NCBI RefSeq assembly: GCF_016717175.1
Contig: NZ_JADKFZ010000004.1
Strand: one strand, 5' to 3'
Source: Nannocystis sp.
Lineage (GTDB): Bacteria > Myxococcota_A > Polyangia > Nannocystales > Nannocystaceae
DNA length: 64,000 bases
The notes under the pieces are model-generated. The model searched no databases. It saw only the letters and a program-made list of their open reading frames with translations, and was not told the origin of the DNA. Of the stretch, positions 1 to 64,000 are shown piece after piece. Positions within the stretch are counted from its first letter, which is position 1, and every line of letters begins with the position of its first letter. Position numbers and translations under genes: made by a program.

Positions 1-449
1 GAGGCAACCGCTCCGACGCCGAGGACGTCGTGAGCCGCGGGGCCCTCAAGGCGCTCGAGTTCCTGCGCCGCAGCCCCGGCAGCGTCGAACGCTTCCAGCC
101 GTGGGCCATGCGGATCCTCCAGAACCTGTGCATCGACCGGCTGCGCGGGGCCCAGCGCCACGCGCGGTGCATCTGCGACGACGACGTCAGCGAGGAGCTC
201 GCGTGCGTCCACGCCGGCGTCGTCACACCCGAGCGGATGTTCTTCCGCGGCCAGCTCGGCAGCGCCGTGGCGGAAGCCGTGGGCACCCTTCCGCCGCGCC
301 TCAAGTCCGCCTTCTGCCTCCGCTTCGTCGACGACCTCGGCTACGACGAGATCTCGCGCCGGCTGGTCATCACCCCGGCCAACGCCCGCAAGCGCATCGA
401 GCAGGCGCGTCGCTTCCTGCGCGCCCGCCTCGGCGGCTACAGCGACTGA
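1..449 (+). CDS. ECF-family RNA polymerase sigma factor (sigma-70 regions 2 and 4), 5' end truncated by the window edge
   Basis: ORF 30..449 opens at a GTG, but the in-frame upstream bases encode ...DAEDVV, a region-2.1-like stretch. Region 2 reads FQPWAMRILQNLCIDRLR and the region-4 HTH reads YDEISRRLVITPANARKRIEQARRFL. Stop at 447-449. Confidence 0.7.
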   Translation, partial: GNRSDAEDVVSRGALKALEFLRRSPGSVERFQPWAMRILQNLCIDRLRGAQRHARCICDDDVSEELACVHAGVVTPERMFFRGQLGSAVAEAVGTLPPRLKSAFCLRFVDDLGYDEISRRLVITPANARKRIEQARRFLRARLGGYSD

Positions 450-536
450 AGCAGCCGCGCTCATGATCACGGCAGCAGCGACGAAGCAGCCGCGCTCGTC
501 ATCACGGCAGCAGCGACGGAGCAGCCGCGCTCGTGA

Positions 537-2120
537 TCACGGCACCAGCTCGAGCTCACGCAGGCGCAGCTGCAAGGCCCGCAGCGACACCCCGAGCAGT
601 CCCGCCATCGCCGCCAGATCGCCGCCCTGCTGGGCATAGAGCCCCGCGAGCTCGTCGCGTGGCAGGTCGCGGGCCTTGCGGACCTTTCCCGTGCGCTTCA
701 TCCGGGCGTACAGCGTGTTGCGCGAGACGCCGAGCTGCCGGGCGGTCGCCGCGATCTGCCAGTCGTTGGCCCGCATCGCCGCCGTCAGCTCCGCGTCCGA
801 GACCTGCGTCCCCGGCTCCGGCTCGCCCGTCGACGTGGGCATCGCCGTGGGCGCGGCCGGAGGTGTGCGCCCGACAGTCCCGGCCGCGAGCGCCTCCACG
901 ACGCCGAGCACGTCGCCCTCGGCAAGCAGCGCACCGACCATCCGCCGGACCACATTACTCAGCTGCCGCACGTTGCCCGGCCACGCGTGGCGCAGCAGCC
1001 CGGTCATCACCGTCGTCGGCAGCTCCCGCGAACAGTCGCGTGTCATCGCCTCGAACAGCTCGGATTGGCCGGCGCGCCGCAGCTCCTGCTCAAGGAAGTG
1101 CACGAGCAGGCGCGGCACGTCGTCGAGTCGGTCTCGCAGCGGTGGCACCACCAGCTCGTGCCCGGCGAGGCGGTGCAGCAACGACGGTCGGAACGCGCCA
1201 GATTCGATCGCTGCGTCGAGGTTCGCGTCGGTCGCCGCGATCACCCGCACGTCCACGCGCCGCGCCGGCGCCCCGCCGATCGGCTGGACCTCGCCGCTCT
1301 CGAGCACCCGCAGCAGCATCGCCTGCACCTCGATCGACGCCTCCCCGATCTCGTCGAGGAAGAGCGTCCCGCCGTCCGCCTCGCGGAAGTAGCCCGGCCT
1401 CGACTGCAGCGCCCCCGTGAACGAACCACGCACATGGCCAAACAGCTCGGCGATCGCGGTGCCGGGGTTCAGGGCCGCCAGGTTGATCGCCACGTAGCTC
1501 CTGGCGGCGCGAGGCGACGCCGCGTGCAGCGCCCGTGCGACCAATTCCTTGCCTGACCCCGAGGGCCCGCGGATGAGCACCGGCACGGGGAGTCCGGCCG
1601 CCTGTGTGATCTCGCGGCGCACTTGCTGGATCCCCGCGCTCTCGCCGACCAGGCCGAACTTCGGCACCGGCTCTTCGCCCCCGACAACGGCGTGCAATAG
1701 CAACACCACCCGCCCGCCGAGCTCGAGCACGACGCCGCGAGCGAGCCGCTCGGCGGTCACGGTCAACGGTCCTGTCAGCTGCATGGCGTCCACGGTCACC
1801 CCAGAGCCCGCGCCCATCGGGTCGATCACCACATCGCCCGCCTCGCTGGCCCGCAACATCAGGGGTGAGCGGCTGATGTACGGGTCGAGGAGCGGCCCGG
1901 TCACCCGCCCGTCCGTGGTCCGCAGCTCCGGGCTGCGCCGCGAGAGCTCCACGCCCCCTGCGAGCCCCACGAGCTCGACCCGCTCGCCGATCCGCCGCAG
2001 CGACGGGTGTCCTGCCAGCGTCAGCAGCACGCGCCGTCGTGGTGCCGCGCGATGAGTCCCCCCGTTCGGCACCCGCGTCGTCTCGTCCAGCGGCCCCACC
2101 AATCCAACCATCGCCGACAT
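537..2120 (-). CDS. Sigma-54-dependent transcriptional activator (enhancer-binding protein) with an N-terminal FHA domain
   Basis: The AAA+ sigma-54 interaction domain shows Walker A GPSGSGKE, GTLFLDEIGE, and a GAFRPSLLHRL-type motif (ESGAFRPSLLHRL). A C-terminal Fis-type HTH is present (IAATARQLGVSRNTLYARMKR). The N-terminal stretch ISRSPLMLRASEAGDVVIDPMGAGSGVTVD looks like FHA. Start is placed at the ATG (MSAMVGLVG), not at the upstream extension of the ORF. Confidence 0.85.
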   Translation of the reverse strand: MSAMVGLVGPLDETTRVPNGGTHRAAPRRRVLLTLAGHPSLRRIGERVELVGLAGGVELSRRSPELRTTDGRVTGPLLDPYISRSPLMLRASEAGDVVIDPMGAGSGVTVDAMQLTGPLTVTAERLARGVVLELGGRVVLLLHAVVGGEEPVPKFGLVGESAGIQQVRREITQAAGLPVPVLIRGPSGSGKELVARALHAASPRAARSYVAINLAALNPGTAIAELFGHVRGSFTGALQSRPGYFREADGGTLFLDEIGEASIEVQAMLLRVLESGEVQPIGGAPARRVDVRVIAATDANLDAAIESGAFRPSLLHRLAGHELVVPPLRDRLDDVPRLLVHFLEQELRRAGQSELFEAMTRDCSRELPTTVMTGLLRHAWPGNVRQLSNVVRRMVGALLAEGDVLGVVEALAAGTVGRTPPAAPTAMPTSTGEPEPGTQVSDAELTAAMRANDWQIAATARQLGVSRNTLYARMKRTGKVRKARDLPRDELAGLYAQQGGDLAAMAGLLGVSLRALQLRLRELELVP

Positions 2121-2557
2121 CGAGTATCGGCCCAAGCAAGCGCTTGAACCAGGGACCAAGCTCGCACGCTCGTCGCCACCCGCTCGCAGGCGCAGGCGCT
2201 CACGTCGGCCGGGCCGAGCGCGCGCGAGGTACCTCAAGCGCGCGCTCGAGAGCCTGCGCGCCTCGCTCGGGGCTGAGGAGACGATGAGCGAGCAGCCGAC
2301 GGCGAGCCGTGAATCGGAGACCGGAGGTCAGGACGGACGCGCCAGCGCTCGTGCGACGCGTACACAAGGCCGCCGCGCTCGCTGGCATGGGCGGACGATC
2401 AGGTTGTGGGTCGCCTCGAGCTCGCCGTGGCCCTCGACACGCGGGCATGCGATCAGTCCTCTCCGTCGTTGTCGTCGGCGGCGGCGGCGGGATCGTCGGT
2501 GGCGCGAGGCCGTCGTGGTTGCATCGGCCCCGCGGGTGAGGCGGGGCCGGGATCGGG

Positions 2558-5170
2558 TCACTTCGGGACGACGCAGACCAGCAGGGGCTCGGTCTCGTTG
2601 TTGCTCTCCTTGCATTCGTTGAGGCCGCCCATGCCCTTGCCGTCGTCGTCGACGACCGCGTGGATGGTGACGGACTCGGTGACGTTCGGGACGCTGAGCG
2701 TGACCTGCTCGGCGGCGCCGGCCGCCAGCGGGCCCTTGGTGAACGCGGTGCCCAGGTAGCCCTTGTTCTGCTCGTAGAAGGACACGGGCACGCCCGGCCC
2801 GACGCCGAGGCAGCCGAGATTGGCGACCCACACGCTCATCGCAAGGTCGGGGCATTTGACGTAGTCGACGTCGAGGTCGTAGACCTGCAAGTCGGGGGCG
2901 CAGAAGGCCTTGGCGCCCTGGGCGTTGCGGCGGTAGCTGTTGTATGGATTCATCGCCGGCGTGGCCCAGCTCGGCGGCTCGGCGAGCGGGATCTCGCCGA
3001 CAAGGCCCACATTCGTGATGTGGTACGTATGTTGGTTCCACACGGGCCGGGTGGAGACCCAATTATCGAGTGAGTCGCCCCAGACCTCCAGGCCGCTGTC
3101 GAGCACGCCCGAGCCGCCGTCGTTGTTGGTCGGGAAGATGATCTCGGCCTTGAAATCGCCGTCGACGTCGGCGATGACGGGGTATTCGGTGCGGGTGCGC
3201 GAGCCGTTCTTGTCGCGGAACAGCACCTCGGCGTCGGTCATGTTGCCGTCGCACGCGGGGCCCTTGGGGTTCTTGAGGCAGTCGGGCTCGACGCCGGGGT
3301 AGATGCGCAGATAGACCTCATCGTTGTAGACGACCTCGTTACGGCCGTCGCCGTCGAAGTCGAAGACGGAGCTGCCCGTGACCTGGGAGGAGGTGTCATC
3401 GGTCGGGGCGCTCCACAGCTTGGTGAAGGTCGCCGCGCCGTCGTACTTGTAGACGATGTACTGGCTCGATCCGGCCGCCGCGACCTCGGGCTTACCGTCG
3501 CCGTCGAAGTCGGCGATGTTGGGCGGGCCGCCGGAGCCGCCGTTGGGGATCGGCGCCTCGGCCAGCTTGGCGCCGGTCAGGGGGTTTAGGGCGTAGATCT
3601 TGGCGCTGCCGACGATGATCACCTCGGGCTTCTTGTCGCCGTTGAAGTCGGCGACCCCGCAGAATCCGTCGACCACCGCGCTGTTCCACAGCTGCTTGAC
3701 GGTGAAGGTGTTGAGCGCGACCTTGCCCGAGAAGCCGAACGCGGTCTTACCGGCGATGAGCTCCTGGTAGCCGTCGCCGTCGAGGTCAGCGACGCAGCTG
3801 ATCGGGCCCTGACCGTTCTTGCCCTCGCCCTGTGTGCCCTCGAACAGCTTCTTGCCCTTCGAGTTGAAGATCGCGTCGGCGTAGATGACCTCGGCGTCGC
3901 CGTCGTTGTCGAGGTTGGCGATCGCCACGGCGCTGCTGACGTTGGCGGCCGTGAACACGTCGGACTTCCACAGCGGCGCACCGGTGCTGCTAAACGCCAG
4001 GATGTTCTTGCCTTCACCTGGGACCAGGATCTCGGGCTTACCGTCGTAGTCGAGGTCGCCGACCGCCGGGCTGGCGGTGCTGTTGGTGTCGTAGTTGGTG
4101 TCGGTGTTGGTGAAGATCTTGGCGCCGTTGTCGCCGCGGATGATGCGGAGCACCCCGTTGGTGTCGGGCTGGCCGGCGGTGTAGCTGTTGAAGATGATCT
4201 CCGGGACGCAGTCCTGATCGAGGTCCACCACCGCGGCCGTCGATGACGATTGGTTGAACGTTGGTCGGTCGTTGACGCCGATGTCGAGGTGCGGCCAGCC
4301 CGGCGTACACACCTTCTTGACGCAGGACTCGGCGGTCTGGCACTGGCTGTCCATTGTGCAAGCCACGACCTTGCGCTTGCCCCACGTGAATGTGGGGACC
4401 GGCTTGAAGGTCTGGGCCGGCGGCTTGTAGATGCAGTTGAGGTCGGCCTTCGACGGCAGGCAGAGCTTGAGCTCGGAGTCGCAGACATTGCCGATACCGC
4501 AGTCATTGGCGACCTTGGTCGCGCATTGCTGGGTGTCGCAGGCGTCGCCCGGCACCACGCATTCGCCGAGGTAACAGATCTCCTGATCGTTGCAGCAGTC
4601 CTGCTGCTGGCCGCAGGGTGGGGGACCGCCGCAGTCCTTTTGACATTGCGCCTCGATGCAGAGCTGGTCCGGGGCGCAGCACTCGTCGTTGCATTGCTTG
4701 TCGGGCGCACAACCCTGGCCGCCTGTGCTCCCCGAGGTGTCGGAGACCACGCCGCCGCTGCTGCCGGTCGACACCATCGTGTCGCTCTGGGCCCCGCCGG
4801 TGCTGCTGTTGGTGTCGCTGACGTTGCTCGTGCCGGGGTCGGTGTCGGGCAGCGTGGTGGCGGAGTCGGTGGTCGGGCCGCTGGTCGGTCCGGCCGAGGT
4901 CGGCCCCGTCGTGGGCTCGCTCATCGAGCCCTGGGAGGCCGAGCCCGTGCCCGTGGCTGAGTCGCTGACCGTCCCGCTCGCCTCTGTGGGTCCGGGGCCG
5001 GTCGGCGATGTGCCGCTGCTGCCCGCGCTGGTCCCGTCGGTGAAGCCACCGGTCATCCCGAAGGTGTCCGTCGTGCCCGTGGCGTCACCGCACGCGGTGA
5101 GCTGCGCGACTGTCAGGCCGAGCGAGACACGCACGACCACCCCATTCCATCCACCCCATGTCAGTACCAT
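2558..5170 (-). CDS. Secreted lipoprotein with FG-GAP (integrin-alpha beta-propeller) repeats, a Ser/Thr/Gly-rich linker and a Cys-rich module
   Basis: Lipoprotein signal MVLTWGG...LTVAQLTAC|G, then a long T/S/G low-complexity linker. The Cys-rich block reads CAPDKQCNDECCAPDQLC...CGGPPPCGQQQDCC. Repeated DxDxDG motifs follow (DLDQDCVPEI, DLDYDGKPEI, NLDNDGDAEV, DLDGDGYQEL, DFNGDKKPEV, DFDGDGKPEV, DFDGDGRNEV, DVDGDFKAEI). Start is chosen at the M that begins the signal peptide, not the poly-Ala upstream extension. Confidence 0.8.
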   Translation of the reverse strand: MVLTWGGWNGVVVRVSLGLTVAQLTACGDATGTTDTFGMTGGFTDGTSAGSSGTSPTGPGPTEASGTVSDSATGTGSASQGSMSEPTTGPTSAGPTSGPTTDSATTLPDTDPGTSNVSDTNSSTGGAQSDTMVSTGSSGGVVSDTSGSTGGQGCAPDKQCNDECCAPDQLCIEAQCQKDCGGPPPCGQQQDCCNDQEICYLGECVVPGDACDTQQCATKVANDCGIGNVCDSELKLCLPSKADLNCIYKPPAQTFKPVPTFTWGKRKVVACTMDSQCQTAESCVKKVCTPGWPHLDIGVNDRPTFNQSSSTAAVVDLDQDCVPEIIFNSYTAGQPDTNGVLRIIRGDNGAKIFTNTDTNYDTNSTASPAVGDLDYDGKPEILVPGEGKNILAFSSTGAPLWKSDVFTAANVSSAVAIANLDNDGDAEVIYADAIFNSKGKKLFEGTQGEGKNGQGPISCVADLDGDGYQELIAGKTAFGFSGKVALNTFTVKQLWNSAVVDGFCGVADFNGDKKPEVIIVGSAKIYALNPLTGAKLAEAPIPNGGSGGPPNIADFDGDGKPEVAAAGSSQYIVYKYDGAATFTKLWSAPTDDTSSQVTGSSVFDFDGDGRNEVVYNDEVYLRIYPGVEPDCLKNPKGPACDGNMTDAEVLFRDKNGSRTRTEYPVIADVDGDFKAEIIFPTNNDGGSGVLDSGLEVWGDSLDNWVSTRPVWNQHTYHITNVGLVGEIPLAEPPSWATPAMNPYNSYRRNAQGAKAFCAPDLQVYDLDVDYVKCPDLAMSVWVANLGCLGVGPGVPVSFYEQNKGYLGTAFTKGPLAAGAAEQVTLSVPNVTESVTIHAVVDDDGKGMGGLNECKESNNETEPLLVCVVPK

Positions 5171-5442
5171 CGGGCGAGCCTGACACGCGGCCGCGATCCA
5201 CACAAGCGTGCTGGTCTGGCCGACGCTGCATGTGACAGCGAGCGGTCGTGGCCGTCGCCGGCGTTCGTGCAGGCGCACGAATGAGCGCTCCGCGGCACGG
5301 GCACAGACACCTGCGGCTGCGGCCGCGGCTGCGGCTGCGGGCATCCGGGCCCTGATCTGTGGTTGCGGTCGCTTGACGAGCCCGCGACGACGAGGCTTGC
5401 GCGCCTATCACGGTGATATCATCCTGCCATCAGGAGGTTTTC

Positions 5443-6339
5443 ATGGCATCGATCCGCGAACATCGGGGCTTCACCCTCAACGGCTTCCTCGCGCTGGCGC
5501 TGTTCTTCGGGCTCGTCGCCTACGCCGGCAGCGTGGTCTACGAGGTCAGCACGGCCGCCGCGCTGCATGGCAACCCGCGCCCGCAGGACTTCATCCCGCT
5601 GTGGCAGGTCGGCGCCATCGGCCTGCTGCTGCTGATCTGCCTCGGCGGCTTCTTCGTCGTCCAGCCCAACGAGGCCCGCGTGCTGGTGTTCTTCGGCCGC
5701 TACGCCGGCAGCGTCGCCGACGCGGGCTTCTTCTTCGCCAACCCGCTGGCCGGGCGGCACACCATCAGCCTGCGGGTGCACAACTTCAACAGCGAGAAGC
5801 TCAAGGTCAACGACGCCCGCGGCAACCCGATCGAGATCGCCGCGGTGATCGTCTGGCGCGTCACGGATACCGCCCGGGCGCTGCTCGACGTCGAGAACTA
5901 CAAGGGCTTCGTCGCGGTGCAGTGCGAGACGGCGATCCGCGCGGTCGCGACTCGCTTCCCTTATGACAGCCACGACGGCGAGGATTCGCTGCGCAGCAAC
6001 CCCGACGAGGTGAGCGCCGCGCTCAAGACCGAGGTGCAGGCCCGCCTCGACGTCGCCGGCCTCGAGATCATCGAGGCCCGGCTGTCGCACCTCGCCTACG
6101 CCGCCGAGATCGCCCAGACCATGCTGCGCCGCCAGCAGGCCGAGGCGATCGTCGCGGCTCGCCGGCAGATCGTCGAGGGCGCGGTCGGCATGGTGGAGAT
6201 GGCGCTGCGCCGCCTGCAGGAGACGGGCGTCGTTCAGCTCGACGAGGAGCGCAAGGCCGGGATGGTCAACAACCTCCTGGTCGCGCTGGTCGCCGACCGC
6301 GAGGCCCAGCCGGTGATCAACACCGGAACCCTCTACTGA
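5443..6339 (+). CDS. SPFH/band-7 (stomatin/prohibitin-like) membrane protein
   Basis: N-terminal TM helices ([30 protein letters not shown]) precede an SPFH-like core ([14 protein letters not shown] ... [27 protein letters not shown]). AGGAGG sits 5 nt upstream of the ATG at 5443. Confidence 0.85.
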
Positions 6340-6352
6340 CGCCGGTGCCGTC

Positions 6353-6547
6353 ATGAGCGACAAGAAGCGCTTCCTCCTGCGCCTCGAGCCGGATCTCTAC
6401 GCCGCGCTCGAGCGCTGGGCCGCCGACGAGCTGCGCAGCGTCAACGGTCAGATCGAGTTCATCCTCAAGGAGGCGGCGCGCGGCAGCGGACGGCTGCGCG
6501 CGCCGGGTGAGGGCAAGGCCTCGCGGGGCCCGCCGCGGCCCCGTTGA
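6353..6547 (+). CDS. Arc/CopG-type ribbon-helix-helix DNA-binding protein
   Basis: [42 protein letters not shown] is the classic RHH pattern (beta strand FxLRL, then two helices). It lies 14 nt after the SPFH gene on the same strand. Confidence 0.6.
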
Positions 6548-6661
6548 TCCGCACGGCCGCGGTCATGGCCGCCCCCAGGGCCACCGGCCTCGTTGCCCAC
6601 CCGCCTCGTTGCCCTCGGCCGCGGAGGATCACCGTGGTAAGCCGCGCGCGGATCCAGCATC

Positions 6662-9600
6662 ATGCGGCGGTCCATGCGACGTCCTGCACCCCGTAAGGCC
6701 GCGAGGCTCCGCCGCGCGGCGCTCCGTGCAACCGCCACCTTCGGCCTCGGCCTGAGCCTCCTGGCCTTCGGGACAGCCGAGGCCGCGCCCGCAGCTGGGC
6801 CCGCGTCGGCACCCGTGTCGGCACCCGTGTCGGGCTCTGGCGTCGCGCCGCCTTCTGCGGCCACGCCTGGCGCCGCGACGCTGTGGACGCCTGGCATCCG
6901 CGACGCCGCCCACCCGGGCCGCTTCGTCCGCGAGTTCGCCCGGCGCAAGGCCCTGCTGCGCGCCCCCGGTCCCGAGGCGGTGCTGGCACTGCTCGGCGCG
7001 ATGGTCGAGCTGCAGGGCGAGATCCCCGGCCTCGAGATGGCGGCCTTCCTCGACGGCGCCCGCAAGCACCGCGAGCCGCTGGTCGCCAGCCACGCCGGCT
7101 ACCTGCGCGCGCAGCTCGAGGAGGCCCGCGGCGATCAGGCGCGGGCCACCGCGATGTACCGCGCCGAGGGCTTCGTGCTCGACTGGCAGATCGTCGGCCC
7201 CTTCGAGAACACCGGGCGAGCCGGTCACGCAGCCGTCTACGCCCCCGAGACCGATCCCTTCTCCGCCGGTCAGAGCTTCGTCGGCAAGCTGCCCGGCGAG
7301 CCGCTGGTGTGGCGCCGCTTCGTCCACGAGCAGGCCCCGCGCGGCGCCTTCATCAACCTCGCCGACCTGCTCGACCCGCCCGAGCAGGCCGTCGGCTACG
7401 CGACCGTGTGGGTCAAGGTCGATCGGCCTGGTCGCGCCGCGCTGCACCTCGGCACCAGCGGCGCCTACAAGGTCTGGCACGACGGCGTCCTGGTCGGCAG
7501 CGACGACACCTACCGTACGCCGACGCCGCTGCAGGCCAGCCACGCGCTCGAGCTGCGCGCGGGCTGGAACCGCATCCTCATCAAGCTGGCCACCGACGAC
7601 GGCATGTGGGGCTTCTACGCCCGGCTCAGCGCCCCCGACGGCCGCCCGCTCGCCGGTCTGGTGAGCACCCTCGAGCCGCAGTCGACGCCCGTGTCGCCTG
7701 GCGCGAAGGACAGGTCCGTTAGCACAGGTCCGAAGGGACAGGTCGCAAAGGCCAGCCCCGGCGCGGGCGGCGTCGCCAGCAGCCCGGTCGGCGTCGGCCG
7801 CCCCGGCGCGGGCGGCGTCGCCAGCAGCCCGGTCGGCGTCGGCCGCCCCGGCGTGCGCAGCCTGCGGGCCGCGCTCGAGGCGAAGGGGCAGGGGCCGCGC
7901 GCGCGCCCGGCCGACCGCCTCGCGCTGGTCGAGTTCTACCGCTGGACCTTGCCGTTTGCCCGCGAGGACCGCAGCGCCGTCGACCGCGCCCGCGAGGCCG
8001 ACAGCGCGCTGGGCACCGCTCGCAGCGCGTACCTGCTGGCGACCCTCGACCCCGACCAGAACAACAGCCGCGTCGCCCTGCAGCGCGCCGTCGAACGCGC
8101 CCGCGCTGAAGGGTCCGGCTCCCGGGAGGGCGGCGCCCCGCTGCTGGCCACGCTCCTGGTCGAGCTCTCGCTGCGCGACCGTTACCTCGGCCTCGAGTCG
8201 CGGGCGCGGGCGCTGCTCGACGAGGCCTTCCGCACCGCGCCCGACGACGTCATCGTCGAGCTCGCGCTGGCCGAGCGACTCTCGGAGGACGGCTTCCCGC
8301 TGGCCGCGCTGGCCTGGGTCGGCGACATGCAGCGGCGCTACCCGGACTCGGCGATCCTGGCCCGTCAGCAGGCCGAGCGGCGCATGAACCTCGGCCGCAC
8401 CGAGGAGGCGCTGCAGATCCTCGGCACCCTGCAGGGCGCCCAGCCGACCGACCTCGGCGTCGCCGCGGAGATGCAGGACGGCCTGCTCCGGCTCGGCCGC
8501 GCCGACGAGGCGGTGGCGATCGCCCGCGAGCGCGTGCGTCTGGTCCCCGGCCTGCCCGAGAGCCACCGCGCCCTGGCCCGCTTCGAGGAGGCCCGCGGCG
8601 ACCTCGCGGCCGCCCGCGCGGCGATGCAGCGGGCCGCCGATCTGGCCCCGCACGACGCCGACATCCACGCCCAGATCGGCCGCCTCGCCGCGCGCGCGGG
8701 CGACGTCTCGGCCGCGATCCAGAGCGTGCGCCGCTCGCTCGAGCTGCGCCCGCAGCAGCCCGACCTCCGCGACTTCCTGGCGACCCTCGACCAGGGCGCG
8801 CGCGACGACCTGCTCGCCCGCTACCCCGTCGACCTCGAGGAGCTCGCGGCCATCCCGACACCGGCGGCGTGGAAGGGCAAGGACGCCGGCATTCTGCTCG
8901 CGCGCACGGCCGTGCGCGTGCTCCCCAACGGCCTCAGCGAGCGCCTCGACCACCGCGTCATCCGCGTGCTCGACGACCGCGGCATCCGCTCGCAGGCGAT
9001 GCAGGGCGTCGTGTTCGACCCGGCCGAGGCCTACGTCGAGGTCCGCCGCGCCCGCGTGCGCCGGGCCGAGGGCGGGGTCGAGGAGATCGGCGACGCCAGC
9101 GTCGTCGCCCTCACCGACGCCGGTTACCGCATGTTCTACGACCAGCGCCAGCAGCGGGTCACCTTCAACGGCCTGCGCGTGGGTGACACCCTCGAGGTCG
9201 CGTTTGTCCGCCGGGACACCGCGGCGCGCAACAAGTTCGACGACTACTTCGGCGAGATCGCGGCCCTCGAGGACGTGCTGCCGCAGCGCCGCCGCGAGTA
9301 CATCCTCGAGGCGCCGGCGGGGCGCAAGCTGTACTTCAACCAGCCCGTCGAGGCCAGCCCCGGCAAGGAGCCCGGCACGACGCTCTACAAGCTGGTGGTC
9401 GGCGAGCGCAAGGGCATCCGCCCCGAGGCCAACATGCCCGGCTGGACCGAGATCGCCAAGTACCTCCACGTCAGCACCTTCGCCGACTGGGACGCCGTCG
9501 GTCGCTGGTACTGGAACCTCGTCAAGGAGCAGCTGGTCGTCGACGCCAAGATCCGCGCGGCCGTCAACGAGGTCCTGCTCGGCCTGCCCGAGGGCGCCGA

Positions 9601-10657
9601 CGAGCGAGCCAAGGTGCGCGCGCTCTACAAGCACGTGATCACCAGCACCCGCTACGTCGGCCTCGAGTTCGGCATCCACGGCTTCAAGCCCTACCGCACC
9701 ACCGACGTCTACGACCGCCGCTTCGGCGACTGCAAGGACAAGGCGAGCCTGCTCAAGGTGATGCTCGCCGAGGCCGGCATCGCGTCGAACCTCGTGCTGG
9801 TGCGCACCCGCGATCAGGGCACGATCGGCGCCACGCCGGCCTCGCTGTCCGCGTTCAACCACGCCATCACCTACGTCCCGAGCCTCGATCTCTACCTCGA
9901 CGGCACCGCCGAGTTCTCCGGCCCGGAGGAGCTGCCGACCGGCGATCAGGGCGCGACCGTGTTGATCGTCCGCGACGGCGCCGGCGCCGAGCTGCGCACG
10001 ATCCCGACCAGCAAGCCCGGTGACAACGCCCAGACGATCCGCCAGACCATCGCCCTCGCGGCCGACGGCAGCGCCCGCGTGCAGCACGAGCTCACCGTCA
10101 CCGGCGCCGGCGCGGCCGGCTGGCGCAGCATTTTACAGAGCGCCGACAACCGCAAGGAGCGGCTCACTCATGCGTGGGGCGGCCAGTTCCCGGGCGTGGT
10201 CGTCGCCGACATCGAGGCGCCGACGCTCGGCGACGTGCTGCTGCCGGTCAAGCTGCGCAGCAGCTGGCAGGTGCCGAGCTGGGCCCAGACCCAGGGCGAC
10301 GGCCTGCGCTTCCCGGCGCTCGGCTACCGCACCGGCCTCACGCGCCAGCTCGCCGGGCAGGCCAAGCGCGAGCACGACCTCGTGATGGCCGCGCCGTCGA
10401 TCGAGGACAGCCAGCTCGCGTACCAGCTGCCCCGGGGCTGGAAGATCGTCCAGGCCCCCGCCGACAAGCAGATCGACACGCCGCTGGCGAGCTTCAGTCT
10501 GCGCGTCGAGCAGAAGGGCGACACGGCCCAGGTCAGCACCCACATCGAGTACCGCAAGTCCCGCTTCACGCCCGCCGAGTACCGGGCCCTGCGCGACTTC
10601 CTCAGCCAGGTCGACGGCAGCCTCGATCAGGTGTTCGAGATCCGTCCGGAGCGCTAG
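6662..10657 (+). CDS. Large secreted TPR-repeat protein with DUF3857-like and transglutaminase-like (Cys-protease fold) domains
   Basis: Signal peptide (LGLSLLAFGTAEA|AP), an N-terminal beta-sandwich-like region, and multiple TPR-like helical repeats are present. The transglutaminase-like core retains the catalytic Cys (RFGDCKDKASLLKVMLAEAGIASNLVLVRTRDQG). Length is 1331 aa. Confidence 0.85.
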   Translation: MRRSMRRPAPRKAARLRRAALRATATFGLGLSLLAFGTAEAAPAAGPASAPVSAPVSGSGVAPPSAATPGAATLWTPGIRDAAHPGRFVREFARRKALLRAPGPEAVLALLGAMVELQGEIPGLEMAAFLDGARKHREPLVASHAGYLRAQLEEARGDQARATAMYRAEGFVLDWQIVGPFENTGRAGHAAVYAPETDPFSAGQSFVGKLPGEPLVWRRFVHEQAPRGAFINLADLLDPPEQAVGYATVWVKVDRPGRAALHLGTSGAYKVWHDGVLVGSDDTYRTPTPLQASHALELRAGWNRILIKLATDDGMWGFYARLSAPDGRPLAGLVSTLEPQSTPVSPGAKDRSVSTGPKGQVAKASPGAGGVASSPVGVGRPGAGGVASSPVGVGRPGVRSLRAALEAKGQGPRARPADRLALVEFYRWTLPFAREDRSAVDRAREADSALGTARSAYLLATLDPDQNNSRVALQRAVERARAEGSGSREGGAPLLATLLVELSLRDRYLGLESRARALLDEAFRTAPDDVIVELALAERLSEDGFPLAALAWVGDMQRRYPDSAILARQQAERRMNLGRTEEALQILGTLQGAQPTDLGVAAEMQDGLLRLGRADEAVAIARERVRLVPGLPESHRALARFEEARGDLAAARAAMQRAADLAPHDADIHAQIGRLAARAGDVSAAIQSVRRSLELRPQQPDLRDFLATLDQGARDDLLARYPVDLEELAAIPTPAAWKGKDAGILLARTAVRVLPNGLSERLDHRVIRVLDDRGIRSQAMQGVVFDPAEAYVEVRRARVRRAEGGVEEIGDASVVALTDAGYRMFYDQRQQRVTFNGLRVGDTLEVAFVRRDTAARNKFDDYFGEIAALEDVLPQRRREYILEAPAGRKLYFNQPVEASPGKEPGTTLYKLVVGERKGIRPEANMPGWTEIAKYLHVSTFADWDAVGRWYWNLVKEQLVVDAKIRAAVNEVLLGLPEGADERAKVRALYKHVITSTRYVGLEFGIHGFKPYRTTDVYDRRFGDCKDKASLLKVMLAEAGIASNLVLVRTRDQGTIGATPASLSAFNHAITYVPSLDLYLDGTAEFSGPEELPTGDQGATVLIVRDGAGAELRTIPTSKPGDNAQTIRQTIALAADGSARVQHELTVTGAGAAGWRSILQSADNRKERLTHAWGGQFPGVVVADIEAPTLGDVLLPVKLRSSWQVPSWAQTQGDGLRFPALGYRTGLTRQLAGQAKREHDLVMAAPSIEDSQLAYQLPRGWKIVQAPADKQIDTPLASFSLRVEQKGDTAQVSTHIEYRKSRFTPAEYRALRDFLSQVDGSLDQVFEIRPER
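7757..7846 (+). repeat. Perfect 45-bp direct tandem duplication, in frame, inside the CDS at 6662..10657 (encodes PGAGGVASSPVGVGR twice)
   Basis: ccccggcgcgggcggcgtcgccagcagcccggtcggcgtcggccg is repeated back-to-back, seen directly in the sequence. Confidence 0.85.
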
Positions 10658-10664
10658 GCAACCC

Positions 10665-13600
10665 ATGTCATTCCCGTCCGCACCTGTCCTTCGGGCCATG
10701 TTGTCCTTCGCCGCGATCGCGGCCCCGATCTCGCTGCCGGCGTGCAAGCACAAGGCCGAGACCACGCAGGCGCCGTTCACCGCCGACGCCGCCCGCCAGC
10801 GCGCCGCGGAGCTCGAGCGTCAGCTCGTCAAGCAGCCGCAGGACGACGTCGCCGCGCTCGAGCTGGCCAACCTGCAGTGGTTGCACCTGCGGGCCACCGC
10901 GAAGGCGCTCCCCACCTTCGATCGCCTGGCCGCGCGGGGCAACCCCTACGCCCAGGTCGCGCGCATGATCATCGCCGACGCGCGCCTCGACCTCGTCACC
11001 GTGCGCAGCATGGCCCACGCGCTGATCAAGGGCGCCGCCGCGGCGCCGGGCCTCGCCCCTGCCGATGTCGCCGAGCGGGCCGCGCTGGCCGAGCTCGGCG
11101 CCCGCTACATCGGCGAGAACCACGGCGAGCTGCCCGACGACGACCTCGACTTCACGCGCTTCTTCGCGGAGGTGGAGCGCCTGCCGCTCCCGGTCGCCGT
11201 CACCCAGCCGCTGCTGAGCCAGCGCGCAAGCATCGCTCGCCGCCTCGATCAGCCCTACCTGGCCTACTACGAGGCTCAGGGCTGCGTGCGCGCCTGGCAG
11301 GTCGGCAAGGTCGAGGGCCACCTCGAGGCCTTCGAGCTGCGCCGCGCCGCGGCCGACCCCGCCGCGTTCGAGCTCGACCCGCAGGCCGTGCTCACGCCGC
11401 TGTCCTGCGTCGTCCGCACCTGGAACCCGACCCCGCGCGCCGGCATGCGGCGCATGCGAAGCTACCTCGACGTCCCTGGCGAGCAGCTCACCCTCAACAT
11501 CAGCAGTCAGGAGGCGGTCCGCGTCTACCTCGACGGCGCGCCGATCCACCGCAGCGACCGCAGCGACCGCTGGCCCCGCGGCGACAACACCCTCGAGCTC
11601 AAACTACAGCCTGGCATCCACCGCCTCGACGTCCACACCGCCGTGCCGCGCGAGAAGGTCTGGGTCCTGGTCCGCGCCACCGACCACCGCGGTCAGGCCG
11701 TGCCGGCCAGCGTCGAGGCGAAGGGCCCGCTGGCCCCGGCCTTCACGGGTCAGCCCGTGCGCCCGCGTTCGCCGTTCTTCCCATATGCACAGGGCCCGAT
11801 CGCCGGCCCGAGTTACGCGCCGCTGCGCATGCTGCTGGCCGCCTCCGACGCGATGGCCGACGCCAACAGCGACGACGCCGAGGGCTTCATCAAGGCGCTG
11901 CGCCACGCGGGCCCGAACTTCGCCGAGGGCGAGCTGCTGGTCGCGGCCTTCGAGACCGGCGACCCCACGCGTGACCGCAGCACCTCGACGGCGCGCCAGC
12001 GGGCGGCGATCGAGCGGGCCCTGGCGATCGACCCGGGCCTCGCCCGCGCGAGGATCCGCCTGCTCGAGATGGGCCTCGAGCGCGGCGAGACCAGCGAGGT
12101 CCTCGACGCCGTCACCGCGCTCGGCGACAAGGCCCTGCGCAACGTCCCGGGCGAGCTGCTGCGCTACCAGGCCTACCTCGCCCGCGGCAACGAGTTCCAG
12201 TCCGACGCGGCCCTGGCCCGCGCCGCCGCGATCCACCCGGAGCACTGCGCGGTGCTCAAGGCCCAGCGCGTGGTGGCCCAGCGCCGCGGCGACGTCGCGG
12301 CCGAGGACGCGCTCTCCGCGAAGGTCGAGACCTGCCCCGGCACCACCGGTACGCGCGCCCGCCTGGCCGCGCGCCGCGGTCGCCGCGACGAGGCCCGCGC
12401 GCTCTACAAGAAGCTGCTCGAGCGCACCCCCGACGACGTCGACGTGATGGCCGAGCTCGCCGAGCTGGCGATCAGCGAGGACAAGCTCGACGAGGCCCTC
12501 GGCTACCGGCGCAAGATCCTCGGCCTGAACCCCTACGCGACCAGCATGCACGTCGCCATCGCCGACCTCCAGGCGCGCATGGGCGACCCCGCGGCCGCGC
12601 GCGCCAGCGTCGGCGAGGCGCTGGTCCGGGTCCCGCAGAGCATGGCGATGTGGCAGGTCGCGCAGAACATCGGCATCCCGGACGACCTCGAGGCGCTGCG
12701 CGTCGACGGCCTGCCGATCGTCGCGGCCTACCGCGCCGGCAAGCACGACCACGCCGGCGTCGGCGAGGTGCTGGTGCTCGACCGCAGCGTCACCCGCGTG
12801 TACCCCGACGGCAGCCAGCGCCACATCATCCACACGATCACCGAGCTGCGCTCCAAGGAGGCGATCGACCGCTACGGGGAGATCGAGCCGCGCGAGGGGA
12901 CCCGCACGCTCACGCTGCACAGCATCAAGGCCGACGGCCGCGTGTTCGAGCCGGAGTCGATCCCCGAGAAGGACGGCCTCAGCCTGCGCGGCCTGCAGAT
13001 CGGCGACTTCGTCGAGTACGAATTCATGTTCGAGCGCGAGGAGCTCGGCCTGCTCCCGGGCTACGTCGACCTCTCGACCTTCCGCTTCCAGTCGCCCGAG
13101 ACCCCGTTCCACATCTCGGAGATGATCGTCGCCTACCCGAGCGACATGCCGCTCAAGGCCGAGCTCCGGGCCGGCGCGCCGCAGGCCGTGGTCACCCGTC
13201 TCGCTGCGGTCGCTGGCCTCGCTGCGGGCGCTGGCCAGGGCGAGCTCACCGTGCAGCACTGGCGCGTCGACCGTTCGCCGCGCCTCGGCGTCGAGCCGCA
13301 GATGCGCAACAGCCTGTTCGAGGTCCCGAACGTGCGCGTGTACAGCGACGTCGACACCGCCGCGTGGCTGTCGGCGCTGGGCCTGCGCATCTACACCGGC
13401 CAGCGCAGCAACCTCGAGCTGCGCCAGCTGACCCGCAAGCTGATCGCCGGCAAGACCTCGCCGCGCGCCCGCCTGGAGGCGCTGCACCGCTGGGTCGTCG
13501 AGAACGTCGAGGAGGTCGGCGAGCTCACCGTGCCGGCCACGCTCACGCTCTCGGCGCGCAAGGGCAGCGGCATGATCCTGCTCAAGACCATGCTGCGCGA

Positions 13601-14516
13601 GGCCGGCCTGCGCGCGGAGCTGTGGATCGCCCGCGACAACTTCGGCGCCGACATCAAGCCCGGCGGCAACCCGCTGTTCGAGTCCTACGATTCGCCCTAC
13701 CTGGCCGTTTGGACAGGTGAGGGCGAGACCCCGACGATGGTCATCACCGGCTCCAAGGTGCTGCCGCTCGGCTACCTCGTGCCCGGCCTCTCGGGCGCGG
13801 CCGGCTTTCGCATCCCGCTCAGTGAGAGCGACAAGGCGCCCGGCGCCGTGCGCTTCCCGGTCCGGCCCGCCGCGCTCGCGGACCGCCGCAGCTACCGCGT
13901 CCGCCTCGAGCTCGGCCGCGACGGCAGCGGCCGCGTCGAGGGCAGCATCGAGCTGCAGGGCATGGAGGCCGCGGCCTGGCGCGACGTGCTGCGAAACCTC
14001 GACCGCGACCGCATCAACGACGGCTTCGAGCGGGCCGAGCTGTCGGTGCTGTTCCCCGGCGCCACGGTCGAGCTCGCGGACCTGCAGATCGAGCAGGAGA
14101 AGCAGCTGGACGCCCCGCTGCGCCTGATCTTCCAGGGCGGCATCCGCGGCGCCGTGGTGGCCCAGGGCGGCGAGCTGCTGATGCGCGCCGCGACCGTGCC
14201 GCTCAACGTCGGCCTCGGCTACACGGCGCTGCCCGAGCGCAAGACCGGCTACGCGATCCCCTACGCGCCGTTGCTCGATGCCGAGGTGACGATCCAGATC
14301 GCCGGGGCCAAGTTCACCGGCACGCCCAGCGCCGAGACGATCGACACGCCGCAGGGCAGCTACCACCGCAGCGTCGAGGTCGGCGCGGAGGGCCTGACCG
14401 TGCGCACGCGTGCGACTCTCGGCACCGGCGTGTTCGGCCCCGAGGTCTACCCCGCGCTCGCCAGCCTGACCCGCCGGGTCAAGGCCGCCGAGGACCAGGT
14501 CATCCGCGCCCGCTGA
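10665..14516 (+). CDS. Paralog of the upstream TPR/DUF3857/transglutaminase-like protein; the transglutaminase-like core lacks the catalytic Cys
   Basis: Same overall architecture (1283 aa, TPR-rich middle, C-terminal DUF3857/TGase-like region), starting 8 bp after the previous gene. The core motif reads LSARKGSGMILLKTMLREAGLRAELWIARDNFG, where the catalytic Cys is replaced. Signal or lipobox: LPAC. Confidence 0.85.
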   Translation: MSFPSAPVLRAMLSFAAIAAPISLPACKHKAETTQAPFTADAARQRAAELERQLVKQPQDDVAALELANLQWLHLRATAKALPTFDRLAARGNPYAQVARMIIADARLDLVTVRSMAHALIKGAAAAPGLAPADVAERAALAELGARYIGENHGELPDDDLDFTRFFAEVERLPLPVAVTQPLLSQRASIARRLDQPYLAYYEAQGCVRAWQVGKVEGHLEAFELRRAAADPAAFELDPQAVLTPLSCVVRTWNPTPRAGMRRMRSYLDVPGEQLTLNISSQEAVRVYLDGAPIHRSDRSDRWPRGDNTLELKLQPGIHRLDVHTAVPREKVWVLVRATDHRGQAVPASVEAKGPLAPAFTGQPVRPRSPFFPYAQGPIAGPSYAPLRMLLAASDAMADANSDDAEGFIKALRHAGPNFAEGELLVAAFETGDPTRDRSTSTARQRAAIERALAIDPGLARARIRLLEMGLERGETSEVLDAVTALGDKALRNVPGELLRYQAYLARGNEFQSDAALARAAAIHPEHCAVLKAQRVVAQRRGDVAAEDALSAKVETCPGTTGTRARLAARRGRRDEARALYKKLLERTPDDVDVMAELAELAISEDKLDEALGYRRKILGLNPYATSMHVAIADLQARMGDPAAARASVGEALVRVPQSMAMWQVAQNIGIPDDLEALRVDGLPIVAAYRAGKHDHAGVGEVLVLDRSVTRVYPDGSQRHIIHTITELRSKEAIDRYGEIEPREGTRTLTLHSIKADGRVFEPESIPEKDGLSLRGLQIGDFVEYEFMFEREELGLLPGYVDLSTFRFQSPETPFHISEMIVAYPSDMPLKAELRAGAPQAVVTRLAAVAGLAAGAGQGELTVQHWRVDRSPRLGVEPQMRNSLFEVPNVRVYSDVDTAAWLSALGLRIYTGQRSNLELRQLTRKLIAGKTSPRARLEALHRWVVENVEEVGELTVPATLTLSARKGSGMILLKTMLREAGLRAELWIARDNFGADIKPGGNPLFESYDSPYLAVWTGEGETPTMVITGSKVLPLGYLVPGLSGAAGFRIPLSESDKAPGAVRFPVRPAALADRRSYRVRLELGRDGSGRVEGSIELQGMEAAAWRDVLRNLDRDRINDGFERAELSVLFPGATVELADLQIEQEKQLDAPLRLIFQGGIRGAVVAQGGELLMRAATVPLNVGLGYTALPERKTGYAIPYAPLLDAEVTIQIAGAKFTGTPSAETIDTPQGSYHRSVEVGAEGLTVRTRATLGTGVFGPEVYPALASLTRRVKAAEDQVIRAR

Positions 14517-14555
14517 GGCGTTGCCGCAGTCGCGCGGACGGGCGACGATGCCCCG

Positions 14556-15830
14556 ATGTCCCCCCGCGTCCCCCTGGTCCTCCTCCTCGCCCACGCGGGC
14601 GCCTGCGGATCGTCGTCGGAAGCCTCGACCACCGGCGACGTGAGCAGCAGCAGCGGCGAGAGCAGCAGCGGCGAGCCCGTCACACCGACCACCGGCGAGG
14701 CCGCGACCGGCAGCGACGACAGCACGAGCAGCGCAGGCAGCGACGCGAGCAGCGGCGGCTCACTCGCCACCAGTGACACCGGCGACACCGGCGAGACCAG
14801 CGACACCGGTGATCCGGGCATCGTCTACCCCGAGCCCGACTGGCAGCCCGGCGATCCGATGGCGCACGGCTTCGACCCCGCGGGCCTCGCCGGCATGGCC
14901 GCGCTCGCCGAGTCGAGCGACTCGAACTGCCTGGTCGTCACCCAGGGCGGCGCCTTGATCGGCGAGTGGTACTGGAACGGCTTCGACGCGGCCAAGAAGC
15001 AGGACAACGTCTACTCGGTCACCAAGTCGGTCACCAGCGCTCTCGTCGGCGTCGCCGCCGAAGAGGGCCTGCTCGACATCGAGGCTCCGGTCGGCTTCAC
15101 CGAGTGGGCCGGCAGCGACAGCGAGGCGGTGACGATCCGCAACCTCATCAGCAACAACTCGGGGCGCGAGTGGAGCTTCAACAGCGACTACATCGCCATG
15201 GGCGTCGCCCCCGACCAGACCCAGTTCGCCCTCGACCTCGGCCAGGACAAGCCGGTGGGCACCTTCTGGGAGTACAACAACGCCGCGATCCAGACCCTGG
15301 AGCGCGCGCTCAAGACGGCCACCGCCGGGCCGCTCGGGGACTACGCCCAGAGCCGACTGTTCGACGCGATCCACATGAGCGCCGACATGGGCAAGGACGG
15401 CGAGGGCAACGCGCTGACCTACCAGGGCGTCTCGGCGTCGTGCCGCGATCTGGCGCGCTTCGGCTACCTCTACCTGCGCGGCGGCACCTGGGCCGATGAC
15501 GTCCAGGTCGTCCCCGCCGCGTGGGTCAGCGCCACGATCACGCCGAGCACCGCCTTCAACAGCGCCTACGGGTACATGTGGTGGCTCAATCGCCCGGGCC
15601 ACTGGATCTTGCCCTCGGTGCCGCTGCGCACCGAGGGCGACGGCAAGCTGATCCCCGCGGCGCCCGACGAGGTGTTCGCGGCGATCGGCGCCTTCGGTCA
15701 GTTCGTGGTCGTCGATCCCACCACCGATTCGGTGTGGGTGCGACTCGGGCCGATCGACCTCGGCGACGCGTCGGGCTTCGGCAAGCTCAATGCGCTGTGG
15801 GACGCCTTCGAGGCGGCGCAAATTCCGTAG
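14556..15830 (+). CDS. Beta-lactamase / PBP-family serine hydrolase lipoprotein
   Basis: Lipoprotein signal (LLLAHAGAC|GSS) and a Ser/Thr/Gly-rich linker are followed by an SxxK active-site motif (YSVTKSVTSALVGVAAEEG) typical of class-C beta-lactamase / D-Ala-D-Ala carboxypeptidase-like enzymes. Confidence 0.85.
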   Translation: MSPRVPLVLLLAHAGACGSSSEASTTGDVSSSSGESSSGEPVTPTTGEAATGSDDSTSSAGSDASSGGSLATSDTGDTGETSDTGDPGIVYPEPDWQPGDPMAHGFDPAGLAGMAALAESSDSNCLVVTQGGALIGEWYWNGFDAAKKQDNVYSVTKSVTSALVGVAAEEGLLDIEAPVGFTEWAGSDSEAVTIRNLISNNSGREWSFNSDYIAMGVAPDQTQFALDLGQDKPVGTFWEYNNAAIQTLERALKTATAGPLGDYAQSRLFDAIHMSADMGKDGEGNALTYQGVSASCRDLARFGYLYLRGGTWADDVQVVPAAWVSATITPSTAFNSAYGYMWWLNRPGHWILPSVPLRTEGDGKLIPAAPDEVFAAIGAFGQFVVVDPTTDSVWVRLGPIDLGDASGFGKLNALWDAFEAAQIP

Positions 15831-15857
15831 ACGTCGTAGAAGCCGTGGCCGCAGGGC

Positions 15858-16490
15858 TCAGCCAGCGAGCGCCTGGCCGGCCCGCGCCAGCGCCGACACG
15901 CAGGCCAGCGCCGCGTCGAGCTGGGCGTCGCTCGGCAGCGCGGCGCACGGCCAGATGAGCAGGACGATGCCGTTTTGGTGCAGCAGGTAGGGCCGCGGCA
16001 GCTGCATCAGCGCCTTGCGCACGGCCTCGTCGCACAGCTGCGGCGCGCGGGCGCGGTGGTTGCTCCACAGCTGCAGGCCCGGCTCGCTGTCGACGCGCTG
16101 GCCGGGGTGGCGCGCCGTCTGGGCGACCGGCGAGCTGTGGGCGAACAGCTCGCAGACAAGCCATGGGCTGCGCGGCAGGCGGGTCTCGAGGAACACCCCG
16201 ATCTCGCCGTGGGCCACCGCGCCCTGGCTGAGGTGGAAGCTGGCGCCCGCGACGGCGCCGATCACCGCGAAGCCGCCGCTGCGCTCGACCAGGTGCCAGC
16301 CGCGGCGCTTGGCGAGCGCGGCCCAGTGGGCCCGGTCGCGGGCCAGGCTGCGGCGGTGGCGGATCCACAGGTTGGCCAGGGCGAGCCCCGCCGCGGCCGC
16401 GAACGCGGCGCCGAGCAGCAGCCCGCGCAGCGAGGGCGGGCGCTCGAGGAGGGCGTGCAGGGCCGGGTGCGCGTGGCGGGAGGCGAGCAC
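15858..16490 (-). CDS. Hypothetical membrane protein
   Basis: A 210-aa ORF with hydrophobic segments (LLLGAAFAAAAGLALANLWI; GFAVIGAVAGASF). It is convergent with the upstream hydrolase gene. No recognisable domain. Confidence 0.45.
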   Translation of the reverse strand: MLASRHAHPALHALLERPPSLRGLLLGAAFAAAAGLALANLWIRHRRSLARDRAHWAALAKRRGWHLVERSGGFAVIGAVAGASFHLSQGAVAHGEIGVFLETRLPRSPWLVCELFAHSSPVAQTARHPGQRVDSEPGLQLWSNHRARAPQLCDEAVRKALMQLPRPYLLHQNGIVLLIWPCAALPSDAQLDAALACVSALARAGQALAG

Positions 16491-16540
16491 GACCGCAGGC
16501 TAGCACGCCGCGGTGGTCCGCCCCAGATCCCGCGATCACG

Positions 16541-16590
16541 GCTCACCTGTCCCTGGAGACAGGCACCAATCGCCTGTCCCTGGGGACAGG
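16541..16590. repeat. Two adjacent copies of a short palindromic element (CCTGTCCCTGGRGACAGG) in an intergenic spacer
   Basis: cacctgtccctggagacaggcaccaatcgcctgtccctggggacaggtg. Each copy has 6-7-bp inverted arms CCTGTC/GACAGG. It sits between the 5' end of 15858..16490 and the 3' end of the DUF1552 gene. Confidence 0.8.
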
Positions 16591-16597
16591 TGCGGGC

Positions 16598-17983
16598 CTA
16601 GACCTTGAGGCCCGCGAGCGGTCCGGTGCTGTCGTCGCCGAAGCTCGGCGTGGGCACCTCGAAGGCCTCGGCGATCGAGATGAAGAGGTTGGCGAGCGGG
16701 GTCTTGTCCGGGACCTTGAGGTGGCGGCCCGGCGTGATCGCGCCGCCGAGCTTGCCGGCGACCAGCACGGGCAGGTCATCGTGGTTGTGGGCGTTGCCGT
16801 CCGCGATCTCCGAGCTCAGATAGACCACGGTGTTGTCGAGCAGGGTGCCGTCGCCGTCGGGGCTGTCCTTGAGCTTCTGCAGCAGTTTGGCGAACTGCGC
16901 GACCTCCCAGGTGTCGATGATCTCGAGCTTGGCGAAGTTCTCGGGCAGGTCCTGGTGGTGGCTGATCTCGTGGTGGGCCCCCGGGGCGCCGATGAACGCG
17001 TGGTCGCGGCCGCTGCCGGCGTTCTCGAGCATGAAGGAGATGACGCGGGTCTGGTCGCACTGCAGCGACAGCACCATCAGCTCGGTCATGAGGTCGACGT
17101 GGGTCGCGTGGTCCTGGTAGGCGCCGGAGAACATCGCCGGCAGCTCGCAGACGGCCTCGGTCTTCTCGTTGCTGACCCGCTTCTCGAGGTCGCGCAGGCC
17201 GGTCAGATATTGCTCGAGCTTGTCGCGGTCGGTCTTGCCGAGCTTCTTCTGCAGATCGAGCACCTGGTCGTTGGCGTAGTCGATGACGCTGAGGCGGTTG
17301 GCGCGGCGGATCGCCAGCTGCTCGGCGGTCGCGTCGGGGTCGAAGCCGGAGAACAGCAGGTCGAAGATCACCTGCGGGTCGGACAGCTTGGGCAGCGGCG
17401 TCTTCGGGTCGGCCCACGAGATGTTGCTGGTGTAGGCGCACGAGTAGCCGCTGTCGCAGTTGCCCATGGTGCCGCCGCTGGCGGTGCCGAACTGCAGCGA
17501 GCGGTGCGGCGTCGCGTCGCCGATCTGGTTGGCGATCAGCTGGTCGATCGAGATGTTGTTGACGAAGTCGACCTCGGACTTGAGCACGTGCGTGCAGGTG
17601 AGGAAGGCCGAGGTGCCGCCGGCGTGGTCGCCGGGGCCCTCCGGCTTGGCCGGCAGGTTGGCCAGGCCGCTCAGGACCAGCACGTCGCCCTTGAGGTCGA
17701 CCATCGCGTTGGCGTCGACCAGCGGCGCCAGGATCTTGGTGAGCGCGTAGTCGGGGCCCTCGCTGGCCGGGGTCCACGAGGGCATGTGGATGCCGCAGGG
17801 CAGGTAATAGAACAGGGCGCGCAGCGGCGAGGGCATCGGCGCTGCGCTGGCCCGACTACCAAATTGGCCGCCCGTCTTGGGCGCGAGCGCCTCGAGCCAG
17901 GGCAGGGCGATCAGGGCGCCGGCGCCTCCGAGCATGGCCCGGCGAGACAGAGTGCGGCGAGGAGGGGTGGAGCTGCGCGTCAT
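16598..17983 (-). CDS. DUF1552-family protein with a twin-arginine-like signal
   Basis: MTRSSTPPRRTLSRRAMLGGAGALIALPWLEALA is RR-type. The body matches DUF1552 proteins, the usual partner of DUF1592/1588 proteins. AGGAGA RBS upstream. The ATGA-free start at 17983 was chosen over the Arg-rich upstream extension. Confidence 0.85.
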   Translation of the reverse strand: MTRSSTPPRRTLSRRAMLGGAGALIALPWLEALAPKTGGQFGSRASAAPMPSPLRALFYYLPCGIHMPSWTPASEGPDYALTKILAPLVDANAMVDLKGDVLVLSGLANLPAKPEGPGDHAGGTSAFLTCTHVLKSEVDFVNNISIDQLIANQIGDATPHRSLQFGTASGGTMGNCDSGYSCAYTSNISWADPKTPLPKLSDPQVIFDLLFSGFDPDATAEQLAIRRANRLSVIDYANDQVLDLQKKLGKTDRDKLEQYLTGLRDLEKRVSNEKTEAVCELPAMFSGAYQDHATHVDLMTELMVLSLQCDQTRVISFMLENAGSGRDHAFIGAPGAHHEISHHQDLPENFAKLEIIDTWEVAQFAKLLQKLKDSPDGDGTLLDNTVVYLSSEIADGNAHNHDDLPVLVAGKLGGAITPGRHLKVPDKTPLANLFISIAEAFEVPTPSFGDDSTGPLAGLKV

Positions 17984-18015
17984 GGTGGTGGTTCTCCTGG
18001 GCTCGCGGGCGCGGT

Positions 18016-20184
18016 TCACATCGAGGGGTCGCCGCGGCGCTGGCGGAAGGCGTCGGAGGTGACGAGGCTGACGACGAGGTCGGCGAAGCGGTACTCGCCG
18101 GTCTCGAAGCCCGCGACGACCTCGTCGAGGTAGGGGATGTCGGCCAGCGCGGTCGCCCGGCCGAGCGCGTAGATGAAGGTCTTGCGGGCGACGCAGCGGG
18201 TGAAGTCGGGCTCGCTGCTGATCAGCGTCTGCATCTCGAGGCCGTCGACGAAGGGCTTGCCGTCCGGGAGGGTGCCGCTCGGGTCGATCGTCAGCCCCTT
18301 CTCGTCGGCTCGCCAGGCGCCGAGCGGGTCGTAGTGCTCGAGGCCGAAGCCCAGCGGGTCCATGGTGGCGTGGCAGCCGGCGCACTCGGGCTTGGCGCGG
18401 TGGGCCTCGAGGATCTCGCGCTGGGTCTTGCCCTCCACCGGGTCGAGCTTGGTGTCGACGCCGGGCGGCGGCGGCGGCGGGACCTGACACAGCAGGTTCT
18501 CCAGCACCCACTTGCCGCGCTTGACCGGCGAGGTGTGATCGGCGTGCGAGAGCACGGTCATCAGGCCGGCCTTGTTGAGGATGCCCTGGAACGGCAGCTC
18601 ACCGAGATCGGCCTCGACGAAGTCGGGCCCGAACGCGCCCTGCAGGCCGTAGTGGGCCGCCAGGCGCTGGTCGACGAAGGTCTTCTTGCTGGTCAGGAGC
18701 TCGAGCATGCTGCGCTCACCGGCGAAGAAGCTGGCCGCGAACAGCCGCATCTCGGTGCGCATCGAGGCCTTCATGCCGTCGTCCCACTGCGGGTAGAGCA
18801 GGACGTCCTTGAAGGCGAGGTTGACGTTGCGGATCAGCCACCACTGGCCGGCGAAGTTGTCGATGAGGGCGACGGCCCGCGGGTCCTCGAGCATGCGCCG
18901 GGCCTGCAGCTCGACCTGCTTCGGGTCCTGCAAGTTGCCCTGGTCGGCGGCCAGCAGCAGCTCGTCGTCGGGCATGCTGCTCCACAGGAAGTAGGACAGG
19001 CGCGAGGCGAGCTCGTGGTCGGCGAGCGGGTGCGGCGTGAGGTCGGTCGGGGTCGGGTCGAGCTCGACGCGGAACACGAAGTGCGGCGAGACGAGCACCG
19101 CCTGGAGGGCGACGCGCAGGCCGGCCTCGAAGTCCTGACCGGCGGCCTTGGCCTCGCTGATGAACTGGTAGAGGCGCTCGACCTCGGCGTCGCTGATCGG
19201 GCGGCGCCAGGCCCGACGGGCGAAGGCGCGGAGGATCTCGCGGCCGCAGCTGTCCTCGCCGTCGACCACGGGGTCGCAGATCATGATGCGCTTGCGCTGC
19301 TCGTTCTCCCCCATCACCAGGTCCTGCGGGCCCTCGACGCTGAACCAGTCGACCAGCAGGTTGCGGTCGGCCATCAGCAGCTCGTCGTAGTAGTCGTTGG
19401 TGAACTCGACCGCGAACTTGTGCAGGCCGGCGGTGGCCTCGATCTCGACCTCGTAGATCGCGGCGGCGTTCTCGACCGCGTCGGTGTCGACCATGAAGAC
19501 CGGCACCTGGTCGACGGTGAGGTTGACGTGGGGGAGGTCGGGTCCGGCCTGCTGACCCCAGACGCGGGCGCGAAACAGGTACTTGCCGGCGTAGGGCAGC
19601 TCGATGGTCTGGTACACCTCGCCGTTGGAGTAGAGGTTCCAGGCGTCGCCCGACTGCTGACCGACCGAGGCGAGGGCGGTCTCCGCCTCGATCTGGAACT
19701 TGGTCGGGTCGGTGATCGGGATCGCCATCGCCTCGGCGATGAGGCCGTCGGCGGCGCGCTCATACAGCTCGGCCTGCAGCGGCGAGGTGCTGAGCACGTC
19801 GGCGATGTTGTCGAAGCCGAGGCCGAAGTCGTCGGCAGGGAACGCGTCGGCCGGGGTCTGGCTGGTGCCGAGCAGGTCGCGGACGGTGTTGTTGTACTCG
19901 TTGCGGTTGAGGCGGTGGATCGTGACGCGGCCGGGGTCGTCGGCCTCGCCGCCGCTCTCGGCGGTGTCGGTGGCCGTGGTGTCGTCGCCGACCGAGGTGG
20001 TCGGCGGCGTGTCTGTCGCGGAGCCGGGCTCGGTGGCGGCGCCGGTCGCCTCGCTCGCGCTGCCCTGACTCGAGTCGCCGCAGCCGCTCACGGCGACGAA
20101 CAGCGCGAGGCCCCACGTCGCGCCGCCGAGCGCGGCGAGGTCCGATCGACAGAGGATGTTGCGGTGGTGCAGGGAAGCCATCAC
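18016..20184 (-). CDS. DUF1587/DUF1592/DUF1595/DUF1588/DUF1585 multi-domain lipoprotein with a CxxCH motif
   Basis: Lipoprotein signal (LFVAVSGC|GDS). Other motifs: VTIHRLNRNEYNNTVRDLLG; DELASRLSYFLWSSMPDDELL; and CAGCHATMDPLGFGLEHYDPLGAWR, which contains CxxCH. It lies immediately upstream of the DUF1552 gene (32-bp gap), the canonical pairing. Confidence 0.85.
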   Translation of the reverse strand: MMASLHHRNILCRSDLAALGGATWGLALFVAVSGCGDSSQGSASEATGAATEPGSATDTPPTTSVGDDTTATDTAESGGEADDPGRVTIHRLNRNEYNNTVRDLLGTSQTPADAFPADDFGLGFDNIADVLSTSPLQAELYERAADGLIAEAMAIPITDPTKFQIEAETALASVGQQSGDAWNLYSNGEVYQTIELPYAGKYLFRARVWGQQAGPDLPHVNLTVDQVPVFMVDTDAVENAAAIYEVEIEATAGLHKFAVEFTNDYYDELLMADRNLLVDWFSVEGPQDLVMGENEQRKRIMICDPVVDGEDSCGREILRAFARRAWRRPISDAEVERLYQFISEAKAAGQDFEAGLRVALQAVLVSPHFVFRVELDPTPTDLTPHPLADHELASRLSYFLWSSMPDDELLLAADQGNLQDPKQVELQARRMLEDPRAVALIDNFAGQWWLIRNVNLAFKDVLLYPQWDDGMKASMRTEMRLFAASFFAGERSMLELLTSKKTFVDQRLAAHYGLQGAFGPDFVEADLGELPFQGILNKAGLMTVLSHADHTSPVKRGKWVLENLLCQVPPPPPPGVDTKLDPVEGKTQREILEAHRAKPECAGCHATMDPLGFGLEHYDPLGAWRADEKGLTIDPSGTLPDGKPFVDGLEMQTLISSEPDFTRCVARKTFIYALGRATALADIPYLDEVVAGFETGEYRFADLVVSLVTSDAFRQRRGDPSM

Positions 20185-20369
20185 GCACGGTTATCGAGGC
20201 CGCCTCCGGGGCTGTCAACGGTCGCCCCGGGCCCCCAGAGCGTCGTTTCGCGCGGGTTTTGCGGGCCTTGAGGGCGCGGGCGCGGTCGCCTTGTGGCGGT
20301 GTTTTGAGCCATGCCTGCGGCCACGCGGGCCTTGAGCGGTGAGCAGGCGGCGCGTAGTCTGAAGGCCGC

Positions 20370-21455
20370 ATGCGTGGGGTCCTTGGTCTGGTAGCCGGGC
20401 TGGTTGCGATCGCGGGGGCCGCGGGCTGCCTCGTCGTGAAGATCGACACCAGCGACTCGCTGACCGACCTGTCGCTCAGCGACACGCTGACCGACAGCTT
20501 CACCCTGACCTCGAGCCCGACCGACACCCTGCCGACCGGCGATCCGACCGGCGATCCGACCAGCGTGACGGACACGGACACGGACACGGACACCACGCCG
20601 GGGGTCTGCGGCGACGGGCAGGTCGGGGTCGGCGAGGCCTGCGACGACGGTGACGCGGACAACAGCGACGAGTGCCTGGCGAGCTGCGAAGTCGCGAGCT
20701 GCGGCGACGGCTTCGTGCACGCGGGCGTCGAGGCCTGCGACGACGGCAACCAGAACGGCGGCGACGGCTGCGAGCCCGACTGCACCCTCGGCGAGTGCGG
20801 CGACGGCGTGGTCCAGGACGGCGAGCAGTGCGACGACGGCAACGGCGACAACGCCGACGAGTGCCTCACCACCTGCCTGAACGCGAGCTGCGGCGACGGC
20901 TTCGTGCGCGCCGGCGTCGAGGCCTGCGACGACGGCAACGCCAGCGACACCGACGCGTGCGTGCAGGGCTGCGTGGCGGCGAGCTGCGGCGACGGCTTCG
21001 TGCAGGCCGGCACGGAGCAGTGCGACGACGGCAACCAGACGCCGGGCGACGGCTGCGACAACTGCATCAGCGACGCCCTGCCGCCGGAGTGTCAGGGCAT
21101 CGCGGTGCTGCAGGAGGCCTCGCGCAACGTCAGCGCCGGCACGGACGAGGTCGAGTGCGATCTCGAGCTCCCCGTCGAGGGCCAGTGGTCGCGCTTCTCG
21201 GGCCCCGCGGGCACGACCATGCCGACGGTCGCGCCGCCGGAGTTCGCCTGCGGGACGCACGCCCCGGGCTGGCTCAATGGTGCGATCCCCGTGCTGGCCG
21301 ACGGCATCGTCGCGCGAGACGTGTGTTTCCACTGGGAGGGCAACACCTGCAACTGGAAGGTCCCGATCTCGGTGCGCAACTGCGGGCCCTTCGTGATGTT
21401 CAAGCTGATGCCAGTGCCGACCTGCGCCCTGCGCTACTGCGGCAGCGATGGTTGA
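20370..21455 (+). CDS. Lipoprotein carrying five Myxococcus-type cysteine-rich repeats
   Basis: Signal and lipobox IAGAAGC|L. Five repeats of CGDGxVxxGE(A/Q)CDDGNxxxxDxCxxxC are present, e.g. CGDGQVGVGEACDDGDADNSDECLASCEVAS and CGDGVVQDGEQCDDGNGDNADECLTTCLNAS. A Cys-containing C-terminal domain follows. Confidence 0.8.
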   Translation: MRGVLGLVAGLVAIAGAAGCLVVKIDTSDSLTDLSLSDTLTDSFTLTSSPTDTLPTGDPTGDPTSVTDTDTDTDTTPGVCGDGQVGVGEACDDGDADNSDECLASCEVASCGDGFVHAGVEACDDGNQNGGDGCEPDCTLGECGDGVVQDGEQCDDGNGDNADECLTTCLNASCGDGFVRAGVEACDDGNASDTDACVQGCVAASCGDGFVQAGTEQCDDGNQTPGDGCDNCISDALPPECQGIAVLQEASRNVSAGTDEVECDLELPVEGQWSRFSGPAGTTMPTVAPPEFACGTHAPGWLNGAIPVLADGIVARDVCFHWEGNTCNWKVPISVRNCGPFVMFKLMPVPTCALRYCGSDG

Positions 21456-21482
21456 CCGCGCCGGGCGAGTGCGCGGATAACG

Positions 21483-22610
21483 GTGAGGATGTCCGCCGCG
21501 CCGCGTCCCTGGTCCCTCGCGCTGTCCTTCCTCGTGATCGGGGCCTGCGGGCGCGGGGAGCTCGCGGTGACCGAGAGCGGATCGAGCAGCGGCGGCAGCA
21601 CCGACGACGTGACGACGACGGGCGCGCCCACGACCATGCCGCCGACCACCACGGTCACGCCGACCACGTCGCTGACCAGCGGGGACCCGACCAGCGAGAG
21701 CGACACCAGCACCAGCAGCAGCAGCGGCGATACCAGCACTGGCACTACGGGCACGGTCGAGACCGGCGGCAGCAGCAGCGGCGGCGCGAGCAGCAGCGGA
21801 TCGAGCGGAGGCGACACTGGCGGCAACAGCTGCTGCGTCGCCAGCGACGCGCCCGGCTGCGACGACGTGAAGGCCGAGGCATGCGTGTGCGCGGCGGCGC
21901 CGGAGTGCTGCGCCGACGCTTGGAGCCTGGGCTGCGTGGCCAAGGTCGACCTGCTCGGCTGCGGCGACTGCGGCGGGCCGCCGCCGAAGGGCGAGTGCTG
22001 CGAGGTCGGCGTGGTGCCCGGCTGCAGCGATCCCGCGATCGAGGTCTGTGTGTGCGAGCAGATGCCGGAGTGCTGCTCGGACGTCTGGACGGCCGAGTGC
22101 GCGGCGGGGATCGAGGGCCTGATGTGCGGCAGCTGTGGTCCGGGCCCCGAGGCGTGCTGCGAGGTGCAGCAGACCCCGGGCTGCCCGAGCCCGCAGATCG
22201 AGGACTGCGTGTGTGTGGTCGACGCGTTCTGCTGCGAGTCGGCGTGGGACGATATCTGCGTCGGTGAGGTCGACAGCCTCGGCTGCGCGATGTGCCCGGT
22301 GCCGGTCGGGCCCTGCTGTGAGGGCAGCGGCGGGCTCGGCTGCGAGGACCCGGGCATCACCGCCTGCGTGTGCGCGGCGATGCCGAGCTGCTGCGACAGC
22401 GAGTGGACGGCCGAGTGCGCGGCGATGGTCGAGCCGCTCGGCTGCGCGATGTGCCCGAGCAACTGCTGCGTGGCGCACGGGGACCCCGGCTGCGAGGAGC
22501 CAGCCGTGAACGACTGCGTGTGCGCCCAGGACAGCTTCTGCTGCACGGACTTCTGGGACGATATCTGCGTCTCGGAGGTCGAGGGGCTGGGCTGCGGCAG
22601 CTGTGCGTGA
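21483..22610 (+). CDS. Lipoprotein with a Ser/Thr-rich linker and five copies of a ~50-aa, 10-Cys repeat of no family I recognise
   Basis: Signal and lipobox FLVIGAC|G. The five tandem units match CC-x5-PGC-x6-CVC-x4-CC-x3-W-x3-C-x3-V-x2-LGC-x2-C, e.g. CCEVGVVPGCSDPAIEVCVCEQMPECCSDVWTAECAAGIEGLMCGSC. Confidence 0.75.
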   Translation: MRMSAAPRPWSLALSFLVIGACGRGELAVTESGSSSGGSTDDVTTTGAPTTMPPTTTVTPTTSLTSGDPTSESDTSTSSSSGDTSTGTTGTVETGGSSSGGASSSGSSGGDTGGNSCCVASDAPGCDDVKAEACVCAAAPECCADAWSLGCVAKVDLLGCGDCGGPPPKGECCEVGVVPGCSDPAIEVCVCEQMPECCSDVWTAECAAGIEGLMCGSCGPGPEACCEVQQTPGCPSPQIEDCVCVVDAFCCESAWDDICVGEVDSLGCAMCPVPVGPCCEGSGGLGCEDPGITACVCAAMPSCCDSEWTAECAAMVEPLGCAMCPSNCCVAHGDPGCEEPAVNDCVCAQDSFCCTDFWDDICVSEVEGLGCGSCA

Positions 22611-22611
22611 C

Positions 22612-23913
22612 TCACTCGACGGTGGCGAGCAGCTCCTTGAACTTCGGCGCGTGGGTCATCTCTTGCAGCTGCACGGCGGGCCGCGGCATCGCCTCGCCGC
22701 CGCGCAGCTTGCCGAGGTGGTCGCTCCAGCGGGTGTCTGACGGGTAGATGACGACGCTCGGCAGGGTCTTGCTGTGGAAGGCCCGCTGCATGGCGAGCTT
22801 GCCGTCGTCGGCGCTGGTGACGTCGATCTTGATCAGCTCGAAGCGGGCATTGAGGAGCGGCTCGACGCTGGGGTCGTGGAAGGTGAGCTTGTCCATCTCG
22901 AGGCAGGGGGCGCACCAGGTCGCGCCGAAGTCGATCACGACCGGGAGGTGGCGCTCCTCGGCGGAGCGCAGCGCGGCCTCGAGGCCGGCGCTGTCCTCGA
23001 CCGTCCGCCAGGCGCCGCTCGGGACGTAGATCATGTTGTTGATCGCTATCTGGGCGCCGAGCACGGTGAGCGCGACGGCGACGGCCTTGCCGAGCTTCTC
23101 GCCGACGCCGCCGTAGAAGCTGCGGTGGATCGCGCCGCCGAGCAGGCCGGCGAGGGCGAGCGCGACGCCGAGGTAGAGGCCCCAGGTCGGATCGGTCATG
23201 AAGCGGCGCAGCGCCGGCGACAGCGGGGCGACGAACCACAGGGCCATGACCACGAGGGCGATGCCGAAGAAGCTCTTGACGTACTCCATCCAGCGGCCGG
23301 GGCGAAACAGGCTGGCCCCGAGTGCGACCGCGAAGAACAGGCTGCCCATGCCGAGCGCGTAGGTGAACAGGAGCGAGCCGCCGTGGAACACGCCGCCGCC
23401 GTCGGCCGAGGACGCGGCGATGTACGCGAGCAGCGAGAGCAGCACCGGGCCGGTGCAGGGCGCCGAGATGAAGCCGCTGACGAGGCCCATGCCGAAGGCG
23501 CCGAGCGGACCGGCGCCGCCGACCGAGTTGAGCCGCGTCTGCAGGGAGCTCGGCAGCTGGAGGTCGAAGGCGCCGAACATGCTGGCCGCGAGCGCGAGCA
23601 GGAGGCCGACGATCGGCAGCACGACGACGGGCTCGCCGAGCCAGGCGCCGAACTGACCGCCGGTCAACGCGACGACGATGCCGAGGGTCGTGTAGAGCGA
23701 GGCCATGCCGAGCACGTAGGCGCTGGCGAGGAACAGCGCGCGCCCGCGTGACACGCCCTGGGCCCCGAACACGGCGACGGTGATCGGGATCAGCGGGTAC
23801 ACGCAGGGGGTGAGGTCGACCAGGACGCCCTGACCGAAGGCCCAGGCGTAGGTGCCGAGAGTGGCCGCCTGGAGGCCGTCGGGCGCGAGGAGGGAGGCGA
23901 GGAGTGTCGTCAT
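22612..23913 (-). CDS. dsbD: Thiol:disulfide interchange protein DsbD-like (CcdA-type transmembrane core plus a C-terminal thioredoxin domain)
   Basis: The polytopic membrane core carries the conserved Cys pair (LTPCVYP; SAPCTGP). The C-terminal thioredoxin motif reads DFGATWCAPCLEMDK. It converges tail-to-tail on the Cys-rich lipoprotein gene. Confidence 0.85.
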   Translation of the reverse strand: MTTLLASLLAPDGLQAATLGTYAWAFGQGVLVDLTPCVYPLIPITVAVFGAQGVSRGRALFLASAYVLGMASLYTTLGIVVALTGGQFGAWLGEPVVVLPIVGLLLALAASMFGAFDLQLPSSLQTRLNSVGGAGPLGAFGMGLVSGFISAPCTGPVLLSLLAYIAASSADGGGVFHGGSLLFTYALGMGSLFFAVALGASLFRPGRWMEYVKSFFGIALVVMALWFVAPLSPALRRFMTDPTWGLYLGVALALAGLLGGAIHRSFYGGVGEKLGKAVAVALTVLGAQIAINNMIYVPSGAWRTVEDSAGLEAALRSAEERHLPVVIDFGATWCAPCLEMDKLTFHDPSVEPLLNARFELIKIDVTSADDGKLAMQRAFHSKTLPSVVIYPSDTRWSDHLGKLRGGEAMPRPAVQLQEMTHAPKFKELLATVE

Positions 23914-24030
23914 GGCCAGCGCCTAACCATACGCCGTCGGCCCGGAGTCTGACCCGCCGTGTTGCGGGTGGTGATCGGAGTTAGGCCACGCGCGGGCCCG
24001 GGAATACGGAATTTGGCCAGGCGGGGGTCG

Positions 24031-25758
24031 TCACCCGGGGATCGGCGGCTCGCACAGCCCGCCCGACTCGATCTGGGCGTTGGTGCGGAAGGTGTTGAGC
24101 GCCTTCCACGAGGGCGGCTCGAACTGCGGGATGGTGCCGTCCTCGCGGACGTTGGTCACGTGATAGGTGTGTTGATTCCAGATCCGACGCGCCTGGATCC
24201 ACCGGTCACCCTTGTCGCGGATGACCTGCACGGTCGGCGAGCTCATGCCGCCGTACAGGTTGGAGACGACGACGATCTCGGCGGAGCCGTCGTTGTCGAC
24301 GTCGGCGACGATCGGGTACTCGGTGCCGGTGGCGCTGCTGCGCGGGGTCTTCAGCAGCGGCGTGCCGGCGCCGTCGAAGACGAACATGAATTGCTCGTCG
24401 GCGTACATCGCCTCGGCGATGCCGTCGCCGAGGAAGTCGAAGGCCGTACCGGCGGCGATGCCCGACTGATCCGAGACGGTGGCCTTCCAGATGATCGTGG
24501 CATCGGCGCGGTAGCTGGCGTAGTTGTTGCCCGAGCTGACGGCGTAGTCGCTGATGTCGTCGCCGTTGAAGTCCTGGATGGTGGCGGGGCGGTACCAGAC
24601 GAGGCCGTTCGGCGGGTCGCCGGTCGGCCGCTTGTCCTGATACTTGATCGCGCCGGTGTGATCGAGCAGCGAGATGCCGTTGACGTTGGTGAGCAGCACC
24701 TCGGGCTCGGGGTCGCCGTCGAGGTTGGCGACCTGCGGGAAGCCGGGGAGCAGGTTGGTGTTGTAGTAGATGGTGCCGTCGTGGTGCACGGCGGCGTGGC
24801 CGATGACGACCTCGAGGTCGCCGTCGCCGTCGAGGTCGGCGGCCGCGGTGGCCGAGTAGTTGGGCGCGGCGGCGGCGGCGGTCCACAGCAGGGCGCCGTT
24901 GTGATCGAAGAGCTGGTTGCCGCCGAAGATCTCGATGTCGCCGTCGTTGTCGAGGTCGGCGAGGCCGAGCGCGGCGATGTAGGAGTTGGCCCACGGGGCC
25001 TGGCTCTGCCACTTCTGGGTGCCGTCGTGCTCCCACGCGATCAGGCGGCCGTCGGAGCCGGCGCTGACGATCTCGGCGATGCCGTCGCCGTCGATGTCGC
25101 CGAGGGCCGGTGTGACGGTGGAGTCGACCGGCGCGGCGAGCTGGAAGTGGGCGGTGCCGGTGGCGCCGTCGAGCACGTAGATGTGGCCGGGGCCGCCGAT
25201 CCCGGTGGCGGCGACGACGACGATGTCGGGGATGTCGCAGAGGTCGATCGCGCCGTCGGCGTTGTCGTCCGTGAGGTTGGCGACCAGCGGCGTGACCACC
25301 GAATAGATCTCGCCGTTGGCGCCCGGCCAGCTCCATTGCACTTCGGGCTCGAAGCTGTCGGCGGGGGCCTCGTCGTCGCACTCGCCGATCGCGTTCATGT
25401 CGTCCTGCACCTTGCACAGGTCGACGGGCGGGCCGGTGGTGCTGCTGGTGCTGGGGTCGCCGGTGCTGTCGGGCGTACCCGTGGTGCTGGTGCTGCCCGG
25501 ATCGCCGGTGGTGCCGGTGAGGGTGAGTGCGCCGCTGCTCGCGTCGCCGCCGCTGCTGTGTGACTCGCTCACGCCGCTGTCGGTGGTGGCGCCGGTGGTG
25601 ATGCTCGTGGTCGGGAGCGGGTCGCTGGTGCTCACGCTGACGCCCGTCGGCGTGGTCGGGCCAGGGCCGTTGCTGGTGCCGCTGTCATCGCGGCCGCCGT
25701 CGTCGCCGCAGGCGAGGCCGAGGGTGAGCGCGCCGAGGGCGAGACGGAGGGGCTGCAT
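24031..25758 (-). CDS. FG-GAP repeat lipoprotein (paralog of 2558..5170)
   Basis: Lipobox LTLGLAC|G with a T/S-rich linker. Repeats include DDNADGAIDL, DLDNDGDIEIFGG, ADLDGDGDLEVVIG, NLDGDPEPEVLLT, DFNGDDISDYAVS and DVDNDGSAEIVVVS. The C-terminus (WIQARRIWNQHTYHVTNV...PPSW) matches the other paralog (WVSTRPVWNQHTYHITNV...PPSW). Confidence 0.8.
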   Translation of the reverse strand: MQPLRLALGALTLGLACGDDGGRDDSGTSNGPGPTTPTGVSVSTSDPLPTTSITTGATTDSGVSESHSSGGDASSGALTLTGTTGDPGSTSTTGTPDSTGDPSTSSTTGPPVDLCKVQDDMNAIGECDDEAPADSFEPEVQWSWPGANGEIYSVVTPLVANLTDDNADGAIDLCDIPDIVVVAATGIGGPGHIYVLDGATGTAHFQLAAPVDSTVTPALGDIDGDGIAEIVSAGSDGRLIAWEHDGTQKWQSQAPWANSYIAALGLADLDNDGDIEIFGGNQLFDHNGALLWTAAAAAPNYSATAAADLDGDGDLEVVIGHAAVHHDGTIYYNTNLLPGFPQVANLDGDPEPEVLLTNVNGISLLDHTGAIKYQDKRPTGDPPNGLVWYRPATIQDFNGDDISDYAVSSGNNYASYRADATIIWKATVSDQSGIAAGTAFDFLGDGIAEAMYADEQFMFVFDGAGTPLLKTPRSSATGTEYPIVADVDNDGSAEIVVVSNLYGGMSSPTVQVIRDKGDRWIQARRIWNQHTYHVTNVREDGTIPQFEPPSWKALNTFRTNAQIESGGLCEPPIPG

Positions 25759-25760
25759 CG

Positions 25761-25870
25761 GCGCACGGTCCCACGCGGGTCAAGCAGGGGTCAAGCAGCG
25801 GTCAAGCAGCGGGCCCGTAGGGGCCCGTAGGGGGCCAGTAGGGGACCCGTAGGGGGCAAGCAGGGACTCG
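25761..25870. repeat. Two short tandem-repeat arrays in an intergenic leader (~3x ggtcaagcag, ~5x gcccgtagggg-like)
   Basis: gggtcaagcaggggtcaagcagcggtcaagcagcgggcccgtaggggcccgtagggggccagtaggggacccgtagggggcaagcaggg. It lies directly upstream, on the minus strand, of the FG-GAP lipoprotein gene at 24031..25758. Confidence 0.8.
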
Positions 25871-25883
25871 CACGCGCCCGCGC

Positions 25884-27863
25884 TCACAGGTCCCTGCAGG
25901 GCGGCTCGCGGCCGAGGCTCACGGCCTGGAGGTTCAGCTCGGCCGCGGTGGCGGGCGAAAGCGCGGCGCAGCAGGCGTACTCGCTGTTGTCGTTGATCAG
26001 CGAGATCAGGAGATCCTCGGGCAAGCCGAAGCAGCACGCCGGCGTGGTGGCGCCGCCGTCGGAGGTCGCGCTGCATCGGGGGAGCGCGACACAGGTACCA
26101 TCGTCTGGCTCGTAGCACGAGATGCGCACGCCGGGGGTGCCATCGGTGTAGTCGAGCACGACCTCGGAGTCGGAGAACAGCGCGGTGCCGATCAGACCGT
26201 CGGGCTGGAGGGCCTCGGGGTTGGTGTCGCGCCGCATCGCCGTGACCATCGGGTGATCGGCGGGGATGATGACGGTGGTGATCCAGCGCTCGGGGTTCGG
26301 CCCGGGGCTGCCGCTCGAGTTGTCGATCACGAAGGCCTCGCCGAGCACGGCGGCCGTATCGAGGGCCGCGTCGGCGCAGCTGTTGCCGCTGCCGAGGCGC
26401 GGGCTGTTGCCCGCGGCGGCGCTGTCACACTGGGCCTTGAGCGCCTTCTGGCGCCGCTCGAGCCGCTGGCACGCGGATGGGCCGCTCGAGCTGGCGAGGC
26501 CCGGCACGAGGCCGACGCTGCGGACGCGCACCTGCAGGAGCGGCTGCTCCTTGCTGCCAGCGGGGGGCCAGCCGGGCAGCTCGAGCGCGCCGATCGTGCC
26601 GTCGATGCAGGCGGGTGCGCCGAGGTGGCTGCTGCCGATGTCGCCGCCGTCGCCCGCGCAGGGCGGGAGCTTGAGCTCGTTGAGCAGGCGACGGGCGCTG
26701 TCCTCGAAGAGCACGAGGCCGGCGATGCCGGTGGCGACGACGAGGCTGGCCTCGCGGCCGCGGTCGAGGTCGGTGGTGTCGAGCGGGGCCGGGGTGACGA
26801 CGCAGCCGCGGTCTTCCTCGGCGCGCGTACCCGACGCGCCGGTGGCGGAGTGATAGCTGCCCGCGGCGCTCGCGGGTCCAGCGGCGAGGCGACAGCGGCC
26901 GCGATCCGGGACCCACTCGACGGTCGCGGGCGGCGGGGCGACGCAGGCGTCGAGGACCATGCGGCTCGGTCGCAATGCGCTGGCGACTCGCTCGCGATCG
27001 AAGGTGCTGAGGTAGTCGCAGCTCTGGCCGCCGGCGAGGCACACGTCGGTGATGTCCTTGCCGAGCAGGAGTCCGGGGAACTGCAGCGGGATCGCGGCGC
27101 GACCCTGGTCGGCGAGCACGGCCTCGGAGCCGGGAAACTCGCGGTAGAAGGTGACCTCGAAGCGAGTGCCGTCTGGCTCGCGGTGGTGGGCGAAGCGGAC
27201 CGCGAATTCGCGGAGCAGGTTGCCGCCGATGACGCCGCCGACGTAGGCCGGTGCGCCCGCGGTGCCAGTGCGCCAGCTGAATGGTTGGGCGAGCGTCGAC
27301 GGGTCGCGCGGCAGGCGGACGACCGGGGTGTTGCTGAAGCGGAAGCGGCTGAGCGAGTCGCCGAGGACGGTCGCCTCGGCCTGCGGATCGAGGATCTGCG
27401 CCGCTGAGCGCAGCTCGAAGCAGGTGCGCTCGGGGACGGCGACGGTGGTGTCGTCGGCCAGCATGGTGATCGCGGTGGCGCTGTCGATCAGCACCGGCAT
27501 GCATGCACCCGGGTCGCAGGTGTCGGGCGGGCCGAGGCAGACCTCGCTGCAGCCGCCCTGGGTGCCGGGGCAGGGCTCCGGGAGGTAGGCGAGGCGCGGC
27601 AGGGGCGAGGCGTCGCCGGAGCCGAGAGCGACCGGGCGTCCGAACTCACCCTCGGCCTCGACCGAGTCGAAGTTGCAGGCCAGCGTGAGGGCCGTCGTGA
27701 GGCCGATCGTGAGGCCATTCGTGAGGCCATTCGTGAGGGCCAGCGCGAGCGGTGCGCAGTGGAGCCCGGAAATTGCCGCGAGACGCGGGCGAGGCGCCTG
27801 TGGGCCTCGCGTCGCGTCTCGTGGTCTCTCTGCGCTGGTTGCCACCCTGCCGGGTTCTAGCAC
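25884..27863 (-). CDS. Hypothetical secreted Cys-rich (lipo)protein; start codon uncertain
   Basis: A 659-aa ORF with a hydrophobic N-terminus ending in the lipobox-like LTLAC and many Cys. The N-terminus has a 12-bp tandem repeat (TNGLTNGLTIGLT). No confident domain. The ORF-track start (non-ATG) overlaps a strong hairpin, so the true start may lie downstream. Confidence 0.55.
   Translation of the reverse strand: MLEPGRVATSAERPRDATRGPQAPRPRLAAISGLHCAPLALALTNGLTNGLTIGLTTALTLACNFDSVEAEGEFGRPVALGSGDASPLPRLAYLPEPCPGTQGGCSEVCLGPPDTCDPGACMPVLIDSATAITMLADDTTVAVPERTCFELRSAAQILDPQAEATVLGDSLSRFRFSNTPVVRLPRDPSTLAQPFSWRTGTAGAPAYVGGVIGGNLLREFAVRFAHHREPDGTRFEVTFYREFPGSEAVLADQGRAAIPLQFPGLLLGKDITDVCLAGGQSCDYLSTFDRERVASALRPSRMVLDACVAPPPATVEWVPDRGRCRLAAGPASAAGSYHSATGASGTRAEEDRGCVVTPAPLDTTDLDRGREASLVVATGIAGLVLFEDSARRLLNELKLPPCAGDGGDIGSSHLGAPACIDGTIGALELPGWPPAGSKEQPLLQVRVRSVGLVPGLASSSGPSACQRLERRQKALKAQCDSAAAGNSPRLGSGNSCADAALDTAAVLGEAFVIDNSSGSPGPNPERWITTVIIPADHPMVTAMRRDTNPEALQPDGLIGTALFSDSEVVLDYTDGTPGVRISCYEPDDGTCVALPRCSATSDGGATTPACCFGLPEDLLISLINDNSEYACCAALSPATAAELNLQAVSLGREPPCRDL
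27777..27821 (-). terminator. Strong GC-rich inverted repeat (17-19-bp arms, 8-nt loop) ~56 nt downstream of the MlaC-like gene stop; possible intrinsic terminator without a U-tract
   Basis: cgcgagacgcgggcgaggc-gcctgtgg-gcctcgcgtcgcgtctcg. The arms are near-perfect reverse complements, with one bulge. Confidence 0.35.
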
Positions 27864-27876
27864 AGCTGGCAGCCGG

Positions 27877-28500
27877 CTACTTGGCGGCCGCGTTGGAGGC
27901 CAGCTCGGTCAGCTTGGCCTCGAGGCGGGCGATCAGCTCGTTGATGCCCTTGTCCTTGAGGATCTTGTTGAACTCGAACTTGTAGTTCTTCGCCAGGCTG
28001 ATGCCGTCGGTGATGATGTCCTCGGTGAGCCAGACGCCGTTGACTTGGTGCATCACGTAGACGACTTCGACGACCTCGGGCTTGCCGTCGCGGCTGAGCG
28101 AGACGTTGGTGATGACGTGGGTGCCGCGGGGCTTCGTCTCCTCGCCGACGTAGGCCAATTCGTACTTCTTGTCGGTCCGGATGCGCTTGAGGTAGTTCTC
28201 GCGGATGAGGCGGGTCAGCAGCGCCTCGAACTCGGCGCAGCGCGGCTCGCACTTGGCGGCGTAGCGGGCGGGGCCGCCGAGCGAGGTCTCGGCGAGCGCC
28301 TTGTAGTCGAGCAGCGCGTCGACTTCCTTCTGCAGCGTGGCGACATCGGCACGCTTCTTCACCAGCTCGACGACCTTCCCGTGGCGGGCCTTGAAGGTGT
28401 CCATCGCGCCCTCGGCGGCGGCGGCGGGGCGGGCCAGGCCCAGCAGGCACACAGAGGAGAGGGCGAGCCCGGTGATGAAGTTTCGTGCGGAATTCAGCAT
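27877..28500 (-). CDS. MlaC/Ttg2D-family (toluene-tolerance, phospholipid-binding) periplasmic protein
   Basis: A signal peptide (LALSSVCLLGLARPAAA|AE) is followed by a Tol-Ttg2-like fold (KKYELAYVGEET...VVEVVYVMHQVNGVWLTEDIITDGISLAKNYKFEFNKIL). Confidence 0.8.
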   Translation of the reverse strand: MLNSARNFITGLALSSVCLLGLARPAAAAEGAMDTFKARHGKVVELVKKRADVATLQKEVDALLDYKALAETSLGGPARYAAKCEPRCAEFEALLTRLIRENYLKRIRTDKKYELAYVGEETKPRGTHVITNVSLSRDGKPEVVEVVYVMHQVNGVWLTEDIITDGISLAKNYKFEFNKILKDKGINELIARLEAKLTELASNAAAK

Positions 28501-28547
28501 TGGTGCCTCTTTGAGTGGCGCTCAGACGCCTTGCGTTACAGTGCGAT

Positions 28548-30399
28548 TCACGGGGTGGGTGGTGTCGCGCCTGCGGGGTCCTGAAGCGACACTCCCACGG
28601 TGCGCGAGAGCGAGGCCAGCGCGACGTTCTGGGCATGGATGGACTCGAAGTGCTTGAAGCGCCACTCGGCCCAGCGGGTGAGCGCCCTCTCGAGGTCGGT
28701 GAAGTTGCCGCCACCGACGGTCTGCTTGAGCTGTTGGTCGATGACCAGCTGTTTGGCCTTGCGGATGGCGCTGGCAGTGAGCTTGACCGCTTGTTCGGCT
28801 TCGAGCAGGTCGCGGTAGGCCTTCTCGACCTCGAGCGAGAGCAGCAGGTTCGCTGCCTCACGCTGGGCCTCCGCCTCGCGGCGCTCGGCGCGGGCCTTCT
28901 TCAGGTTGAAGGCCTGGTTGTGGAAGTCGAGGGTCCAGTTGAGGGCGAGGGCGAGGACCAGGCGGCTGTAGTTGAAGCGGTCCTGATAATACAGGGCGCG
29001 CATGTCGCGGTCGGCCTTGTTCGAGAAGGCGATCTGCACCGAGGCGACGACGCCGAGGTCGGGGAGGAACATCGAGCGGGCGAACTTCTCGCCGGCCTTG
29101 CGGAGATCGACCAGACCGGCGGCCATCTTGGCCTCGGGGCGGGCCTTGAGACCGAGATCACGGTAATGGTCGACCGGTTTGAGGCCGCCCGCGACGCGGT
29201 CCGTGAGCAGGTCGCGCTCGCTGACATCGAAGCCGGGCGGGGCGGCCTCGCCGGCGATCGTCCACAGGGTCGCGAGGGCGACGGCCTCGATCTTGCGGGC
29301 CGCGTTCATGCGCTCCTGCAGGGTGAGCTCGCCGAGCTCGACGCGGATGAGGTCGGCGGGGTCGCGGTCGGGGTTGGCCTCGTCGGGGTCGGCGTCGTCG
29401 CCCTCGCCGAGCTCCTTCGCGATCTGCCGCTTTGCGTCCTGCAGGACCGACCAGGCCTCGTGCAGGATGCCGATGCTGCCGCGCGCGAGCAGGAGGGCGG
29501 TGTGGGCCTGATAGACGCGGAGGATGGTCTCCTGGCGGGCGCGCTCCTTGGCGAGCTGGGCCAGGGCGACGCCGGCGCGGGCCATGGCCTTGCCGTTCTT
29601 GATCTTGCCGAAGGTGTAGAGGGGGACGACGAAGTCGGCGTTGAAGCGGACGGTGACGCCGGCGCCGGCGAGCTGCTTGAAGTAGCCGCCGACGGTGTCG
29701 ATGTCGACGCCGCCGGGCGGGCGGCAGAACTGGAAGTCGATCGGCGTCGTTGTGCCGAGCGCGTCGCTGGCCGGGAGGGTGAGGTCGTCGCAGCGGGTCT
29801 GGAAGCCAGGCGCGAGCGCGGTGGTGGTCTTGATCACCGGGACCCAGGCAAAGCGGGCCTTGAGCAGGACGGCCTCGAGCTGCTCGACCTGGGCGTCGGC
29901 GGCGCGGATCAGCGGGTTCTGCAGGCCGAACTCGACGATCTGGGCCCGGCTGAGCTGAGGGACGCCGTCGGGGCGCGGACCGTAGGCGTCCATGCGGCGG
30001 GCGGGCGGGAGCTCGAAGAGGTCGGCCGGGGCCTGGGCGCCCGCGCTGCTGCGGGTGCTGAGGACCGGGGTCGCGGCGGTGGTGGCGGGCTTGCTGTCCT
30101 TGGGGACAGGTGTCGCGGTGGTGGGGTTGCTGTCCTTGGGGACAGGGTCGCGGTGCGGGGTTGCTGTCCTTGGGGACAGGTATTGCGGTCGGGTTGGGGA
30201 CAGGTGTCGCGGCGGGGTTGCTGTCCTTGGGGACAGGTGTTGCGGCGGGGCTGCTGTCCTTGGGGGCAGGTGTCGCGGGTGCCGTGGCCGGCGCGGGCCT
30301 GGCGGGGGCGGCGGAGGCGACGAGGGGCGAGCCTGCGAGCAGCGCGGTGAGCAGGTGCCCGAGACGGCACGAGCGCAGCGCTGGGGTCTGCCGTGGCAC
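28548..30399 (-). pseudogene. TolC-family outer-membrane efflux protein, split by a frameshift inside a tandem-repeat array (or a sequencing error in that repeat)
   Basis: A signal peptide plus PVPKDSNPAATP repeats read in one frame (ORF 29158..30399, good for ~85 aa). The TolC body is in the adjacent frame (from ...PVPKDSNPTTATPVPKDSKPATTAATPVLS... to the end, with alpha-helical/beta-barrel repeats such as FNYSRLVLALALNWTLDF). One repeat copy near 30150 has a 1-nt indel relative to its neighbours (gacagggtcgcgg versus gacaggtgtcgcgg). Confidence 0.6.
30101..30290. repeat. About five to six tandem copies of a ~35-bp repeat (gttgctgtccttggggacaggtgtcgcggyggg), each containing the CTGTCC-TTGG-GGACAG palindromic element
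   Basis: Seen directly in the sequence. It encodes the PVPKDSNPAATP repeats of the TolC N-terminus on the minus strand. The copies are imperfect, with indels. Confidence 0.85.
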
Positions 30400-30575
30400 G
30401 GCATACTTTTAGGGCGGGCGGCGCGGGGTTTCAAGCCAGGAAAGCGTGGTCCATGGGCCTCCGCGCGGGCTGTGTGGCCGATCGCCGTGAGGTTCACCGG
30501 TTGCGAGAGACGACGCGGCGCTGGCACACGAGGGCGGCGCGGGGCCTTGCTTGCGCGATCCCCGGGGAACTTGCG

Positions 30576-31496
30576 ATGGTTGCGCGCGTGACTACCCAGG
30601 CTGTCCGCCTCGACGCGCTCCCGCACCAGGATCGGCGGCTCATCCGTTTCGCGGGGGCCGACCTGCGGCGCTTCCTGCAGGGGCTGCTGTCGGCCGACAT
30701 CCACGCGCTTCGGCCCGGCTTCGCGGTGCCGGCGGCGATCCTGACGGTGAAGGGGAAGCTCATCAGCGAGGTGATCGTGCTGTGTGACGCGGACGACTCG
30801 ATCGCGCTGGCGGTCCCGGCCGAGATCGCGGCGTCGGTGGCGGGGCTGATCGAGCGCCACATCGTGATGGACGACGTCACGATCGGGTTCGACGAGACGC
30901 AGCGATTCGCGCTGGTGTGGCCGGGATCTGTGGCGGTCGTCGCGGGCGTGCATGGCTACGCGACGCGGCATCCGGCGCCGGGGCAGCTGCTGGTGGCCGA
31001 CGAGCTCGGCCTGACGGCGGCGCTGGCGGGGGTGACGGTGGCGAGCGAGGACGAGTGGAATCGGCATCGCGTGGTCGAGGCGGCGCCGGCGTGGGGCCAC
31101 GAGATCGTGGCGGACAGCTTCCCGCCGGAGGTCGGCTTCGTCGCGGCGGTGAGCTACGACAAGGGTTGCTTCATGGGCCAGGAGCCGCTGGCGAGGATCC
31201 ACGCGCGCGGGCAGGTGAACCGGGTGATGGTGCGGGTGCGGGCGGCGATGTTGCCCGCGGCTCCGCTCACGCTGGCCGCGCCCGATCGGCCGACGGCGGG
31301 TCGCTGGACCACGTGGGCGAGCGATCCGGCGGGCGCGGTCGGGCTGGCGATCGTGCACCGTTCGGTCGCGGTGCCGGGCACGCTGCTCGCGGCGGAGGGG
31401 GTCGGCGCGGTCGAGGTGTGCTCGGGGCCGCTGGGCGACGACCCGGGGGTGCCGGGCAAGCAGCGGGCGGCGACGGTGCAGCTCGGCAAGCGCTGA
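30576..31496 (+). CDS. ygfZ: YgfZ/GcvT-like folate-binding protein (Fe-S cluster repair / tRNA modification)
   Basis: The C-terminal signature reads AAVSYDKGCFMGQEPLARIHARG (KGC[YF]xGQE). The upstream part is aminomethyltransferase-like. Start is placed at MVARVTTQ; the longer 30393 start is possible. Confidence 0.7.
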   Translation: MVARVTTQAVRLDALPHQDRRLIRFAGADLRRFLQGLLSADIHALRPGFAVPAAILTVKGKLISEVIVLCDADDSIALAVPAEIAASVAGLIERHIVMDDVTIGFDETQRFALVWPGSVAVVAGVHGYATRHPAPGQLLVADELGLTAALAGVTVASEDEWNRHRVVEAAPAWGHEIVADSFPPEVGFVAAVSYDKGCFMGQEPLARIHARGQVNRVMVRVRAAMLPAAPLTLAAPDRPTAGRWTTWASDPAGAVGLAIVHRSVAVPGTLLAAEGVGAVEVCSGPLGDDPGVPGKQRAATVQLGKR

Positions 31497-31500
31497 GGCG

Positions 31501-31660
31501 GCTGTCCGCGGGGACAGGGGCGGGGGGACGGGCTGGCCGCGGGGACAGGTGGGGGGCGGGCGGGGGGCGGGCTGGGCTGGCCTCGGGGACAGGTCGGGCG
31601 AGCGCTCGCGCTTGCCGGCGCGGTGGGCTGTCCTTGGGGACAGGTCGGATCAGGCGAGGA
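31501..31660. repeat. Intergenic cluster of about four copies of the GGGGACAGGT / CTGTCC...GGACAG element
   Basis: gctgtccgcggggacaggggcgg ... gccgcggggacaggtgggggg ... cctcggggacaggtcgggcg ... gctgtccttggggacaggtcgg. It sits between the convergent 3' ends of the ygfZ-like gene and hpnE. Confidence 0.8.
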
Positions 31661-32984
31661 CGGCCTTGGCGGCGTCGTGGCCGCTCTGGACGGCGGACTC
31701 GATGGTGGCGGGGAGGCCGGTGCGGACCCAGTCGCCGGCCATGTAGAGGCCGCGGATCGGGCCGACGGTCTCGGGGCGGCAGTGGTAGCTGCCGGCGGCG
31801 TGGGAGATGGTGGCGCGCTTCTCTTTGATCGCGCGAAACAGGCGGATCTGCGGGACCTTGCCCGGGAAGTAGCGCTCGAGCTCGCCGCGCAGCAGCTCCT
31901 GGAGGGCCTCGGAGGGGTCGTCGATGCAGGCGCGGGCGCTCGAGATGGTGCAGTTGAGGAGCACGTCGCCGCCGACGCTGCCCTCGATCTGCGAGCGGTT
32001 GAACATCCAGTGCAGCGGGCTGCCGACCAGGCCGATGAAGGGCTCGCTGAAGGGGGCGCGGTCGACGGTGAACCACAGGTTGACGATCGGGCTGGTCTTG
32101 AGGCGGGCGATGTCCTGGTAGACGGGGTGCGCGGGCCAGGTGCCGGACAGCAGCTCGAGGAAGGCGTGCGGGGGGACGGCGGAGATGATGGTGTCGGCCG
32201 TGAGCTGCTCGCCGGACTTGAGGGTGACGCCCTGGACCTGGGAGCCGCTGGTGTCGAGCGCGCGGACCGGCTCGCCGAGGCGGACCTCGCAGCCGCGGGC
32301 GCGCAGGTAGGCGAGGGACTGGTCGACGTAGAGGCGGCTGAGCGGCACTCTGGGGACGCCGAGGCGGGAGGCGTCGCGGGTGCTGAGGAAGGCGCGCTCG
32401 AGCACGGCGGTGAACATCGCGGCGGAGGAGACGAGCGGGTCGTCGTTGAGGGTGCCCCAGATGAGCGGGTCCCAGAAGGCGTTGCGCAGGGCGGGGGTCT
32501 GGCCGAGGCGACGGAGCCAGCTGTCGCAGGTCTCGTTGTCGTCGGGGCGGGCGACCTCGCCGCGCAGGAGCAGGCCGGCGCGCACGGCCGCGGCCTTGTC
32601 GAGCACGCCGAGGCCGCGCATGGTGAGCAGGCCGGTGGCGAGGTGCAGCGGCGCGGGCAGGGCCGGGCAGTCGAGGTGCATGCGCTTGCCGCCCGGCTTG
32701 ACCATGTGGACGCTGAGGTTGCGCTGGAAGTAGATGCCGTCGGTGGAGTCGATGGTGCGCAGGAAGGCGAGGGTCTCGCGGTAGCAGCCCATCAGGAGGT
32801 GTTGACCGTTGTCGAGCTCGCGGCCGGTGGCGGCGTCGGGGAAGCTGCGGGCGCGGCCACCTCCGGCGCGGGTGGCCTCGAGGACGATCACCTTGCGGCC
32901 GGCCTCGGCGAGGCGCACGGCGGCGGACAGGCCGGCGAGGCCGGCCCCGAGGATCAGGACGGGGGAGGTTGTGGGCTCGGGCAT
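31650..32984 (-). CDS. hpnE: HpnE-type FAD-dependent hydroxysqualene dehydroxylase (amine-oxidase family)
   Basis: Rossmann motif VLILGAGLAGLSAAVRLAEAGRKVIVLEA, 444 aa. It follows two squalene/phytoene-synthase paralogs, which is the HpnCDE arrangement. The C-terminus reads GLYMAGDWVRTGLPATIESAVQSG. Confidence 0.8.
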   Translation of the reverse strand: MPEPTTSPVLILGAGLAGLSAAVRLAEAGRKVIVLEATRAGGGRARSFPDAATGRELDNGQHLLMGCYRETLAFLRTIDSTDGIYFQRNLSVHMVKPGGKRMHLDCPALPAPLHLATGLLTMRGLGVLDKAAAVRAGLLLRGEVARPDDNETCDSWLRRLGQTPALRNAFWDPLIWGTLNDDPLVSSAAMFTAVLERAFLSTRDASRLGVPRVPLSRLYVDQSLAYLRARGCEVRLGEPVRALDTSGSQVQGVTLKSGEQLTADTIISAVPPHAFLELLSGTWPAHPVYQDIARLKTSPIVNLWFTVDRAPFSEPFIGLVGSPLHWMFNRSQIEGSVGGDVLLNCTISSARACIDDPSEALQELLRGELERYFPGKVPQIRLFRAIKEKRATISHAAGSYHCRPETVGPIRGLYMAGDWVRTGLPATIESAVQSGHDAAKAVLA

Positions 32985-32991
32985 GGTGGAG

Positions 32992-33909
32992 CTAGAAGCC
33001 CGAGAGGCTGGCGCGGGCGATGGCGAGGGCGGCGACCTTGAGCTTGTCGCGGCGGCGCAGCGAGGCCCGGCGGGTGAAGACGTTGTAGTTGCGGGCGCGG
33101 ATCTCGAGGAGGATCTGGTAGTAGGTGCGGCCCATGATCTCGGCGGGGAGGAGGCGGCGGTGGCCGAGCTCCGGGAGGATCTGCCAGGCGGCCTGGTACT
33201 CGCGCTCGGCGGCCTCGGCGAAGTCGGCGGCGGCGGCGACGAAGCGGCCGTCGTAGCGGTACTCGAGGATGTCGGAGGCCGAGAGGTTGTGGCGGGCGAG
33301 CAGGTCGAGCGGGAGGTAGACGCGGCCGCGGGCGGCGTCCTCGGCGACGTCGCGGAGGATGTTGGTGTACTGGAGGGCGAGGCCCAAGTGCTCGGCGTAG
33401 CGGCGGGCGGCGGGCGACTGGTCGCGGAACAGGGCGATGCAGAGGAAGCCGACGCAGGAGGCGACGCGGTAGCAGTAGAGGCGCAGCTGGGCCATGTCGT
33501 CGTAGCTGCTGCGCTCGAGGTCCATCGCCACGCCGGCGATGATCTCGTCGAAGGCGTCGCGCGGGTAGTGGAACACGGCGTTGGTGCGGACGAGGCCGCG
33601 GCCGAGCTCGGTGCGCGGCGGGTCCTCGCCGAGGTATGGATCGTCGTAGACGCGGGCGACCTCGGCGGACCACTCGGCGAGCTGCTTGCGGGCGGTGGCC
33701 TCGCCCTCGGGTCCGGGGGCGCGCTCGTCGACGATGTCGTCGACGACGCGGCAGAACTCGTAGACCTGCTGGAGGCCGCCCTGTTGCTCGGGGCCGAGGA
33801 ACAGGAACGCGAACTTGAAGTTCGAGTTGGAGCGCTGGGTGAGGCGGTGCCACAGCGCGGCCGGGTTGGGGAGCGCGCGGATGAGGTCCATGAGCCGTCT
33901 CCGGGGCAC
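32992..33909 (-). CDS. hpnD: Squalene/phytoene-synthase-family enzyme, the second paralog (HpnD-like presqualene diphosphate synthase)
   Basis: A trans-IPPS head-to-head fold with Asp-rich motifs (FCRVVDDIVDE; YTNILRDVAEDAARGRVYLPLD). The HpnD-versus-HpnC assignment is by gene order only. Confidence 0.75.
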   Translation of the reverse strand: MPRRRLMDLIRALPNPAALWHRLTQRSNSNFKFAFLFLGPEQQGGLQQVYEFCRVVDDIVDERAPGPEGEATARKQLAEWSAEVARVYDDPYLGEDPPRTELGRGLVRTNAVFHYPRDAFDEIIAGVAMDLERSSYDDMAQLRLYCYRVASCVGFLCIALFRDQSPAARRYAEHLGLALQYTNILRDVAEDAARGRVYLPLDLLARHNLSASDILEYRYDGRFVAAAADFAEAAEREYQAAWQILPELGHRRLLPAEIMGRTYYQILLEIRARNYNVFTRRASLRRRDKLKVAALAIARASLSGF

Positions 33910-33922
33910 CGTTGGGTCCGCG

Positions 33923-34897
33923 TCAGACCTCGCCGCGGATGAAGCGGCGGCCGAAGGAGAAGAGGGAGCGGATGGCGATGCCGGCCATGTCCTTCTTCTC
34001 GAGGGTGGGGCGGAAGGCGAGGACCTCGTAGTCGAGGTCCTCGATGCGCTGGAGGATCGCCATGCCGCCGCGCCAGGTGGCCTCGAGCTCCATCGACAGG
34101 CCGGGCTCGACCTTGCGGATGAGCGGGCGGCCGCGCAGGAACATGGCGCGACAGCGGGCGACCGAGAAGGCCATGAGGTCCTTGAAGGCGCGGGTGTGGC
34201 GACCGGCGAGCAGGTCCTCGCGGGGGACGCCGAAGTGGACCAGATCCTCCTCGGGGAGGTAGCAGCGGCCGCGTGGGGTGTCGACGCTGAGGTCCTGCAG
34301 GAAGTTGGCGATCTGGAGGGCGGCGCAGATCTCGTCGCTGTAGCGGTGGAGCTGGGGCTCCTGGTGGCCGTGCACGTAGAGGACGAGCTGGCCGACGGGG
34401 TGGGCCGAGTGGAGGCAGTACTGGCGCAGCTCGTTGAAGGTTGTGTAGCGCTTCTTGGTGAGGTCCATGCGGAAGGCGGTGAGCAGCGCCTTGAACGGAC
34501 CGATCGGGATGTTGTGGCGACGGACGGTGTCTCGCAGGGCGAGGAACACGGGGTGGTTCACGTCGCGGTGGTAGCAGGCCTCGAGCAGCTGCTCCCAGCG
34601 GTCGAGGGCGTCGACGCGGCGGTTCTCGTAGCGGGGCTCGTCGGCGAAGTCGTCGGCCGTGCGCGCGTACGCGTAGATGGCCATGACGTTGGGGCGCAGG
34701 TGCGAGGGCAGGAAGCGCGAGGCGACCGGGAAGTTCTCGTAGTGGGTGGTGGCCATGCGCTCGCAGTAGCGATAGGCCGTCTCGATGGTCCACGGCCCGG
34801 GCGGGGCGCCGTCGGGCGGGTTCCAGCGCGGACCGGTCTCGTCGTCGGCGGGCGGGGGCGGGACGCAGAACAGTCGCGGTTCGGTGGCGCTGACCAT
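33923..34897 (-). CDS. hpnC: Squalene/phytoene-synthase-family enzyme, the first paralog (HpnC-like hydroxysqualene synthase)
   Basis: YRYCERMATTHYENFPVASRFLP...AIYAYARTADDFADE...LQIANFLQDLSVDTPRGRCYLP are typical squalene-synthase-like motifs. Start is placed at MVSATEP; the ORF's upstream extension (HVPPRHHL repeats) is the repeat region, not protein. Confidence 0.75.
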   Translation of the reverse strand: MVSATEPRLFCVPPPPADDETGPRWNPPDGAPPGPWTIETAYRYCERMATTHYENFPVASRFLPSHLRPNVMAIYAYARTADDFADEPRYENRRVDALDRWEQLLEACYHRDVNHPVFLALRDTVRRHNIPIGPFKALLTAFRMDLTKKRYTTFNELRQYCLHSAHPVGQLVLYVHGHQEPQLHRYSDEICAALQIANFLQDLSVDTPRGRCYLPEEDLVHFGVPREDLLAGRHTRAFKDLMAFSVARCRAMFLRGRPLIRKVEPGLSMELEATWRGGMAILQRIEDLDYEVLAFRPTLEKKDMAGIAIRSLFSFGRRFIRGEV

Positions 34898-34904
34898 GGA
34901 GACC

Positions 34905-35025
34905 TCGGAGGGGAGCGGGCGAAGGTGGTGCCGCGGGGGCACGTGGGAAGCCGGGAGGAGGTGCCGCGGGGGCACGTGCGGGAGATGATGAAGGTGGTGC
35001 CGCGGGGGCACGTGGAGAGTCGGGA
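34905..35025. repeat. Three evenly spaced (~33-bp period) copies of the palindromic motif GTGCCGCGGGGGCACGTG in the hpnC leader
   Basis: ggtgccgcgggggcacgtgggaagccgggaggaggtgccgcgggggcacgtgcgggagatgatgaaggtggtgccgcgggggcacgtggagagtcg. GTGCC/GGCAC inverted arms are followed by a CACGTG palindrome. It lies between the PMK-HMGR stop (35056) and the hpnC start (~34897). Confidence 0.85.
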
Positions 35026-35055
35026 GAATGTAGCCGAAGTGGCCGTGCGGCGGGC

Positions 35056-38401
<3,346 letters not shown>

Positions 38402-38405
<4 letters not shown>

Positions 38406-39322
38406 GGTTGCACCTCGACGAGCAGGGGCTCGTAGGTCGCGAAGGCGGCGAGCAGGGCGCTCGGGTCGGCGGGCGGGAGGACCAGCAAGGTGCCGCCGCC
38501 GCCGGCGCCGGTGAGCTTGGCCCCGAGGGCGCCCGCCGCGAGGGCGCTGGCTTGCAGGGCGTCGAGGGCGGGGGAGGAGACGTCGATGGCGCCGAGGAGG
38601 TGGTGGGCGATCGTCATGAGCTCGCCCAGGGCGGTGAGGTCCTGGTGGGCGAGGGCGCGGATGCTGGCCTCGGCGGCGGCCCCGAGGGCGGAGAGGGTCG
38701 GGGTGATCACGCTGCGCTGGCGCTCGAGGCGGGCGCGGACCTTGGCGACCTGGATCGCGGTGGAGCGGGGGATGTTGCTCGGGATGAGCAGGAGCGGGAG
38801 CGGGCCGGCGAGCGGGACGGGCTCGGCCCCGGCGCCGCGGACGAAGCGGAGCACGCCGCCCTGGGCGGCGACGCGGCTGTCGAGGCCGGAGGGTTCGCCG
38901 TGGAACACGCGCTCGCCGGCGAGGGAGGCGTCGACGAGCTCGTCGAGGTCGGCGTGTTCGCCGAGGACGAGGCGGGCGAGGGCGACGGTCAGGGCGGCGG
39001 AGCTGCCGAGGCCGGCGCGGGCGGGCAGGCAGGTGGTGCCGGTGATCGCCCAGCCGGTGACGGGGCCGTCGCAGTGGGTGAGGACCTCGAGGCAGGCGCG
39101 GGCGACCGGGTGCTCGCTGTCGGCGCGCAGCTCGAGCTCGAGTTGCCACTGCGGGATCGAGAGGGAGATCGGGAGCTTCGCGTGCTCGCGGGGGACGGCC
39201 TGCAAGCACACGCCCTGTGGGAGGCCGGCGGCGACGGCGGGGTGGCCGTAGACGACGGAGTGTTCGCCCAGCAAGATGACCTTGCCGCAGGCCTCGGCGC
39301 GGGGGTGAAGCGGGATCGGCAT
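38402..39322 (-). CDS. mvk: Mevalonate kinase (GHMP family)
   Basis: ACGKVILLGEHSVVYG is the N-terminal MK motif. ARAGLGSSAALTVALARLVL is the GHMP ATP-binding motif. The C-terminus reads KLTGAGGGGTLLVL. Confidence 0.8.
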
Positions 39323-39404
39323 GACTCGGGCGGCGGTGGGGAGCGACCTGGCGTCAGGTGATGCGACGATGGTTCGCGGTGGATCGACGTGGCGCGACGA
39401 GGGC

Positions 39405-40454
39405 TCAGGGGACCCAGCGGGCGAGGGCCGGGCCGAGGATCCGCGGGCAGCGCTGGAGCGCGGCGACGTCGGGCGAGCCGGTCAGCAGCATGATGCTGCG
39501 GACGGTGTGGATGAGGCGCTGCAGGAAGCTGAGGGCGCCGTCGAAGCCGCCGGCGCGGTGGGCCTTGAGCAGCGGGGCCGCGAGGCCGCCCGCGCTCGCC
39601 CCGAGGGCGATGGCCTTGGCGACGTCGGTGCCGCTGCGCAGGCCGCCGGTGGCGATGATCTCGAGGCCGAGGCCCTGGAGCTGGACCAGCGAGGCGGCGG
39701 TGGGGATGCCCCAGTCCCACAGCTCGTCGGCGAGCTGGCGTTCGGTCTCGTCGACGGCGCGGTGGGCCTCGACGGCGACCCAGCTGGTGCCGCCCGAGCC
39801 GCTGACGTCGACGTGGCGGACGCCGCAGGCCTGGATCTGGATGGCGACGGCGCGCGACAGGCCGCAGCCGGTCTCTTTGACGACGATCGGGATCGGGAGC
39901 TCCTGGACGAGGCGGCGGATGGTGTCGAGGCCGCCCGAGAAGTCGCGATCGCCGCCGGGCTGGACGATCTCCATGGCGGGGTTCAGGTGGATGCAGAGGG
40001 CGTCGCTGCCGGTCTCGCGGCACAGCTCGGCGATCTGGGCGGTGGTCATGGCGCGGGCCTGGACCAGGCCGAGGTTGCCGAGGAGGAGCACGTTCGGGGC
40101 CTGGTCGCGGACCTTGAAGGTCCAGGTGGTGCTCGGGCGCACGAACATGGCGCGCTGGCTGCCGAGGCCGATGCCGAGGCCGAGCTGGTCGGCGGCGCGG
40201 GCGAGGTCCTGGTTTATCGCGGCGGCCTCGTCGGTGCCGCCGGTCATGGCGGAGATGATGATCGGGGCCGCGAGGCGCTTGCCGAGCAGGTCGATGTGGC
40301 TGTCGACGGCGTCGGCGTGCATCTCCGGGAGGGCGCAGTGGACCAGCTCGACCTGCTCGAAGAGGCTGGTCTTGTCGCGGAAATTGACGTTGTCGCCGGC
40401 GCAGAGGGCGAGGTGGTCCTTCTTGCGCTGCGAGATGTCGAGGCGGTCCGCCAT
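39405..40454 (-). CDS. fni: Type-2 (FMN-dependent) isopentenyl-diphosphate delta-isomerase
   Basis: RKKDHLALC..., the TIM-barrel FMN-enzyme motifs PIIISAMTGGTDEAAAINQDLARAA ... IVVKETGCGLS ... VDVSGSGGTSW ... IIATGGLRSGTDVAKAIALGA, and 349 aa are all typical of IDI-2. Start is placed at MADRLDIS. Confidence 0.85.
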   Translation of the reverse strand: MADRLDISQRKKDHLALCAGDNVNFRDKTSLFEQVELVHCALPEMHADAVDSHIDLLGKRLAAPIIISAMTGGTDEAAAINQDLARAADQLGLGIGLGSQRAMFVRPSTTWTFKVRDQAPNVLLLGNLGLVQARAMTTAQIAELCRETGSDALCIHLNPAMEIVQPGGDRDFSGGLDTIRRLVQELPIPIVVKETGCGLSRAVAIQIQACGVRHVDVSGSGGTSWVAVEAHRAVDETERQLADELWDWGIPTAASLVQLQGLGLEIIATGGLRSGTDVAKAIALGASAGGLAAPLLKAHRAGGFDGALSFLQRLIHTVRSIMLLTGSPDVAALQRCPRILGPALARWVP

Positions 40455-40732
40455 GGGCGGAATGTAGCTCGCTGGGCGTGTGGGCGAGCGCGGGGACCCG
40501 TGTGGAAACTCCGCGGGAGCTCGGGCCGAAACTGCCGCGTGGGGCCAGCTGGGCGGGGTTTGGCGGCGGATCTCGGTGGGGGCGCCGGGCCGCCGCGTCG
40601 CTGGGTGATCCGCAGCACAAGGGGGCGGGCGCGGGGCGGGATCGCGGTGGTGGCCGTCGAGGTGCTTGTCGTGGTGGTGGCCCTCAGCACGGCTCCGTCG
40701 GTGCGGGCGTCGCGGTGGACCGCGGGGTGGGC

Positions 40733-41206
40733 TCAGTCGAGGTACTTGCCGTAGACGATCTTGTCGTCGCCGGGGCGGTAGAAGGCGGGGATGCGGGCCA
40801 GCTCGCGGTAGCCGCAGCGGAGGTAGAAGCTCTGGGTCGGCCCGTAGCTGTCCTTGCCCGAGGTCTCGATGAGCAGCAGCCGGCCGCCGCTGCTGCGCAG
40901 CTCGGACTCGACGAAGGCGATGAGGCGCTGGCCGTGGCCGTGGCCGTGGCAGGCGGGGTCGACGGCGATCCAGTACAGATCGTAGGTGCCGTCGGTGAGG
41001 GGGGTGGCGCCGTAACAGACGTAGCCGACGACGACGCCGTCGTGCTCGAGCACGTGGACCAGGTAGTCGCCCTTGTCGGGCTGGTGGATGGCCTCGGCGA
41101 CGAGCTCGTCGGCGCACTCGACCTCGGCGGGGGTGAACACGCCGGTGGCGACCAGGATCGCGTGGATCCGCGGGGCGTCGTCGGCGGCTACGCGGCGGAT
41201 GCCCAT
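40733..41206 (-). CDS. GNAT-family N-acetyltransferase
   Basis: A 157-aa protein with the acetyl-CoA-binding-like segment WIAVDPACHGHGHGQRLIAFVE typical of GNAT. The stop lies 279 bp upstream of the fni start. The start overlaps the preceding ATP-grasp gene by 19 nt. Confidence 0.75.
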   Translation of the reverse strand: MGIRRVAADDAPRIHAILVATGVFTPAEVECADELVAEAIHQPDKGDYLVHVLEHDGVVVGYVCYGATPLTDGTYDLYWIAVDPACHGHGHGQRLIAFVESELRSSGGRLLLIETSGKDSYGPTQSFYLRCGYRELARIPAFYRPGDDKIVYGKYLD

Positions 41207-42243
41207 GGTACCCGGTGGCCGTGCAGGCGGACGTGGATGAGCTCGCACAGGAAATCCTCGAAGCGGATGTCGGCCGCGGCGAGGGCCTTGCGGAAGCCGG
41301 AGCCGGGGCCGATGTCGGGGTTGGCGTTGATGTCGATGATGTTGATGCGGCCGTCGGGGCCGCGGCGGAGGTCGAAGCGGCAGTAGCCGCTCATGCCGAT
41401 CATGCCGGCGACGTGGCGGCAGGTGGCGTTGATCTCGGCGAGCAGGGTCGGGTCGAGGCTGTGGGCGATGCGGCTCTCGGTGCTGATGTCCTCGACGGAG
41501 CCGATGTTCCACTTGGCCTGCCAGCCGACGACGCGGGCCTCGGGGGCGAGGCCGGGGGCGAACACGATCTGGCCGGGCGGGAGGGCGACCATGCCCTGCT
41601 GGCTGGCGTAGAGGGCGAGGTTGTACTCCTCGCCGTCGATGAAGGCCTCGACCAGCGCGGGCTGCTGGTACTGGGCCCAGACGGCGTGGCAGCGGGCGAG
41701 CGCTGCGGCGGCGCTGCGGACGACGCCGGTGGCGTCGACGCCGATGCCGCCGTCCTCGCGGATCGGCTTGACGATGACGCGGCCGGAGGGGGCGCGGCGC
41801 AGCATCGCGTCGATGTCGGCGAGGATCTGTCCTTCGGGACAGCCAGGGGCGACGGCGAGGCCCTCGGGGGTGGCGACGCCGAGCTGGCGCAGGAGCTGCT
41901 TGATGAGGCCCTTGTCCTGGGTGAGGGCGATGGTCACCGCGTCGCAGCCGCAGTACGGGATGCCGAGGAGGTCGAGGGCGAGGACGAAGTGGGCCTCCCA
42001 GCGGGTCCGGCCGAGCACGCCCTCGCACAGGTTGAACACGAGGTCGGGGGCGTAGTCGCGGATCGCCAGGAGGGCCCCGGCGATGCAGTCGCCGACGGGG
42101 AACAGCTCGCAGTGGTGGTGCTGCGCGAGCGCGGCGTGGACGTCGAGCGCGGACTCGGCGACCTCGTCCTCGCCGAGGCGTTCGACCTCGTTGAGGTGCG
42201 GCTTGAGGTGGGTGTCGGCGTTGTAGGTGATGGCGATCTTCAT
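41188..42243 (-). CDS. D-alanine--D-alanine-ligase-family ATP-grasp enzyme
   Basis: MKIAITYNADTHL... has Ddl-like N- and central domains. The ATP-grasp motifs read GRVIVKPIREDGGIGV ... EEYNLALY ... CRFDLRRGPDGRINIIDINANPD. Start is placed at MKIAITY (ATG 42243). Confidence 0.8.
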   Translation of the reverse strand: MKIAITYNADTHLKPHLNEVERLGEDEVAESALDVHAALAQHHHCELFPVGDCIAGALLAIRDYAPDLVFNLCEGVLGRTRWEAHFVLALDLLGIPYCGCDAVTIALTQDKGLIKQLLRQLGVATPEGLAVAPGCPEGQILADIDAMLRRAPSGRVIVKPIREDGGIGVDATGVVRSAAAALARCHAVWAQYQQPALVEAFIDGEEYNLALYASQQGMVALPPGQIVFAPGLAPEARVVGWQAKWNIGSVEDISTESRIAHSLDPTLLAEINATCRHVAGMIGMSGYCRFDLRRGPDGRINIIDINANPDIGPGSGFRKALAAADIRFEDFLCELIHVRLHGHRVPWASAA

Positions 42244-42304
42244 CGTCGCGATCCTCGGCGTGCGCGGCAGACGGGTTGTCGGAGAGCGGCCAGAAAGTGC
42301 AGGG

Positions 42305-43342
42305 CTAGAAGTTGAAGGTGGAGGCGCGCTGGGACCAGCGTTCGCTGGCCACATCGAGGATGCGTGCGATCAGGCGGTCGTAGTCCCAGCCGTGGCCGCG
42401 GGCGATCCAGACCAGGTCGCTGTGGAGCGGGTTCAGACCCGGGAGGGGGTTGATCTCGATGAAGTTGGGGGCGCCGTCGCGGTCGCAGCGGATGTCGACG
42501 CGAGACAGGTCGCGGCAGGCGAAGGCGCGGTGGGCGTCGAGGGCGAGCTGGCGGATCGTGTCCAGCATCGCGGGGCTGACGGCGCCGCTGGCGAGCAGCT
42601 CGTCGCTCATGCGGTACTCGACCTGGTTGAGGTAGTCGCGCTTGACCTCGAGCGAGTAGACGAAGTCCCCGTCGTGGTGGCGGGGTTGCACCTGCATGAC
42701 GCCGAGGACCTCGGCGCCGGCGCCGTTGCCGAGGACGCCGACGGTGTACTCGTCGCCGGGCAGGAACTCCTCGATGAGCACGGGCTGGCGGTAGTTTCGC
42801 TGGAGGGTGGCGACCAGGGCGAGCAGCTCGGCGTGGTTGCGACACACCGAGTTGTTGCGGATGCCCATGGAGGAGCCCTCGGCGACCGGCTTGGCGAACA
42901 GCGGGTAGCGCAGGTCGACGCCGCCGAGGGGATCGTCGGCGCCGACGATGAGGAAGGGGGCGGTGGCGATGCCGTGGCCGGCGGCGAACAGCTTGGCGAG
43001 GCCCTTGTCGAGCGCGAGGGCCAGGGCGACCGGGTCGGAGCCGGTGTTGGGGATGCCGAGCATCTCCAGCATGGCGGGGACCTGGGACTCGCGGCCGCGG
43101 CCGCCGACGCCCTCGGCGAAGTTGAAGACGCCGTCGAGGCGATCACCGTGGGCGCGGCGGATCAGCGCGTCGAGCATGGGGGGGCCCCAGCCGAGGCGCT
43201 CGACCTCGTGGCCGAGGCGGCGCAGCGAGGCGGCGATCGCCGTGACGGTCTCCTCGGAGTCGAACTCCTCGTAGCGGTCGATCGGATCGCCCGCGAGTGG
43301 AGCGATCTCCGGGCGCAGGTTGAAGGTCAGGCCGAGGCGCAC
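42305..43342 (-). CDS. D-alanine--D-alanine-ligase-family ATP-grasp enzyme (second paralog)
   Basis: LGLTFNLRPE... resembles the neighbouring paralog. Motifs: YPLFAKPVAEGSSMGI ... DEYTVGVLGNG ... SRVDIRCDRDGAPNFIEINPLPGL. Start is chosen at the GTG with GGAAGGAGG 5-6 nt upstream; the ORF's upstream extension (LASLLAS repeats) is the 12-bp repeat array. Confidence 0.75.
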   Translation of the reverse strand: MRLGLTFNLRPEIAPLAGDPIDRYEEFDSEETVTAIAASLRRLGHEVERLGWGPPMLDALIRRAHGDRLDGVFNFAEGVGGRGRESQVPAMLEMLGIPNTGSDPVALALALDKGLAKLFAAGHGIATAPFLIVGADDPLGGVDLRYPLFAKPVAEGSSMGIRNNSVCRNHAELLALVATLQRNYRQPVLIEEFLPGDEYTVGVLGNGAGAEVLGVMQVQPRHHDGDFVYSLEVKRDYLNQVEYRMSDELLASGAVSPAMLDTIRQLALDAHRAFACRDLSRVDIRCDRDGAPNFIEINPLPGLNPLHSDLVWIARGHGWDYDRLIARILDVASERWSQRASTFNF

Positions 43343-43377
43343 GCGGACCTCCTTCCAGCGACCGAGCTGAAGGAGCG

Positions 43378-43473
43378 GTGAAGCCAGCGGTGGTGCCCGC
43401 AGTGAAGCCAACAGTGAAGCCAGCAGTGAAGCCAGCGGTGAAGCCAGCAGTGAAGCCAGCGGTGGCGTCAAAG
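43378..43473. repeat. About eight tandem copies of a 12-bp unit (gtgaagccagcr) in the leader of the ATP-grasp/mevalonate operon
   Basis: gtgaagccagcggtggtgcccgcagtgaagccaacagtgaagccagcagtgaagccagcggtgaagccagcagtgaagccagcggtggcgtcaaag. A lower-GC stretch (43590-43680) follows further upstream. Confidence 0.85.
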
Positions 43474-43802
43474 CAGCCGGGCGCGGCCCCAGGCGCAACC
43501 AGGAGCCGCGGGGTGGGCCGGTTGTCGATGGTGCGACCGGCAGGGGGAGGTTCTTCAGGCGGGGGAAGACTGGGAGGTTCCAAGGTAGCGATCCAACCGG
43601 GCAACCATAGCCAGATCGTTTCCAAGGGGAAGAGTTTTGTTTGCGGCGCTAGCGATTTGCGGGGCGGGACTGGTGGGGAATCGGGCGACCGGGTGGCCGA
43701 CGTTGCGTCGGTGGTCGTCGGGGCGGCAGGGGCGAGGTCGTCGCCGATCCTGGCGGGCGGCAGTCGGGGGTCGGCTGCCTGCGCCTGGGAGGGCCGCGGC
43801 GA

Positions 43803-46349
43803 TCAGCCGGGCTCGAGCACGAAGGGGTAGCTGACGGTGACGACGCCGCCGACTGGCTTGGGGAAGGTCCAGCGCAGCAGGGCGGCGCGGATGCATGCCC
43901 CGACGGTCTTGTCGGGGACGGTGTCCTCGCTGACGGTGGCGTTCGGGACCTTGCCCTTCAGGTCGATGTCGAACTGGATGACGACGCGGCCCTTGAGGTT
44001 GGGGTCGGCGCTGAGGCCCTGGTTGTAGCAGTGCCGGACCTCGTTGATGTGGGCGCGGACGATGCGGCGGATGATGTCCTTGTCGAGCGAGCCCTGGACC
44101 TCGGCCTTGGCCTGGCGCACGGTCGGGACGCGGGTGCCCCGGCCGCCGAAGCCGGCCCCTGCGCCGCGGCCGTAGCCGCTGCCCGTGCCGCCGCCGCCGC
44201 CCTTGCCGATGAGCCCGTAATTGCCGAGGCCGAGGGTGCCCTCGCCGTAGGCGCTGTTCTCGACGCCCTGCGGGAGCTCGAGCGGGACCTCGACGGTCTT
44301 GAGGCTGCCGTCGGGCTGCTTCTCGGGGCGGCGCTCGACGGCGACGAAGCTGGTGTACTCGGTCATGACGCGGTGCGAGATGGCGAGCTTGGTGACCTGC
44401 TCGATGATCGAGGTGTCGCCCCCGTTGTGCTTGAGGTTGGGGTAGCCGAGCAGGGCGTCGACCTGCTGGCGGGCCCACATCGAGGCCAGGCCGCTGTGCT
44501 CCTGGCCGGCGCGCAGGTCGAGCTTCAGGGGCATGGTGATCGGGGCGCCGCCGAGCCTGGCCTTGAGGGTGGCCTGGCCGGTGGTGGGGGCGCCGACGAA
44601 GCGGCCGTAGACGACGACGGGCTGGCCGGCGAAGAGGTCCGGGAGGGCGTTCGGGACGACGTCGGCGACGGGCAGGCCGCCCCAGTCGATCTCGATGTCG
44701 GTGAGCACGGGCGTGCCGATGTAGCCGTAGAAGCGCTCGACGACGGCGTCGGTGGCCTCGCCGGGGCCGACGTAGGTGACGGCGCCGCGGCCGATGCGGC
44801 TCATGCCGTCGAGGAGGTAGTGGTTGACGGAGCTGCCGACGCCGAGGCCGAACAGGCGGGCGTCGCCGCGGCGCTTCTCGATCTCGGCGAAGACCTCGAC
44901 CTCGTTGCCGATGTAGCCGTCGGTCAGGAACAGGACCATGCGCAGGCGCTCGGGGTCGGCGGGGCGCTCGAGCGCGGCCTTGATGCCGGCGAGCATCTCG
45001 GTGCCGCCGTAGCCCGCGAGGCGGGTGAGGAACTCGAGGCCGAGGGCGCGGTTGGCCGGGGTGTTGCGCAGCGGGGCCTCGGCGAGCTGGCTGGTGTCGC
45101 CGGCGAAGCGGAGGATCTGGAAGGTGTCGTCGGGGCCCATGCCGTCGAGCGCCTTCTTCACGGCGGCGACGGCGGTGGCCATCGGCGCGCCGTGCATCGA
45201 GCCGGAGGTGTCGAGCGCGAACACCAGCTCGCGCGGGCGGGCCTTGTCCTGCGGGTAGGCCTGGGGCGGCTCGACCGCGAGGGTGAAGTAGCCGCCGTCG
45301 TCACCTGTCTTTTGGGCCATGAGCTGGGCGCGCGGCTCGAGGCCGGCGAGCTGCCACGAGAGGTCGAAGTCGCGGTTGGGGCGGGCGCTGCCGCGGGCGA
45401 GCTCGAGGCGGGTGGTGGCGCCGGCGGCGTCGACGGTGAGCGCGTGGTACTTGGAGCGCAGGGCGGTGAGCGGGAAGGCGGCCTCGATAGCGACCTGGAT
45501 GTCGACGGTGGCGCAGCTGACGACGCCCTTGGCGAGGCCGGGCGAGCGGATCGCGGCCGCATCTGGGACTTGAGCGGTGTTGCCGGCGCTGTCGGGGCTG
45601 CCGGGGATGTAGCGGGGGCCGACGGTGATCGGGAGCAGCAGGCGGTAGCGGCCCTGCTCGCGGCGCAGCGGCTGGACCAGGTGCATCTCGACCTCGATGG
45701 TGCCGCCGGGCGGGATGTTGGCGACGGCCTGGGCGAACAGGTTGGGCCGGTTCTGCTCGAGCAGGGCGGCGCTCTGGCCGGCGTCGCGCGCGGCCTCGTA
45801 GGTGCGGCGGGCGTCGTCGCGGGTCTTCATGACGCCGCGGATCTCGCGACCGTCGACGCGGATCCAGTAGTCGTCGACGGCGGCGTCGGCGGGCAGCGGG
45901 AAGTTGTAGATCGCCTCGAGGCGGTCGGGCAGGGGGTTGTGGAACACCTGGATGACGGAGGTCTCGGCGACGGTGCCGATGACGACGGTGTCGTATCGGG
46001 TCTCGCGCAGCGGGAGGCCGAGCCATGCATCGCCCTTGCGGACGGCCATGCGGCCCTCGGATGCGGCGCTGTTCGGGTCGATCGGCGCTGCGTCCTGGGC
46101 GGGCGCAGCGTCGGCGCAGCGCGAGTCGTCGTCGACGGGGAGCTCCGAGCTGACGAGCTGGCCCTGGATCGGCTTGCGCGGCGGGCGGGCCGGTATCGCC
46201 AGAGCGTCGGAGCCGGGCGCGTCGTCGGGCGCGGCGACGGCGTGCTCGTCCCCTGGGGTCTCGCCGAGCTCGCCGCTGGGCGTACAGGCGAGGAGGCCGA
46301 GGAGGGGGGCGAGGACGGAAGGGCGACTCAGCGGTGATCGGGGGTGCAT
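43803..46349 (-). CDS. Secreted lipoprotein with VIT and von Willebrand factor A domains, a Gly-rich linker and an AgmX/PglI-like (TonB-C-like) C-terminal domain
   Basis: Lipobox LLGLLAC|T. The VIT-like N-terminus reads VVIGTVAETSVIQVFHNP. The VWA MIDAS-like motif is LVFALDTSGSMHG ... LFLTDGYIG. The C-terminus (IIRRIVRAHINEVRHCYNQGL...GRVVIQFDI...AALLRWTFP) resembles the C-terminus of 47495..48913. Confidence 0.85.
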   Translation of the reverse strand: MHPRSPLSRPSVLAPLLGLLACTPSGELGETPGDEHAVAAPDDAPGSDALAIPARPPRKPIQGQLVSSELPVDDDSRCADAAPAQDAAPIDPNSAASEGRMAVRKGDAWLGLPLRETRYDTVVIGTVAETSVIQVFHNPLPDRLEAIYNFPLPADAAVDDYWIRVDGREIRGVMKTRDDARRTYEAARDAGQSAALLEQNRPNLFAQAVANIPPGGTIEVEMHLVQPLRREQGRYRLLLPITVGPRYIPGSPDSAGNTAQVPDAAAIRSPGLAKGVVSCATVDIQVAIEAAFPLTALRSKYHALTVDAAGATTRLELARGSARPNRDFDLSWQLAGLEPRAQLMAQKTGDDGGYFTLAVEPPQAYPQDKARPRELVFALDTSGSMHGAPMATAVAAVKKALDGMGPDDTFQILRFAGDTSQLAEAPLRNTPANRALGLEFLTRLAGYGGTEMLAGIKAALERPADPERLRMVLFLTDGYIGNEVEVFAEIEKRRGDARLFGLGVGSSVNHYLLDGMSRIGRGAVTYVGPGEATDAVVERFYGYIGTPVLTDIEIDWGGLPVADVVPNALPDLFAGQPVVVYGRFVGAPTTGQATLKARLGGAPITMPLKLDLRAGQEHSGLASMWARQQVDALLGYPNLKHNGGDTSIIEQVTKLAISHRVMTEYTSFVAVERRPEKQPDGSLKTVEVPLELPQGVENSAYGEGTLGLGNYGLIGKGGGGGTGSGYGRGAGAGFGGRGTRVPTVRQAKAEVQGSLDKDIIRRIVRAHINEVRHCYNQGLSADPNLKGRVVIQFDIDLKGKVPNATVSEDTVPDKTVGACIRAALLRWTFPKPVGGVVTVSYPFVLEPG

Positions 46350-46477
46350 CGGCGGCTCACAGTGCCCGGACAGGCGAGGCGAGAGACAGCGCGAGCACGC
46401 GGAGGTTCCCGGCGAATGTGAGCACTCGGAAGGCCGCGCAGTGACCGGCCGAGATCGTTCGTATACCATGGCGGGGC

Positions 46478-47476
46478 GTGACGCGATTGAGTGAGCGAGG
46501 GCGAGGCGGGGCCACGCGCGGGGTCGGGCCGTGGTGGGCCCTGTGCGCGTTGCTGGGCTGCTTTCACGACGATGGTCCGGGGCAGCTGTGTCAGGGCGCT
46601 GCGTGTGCGGGGAGTACGGGTGCGCCGACGAGCGGGCCGACGAGCGGGCCGACGAGCGCGTCGACGGGGGCGGGCGACACGGAGGTGTCGGCCTCGATGG
46701 CGGCGACGGGCGCGAGCGAGACGACGGGCGCGCCGGTCGACACGGGCATCACGATGCGGCTCGATTCGATGCGCTTCATCGACCCGCACCTGTTCCTCAG
46801 CGACGGCGACGCGAACAACCCGATGTGCCAGGCGGACATCACGGACGCGGTGAACATGGTGCTGGGCGACGACATCGCGGCCTACAAGTTCAGCCTGCTG
46901 GTCCGCTTCGAGGACGTCGCGGCGACCGAGGTGCGGGTCATCGACGCGGAGTGCGAGGCGCCCGTGGAGCCGGGCGCGATGGCCCTGTGCAAGCCCAACG
47001 ACGGCACGCCGGCGGTGATCCTCGGGGTCGAGACGGTGGCGATGGGGAGCTGCCGCGACCTCGACCCCGCGGCCTATGCGGCGGTCAATGTGCCGTTGAT
47101 TAATGATCCGACCCAGCCGTGCGTGCGGACCAAGCGGGCGTCGTTCTCGCTGTCGATCAGCGGGTCGGTCGGGGCGCTCGATCTGCGCGAGGCGCAGTTC
47201 GTGGCGGAGCTCGATGATGCAGCGGCGCCGACGCGGCTGGTCGACGGGGTGCTGTACGGGTTCCTGCCGAAGGTCTCGGCGGAGGATCTGATGTTCGACC
47301 TGCCGCTGATCGGGACCAAGACGCTGTGGTCGGTGCTCGATGTGCCGGCCTGTGTCGCCCCCCACATGGACCTGCTGCCGAGCGTCGACACGCTCAAGAT
47401 CAACGGCATGGACGTGCCGGGGGTGTGGTTGGCGATCAACTTCACGGCGGCGCGGGTGCTGTATCAGCCGGGGTGA
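46478..47476 (+). CDS. Hypothetical lipoprotein
   Basis: Signal and lipobox WWALCALLGC|F, then a TSGP-rich linker, then a Cys-containing globular region. No recognisable domain. Confidence 0.55.
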   Translation: MTRLSERGRGGATRGVGPWWALCALLGCFHDDGPGQLCQGAACAGSTGAPTSGPTSGPTSASTGAGDTEVSASMAATGASETTGAPVDTGITMRLDSMRFIDPHLFLSDGDANNPMCQADITDAVNMVLGDDIAAYKFSLLVRFEDVAATEVRVIDAECEAPVEPGAMALCKPNDGTPAVILGVETVAMGSCRDLDPAAYAAVNVPLINDPTQPCVRTKRASFSLSISGSVGALDLREAQFVAELDDAAAPTRLVDGVLYGFLPKVSAEDLMFDLPLIGTKTLWSVLDVPACVAPHMDLLPSVDTLKINGMDVPGVWLAINFTAARVLYQPG

Positions 47477-47494
47477 GGGCGGGGTGAGGGCGGG

Positions 47495-48913
47495 GTGAGG
47501 CTGTGGGCGCGCGTGGGCGCGCGGGAACTTTCGCCGCGGGCTGGCCTCTCACGCGGCATGGCTCGCCCGCTCCCGCCCGTCGCTGCGCTCGCCGAGGTCG
47601 CCGTCAGCCTCGGCGGGACCTTGCTGGACGTCCGCCACATCGGCCGCGGGGCGGAGGCTTCCCCGTGGTCGCCGTGGCTGCCGCGCTACACGCTGGGCGA
47701 GGGCCCGCAGGCGCAGCTGCCGGTGGCGCTGGCGGGTTGCGACGCGCGCGGCTGCTTCACCCTGGTCGAGGCGGCGGGGCCGGCGATCTGTCTGCGCCTG
47801 GCGCCCGCGATGCTGGGCAGCGTTCGGCGGGGCGGGGCGGAGCTCGCGGTCGCGGAGCTGCTGGCGCGCGGCGAGACGACGCTGCTGCTGGTGCCGGGCG
47901 AGGGGGCGACGCTGCAGATCGGGGCGATCGAGGTGGCGCTGCGGGTCGAGGCGGCGACGCCGGTGCAGCGCTTCCGGGCCCAGCTGGAGCGGCCGCTGTG
48001 GCTGGCGCAGGCGGGGGCGATGGCGCTGTTCGCCGTGCTCATGGTCGTGGTCCAGCGGGCCGAGCCGAGCGCTGCGCCGGGCTTCGACGATCCCGAGGTG
48101 CAGGCGACCTTGATCCGCTACATGACGCCGCGCGACGAGGTGGTGCCGTCGGCGGCGCCGAGCCTGCCGACGCGGGTCGCGGCGGTAGCGACGGCGAGCC
48201 CGGTGGTGCCGGTGCCCGCGGCGAGCGAGGCGGCGAGCGAGGTGGTCGCCGGTCCTTTAGGACATGACCCGGAGGACATGGCGCGAAGGTCAGGTATCTT
48301 CAGCGTCGGGGACTTCCTGGCGGCGATCGAGCAGGGTCACAAGGACGCGCGGGCGTCGATGGCCCGCTACGCGGTGTTCGCCGGGGAGACGGCGGTGTGG
48401 GCCAAGGAGGCGGCGAAGCTCCCGCTCCAGCGCGGCCTCGAGCTGGTGGGCACGGGGCGGCAGGGCGGCGGTCTGGCGCGCGAGGTGGTCGACGTCGAGA
48501 TCGGGCTGATCGCCCAGCTCGACGAGCACGGCCGGCGGCGATGGGGCGGCGGGAAGCGGGCGGCGAAGGAGGCCTTCGCTAGCCGCGACCCGGCGCCGGC
48601 GCCGGAGCGGCGCACCAGCGTGGTGTGGACGGCGAGCGTGGGTCGCGACCTGATCCGCGGGGTGGTCAACCGCCACAAGCCGGAGGTGCGCCAGTGCTTC
48701 CGCGAGGGCATGACCCGCGACCCGGGGCTGCGCGGCGAGGTCGAGGTGGCGTTCACGATCCAGGGCGACGGCAGCGTGGCCTACCCGGCGATCGCTCGCA
48801 GCACGGTGAACGATGTGGCGGTCGACGAGTGCGTGACGGCAGCAGTGAAGCGCTGGCGCTTCCCGGTGTTCGTGGCCAGCGGCGGCGACGTCGACGTGCG
48901 CTTCCCGGCCTGA
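47495..48913 (+). CDS. Membrane protein with an AgmX/PglI-like C-terminal domain
   Basis: A TM helix (LWLAQAGAMALFAVLMVVV), Pro/Ala-rich linkers, and the C-terminus LIRGVVNRHKPEVRQCFREGMTRDPGLRGEVEVAFTIQGDGSV...CVTAAVKRWRFP are present. The start codon is uncertain (47495 or 47558). Confidence 0.6.
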   Translation: MRLWARVGARELSPRAGLSRGMARPLPPVAALAEVAVSLGGTLLDVRHIGRGAEASPWSPWLPRYTLGEGPQAQLPVALAGCDARGCFTLVEAAGPAICLRLAPAMLGSVRRGGAELAVAELLARGETTLLLVPGEGATLQIGAIEVALRVEAATPVQRFRAQLERPLWLAQAGAMALFAVLMVVVQRAEPSAAPGFDDPEVQATLIRYMTPRDEVVPSAAPSLPTRVAAVATASPVVPVPAASEAASEVVAGPLGHDPEDMARRSGIFSVGDFLAAIEQGHKDARASMARYAVFAGETAVWAKEAAKLPLQRGLELVGTGRQGGGLAREVVDVEIGLIAQLDEHGRRRWGGGKRAAKEAFASRDPAPAPERRTSVVWTASVGRDLIRGVVNRHKPEVRQCFREGMTRDPGLRGEVEVAFTIQGDGSVAYPAIARSTVNDVAVDECVTAAVKRWRFPVFVASGGDVDVRFPA

Positions 48914-48937
48914 GGCCGCGAAACGGGCGAGCGCGGG

Positions 48938-49156
48938 TTACTTCTTGCCGAACAGGCCGCCGAGGCTGGAGGTGACGCTGCCGAGGTCGACGCCGCCGAG
49001 GGCGCCGGCGGCGGAGCCGAGGGCGGAGTCGAGGTGGCCGCCGATCGACTCGGGGAGCTTGGCCTTGAGGAAGCCGATGACCGTGGTGGCGGCGCCGCGG
49101 GCCTGGTCCTCGGAGATGCCGGTCTTGCTGACGATCTGCTTGATGAGTTCTTCCAT
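48938..49156 (-). CDS. Small conserved hypothetical protein (~72 aa)
   Basis: MEELIKQIVSKTGISEDQARGAATTVIGFLKAKLPESIGGHLDSALGSAAGALGG... has a well-formed amphipathic N-terminus and a Gly-rich tail. It has its own ATG inside a longer spurious ORF. Confidence 0.5.
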   Translation of the reverse strand: MEELIKQIVSKTGISEDQARGAATTVIGFLKAKLPESIGGHLDSALGSAAGALGGVDLGSVTSSLGGLFGKK

Positions 49157-49191
49157 GGGGCCGGGAGTATCGCGGCGGCGGCGGCGTGGCG

Positions 49192-50952
49192 TCAATCGGG
49201 GCGGACGACGATCGGGGGCTCGACCAGACGCGGCCGGGTGCGCGGGTCGGCGAGGTCGCGCTCGCCGGGGACGAAGCGCGGCTGATCGCGCGGGGCATCG
49301 TGGATCTCGCGCCAGCGTCGGGGCACGCGGTCGAGGCCGATCGGGTAGATGGTGAGGCCGCCGTCGCGGCCGACGGCGATGCGCAGGAACAGCTTGTAGT
49401 CGCGGATGCCGAGGCCGCTGTAGGCCTCGGTGGTGTGGCGGCCGAAGCCGTTGAGCGAGACGAGGAGGTAGAGGCCCATGATCTGGGCGCCGACGAGCCA
49501 GCCGCCGACGAACAGGGCGATCAGGGTGAGGCCGAGGTGCGGCAGGCCGCCGAAGCTCCAGCCGGCGGCGATCGCCACGCGGCTCATGAGCCAGCCGATC
49601 GCCACGGCGGCGCCGAGGTGGGCGAGCGCGTGGGTGAGGCCGCCCGCGAAGCGGTACCAGGCGCGGTGGGTGTCGGTGAAGATGAAGAAGCCGACGATGG
49701 CGACGAGGATCGTGCTGAAGGCGGAGGGCGAGCTGAGGGCGGCGGCGATGAATTCCTCGGCGGTGGAGCCGAGGCCGCCGACCTGGAAGTCGTGGCGCGC
49801 GCCGAGCAGGTTCCAGCCGACCAGGAGGTAGAGGAGGGCGGTGAGGAGGCCGAAGCTCGGGCTGTGGTAGACGAACAGGAGGTCGCGCCAGGTGAGGCGG
49901 CGCGAGGTGGCGAGGTCGGGGTAGCTGCAGCGCAGGGCGTGGCCGGTGACCAGCGGGGTCTGCTTGAAGCTGTGGGTCGGGTGGAGGAAGGCGCCGCCGC
50001 TGCCGGCGGTGATCTTCTGGCTGCGATCGTCGGGGCTCGCGTGGCGGCGGTAGTGGTGGTAGTCGCCGGAGAGGTTGAGGCGGACGCGGCCCTTGAAGAT
50101 CGTCTCCTCGAGGAAGACGAGGTTGCTGTCGCGGCGCATGCGGGCGCGCTCGTCGGGGTCGGCCTCGTGCTCGTAGACCCAGTGCGGCTCGGCGGTGCAG
50201 AGGATGACGCGGGCGTCGGGGCCCATCTGCGCGGCGATGCCGGTGAAGTAGGCGACCTGGGTGGCGTCGATGTCGGCGCCGAGCTGGGTGTCGGTGCCGA
50301 TGATCCACCAGTCGTGCGGGAGGCGGGCGGCGAAGTAGCTGCGGCGCTGGCCCAGGCGCCAGCCGCAGAACCACGGCTTGTCGGTGAACAGGCGGCTCCA
50401 GGCGGCGAGGTTGTCGTACCAGTCGTGGTTGCCCGGGATGGCAAAGAGGGTCGGGTGCTCGGTCTCGGTCCAGCCCATCGCGGCGTGGTAGGGCATGACG
50501 AGGCGTTGCTCGTAGGCGGCGCGGCTGGGGGTCGGGTAGACCTCGTCGCCGCCGAGCACGAGGATGTCGCCGCGGCGGGTGAGGTGGGTGGCGCCGTCGG
50601 GGGCGTCGACGCGGAGCTCGGGGCGCGTGGCGGTGTACGCGATCGCGTAGGTCGAGTCCCAGCCGTCGCCGGTGTCGGCGATGTAGTCGAGCACGATCTC
50701 CTCGCGGGCGACGACCTCGCCGGTGACGAGGGTGCGGGTCGTGAAGTCGAAGCGGGCGTAGGCCTCGCTGGTGCGCGGGTCGATCTGACGCCGGTCGAAG
50801 TCGGCGCCGAGGATGGTCGACAGCCACACGCGGCGGCCGGTCTGCAGCAGCTGCAAGGGGCCGTACCAGCGGACCATGCGGGCCGGCGCGTACGGGAACT
50901 GCGGGGTGCCCGGCATCGCCGACGATGGTGGCACGCGCGGGCGCGGCGTCAC
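49192..50952 (-). CDS. Calcineurin-like metallophosphoesterase with a C-terminal polytopic membrane domain
   Basis: Metallophosphoesterase motifs ILVLGGDEVYP ... FAIPGNHDWYD ... GDYHHYRR ... GSGGAFLHPTH are present. Several C-terminal TM helices follow (LLTALLYLLVGWNLL; ILVAIVGFFIF; LIALFVGGWLVG). Confidence 0.75.
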   Translation of the reverse strand: MTPRPRVPPSSAMPGTPQFPYAPARMVRWYGPLQLLQTGRRVWLSTILGADFDRRQIDPRTSEAYARFDFTTRTLVTGEVVAREEIVLDYIADTGDGWDSTYAIAYTATRPELRVDAPDGATHLTRRGDILVLGGDEVYPTPSRAAYEQRLVMPYHAAMGWTETEHPTLFAIPGNHDWYDNLAAWSRLFTDKPWFCGWRLGQRRSYFAARLPHDWWIIGTDTQLGADIDATQVAYFTGIAAQMGPDARVILCTAEPHWVYEHEADPDERARMRRDSNLVFLEETIFKGRVRLNLSGDYHHYRRHASPDDRSQKITAGSGGAFLHPTHSFKQTPLVTGHALRCSYPDLATSRRLTWRDLLFVYHSPSFGLLTALLYLLVGWNLLGARHDFQVGGLGSTAEEFIAAALSSPSAFSTILVAIVGFFIFTDTHRAWYRFAGGLTHALAHLGAAVAIGWLMSRVAIAAGWSFGGLPHLGLTLIALFVGGWLVGAQIMGLYLLVSLNGFGRHTTEAYSGLGIRDYKLFLRIAVGRDGGLTIYPIGLDRVPRRWREIHDAPRDQPRFVPGERDLADPRTRPRLVEPPIVVRPD

Positions 50953-51029
50953 AGCCTGGTCACGGATCGGTGTCGCGCAGGCCGCGCTGCGCGTTGCGGG
51001 CGGGCGGGCTTTGGGCGAGCCTGACAGGC

Positions 51030-51452
51030 ATGCACGTCCGCGAGCCCGTCATCCGCGAGGTCATCACCGAGGTCATCCGCACCGCCGACGCGCCGCAGGC
51101 GATCGGGCCGTACAGCCAGGCGATCGCGGTCCGCGGCGGGCGCACGGTGTACACCTCGGGCCAGATCCCGCTCGACCCGAAGACGATGCAGATCGTGGGT
51201 GAGGGGGACATCGTGGCCCAGACGGAGCGGGTGATGGAGAACCTGCGCGGGCTGCTGGCGGCCGCGGGCGTGGGCTTCGAGCACGTGGTGCGCGCGGGGA
51301 TCTTCCTCGCCGACATGCAGCACTTCGGCCAGGTCAATGAGATCTACGGGCGAGCCTTCACCAAGGATCCGCCGGCTCGATCGACGGTGCAGGTGGCGTA
51401 CCTGCCGCGCGGGGTGCTGGTCGAGATCGACATGATCGCGGTGGGGCCCTAA
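51030..51452 (+). CDS. ridA: RidA/YjgF/UK114-family reactive-intermediate deaminase
   Basis: APQAIGPYSQAIAVRGGRTVYTSGQIPLDP ... PARSTVQVAYLPRGVLVEIDMIAV is the classic RidA pattern (...PAR.TV.V..LP....VEI). Confidence 0.85.
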   Translation: MHVREPVIREVITEVIRTADAPQAIGPYSQAIAVRGGRTVYTSGQIPLDPKTMQIVGEGDIVAQTERVMENLRGLLAAAGVGFEHVVRAGIFLADMQHFGQVNEIYGRAFTKDPPARSTVQVAYLPRGVLVEIDMIAVGP

Positions 51453-51461
51453 AGAGCCGCG

Positions 51462-54125
51462 ATGGTAAGGGCCGCGATGGGGCGGGCGCGGTGGGCGGTG
51501 ATCGGGCTGCTGCTGGCGGGCCTCGGCGGCGTGCTGGCGTGGCTGTGGCTCGGCGCGCCGCCGCCGGTGATCGAAGGCGGGAGCGAGGCCAGCGAGGGCG
51601 GCGAGGCGGGGGCGCCCGCGGTGGTGCTGGCGCCGCAGCGGCGGGTGCTCGGGCGGGTGCTGCTCGAGAGCCTGGCTGTCGGGACAGGTCCTGAGGGACA
51701 GGTTGAAAAGGACAGCCTGGACGCGGGCCCGCTGACGCCCCCGCCGCTCGGGCAGTGCACGGCGCGGGCGTGGCGGGCGGAGAAGCTGCTGGCGGAGGCG
51801 AGCTGCGCGGCGGATGGGAGCTTCGCGCTGGCGCTGGCGGTGACCGAGGCGGTGGTGGTCGAGATGCTGGTGCCGGGGCGGCTGCGGGCGGTGCTGACGA
51901 CGCCGGCGACCGACGCGGACGTGCAGCTGCCGACGGTGGCGCTGGGGCTGGCGTCGTCGCTGCGCGGCGAGGTGATCGACGGGCAGGGGCGAGCCGTGGC
52001 GGGGGCGGAGGTGGCCGCGCTGCCGCTGCCGAACCTGGGCGAGCCGGAGCCGTGGCGGGTGACGAGCGCGGCGGACGGGAGCTTCCTGCTCGACACGCTG
52101 CCGGAGGGGCCGATCCGGCTGCGCACGAGCAAGCCCGGGCACGCGCTGACGATCCGCGACGCGTACGCGCCGGAGGCCGGGGTGGTGATCGTGCTCGACG
52201 AGCTGCTCGGGTTGACCGGGGCCGTGATCGGCGAGCCGAAGATAGCGGCGCGGGCGAGGGTGCGGCTCGAGGGCTCGTCGCTGTGGCCGCCGGTTTATCA
52301 GCGGGTCGCGGCGGACGGGAGCTTCGCGTTCACCGAGCTGGTCGACGGGGTCTACGGGCTGGTGGCGACGGTCGAGGCGGAGGCGCCGGGCGATCAGGAG
52401 TACGCGTCGATACCGCTCGAGAACCTCGGCGCGGGCACGGAGGTCGGGCTGGCGCTGGCGCTGGCGTACCGCATCCCGGTGCGGGTGATCAGCCCCGACG
52501 GGGCGCCGGTGGCGGGGGCGCGGGTGACGGTCGGCTACGCGAGCGTGGGGCTGTTGCAGCAGGTCGGAGAGACAGGTCCCGAAGGACAGGTGGCGATCGG
52601 TCCGATCGTGCCGGGGCCGTATGTCGTGAGCGCGGACGCGGACGGATACCTGCCGAGCGAGGCGATCCAGGTCGACCTGGGGGCCACGCCGCTGCCGACC
52701 CAGACCTTGACGCTGCTGCGGCCGGGGCGGATCGCGGGGATCGTGGTCGACGAGCGCGGGCAGCCGGTGGTCGCGGCGAGCGTGGTGGTGGACAGCGAGC
52801 AGCTGTACAGCGTGGGCGAGGGCTCGGCGCGGGCGGGGACCTTCACGGCGCTGCTGCGCGGCGGGAGCCTCGGGGTCACGGGCGGGACGGTGCCGCCGAT
52901 CCCGCTGACGGCGCTCGCGGGCGGGCTCGCGGACGCGGGCGAGGTGACGGGGCTGATGGCGGAGAGCGACGAGGCGGGGCGCTTCGCGCTCGAGCTGCTG
53001 CTGCCGGGGACCTACCGGCTGCGGGCGGTGCACGGGCTGCACGCGGCGTCGCCGGTCGCGGTGGTGACGCTGGCGCCGGGGCAAGCGCGCGAGGGGGTGG
53101 TGCTGACGCTGGGCCGCGGGGTGCACGTCACGGGGCGGGTCTTCGATGGCAACCGGCGGCCGCTCGCGGGGGTGCGGGTCGAGCTCGGCGACGGCAGCGA
53201 GGTGCTGACCGACGCGTTCGGGGTGTTCGATGCGGGTTATCGGCGCGGGCGGGAGCGGCTGGTGCTGCGCCGGGCGGGGCTGATCCCTGAGGTGGTGGAG
53301 CTCGATCTGGGGCGCGAGGACGTGGTGATCGAGCGGCTGATGCAGCCGGCGGAGGGCGAGCTGACCGGGCGGATCCGCGGGGGCAACGATCAGCCGCTGG
53401 CGGGGGTGCGGGTGACGCTGACGCCGAAGGACGGGCTGACGGCGACGCAGGTCGGGTGGACCGACGAGCGCGGGCTGTTTGAATTCACGGACCTGGCCCC
53501 GGGGACAGGTGCGCTGGAGTTCGACCACCCGGACTACGCGCCGGGGCAGCGGTCGGTGAAGGTGGCGCGCACCCGCGGCGGGGCGCCGGTCGAGGTCTCG
53601 CTGGTGGCGGGGTGGTCGCTGGCGCTGAGCGTGCGGGCGCGCGGGAGCGGCGATCCGATCGCGGGGGCGCGGGTCGAGGTCGACGAGCGGCTGTGGTCGA
53701 CCGACGAGGCGGGCGAGGCGGAGGTGCGGCGCCTGGCCGGCGAGCGGGTGCGGGTGGTGGTGCGGGCGGGCGGCTGGGTGGCGCAGAGCGAGCTGATCGA
53801 GCGGCCGGCGAGCGGGGCGGCGACGCTGGTGTTCGAGCTCGACGAGGCCGCGGGGATGGAGGGCGAGATCACGGACGAGCGCGGCGAGCCGGTCGGCGGG
53901 GCGCGGGTGCTGGTCCGCAGCGCGGACGGGTCGACGCTGCTGGCGGAGGCGAAGACGACGGCGGACGGGCGTTGGTCCGTGCCCGACCTGCCCGAGGGAG
54001 ATGTGCGCGTCGAGGCGATCCCACCGCCCGCGCTGGCCGAGATCCTGGCGCCCGTGGCCATGGACTCGGATGTGCGCCGCGGACACGTGACGCGGGAGGT
54101 CGATCTGCGCTTCGATCGGTTATGA
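51462..54125 (+). CDS. Large protein built from tandem carboxypeptidase-regulatory-like (CarboxypepD_reg / Ig-like) repeats
   Basis: An N-terminal TM/signal (WAVIGLLLAGLGGVLAWLWL) is followed by at least eight repeats of the pattern G.V.D..G.PVAGA.V.V........ADGSF.L/RF.L. Two copies of the CTGTCC/GGACAG element are embedded in frame. Confidence 0.75.
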   Translation: MVRAAMGRARWAVIGLLLAGLGGVLAWLWLGAPPPVIEGGSEASEGGEAGAPAVVLAPQRRVLGRVLLESLAVGTGPEGQVEKDSLDAGPLTPPPLGQCTARAWRAEKLLAEASCAADGSFALALAVTEAVVVEMLVPGRLRAVLTTPATDADVQLPTVALGLASSLRGEVIDGQGRAVAGAEVAALPLPNLGEPEPWRVTSAADGSFLLDTLPEGPIRLRTSKPGHALTIRDAYAPEAGVVIVLDELLGLTGAVIGEPKIAARARVRLEGSSLWPPVYQRVAADGSFAFTELVDGVYGLVATVEAEAPGDQEYASIPLENLGAGTEVGLALALAYRIPVRVISPDGAPVAGARVTVGYASVGLLQQVGETGPEGQVAIGPIVPGPYVVSADADGYLPSEAIQVDLGATPLPTQTLTLLRPGRIAGIVVDERGQPVVAASVVVDSEQLYSVGEGSARAGTFTALLRGGSLGVTGGTVPPIPLTALAGGLADAGEVTGLMAESDEAGRFALELLLPGTYRLRAVHGLHAASPVAVVTLAPGQAREGVVLTLGRGVHVTGRVFDGNRRPLAGVRVELGDGSEVLTDAFGVFDAGYRRGRERLVLRRAGLIPEVVELDLGREDVVIERLMQPAEGELTGRIRGGNDQPLAGVRVTLTPKDGLTATQVGWTDERGLFEFTDLAPGTGALEFDHPDYAPGQRSVKVARTRGGAPVEVSLVAGWSLALSVRARGSGDPIAGARVEVDERLWSTDEAGEAEVRRLAGERVRVVVRAGGWVAQSELIERPASGAATLVFELDEAAGMEGEITDERGEPVGGARVLVRSADGSTLLAEAKTTADGRWSVPDLPEGDVRVEAIPPPALAEILAPVAMDSDVRRGHVTREVDLRFDRL

Positions 54126-54178
54126 TCCGCGGCCCGGGTCGGCGCGTGCGCGATCCGTGAGCCCAAGGAGCCCCCCCG

Positions 54179-54715
54179 ATGTCCTCGCAGCTTCGTTTGT
54201 TGTCGTTGTCACTGTCACTCATGTTGGTCGCCTGCGGCGGCGAGACCAAGCCGGCCGCGGCCGACGCGAAGAGCCCCGACAAGGGCGCGCCGGCGACGGC
54301 CGCGAAGCCCGAGCCGACCAAGACGGCGGAGGCCGACAAGACCAAGGTGATCGAGGGGGCCGACCCGATCGACGACCGCTACTCGCTGCGCATCGATCCG
54401 CCGGCGGACGCGGTGGCGGGGCGCGAGGGCACGGTGAAGGTGACGGTGGTGCCGAAGGCGCCGTGGCACATGAACCTCGACTTCCCGACCTCGCTGGCGA
54501 TCGGGGCGCCGGACGGCGTGACCCTGGCGAAGGCCGAGATGAAGAAGGCGGACGCCGACAAGCTCGACGAGAACAGCGCCGAGTACTCGGTGAAATTCAC
54601 GCCGGCGGCGGCGGGCGACAAGTCGTTCACCGGCAAGTTCAAGTTCGCGGTGTGCCAGGACGAGGCCTGCTCGCCGGTCACGGAAGAGGTCGAGTTCAAG
54701 GTCGCGGTCAAGTAG
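54179..54715 (+). CDS. Hypothetical lipoprotein
   Basis: Signal and lipobox LSLSLMLVAC|GG. A Lys/Ala/Pro-rich linker leads into a small beta-rich domain with a conserved Cys pair (FAVCQDEACSP). Confidence 0.6.
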   Translation: MSSQLRLLSLSLSLMLVACGGETKPAAADAKSPDKGAPATAAKPEPTKTAEADKTKVIEGADPIDDRYSLRIDPPADAVAGREGTVKVTVVPKAPWHMNLDFPTSLAIGAPDGVTLAKAEMKKADADKLDENSAEYSVKFTPAAAGDKSFTGKFKFAVCQDEACSPVTEEVEFKVAVK

Positions 54716-54717
54716 CC

Positions 54718-57174
54718 ATGCAGGACCCGAGCAGCGCCCGCAACCGCATCGACGCGCTCGCCAGCGCGGTGGCCCAGGAGTTCGAGGCCACGCGCCGCGT
54801 GCTGAGCTTCGAGGAGTGGTTCGAGCTGCTGTGCGTCGCGCCGCAGGTGCACGCCCGCAACGCGGCGCAGTACCTGCGCGACTGCTTTGACTACTACGGC
54901 CGCCGCGGGGTGCGGATCCCGAGCGGCAAGGTCTCGCGCTTCCGGCTGTTTGACTGCGACTTTGACCACCCCGGCGGGGGGCCGCAGATCGGGCCGAGCG
55001 CGCGGCTGGTCGGGCAGGAGCGGGCGCAGAACGCGTTTTACGAGGCGATCGACAGCTTCGTGCGCATCGGTCGGGTCAACAAGCTGTTGCTGCTGCACGG
55101 GCCGAACGGGTCGGCGAAGACGACCTTCCTCGACTCGGTGATGCGGGCGCTCGAGGCGTACTCGCAGACCGACCAGGGCGCGCTGTACCGGTTCTCGTGG
55201 GTGTTCCCCAACAAGGCGGTGCGCAGCGGCGGGATCGGCTTCGCGGGCGGCTTCGGGGCGGGCTCGTGGGACGCGGGCGCGGGCGGGGCGCGGGAGACGA
55301 CCTACGCGCGGCTGAGCGCGGAGGCGGTCGACTCGAAGCTGGCCGACGAGAACAAGGACTCGCCGATCTACCTCCTGCCGCTGGCGAACCGGGAGCAGAT
55401 CCTCGGCGACCTGCTGACCACGGCGCGGGTGCGCGAGGGATCGACGAGCGGCAAGACGGGCCCGGGCGACAGCTCGCAGCGATCGTTGCAGGAGTTCGCG
55501 CTGAGCGAGGTGGTGCTGCGCGGGGACCTCACGCAGCGCAACCGCAAGATCTTCGACGCGCTGCTCGCCGGCTACCAGGGCGACCTGCGCAAGGTGTACC
55601 AGCACGTGCAGGTCGAGCGGCTGTTCCTCAGCCGGCAGTATCGCTCGGGGCTGGTGACGGTCGAGCCGAAGCAGACGGTCGACGCGCGCAGCTTCCCGGT
55701 GACGGGCGAGCGGGCGTACAGCAGCCTGCCGCCGAGCGTCGGCGGGCAGGTGCTGTACGCGTGCCAGGGCGACCTGGTCGACGCGAATCGCGGGCTGGTG
55801 AACTTCAGCGACCTGCTCAAGCGGCCGTACGAGCACTACAAGTACTTGCTGACGGCGACTGAGTCGGGCGCGGTGGCGCTGGACCACGTGGTGCTGGCGC
55901 TGGACCTGGTGTTCACGGCCTCGGGCAACGACCTGAACCTGCTCGAGTTCCGCGCCCTGCGGTCGGGCGAGTACCAGAGCCTGCGCGGGCGCCTGGAGCT
56001 GATCCCGGTGCCGTACCTGCTCGACTACCGGGTCGAGCGCAAGGTCTATCAGGAGCAGGTGGGCGACGTGCTGCGGGGGATCCACATCGCCCCGCACGTG
56101 CCGCGGCTCCTGGCGCTGTGGGGCGTGATGACCCGCCTGCGGGCGCCGGACACGAAGGTCTACGGGGCCAAGCTGCAGCCGGTGCTGTCGCGGCTGACGC
56201 CGCTCGACAAGGCCGACCTCTACGCCTACGGGCGGGTGCCGCAGGGGCTGACCAGCGACGAGGCGCGCGAGCTGCTGGCGGCGGTGCCGGCGATGCATCA
56301 GGAGCGCTTCTCGCAGGCGACGGTGCCGGCCGAGAGCGGGGACCCGATCTTGCTCGGCGACTACGAGGGCAGCTTCGGCGCCAGCGTCCGCGACCTCAAG
56401 CGGGTGCTGCTGGCGGCGGCGAGCGACCCGGGCACCAGCTGCGTGACGGTGCCGCGGCTGTTCCGCGAGCTGCGGCGCTTCATGGCCGACAGCGTGAACT
56501 TCCGCTGGATGCTGCTCGGGCTGGTGCCGGCAGGGGGGCCGGGAGCGCTGGCGGGGCGCGACGCGGGCTTCCACGTGCTCGACGGGGAGCACAGCATCAC
56601 CCACGCGGTGTGGAACCGCTGGCTCGACCTCTCGGACTGGGAGGTGCGCGAGGCGATGGGGCTGGTCGACGAGTCGCGCTACCTCGACCTGTTCAAGAAG
56701 TACGTCAAGCACGTGTCGCACCACCTGAAGCGCGAGCGGATGTTCGACGCGGTGACCGGCAACCTGCGCGACCCGGACGAGAAGTTCATGCAGGGGCTGG
56801 AGAAGACGATGGACCCGAAGGCGGGGCCGAACTTCCGCGCCGACCTGCTGTCGCGGATCGGTGCGTGGGCGCTGAGCCACCCCGACGAGGAGCCGGCCTA
56901 CGCGGAGATCTTCGCCGACTACTTCGGGCGGCTGCGCGAGGACTACTACCGCCAGCAGAAGGCGGTGGTCGGGCGGGGGATCCAGCGGATGCTCGAGCTG
57001 CTGAGCGACGATCGCCGCAGCGAGAATCCGCTGGCGCCGCAGGAGGAGCAGGTGGCCCGGCACTCGGTCGACGTGCTGCTCGGCAAGTTCGATGAGCCGG
57101 GCACGCGGCGCGAGCGGCACACGCGGGAGACGCTGCGCGAGACGCTGGTGCACCTGTCGAAGGTCCGGTACTGA
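54718..57174 (+). CDS. prkA: PrkA-family serine protein kinase (AAA-type P-loop N-domain)
   Basis: YYGRRGVRIPSGKVSRFRLFD...FYEAIDSFVRIGRVNKLLLLHGPNGSAKTTFLDS matches the PrkA N-terminus and Walker A. The ~818-aa length and C-terminal region are consistent with PrkA. Confidence 0.8.
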   Translation: MQDPSSARNRIDALASAVAQEFEATRRVLSFEEWFELLCVAPQVHARNAAQYLRDCFDYYGRRGVRIPSGKVSRFRLFDCDFDHPGGGPQIGPSARLVGQERAQNAFYEAIDSFVRIGRVNKLLLLHGPNGSAKTTFLDSVMRALEAYSQTDQGALYRFSWVFPNKAVRSGGIGFAGGFGAGSWDAGAGGARETTYARLSAEAVDSKLADENKDSPIYLLPLANREQILGDLLTTARVREGSTSGKTGPGDSSQRSLQEFALSEVVLRGDLTQRNRKIFDALLAGYQGDLRKVYQHVQVERLFLSRQYRSGLVTVEPKQTVDARSFPVTGERAYSSLPPSVGGQVLYACQGDLVDANRGLVNFSDLLKRPYEHYKYLLTATESGAVALDHVVLALDLVFTASGNDLNLLEFRALRSGEYQSLRGRLELIPVPYLLDYRVERKVYQEQVGDVLRGIHIAPHVPRLLALWGVMTRLRAPDTKVYGAKLQPVLSRLTPLDKADLYAYGRVPQGLTSDEARELLAAVPAMHQERFSQATVPAESGDPILLGDYEGSFGASVRDLKRVLLAAASDPGTSCVTVPRLFRELRRFMADSVNFRWMLLGLVPAGGPGALAGRDAGFHVLDGEHSITHAVWNRWLDLSDWEVREAMGLVDESRYLDLFKKYVKHVSHHLKRERMFDAVTGNLRDPDEKFMQGLEKTMDPKAGPNFRADLLSRIGAWALSHPDEEPAYAEIFADYFGRLREDYYRQQKAVVGRGIQRMLELLSDDRRSENPLAPQEEQVARHSVDVLLGKFDEPGTRRERHTRETLRETLVHLSKVRY

Positions 57175-57185
57175 GCGGCTGTCTG

Positions 57186-57207
57186 CGGGGACATGTCCCC
57201 GCAGACA
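57186..57207. repeat. Perfect 22-bp palindrome CTGCGGGGACATGTCCCCGCAG between convergent genes; a member of the GGGGACAKGTCCCC element family, possibly a bidirectional terminator
   Basis: It is its own reverse complement. Two more ACATGT(G/C) half-sites follow within 35 bp. It lies in the 78-bp gap between the prkA stop (57174) and the stop of 57253..57909. Confidence 0.8.
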
Positions 57208-57252
57208 TGTGCTCACAGACATGTCCGAACAGGCATACGGCGTCCAACAAAT

Positions 57253-57909
57253 CTACGCGGGCGCGGGCCAGGGGTCGACGCCGAGGGCCGCGATCGCGGC
57301 CGGGTCGGTGACGGGGTAGACGCGCTCGGCGGGCGTGAGGAGCTCGCGGTAGGGGTTTTGCGCGTGCGGGTGCTGGGCGCGGCACAGCGGCGTGATGTCC
57401 TCGACGGCGAGCAGCCACTCGTCGGCGAAGCGGCGCAGGGCCGGGCCGCGCAGGCCGAGCTGGACGGCGCGGCGGGTCTCGGGGGTGCCGCCGGGGGCGT
57501 GGTCGGGGTCCCACTGCAGGCGCACGTCGGAGCGGGCGACGGCCCGCTTCCAGTCGCGGTGTTCGGGGTAGCGGTGGGGGTCGTGGGACGAGGGCACGGC
57601 GCTGGCGAGCAGTTCGTTGAAGCCGGCGCGGCGCAGCCACAGGGCGAGCACGACCTCCTGGCCCTCCTTGGTGGCCCAGCCGCAGCGGTACATCATCCAC
57701 AGGAAATTAGGCTTGATCCACGACATGCGATCGCGGCTCCACGCCGGGCCGAAGCGGCCGTGGGCGGCGGCGTCGAGGCCGATCTCGGGGCGGTAGGCCT
57801 GGTAGACGACGACGGCGTCGTCGTCGTACTGGGCGAGGATGTGGCGGCCCGCGGCGGGCCAGCGCGGGCGCTGCTCGAGGTAGGGTTCGAGGCGCAGGCG
57901 CGTGGGCAT
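57253..57909 (-). CDS. DUF4291-like conserved hypothetical protein
   Basis: A 218-aa ORF with the conserved core RMSWIKPNFLWMMYRCGWATKEGQEVVLALWLRRAGFNELL. Assignment is from memory of this family, so moderate. Confidence 0.6.
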   Translation of the reverse strand: MPTRLRLEPYLEQRPRWPAAGRHILAQYDDDAVVVYQAYRPEIGLDAAAHGRFGPAWSRDRMSWIKPNFLWMMYRCGWATKEGQEVVLALWLRRAGFNELLASAVPSSHDPHRYPEHRDWKRAVARSDVRLQWDPDHAPGGTPETRRAVQLGLRGPALRRFADEWLLAVEDITPLCRAQHPHAQNPYRELLTPAERVYPVTDPAAIAALGVDPWPAPA

Positions 57910-58060
57910 GCGGCGCAGTGTGGCGGGGCGGCGGCGCGGGGGTCAAGCGAGCTGCGTGAGGCGCAGGCGTGTGACGGTGCGCCCGGGTGTCGCGGGGCGG
58001 CACGCGGTCGCTGCGGGGACACGCAGGGGGACGTGACGCGGTCGCCGTCGCGGGGGTCGA

Positions 58061-58615
58061 TCAGGGGTTCTTCTGGATCTCTTCCTTCTCGACGGAGACC
58101 TCGACGCGGCGGCCCTCGGGGCCGTCCTGGACCTTGACCTGGACCGCACCGTCGACGCCGTCGGCGGCGAGCTGATCGCGGATCTGCTGCTCGGCCTCGG
58201 CGGGGCTGAGGTCGGCCTCGACGGCGATCACGGGCATGGGCGGGGTCTCGCCGGCGGGGATCGTGGTGGCGGTGATGTCCGCGCCGGCGAGCGCGGGGAA
58301 CTGGGCCTTGAGCTTGCTGGCGAGGTCGCCGGCGGCGGGGAGCGTGGCGCCCCACAGCTCGATCTCGAGGACCGGGGCGGCGCCGTCCTCGTGCTTGACG
58401 CGGACCATGGCGGCGCCGGTCTGGGTGGCCGGGCCCTCGAGGTGCTGCGCGATCGCGTGGACGGTGGTCGGGGGGAGCTCGCCGGCGTCGCGGATCTGGA
58501 CGCGCAGGCCGCCGGCGCTGGCGAGCTCGGCGACGCGGGCCTGGGGGTCGTCGCCGCGGTCACAGGCGAGGGCGAGCAGGGTGCAGAGCAGGGGCAGCAG
58601 GAGTGGCTTGAACAT
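58061..58615 (-). CDS. Hypothetical lipoprotein
   Basis: Lipobox LLALAC|D. Ala-rich, with no recognisable domain. Confidence 0.55.
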   Translation of the reverse strand: MFKPLLLPLLCTLLALACDRGDDPQARVAELASAGGLRVQIRDAGELPPTTVHAIAQHLEGPATQTGAAMVRVKHEDGAAPVLEIELWGATLPAAGDLASKLKAQFPALAGADITATTIPAGETPPMPVIAVEADLSPAEAEQQIRDQLAADGVDGAVQVKVQDGPEGRRVEVSVEKEEIQKNP

Positions 58616-58710
58616 GTGGTGTGGGGTCCTCGGGCTGCACTACGGGGCGGGCGGGGAAAGGTGACAGGGGCGGGTCGCGGGCGCGGGTCGGGGGTCGCGG
58701 GCGCTCGGGG

Positions 58711-58860
58711 TGGACATGGCCCTTGGGTCAGGTGATGTGCCGCTCGCGGGCGCGCGGGATAGACATGTCCCTTGGGTCAGGTGGTGCGGCGCTCGCGGGC
58801 GCGCGGGATAGACATGTCCCTTGGGTCAGGTGGTGTGGCGCTCGCGGGCGCGCGGGTGTG
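58711..58860. repeat. Three tandem ~50-bp repeats, each carrying a variant of the palindromic element (GACATGTCCCTTGGGTCAGGTG), directly upstream of the CHAT-SIR2 gene
   Basis: [tg]gacatg[gt]cccttgggtcaggtg[ag]tg[ct]g[gc]cgctcgcgggcgcgcggga occurs three times with about four substitutions. Confidence 0.85.
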
Positions 58861-58895
58861 GGGCGGGCTGTTGCTGATACAATGCCGGCGGCGGG

Positions 58896-60959
58896 GTGGT
58901 GATGGCGAGCGCCGAGTGTGCCGATCTCGAGGTGAGCCTGACGCGGCGGGACGCGGGCCTGTACGCGATCGAGATGCGCTTCACGCAGCCGGGCAGCGAG
59001 GCGGACGTGCGCCTGGAGACCGGGGCCGGGGAGGCGGCGATGGCCCACATCGACCTGGCGGCGCTGCGCGAGCAGCTGCTGGACGCGGACGCGTATGGGG
59101 CGACGCTCGGGGCGGCGCTGTTCGGCTCCGCGGCGGCGGCGGCGATGTACGCCCGGGCGGAGGCGACGGCGCAGGAGCTCGGGACGCCGCTGCGGCTGCG
59201 GCTGGCGATCGGGGCCGACGCGCCGGAGCTGCACGCGCTGCGCTGGGAGACGCTGCGATCGCCGGCGGGGGCGCGGCTGGTGGCGAGCGAGCAGGTGCAG
59301 TTCTCGCGCTACCTGAGCAGCGCGGACTGGCAGGCGGTGCGGCTGCGGCCGCAGACCGAGCTGCGGGTGCTGGTGGCGATCGCCAACCCGGCGGGGCTCG
59401 GCGAGTACGGGCTCGCGGCGGTCGATGTCGAGAGGGAGTGGAACGGGGTGCGCGAGGCCCTGGGGGCGCTGCAGATCGCGGCGCTCAAGGAGCCGGGCGA
59501 GGCGACGCTCGACCGGATCACGGAGCAGCTGCGCGGTGGCATCGACGTGCTGTACCTGGTGTGCCACGGGACCTGGCAGCGGGGGGCGTCGTGGTTGTGG
59601 CTCGAGGACGCGGAGGGGAAGATCGATCGCGTCGGCGGCGAGGCGCTGGTGGAGCGCATCGCGGGGCTTGGCACCCGGCCGCGGCTGGTGGTGCTGGCCT
59701 CGTGCGAGGGCGCGGGCGCGGGTCAGACGCACGGGGCCGAGGGCGAGGCGATGGCGGCGTTGGGGCCGAGCCTGGCGCGCGCGGGGGTGCCGGCGGTGCT
59801 GGCGATGCAGGGGACGATCAGCGCGCAGACGGTGAGCGTGCTGATGCCGAAGTTCTTCGCCGAGCTGCGCCGCGAGGGCCAGGTCGACCGGGCGCTGGCG
59901 CGGGCGCGGGCGGCGGTGCAGGACCGCCGCGACTGGTGGATGCCGGCGCTGTTCATGCGCCTGCGCAGCGGGAGGATCAGCTACACGCCGGGCTTCGGCG
60001 GCGATCGCTCGAGCTTCGAGAAGTGGCCGGCGCTGCTGCAGAGCATCAAGGCCGGGCGCTGCACGCCGATCGTCGGGCCGGGGCTGGCGGAGCCGCTGCT
60101 CGGGGGCTCGCGCGAGCTGGCCCGCCGCTGGGCCGAGACCTACCACTACCCGCTGGCCGGTGACCGCGAGGATCTGCCGCAGGTGGCCCAGTACCTGGTG
60201 GTCCATCAGGATCCGAACTTCCCGCGCGACGAGCTCGAGAGCAGCCAGCGGACGGTGCTGCGCGAGCGCTTCCCGCTGGCTGTCCCGAAGGACATGTGGG
60301 AGGCGCCGCTGGACGAGCTGCTGGTGAAGGTGGCGGCGTGGCGGCAGGCCCAGGGCGAGCAGGACTCGCACGCGACGCTGGCCGCGCTGCCGCTGCCGAT
60401 CTTCGTCACGACGGCGGTCGATCGCCTGCTCGAGCACAACCTGGAGGCGCGGGGCAAGGCGCCGAACTCGGCGGTGTGCGCGTGGCAGGGCGAGGTCGAG
60501 GCGGAGGCGGGCGCCGGCGCGGAGCTGCGGCCGGACCCGCAGCGGCCGCTCGTGTACCACCTGTTTGGCCGGCTCGACGCGCGCGACGCGATGGTGCTGA
60601 CGGAGGACGACTACTTCGACTTCTTGATCGGCGTGACCGGCAACCGCGACCTGATCCCGGTGACCGTGCGGCGGGCGCTGGCCGACACGGCGCTGCTGTT
60701 CCTCGGCTTCCACATGGAGGACTGGAACTTCCGCGTGCTGTTTCGCAGCATCATGAGCCAGCAGGGCGGCGGTCGGCGCAAGCGCTACGCCCACATCGCG
60801 GCGCAGATCGATCCGGAGCAGGGGCGGGCCGTGGACATCGAGCGGGCGCGGCGGTACCTCGAGGAGTACTTCGACGAGGCGGACATCACGATCTACTGGG
60901 GCAGCGCGGAGGACTTCCTCGCGGAGCTGCGAGGTCGCCTCGAGGGCAAGGCGACGTGA
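58896..60959 (+). CDS. CHAT-domain (caspase-like protease) protein fused to a C-terminal SIR2-like (SIR2_2/PF13289-type) domain
   Basis: The CHAT His/Cys dyad is present: IDVLYLVCHGTWQ and RLVVLASCEGAG. The SIR2_2-like motifs are CTPIVGPGLAEPLL (GAGxS-like), PIFVTTAVDRLLE (TTNYD-like, with Asn replaced by Ala), PLVYHLFGRLDARDAMVLTEDDYFDF (KLHGS...lteeDY-like) and ALLFLGFHMEDWNFRVLF (LFIGYSL.D-like). Confidence 0.8.
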   Translation: MVMASAECADLEVSLTRRDAGLYAIEMRFTQPGSEADVRLETGAGEAAMAHIDLAALREQLLDADAYGATLGAALFGSAAAAAMYARAEATAQELGTPLRLRLAIGADAPELHALRWETLRSPAGARLVASEQVQFSRYLSSADWQAVRLRPQTELRVLVAIANPAGLGEYGLAAVDVEREWNGVREALGALQIAALKEPGEATLDRITEQLRGGIDVLYLVCHGTWQRGASWLWLEDAEGKIDRVGGEALVERIAGLGTRPRLVVLASCEGAGAGQTHGAEGEAMAALGPSLARAGVPAVLAMQGTISAQTVSVLMPKFFAELRREGQVDRALARARAAVQDRRDWWMPALFMRLRSGRISYTPGFGGDRSSFEKWPALLQSIKAGRCTPIVGPGLAEPLLGGSRELARRWAETYHYPLAGDREDLPQVAQYLVVHQDPNFPRDELESSQRTVLRERFPLAVPKDMWEAPLDELLVKVAAWRQAQGEQDSHATLAALPLPIFVTTAVDRLLEHNLEARGKAPNSAVCAWQGEVEAEAGAGAELRPDPQRPLVYHLFGRLDARDAMVLTEDDYFDFLIGVTGNRDLIPVTVRRALADTALLFLGFHMEDWNFRVLFRSIMSQQGGGRRKRYAHIAAQIDPEQGRAVDIERARRYLEEYFDEADITIYWGSAEDFLAELRGRLEGKAT

Positions 60960-63900
60960 GCCCGGCGCCGGCCAACCCCTACGTCGGGCCGCGGGCCTTC
61001 ACCACCGGCGAGGCGCTGTACGGGCGCTCGGGCGAGCGGGCGGCGCTGCTGGACCTGCTGGTGGCGGAGCGGGTGGTGCTGCTGCACGCGCCGTCGGGGG
61101 CGGGCAAGAGCTCGCTGCTGTATGCCGGGCTGATCCCGGACCTGCGCGCGGAGGGCTTCGTGGTCCGGCCGCCGATCCGGGTCGGCACCGAGCCGCCAGC
61201 GAGCGCGGCGGGGGTCAATCGCTTCAGCTTCAGCGCGGTGCTCAGCCTGGCCGAGGGCGAGACGCAGCCGCGACCGTTGGCCGACCTGGCGACGCTGTCC
61301 CTGGCGAGCTACCTCGGTCCGGCGCCGGCCGAGGCGGAGGTGCTGATCTTCGACCAGTTCGAGGAGGTGCTGACGATCGATCCGATCGATCGCGCGAGCA
61401 AGCACGCGTTCTTCGCCGACCTGGCGGCGGCGCTGCGATCGTCGCAGCGCTGGGCGGTCATAGCGATCCGCGAGGACCACCTGGCCGGGCTGGCGCCGTA
61501 CCAGCGGGCCCTGCCCACGCGGCTGAAGACGACCTTCCACCTCGATCTGCTGGGCGCCGATGCGGCGCTGGCGGCGGTGCAGCTGCCGGCGCGCGCGGCC
61601 GGGGTGGAGTTTAGCGACGCGGCGGCGCGCAAGCTGGTCGACGACCTGCGCCAGGTCCAGGTCCAGACGGCGGAGGGCGGGACGGCGCGGGTGCTCGGGC
61701 CGTACGTCGAGCCGGTGCAGCTGCAAGTGGCGTGTCGCGATCTGTGGGAGCGCAAGCCGGCGGAGGACCTGACGATCGACGAGCGCGACGTGCAGCAGAT
61801 CGGCGACGTCGACCAGGCGCTGACCCGCTACTATGACGCCCAGATCGCGGCGGTGGCGGGCGCGACGGGGCTGGCGGAGGTCGAGCTGCGGCGGTGGTTC
61901 GACCGGGCGCTGATCTCCGAGCAGGGGCTGCGCGGGCAGGTGCTGCAGGGGGCGACGCAGACGCAAGGGCTGGCCAACGCGGTGGTGCGGGCGCTGGTCG
62001 ACACGCACCTGGTCCGGGCCGAGCAGCGGCGCGGGATCGTGTGGTTCGAGCTGGCCCACGACCGGCTGATCGGGCCGGTGCGGGCGAGCAACGCGAAGTG
62101 GTCGACTGATCACCTGAGCGTGATCCAGCGCCAGGCCCAGCTGTGGGACAGCCACGGGCGGCCGGAGTCGCTGCTGCTGCCCGACCTGGCGGTGATCGAG
62201 CGCCAGCTGGCCGATCCGGGGATGGCGGCGCTCGAGCGGAGCTTCCTCGAGCAGAGCAAGCTGCTGCGCCAGCGCGAGGCGGAGTCGCTGCGCCTGCGTC
62301 GGATCGTTCGCTGGTTGACGGCCGCGGCGCTGCTCGGGCTGGTGGTCACGCTGGCGACGCTGGCGGTGGTGTACCAGCTGCGCAGCGACGAGGAGCAGCG
62401 GCGGCGCGAGGCGGCGGAGGCGGAGCGCGACGCGGCGGCGGCGGCGACGGTGGCGGCGCGGCAGCGGGGTCGCGAGGCGCTGTCGCGGCAGCTGGCGGCG
62501 ACGGTGCTGGTGATGCCGCCGGAGCTGGCGGAGCTGGCGGCGCTTTATGCGGTGGCGGCGAGCCAGATGGCCTCGGGCTGGGACATTCGCGGCTGCCTCG
62601 GCAACCTCGCGGCCCGGGCTCCGCAGCTGCGCGCGCTGCTGCCGGGGACCATGGCGCCGGTGATGCTGGCGCACGACCCCGGGCGCGGGGTGCTGGCGGG
62701 CTTGCAGGACGACGGGCGCCTGGTGCTGTGGGACCTCCGGACGCGGCGTGTGATCGCGTCGCCGAGGGCGGGGATCGGCCACGAGGCGGTGATCTTCGAC
62801 GCGAGTCGCCAGCAGTTCGTGACCGCGGACCGCGACGCGACGGTGACCTTCTACGCGCCGGCGAACGGAGGGGGGCGCAGCCTGGCGCTCGAGAAGGGGC
62901 CGTGGCGGCGGATCGCGGTGTCCGGGGACGGCGCGCGCCTGGCCACCGCGGACGCGTTCGGGCGGGTGTGGCTGGTGGACGCGCACACGGGCAGCAAGCT
63001 GACCGGGGTCGAGCTGCCGGAGCTCCACGACGGGCGGGTGATCGAGCAGATGGCCCTCGACGCGGACGGCGAGACGCTGGCGTTCGCGACGGCCGATGGG
63101 GACGTGAAGCTGTGGCGCTGGGGCACGGGCGGCGTGCTGCGGGCCGAGGTCCCGGCGGCGGAGCGCGAGGGCGGGTCGCCGTCGGAGCGTGAGGGCGGGT
63201 CGCCGGCGGGGCTGAGATTTGGCGCCGGAGGGGCGCTGGTGGGGCTGCTCGGGGACGGGCGGGTGCTGCGGTGGACGCTGTCGGCGAAGGGGGCTCCAGG
63301 CAAGCCGACGCAGCTGGCGGGGCTGGCCGAGGGGGCGGTGGCGCCGGACAGCGGGCAGCGGGCGAGGTTCCTGGCGCTGGGTCTGGCGGCCGACGGCGCG
63401 AGCGCGGCGGGGGTGCTGTGCCTCGACGCGTGCACGCGCGAGGTGCTGCTGCAATGGGACGCGGCGAGCGGGCGGGTCGACGGCGTGGCGATCGAGATGT
63501 CCGACCGCGACACGAAGGATCGGCGCTTCGATCTGCGGGTCACTTCGCAGGTGGCGATCGCGGCGGGTGTGCGGGTGGCGGCGCGGGTGTGGGACCTGGT
63601 GGGGTGGCGGCCGCTGGCCGGGTCACCGAAGGATGTTCGGGCGCTGGCGGTCAGCGGCGACGGTGAGCTGGTGGCCGCCGCCGGCTGTCCCGCGGACGCG
63701 GGTGCGTGTGGCGAGAGCGAGGTGACGGTGTGGCGCGCCCGGGAGCGCACGCGCGTGTACGCGGGGCTGCGCGGGCTGGGTGAGGTGGCGCAGGGGCTCA
63801 GCTTCTTCGCCGGCGACCGCCGTCTGGCGGTGCTCGGGCGCGACGGCGGGGTTGTCCTTTGGGACATGTCCTCGGGGCAAGCCACGCCGGGCCCGCGCCT

Positions 63901-64000
63901 GCCGAGCGTGGCCGACACTCTGGCGCTGCGGGCCCGCGGGGACGGGCTCCTGGCGGCGATCGGCGTCGGCAGCCGGGTGCACGTGTGGGACGTGCTCGGC
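60956..64000 (+). CDS. STAND-type P-loop NTPase with the NPYxGxxxF N-terminal motif and DQFEE Walker B, then a TM helix and C-terminal WD40-like beta-propeller repeats; 3' end beyond the window
   Basis: Translated by hand from the sequence, since the ORF track omits it because it has no in-window stop. Start is GTG 60956, overlapping the upstream TGA (GTGA). The opening reads MSPAPANPYVGPRAFTTGEALYGRSGERAALLDLLVAERVVLLHAPSGAGKSSLLYAGLIPDL; Walker B is EVLIFDQFEEVL; then ...GIVWFELAHDRLIGPVRASNAKW. The TM helix reads LTAAALLGLVVTLATLAVV, followed by a coiled-coil-like EEQRRREAAEAERD. WD-like repeats include RLVLWDLRT, VKLWRWGT, VVLWDMSSG and RVHVWDVLG. (64000-60956+1) is divisible by 3 and no in-frame stop was seen. 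Confidence 0.8.
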   Translation, partial: MSPAPANPYVGPRAFTTGEALYGRSGERAALLDLLVAERVVLLHAPSGAGKSSLLYAGLIPDLRAEGFVVRPPIRVGTEPPASAAGVNRFSFSAVLSLAEGETQPRPLADLATLSLASYLGPAPAEAEVLIFDQFEEVLTIDPIDRASKHAFFADLAAALRSSQRWAVIAIREDHLAGLAPYQRALPTRLKTTFHLDLLGADAALAAVQLPARAAGVEFSDAAARKLVDDLRQVQVQTAEGGTARVLGPYVEPVQLQVACRDLWERKPAEDLTIDERDVQQIGDVDQALTRYYDAQIAAVAGATGLAEVELRRWFDRALISEQGLRGQVLQGATQTQGLANAVVRALVDTHLVRAEQRRGIVWFELAHDRLIGPVRASNAKWSTDHLSVIQRQAQLWDSHGRPESLLLPDLAVIERQLADPGMAALERSFLEQSKLLRQREAESLRLRRIVRWLTAAALLGLVVTLATLAVVYQLRSDEEQRRREAAEAERDAAAAATVAARQRGREALSRQLAATVLVMPPELAELAALYAVAASQMASGWDIRGCLGNLAARAPQLRALLPGTMAPVMLAHDPGRGVLAGLQDDGRLVLWDLRTRRVIASPRAGIGHEAVIFDASRQQFVTADRDATVTFYAPANGGGRSLALEKGPWRRIAVSGDGARLATADAFGRVWLVDAHTGSKLTGVELPELHDGRVIEQMALDADGETLAFATADGDVKLWRWGTGGVLRAEVPAAEREGGSPSEREGGSPAGLRFGAGGALVGLLGDGRVLRWTLSAKGAPGKPTQLAGLAEGAVAPDSGQRARFLALGLAADGASAAGVLCLDACTREVLLQWDAASGRVDGVAIEMSDRDTKDRRFDLRVTSQVAIAAGVRVAARVWDLVGWRPLAGSPKDVRALAVSGDGELVAAAGCPADAGACGESEVTVWRARERTRVYAGLRGLGEVAQGLSFFAGDRRLAVLGRDGGVVLWDMSSGQATPGPRLPSVADTLALRARGDGLLAAIGVGSRVHVWDVLG

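Follow-up and report, generated by a model that had tools for sequence, protein, structure and literature searches.

Closest described systems

NTPases of the nSTAND1 family (Pfam PF20703) are known from conflict systems (Kaur et al. 2021, eLife, PMC8195603), and DGR-diversified nSTAND1 'antigen sensors' have also been described (PMC10907252). Described nSTAND1 systems carry their effector as an N-terminal fusion or couple it via EAD/Death-like adaptor pairs. Avs5 (SIR2-STAND) and SAMD9/SAMD9L (AlbA, variant SIR2, STAND, TPR and OB), in which SIR2 precedes the NTPase, are single cytosolic polypeptides; the SIR2 of Avs5 is an active NADase, and the variant SIR2 in SAMD9L has been described as a scaffold. 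The Apaf-1 apoptosome and bacterial Apaf-1-like STANDs (PMC13581612) combine a WD40 sensor, a STAND NTPase and a caspase-fold output, which in the bacterial proteins is an N-terminal caspase-like domain; the recruitment between Apaf-1 and caspase-9 proceeds via CARD. The EACC1-caspase system (Kaur et al. 2020, PMC7159879; PMC12642450) is encoded by two genes and membrane-associated, with an N-terminal caspase fold, variable C-terminal domains and sometimes nSTAND1. The characterised STAND sensors covered by the literature consulted (Avs, bNACHT, Apaf-1-like) detect intracellular ligands.

Here we describe a gene pair at the end of a 64,000-nucleotide stretch of Nannocystis sp. DNA (the window), which we read, at a rough probability of 0.55, as a membrane-spanning STAND signalling module, encoded by two genes and of conflict or regulated-cell-death type, in which a receptor would activate a caspase-like protease. 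The two-gene module is real, very widespread and unnamed. It shares with the nSTAND1 conflict systems the NTPase family, the N-terminal NPYxG, Walker motifs of the active type, a variable C-terminal sensor of repeat or lectin type, peptidase and TIR effectors, and an enrichment in multicellular bacteria, but it differs from the described versions in having a separate upstream effector protein, a constant C-terminal dead SIR2, no EAD, and a transmembrane (TM) helix between NTPase and sensor. Avs5 and SAMD9/SAMD9L differ from the pair in several ways: here SIR2 and NTPase are on separate chains, the NTPase belongs to nSTAND1, a CHAT protease serves as effector, and the sensor lies past a TM helix. 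With Apaf-1 it has in common the propeller sensor, the STAND NTPase and the caspase-fold output, and its protease would likewise be recruited by a non-catalytic adaptor; but the NTPase is not an AP-ATPase/NB-ARC, a SIR2-fold adaptor stands in place of a Death fold, and the propellers are predicted outside the cytoplasm, a logic closer to that of the death-receptor (extrinsic) pathway. Compared with ThsA, KomC and DSR-type NADases, the pair has lost the catalytic Asn and His and has neither SLOG nor another known ligand sensor, and the locus has no ThsB/TIR partner gene. In contrast to SAVED-CHAT, Craspase (TPR-CHAT/Csx29) and type IV Thoeris, activation here would come from a STAND receptor and not by cyclic-nucleotide sensing or a CRISPR effector. 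With the EACC1-caspase system the pair shares the two-gene, membrane-associated layout and an N-terminal caspase fold, but it has no EACC1 gene, and the NTPase receptor itself supplies the membrane part.

Several class assignments were considered and rejected. Avs was set aside because gene 2 has no significant PADLOC match, the effector is encoded by a gene of its own rather than at the N-terminus of one polypeptide, and a TM helix stands between NTPase and sensor; Thoeris, because neither protein has a Pfam match to TIR, SLOG or Macro and no third gene is conserved. As for EACC1-caspase, the sole upstream ORF (58064-58639) is divergent, on the opposite strand and without a Pfam match, and no upstream gene is conserved. 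EAD-coupled pairs (Kaur et al. 2020) were rejected since Pfam gave no EAD or Death-like match for either protein, and with an NTPase profile beginning at residue 8, gene 2 has no space for an adaptor at its N-terminus. Gene 1 also falls outside the SIR2 NADase effector class, as it has neither the catalytic His nor the catalytic Asn. In PADLOC-DB v2.0.0, gene 1 gave only generic ThsA-SIR2 and SAVED_CHAT domain matches with no system-level match, and gene 2 gave no significant match, whether partial or full length. No description of the CHAT-SIR2 / nSTAND1-TM pair was found in the literature searched, where 'transmembrane STAND ATPases' occur in one passing mention only; the earlier note, made from the letters of the window, had likewise recognised no named system.

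The locus

The module consists of the following features.

58689..58856, no strand assigned: three tandem 49-bp direct repeats, intergenic, upstream of gene 1, each with the palindromic core GACATGTC
58902..60959, + strand: gene 1, 685 aa; CHAT protease then SIR2-fold pseudo-enzyme, predicted cytoplasmic
59178..59939, + strand: CHAT (caspase-fold) protease domain, gene 1 residues 93-346
60015..60944, + strand: SIR2-fold domain without catalytic residues, gene 1 residues ~372-681
60956..60959, + strand: GTGA start/stop overlap, gene 1 TGA and gene 2 GTG; same start called in L001
60956..64000, + strand: gene 2, codons 1-1015 of 1289; nSTAND1 NTPase, TM helix, stalk, WD40
60977..62215, + strand: nSTAND1 NTPase module, predicted cytoplasmic, gene 2 residues 8 to ~420
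62315..62371, + strand: single TM helix LTAAALLGLVVTLATLAVV, gene 2 residues 454-472
62618..64000, + strand: start of the WD40 beta-propeller region, predicted extracytoplasmic; to residue ~1265 in L001

Gene 1, whose ORF has a GC3 of 0.97, starts in the public annotation at the ATG at 58902, with an alternative GTG start at 58896, and its product is identical to MBK9754460.1 / WP_293252843.1 ('CHAT domain-containing protein [Nannocystis sp.]'). On re-examination of the window, all sequence features listed by the earlier note were present where it had placed them, including the GTGA overlap at 60956-60959. A contig of GCA_964267895.1 (locus L001) is 99.62% identical to the window over 15,095 bp and carries gene 2 at its full length of 1289 aa, followed by a convergent methyltransferase gene; the ORF is therefore uninterrupted beyond the window, which removes a doubt that the note had raised. 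Housekeeping genes surround the module both in the window and in L001, and no defence island was seen there.

The CHAT protease

The N-terminal part of gene 1 matches CHAT (PF12770, residues 93-346, E 3e-31, Pfam) and has the caspase/separase-like fold expected of this domain. The catalytic residues are His222 in LVCHG (nt 59565-59567) and Cys268 in LASCE (nt 59703-59705), so the intact dyad noticed earlier stands, and it is kept in 120/120 and 82/82 homologues of two CHAT-SIR2 sets. With its active site intact, the protease is predicted to be active.

A predicted transmembrane STAND receptor

Gene 2 matches nSTAND1 (PF20703, residues 8-373, E 4.9e-35, 122.3 bits, cut-off 27.1, Pfam), as does the annotated full-length protein of L001. 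Its fold is of the AAA+/STAND type, with nucleotide-binding, helical and winged-helix domains, and the repeat sensor comes after them. The STAND assignment made from motifs is thus borne out: NPYVGPRAF at the N-terminus, DQFEE and ELAHDRLI are conserved in 57-62 partner proteins. Walker A (SGAGKSS, residues 47-53, nt 61094-61114) and Walker B (DQFEE, residues 133-137, nt 61352-61366) are invariant in 57 partner proteins, which predicts an active NTPase rather than an iSTAND.

The TM segment is a hydrophobic 19-mer with a mean Kyte-Doolittle hydropathy of 2.43, lying inside one long helix predicted for residues 425-519 (AF2). Exactly one such segment is found in 51/56 long partners, and it is also present in 105/109 further homologues; the TM helix is a family constant. 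K+R counts are higher N-terminal of the helix in 50/53 partners, and this agreement with the positive-inside rule predicts a sensor outside the cytoplasm. The membrane-anchored sensing suggested earlier is thereby kept as far as the helix goes and refined to a predicted extracytoplasmic sensor. In some partners (L085), the TM helix is followed by FHA, a domain that would be unusual outside the cytoplasm, so the C-out topology may fail for some members.

The region C-terminal of the helix gives WD40-type Pfam matches and runs off the window, as the note had it; over the full-length C-terminal region in L001, WD40 (PF00400) scores 39.4 bits, and its PDB matches include the PkwA and Apaf-1 propellers. 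WD40 is found in 46/54 partner C-termini, and identity among partners is 12-25% in the sensor vs 34-57% in the NTPase.

Conservation and variation of the pair

The NTPase gene lies directly downstream of the CHAT-SIR2 gene in 68/76 informative loci from about eight phyla, which removes the earlier concern about fortuitous adjacency; among the remaining loci, the NTPase is directly upstream in one and further upstream on the same strand in two. The two proteins co-vary (Mantel test, 58 loci, r = 0.81, p = 0.001), and the NTPase is tracked better by the SIR2 domain (r = 0.72) than by CHAT (r = 0.65). When six-frame segments from 81 loci were clustered all against all, a third conserved gene did not emerge; clusters shared by many of these loci turned out to be frame shadows of the two genes. 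On this comparative evidence, the CHAT-SIR2 / nSTAND1-TM pairing is constant and no chance combination.

No fewer than 561 species-level genomes carry the module family, and with E<=1e-30 as the limit it matches 1080 clusters (50% identity). Its distribution over the phyla is patchy, with an enrichment in Chloroflexota, Myxococcota, Actinomycetota and Acidobacteriota; several loci come from one and the same MAG, and three module pairs lie in tandem in L088. Such patchiness and multiple copies, like the strong divergence of the sensor, are hallmarks of conflict systems. Cultured carriers include Serratia ureilytica CCUG 50595, Cupriavidus pinatubonensis LMG 23994, Cellulomonas septica, Modestobacter marinus and Oscillochloris sp. 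ZM17-4, so that the module is directly testable. No DNA match was found in E. coli genomes.

Both ends of the module vary around the pair. The constant NTPase-TM part carries WD40, FHA, FGE-sulfatase, Trypsin_2, DUF1566 or PD40 sensors. In L090, a TIR domain precedes a degenerate CHAT, with catalytic His and Cys lost, and the SIR2-like domain, and an nSTAND1-WD40 gene follows directly; other forms are CHAT-metallophosphatase-SIR2-like and SIR2-like alone, and TIR domains occur within the same family and operons in L052, P0277 and P0332. The dead SIR2 module behind these alternative N-terminal effectors always adjoins nSTAND1, standing immediately before the NTPase, an order shared with Avs5 and SAMD9/SAMD9L. 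In these architectures, the core is an effector joined to a dead-SIR2 protein, followed by nSTAND1-TM, with the sensor variable and the effector more rarely so. The 120 best NTPase homologues include no Rosetta-stone fusion, and the single SIR2-NTPase fusion encountered (P0271/L091) is on a contig open to frameshift artefacts.

Proposed mechanism and biological role

In the favoured reading, gene 2 would encode a single-pass receptor, with a cytoplasmic nSTAND1 ATPase, a TM helix continued by a helical stalk, and extracytoplasmic WD40 propellers, while gene 1 would provide a cytoplasmic CHAT protease fused to a catalytically dead SIR2 fold. Binding of a ligand by the external propeller would lead to NTP-dependent oligomerisation of the cytoplasmic NTPase modules, and the dead SIR2 domain would dock or co-assemble on this platform, filament assembly being common to many SIR2 immune proteins. 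The clustered CHAT domains would then be activated by proximity and cleave cellular targets, resulting in growth arrest or death. We infer the physical SIR2-NTPase interaction, the oligomerisation-driven activation, the nature of the ligand and the protease substrates in this scheme and, by analogy with related systems, the immune/defence or conflict role of the module. If the sensor is indeed external, NLR-like signalling would be extended to extracytoplasmic surveillance, e.g. of phage adsorption/injection, envelope damage or neighbouring cells.

More tentatively, at somewhat less than even odds, these loci could represent a large cross-phylum family of transmembrane STAND receptors that couple an external cue to a caspase-like protease (or TIR) via a dead-sirtuin adaptor, with interchangeable WD40, lectin-like or protease sensors. 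Such a family would be a prokaryotic counterpart of the death-receptor ('extrinsic') pathway and the first case of a SIR2 fold recruiting an effector between proteins.

The same molecular logic might serve envelope, developmental or kin-recognition signalling in multicellular or filamentous bacteria, in which an external cue leads to regulated, specific proteolysis rather than abortive infection. HetF, a CHAT-family protease of cyanobacterial differentiation, offers a precedent, and the module has a weak, sub-threshold similarity to HetF (NCBIfam). A role other than against phage would also agree with the predicted outward sensor, as opposed to the cytoplasmic phage proteins sensed by characterised Avs/NLR-like proteins, with the housekeeping neighbourhood, with the enrichment in the four phyla named above, and with the lack of a full-length copy in PLSDB plasmids. 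However, paralogue arrays, fast-evolving interchangeable sensors and CHAT to TIR swaps are typical of conflict systems, and nSTAND1 has been described in counter-invader contexts only. We therefore regard this role as unlikely, while giving it more weight than the alternatives below.

The SIR2-fold domain as a probable adaptor

The SIR2_2-like domain recognised earlier in gene 1 is confirmed (PF13289, residues 502-658, E 1.4e-21, Pfam), and it has the SIR2 Rossmann-type fold. Profile alignments with wild-type ThsA (6lhx) and KomC (9v0g) place Ala505 (nt 60414-60416) at the catalytic Asn position (ThsA Asn112) and Phe555 (nt 60564-60566) at the catalytic His position (ThsA His152, KomC His146). 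The latter position is His in none of 352 aligned rows (120 + 82 + 150, from three homologue sets that overlap), being F107/Y6/L5/C2 in the set of 120, F75/L3/Y3 with one row gapped in the set of 82, and F137/Y9/L5 in the 151 rows formed by the 150 representatives and the query. The Asn position is variable, with N in only 44-58% of homologues, and the GAGxS motif is degenerate in gene 1 (GPGLA), its Ser not being conserved among homologues. As aligned, the domain is without the sirtuin/NADase catalytic residues, and it is probably a connector, or constant adaptor, to the NTPase, not an NADase. The description of 'two classic effector domains', one of them depleting NAD+, accordingly does not hold for the SIR2 half, and of the proposed sensor NTPase with a separate dual-effector partner, it is the constant split pair that remains.

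It is doubtful that the SIR2 fold is instead a regulatory domain that binds NAD+, ADP-ribose or a related nucleotide and gates CHAT allosterically, as in type IV Thoeris or SAVED-CHAT. The GxG of the Rossmann-type fold is retained (G392 ~98%, G394 70-90%), TEDDYF and GF..DW.F are invariant, caspase-like proteases activated by nucleotides exist, and the TIR domains of L052, P0277 and P0332 could be counted in its favour; but a signal-producing enzyme is missing from most loci, the module being two genes, the hallmark NAD-contacting positions are degenerate, and the strict NTPase adjacency and co-variation would be left unexplained.

Even less credible is a dual effector of the ThsA, DSR or Avs5 kind, in which the STAND protein triggers both protein cleavage by CHAT and NAD+ depletion by SIR2: the PADLOC ThsA-SIR2 match (1.8e-11) and the fairly conserved His553, two residues before Phe555, point that way, but the catalytic His, Asn and GAGxS Ser are not maintained, substitutions at both catalytic positions were used to inactivate ThsA and KomC (Ala or H146N; PDB 8bto with ThsA N112A, KomC 9v12, and 9xvc), and His553 is kept in about 75-80% of members, the other 20-25% having Y/Q/K/R/C/P/S, against 100% for the CHAT dyad. 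His553 would face the same strand side as Phe555, which leaves a small chance of a shifted SIR2 active site. If the dead SIR2 is an adaptor, it would call for caution in labelling SIR2_2 domains as NAD+-depleting effectors and would match, in bacteria, the scaffold-type SIR2 known from human SAMD9/SAMD9L.

Upstream repeats

No sigma-70-like promoter was found upstream of gene 1. The 49-bp repeats there (3 matches vs 0 expected by chance) are possibly a candidate operator array, and it is uncertain whether they belong to the two-gene module; they are identical in L001.

Organization and conservation of the gene pair

The region 58896-64000, located in a window with a GC content of 68-77%, carries two ORFs in the same direction.

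58902-60959 (+): gene 1, from ATG 58902 to TGA 60957-60959, 685 aa, GC3 0.97
From 60956 (+): gene 2, GTG start at 60956, overlapping gene 1 by GTGA

According to Pfam, gene 1 encodes a CHAT domain (residues 93-346, E 3e-31) and a SIR2_2 domain (residues 502-658, E 1.4e-21), both far over the curated cut-offs. The first 373 residues of gene 2 match nSTAND1 (PF20703, E 4.9e-35) and are followed C-terminally by weaker WD40-type matches, and the motifs NPYVGPRAF, SGAGKSS, DQFEE and ELAHDRLI are all present. The domains, motifs and GTGA overlap that the earlier note had described were thus confirmed. The gene 1 protein is identical to MBK9754460.1 / WP_293252843.1, the sole annotation of which is 'CHAT domain-containing protein [Nannocystis sp.]' and which comes from a MAG of a Nannocystis-like myxobacterium, and a paralogue with 57% identity (P0021) is likewise annotated as Nannocystis sp. 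Another contig, L001 (GCA_964267895.1), matches the window at 99.62% identity over 15,095 bp without gaps, and contains a complete gene 2 of 1289 aa. Over the 1015 positions present in the window, this copy shows 2 differences, and a convergent methyltransferase gene lies after it. Because of this complete copy, gene 2 is neither truncated nor interrupted, and the interruption beyond the window that the earlier note had allowed for is ruled out.

More than 1220 homologues of gene 1 were found in a set of 5.8 billion proteins, and the best 120 of these are all about 685 aa long, share at least 53% identity and possess both the CHAT and SIR2 domains. When each species was represented by a single genome, the scan detected relatives in at least 561 genomes, and 79 loci were fetched from it, 76 of them with usable downstream sequence. 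These loci come predominantly from Chloroflexota, as well as from Acidobacteriota, Actinomycetota, Verrucomicrobiota, Proteobacteria, Gemmatimonadota and others, and include cultured strains; Serratia ureilytica (L069) and Cupriavidus (L072), for example, carry the pair. An nSTAND1-type NTPase gene lies directly downstream on the same strand in 68 of the 76 loci (gap of -21 to +241 bp), directly upstream in one (L014) and more distantly upstream in two (L052 and L083); in five it was not found within the fetched DNA. Moreover, the pairwise identities of the two proteins correlate (r = 0.81, Mantel p = 0.001, 58 loci). Because of this adjacency and co-variation, the two genes are a genuine two-gene module, and fortuitous adjacency is ruled out. 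When all reading frames flanking the pair were clustered all-against-all, no third conserved gene emerged.

Loss of catalytic residues in the SIR2 domain

The SIR2 domain had been proposed to deplete NAD+ as one half of a dual effector, and this part of the interpretation was not upheld, while the architecture, synteny and unnamed status of the pair stood. Aligned with SIR2 NADases of solved structure, both by sequence and by profile, the domain gives an unambiguous result: wild-type ThsA reads 'TTNYD ... KMHGD', KomC reads 'ttNyD ... kFHGt' and the gene 1 protein reads 'TTAVD ... HLFGR', which places Ala505 and Phe555 at ThsA Asn112 and His152, respectively. The inactive mutants that have been deposited are ThsA N112A (8bto), KomC carrying Ala at both positions (9v12) and KomC H146N (9xvc).

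Residues at positions 555 and 505 (gene 1 numbering) in three homologue sets
120 closest homologues: position 555, F107, Y6, L5, C2; position 505, N53, A23, T18, D15, S6, G3
82 sequences from genome loci (33-100% identity): position 555, F75, L3, Y3, one row gapped; position 505, N in 39
150 representatives of 50%-identity clusters plus the query: position 555, F137, Y9, L5; position 505, N in 87

His was not found at position 555 in any of the three sets. Likewise, Ser is not conserved in the GAGxS motif, which reads GPGLA in gene 1. In contrast, CHAT His222 and Cys268 never vary in the two CHAT-SIR2 sets (120/120 and 82/82). His553, two residues ahead of Phe555, is kept in 75-80% of sequences (otherwise Y/Q/K/R/C/P/S); the case for it as a catalytic residue that has moved is weak. 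Invariant in this family and specific to it are W410, TEDDYF (567-572), W608/F610 and Y656/F657. Judging from these residues, the SIR2 domain of gene 1 is a predicted pseudo-enzyme, and NAD+ depletion by it is not supported.

[quoted passage not shown]

The SIR2-like domain alone as query retrieved 4419 cluster representatives (1080 at E<=1e-30), nearly all of which are CHAT-SIR2 proteins of about 700 aa. Several other arrangements are also present.

P0277 and P0332: TIR_2 - X - SIR2-like
P0358 (1088 aa): CHAT - calcineurin-like metallophosphoesterase insert - SIR2-like
P0352: CHAT-SIR2 with an N-terminal extension
Stand-alone SIR2-like proteins: about 350 aa

The insert of P0358 matches the PADLOC candidate PDC-S60 and an 'Endonuclease' effector model. 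In P0332, the 'X' region is a homologue of the gene 1 CHAT domain (35% identity over 702 aa, E 2e-100) and lacks both catalytic residues ('CHG' to 'MDV', 'ASCE' to 'SPVL'), and an nSTAND1-WD40 gene overlaps the stop codon of the P0332 gene at locus L090. At L052 (1620-10079), the gene order is nSTAND1-TM-WD40, a Peptidase_C25-like + TIR_2 fusion (898 aa) and CHAT-SIR2. Across these variants and gene orders, what stays the same is thus the dead SIR2 module, which is always encoded next to the NTPase gene; the catalytic effector ahead of it is exchangeable. In co-variation with the NTPase, the SIR2 domain (r = 0.72) is slightly better than CHAT (r = 0.65). We infer that the dead SIR2 domain (residues 372-685) would serve as an adaptor to the NTPase.

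As in the module described here, the order effector, SIR2 fold, STAND NTPase and sensor is found in Avs5 and human SAMD9/SAMD9L, and for SAMD9L a cryo-EM preprint assigns the 'variant Sir2-like domain' a regulatory role, as the scaffold through which dimerisation takes place. Helical filaments are the deposited form of the SAVED-CHAT protease and of many proteins closest in structure (ThsA, KomC, Avs5 and FAM118B), so that the CHAT protease could plausibly be activated by co-assembly.

The L052 operon carries a second protein uniting a protease fold with an NAD-processing fold. At L091 (4754-9351), SIR2-like, nSTAND1 and WD40 regions are apparently fused in one 1116-aa ORF (P0271), which is either a Rosetta-stone fusion or an assembly frameshift artefact; the 420-aa ORF ahead of it has no Pfam match.

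Membrane topology and sensor exchange

Exactly one strongly hydrophobic 19-mer directly follows the NTPase in 51 of 56 long partners (the NTPases encoded beside gene 1 homologues) and in 105 of 109 further homologues. Lys and Arg are more numerous in the 15 residues before it than in the 15 after it in 50 of 53 cases. The C-terminal domain is therefore predicted to be extracytoplasmic, based on the positive-inside rule and the necessarily cytoplasmic ATPase. In the AF2 model of gene 2, one continuous helix (425-519) spans the TM segment. WD40-type partners often end in a conserved cap motif, in which a pair of conserved Cys is separated by about 25 residues; this pair would fit the extracytoplasmic location if it forms a disulfide.

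L001 15770-15850: C-terminal cap motif AC..AGRNLT..EW..Y......YR.TCP, gene 2 residues ~1240-1265, also at many partner C-termini

Of 54 partners, 46 carry WD40 after the TM helix; other members of this NTPase clade (46-62% identity) have FHA, FGE-sulfatase, Trypsin_2, DUF1566 or PD40 in its place. CHAT-SIR2 is still the upstream gene in all three sensor variants checked (L085, L087 and L088). For instance, L088 (1-12061, JGI 3300057029) carries three successive CHAT-SIR2 + nSTAND1 pairs in tandem, one NTPase of which ends in Trypsin_2 instead of WD40. Identity is only 12-25% among sensor regions, whereas it reaches 34-57% among the NTPases. A second NTPase-sensor gene lies behind the first at L010, L018 and L050, which suggests that one effector protein is able to serve several receptors.

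At L085 (1321-7096, GCA_048887365.1), a CHAT-SIR2 + nSTAND1-TM-FHA pair precedes a gene that faintly resembles Peptidase_C25. It would be unusual for an FHA domain to lie outside the cytoplasm, and its place after a TM helix is odd. This contig is labelled 'Candidatus Hodarchaeota archaeon' (Asgard archaea), which could reflect a real transfer or contamination during binning. In the window, at 63156-63209, the propeller region of gene 2 contains a tandem duplication (24 bp x 2.2, in frame, EREGGSPS-EREGGSP).

Possible biological role

Conflict and immune modules of multicellular bacteria were described by Aravind and colleagues, who named nSTAND1. The constant signalling core, interchangeable fast-evolving sensors, paralogue arrays, patchy distribution (across phyla at ~55% identity) and CHAT/TIR outputs point, by analogy, to a module of the conflict/immune or regulated-cell-death type. 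The evidence for a defence role is indirect, and the module may serve envelope, developmental or kin signalling. The window neighbourhood consists of housekeeping genes, no full-length copy was found on PLSDB plasmids, and E. coli genomes gave no DNA match.

Each component domain family and the general grammar are already known. As the earlier note had supposed, the pair is unnamed: no PADLOC model recognises it, and the literature searched does not describe an obligate pairing of CHAT/dead-SIR2 with nSTAND1-TM, the absence of SIR2 catalytic residues throughout the family with its implied adaptor role, or an architecture that is transmembrane and outward-facing in all members. 'Transmembrane STAND ATPases' have a single passing mention (PMC12642450).

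Other features of the window

58689-58856: a 49-bp direct repeat in three tandem copies, between a divergent 184-aa ORF and gene 1

Each repeat contains the palindromic core GACATGTC; the repeats occur nowhere else in the window, are identical in L001 and may be an operator array. TACAAT follows them at ~58879. High-GC3 ORFs at 10386-14513 (+), 25887-27908 (-) and 49195-51048 (-) (1376, 674 and 618 aa, respectively) match no Pfam family at E<=1e-5. Finally, 35059-38613 (-) is one stop-free frame of 1185 codons with GHMP-kinase and HMG-CoA reductase domains (mevalonate pathway), which may be a real fusion or a pair of neighbouring genes that share the frame.
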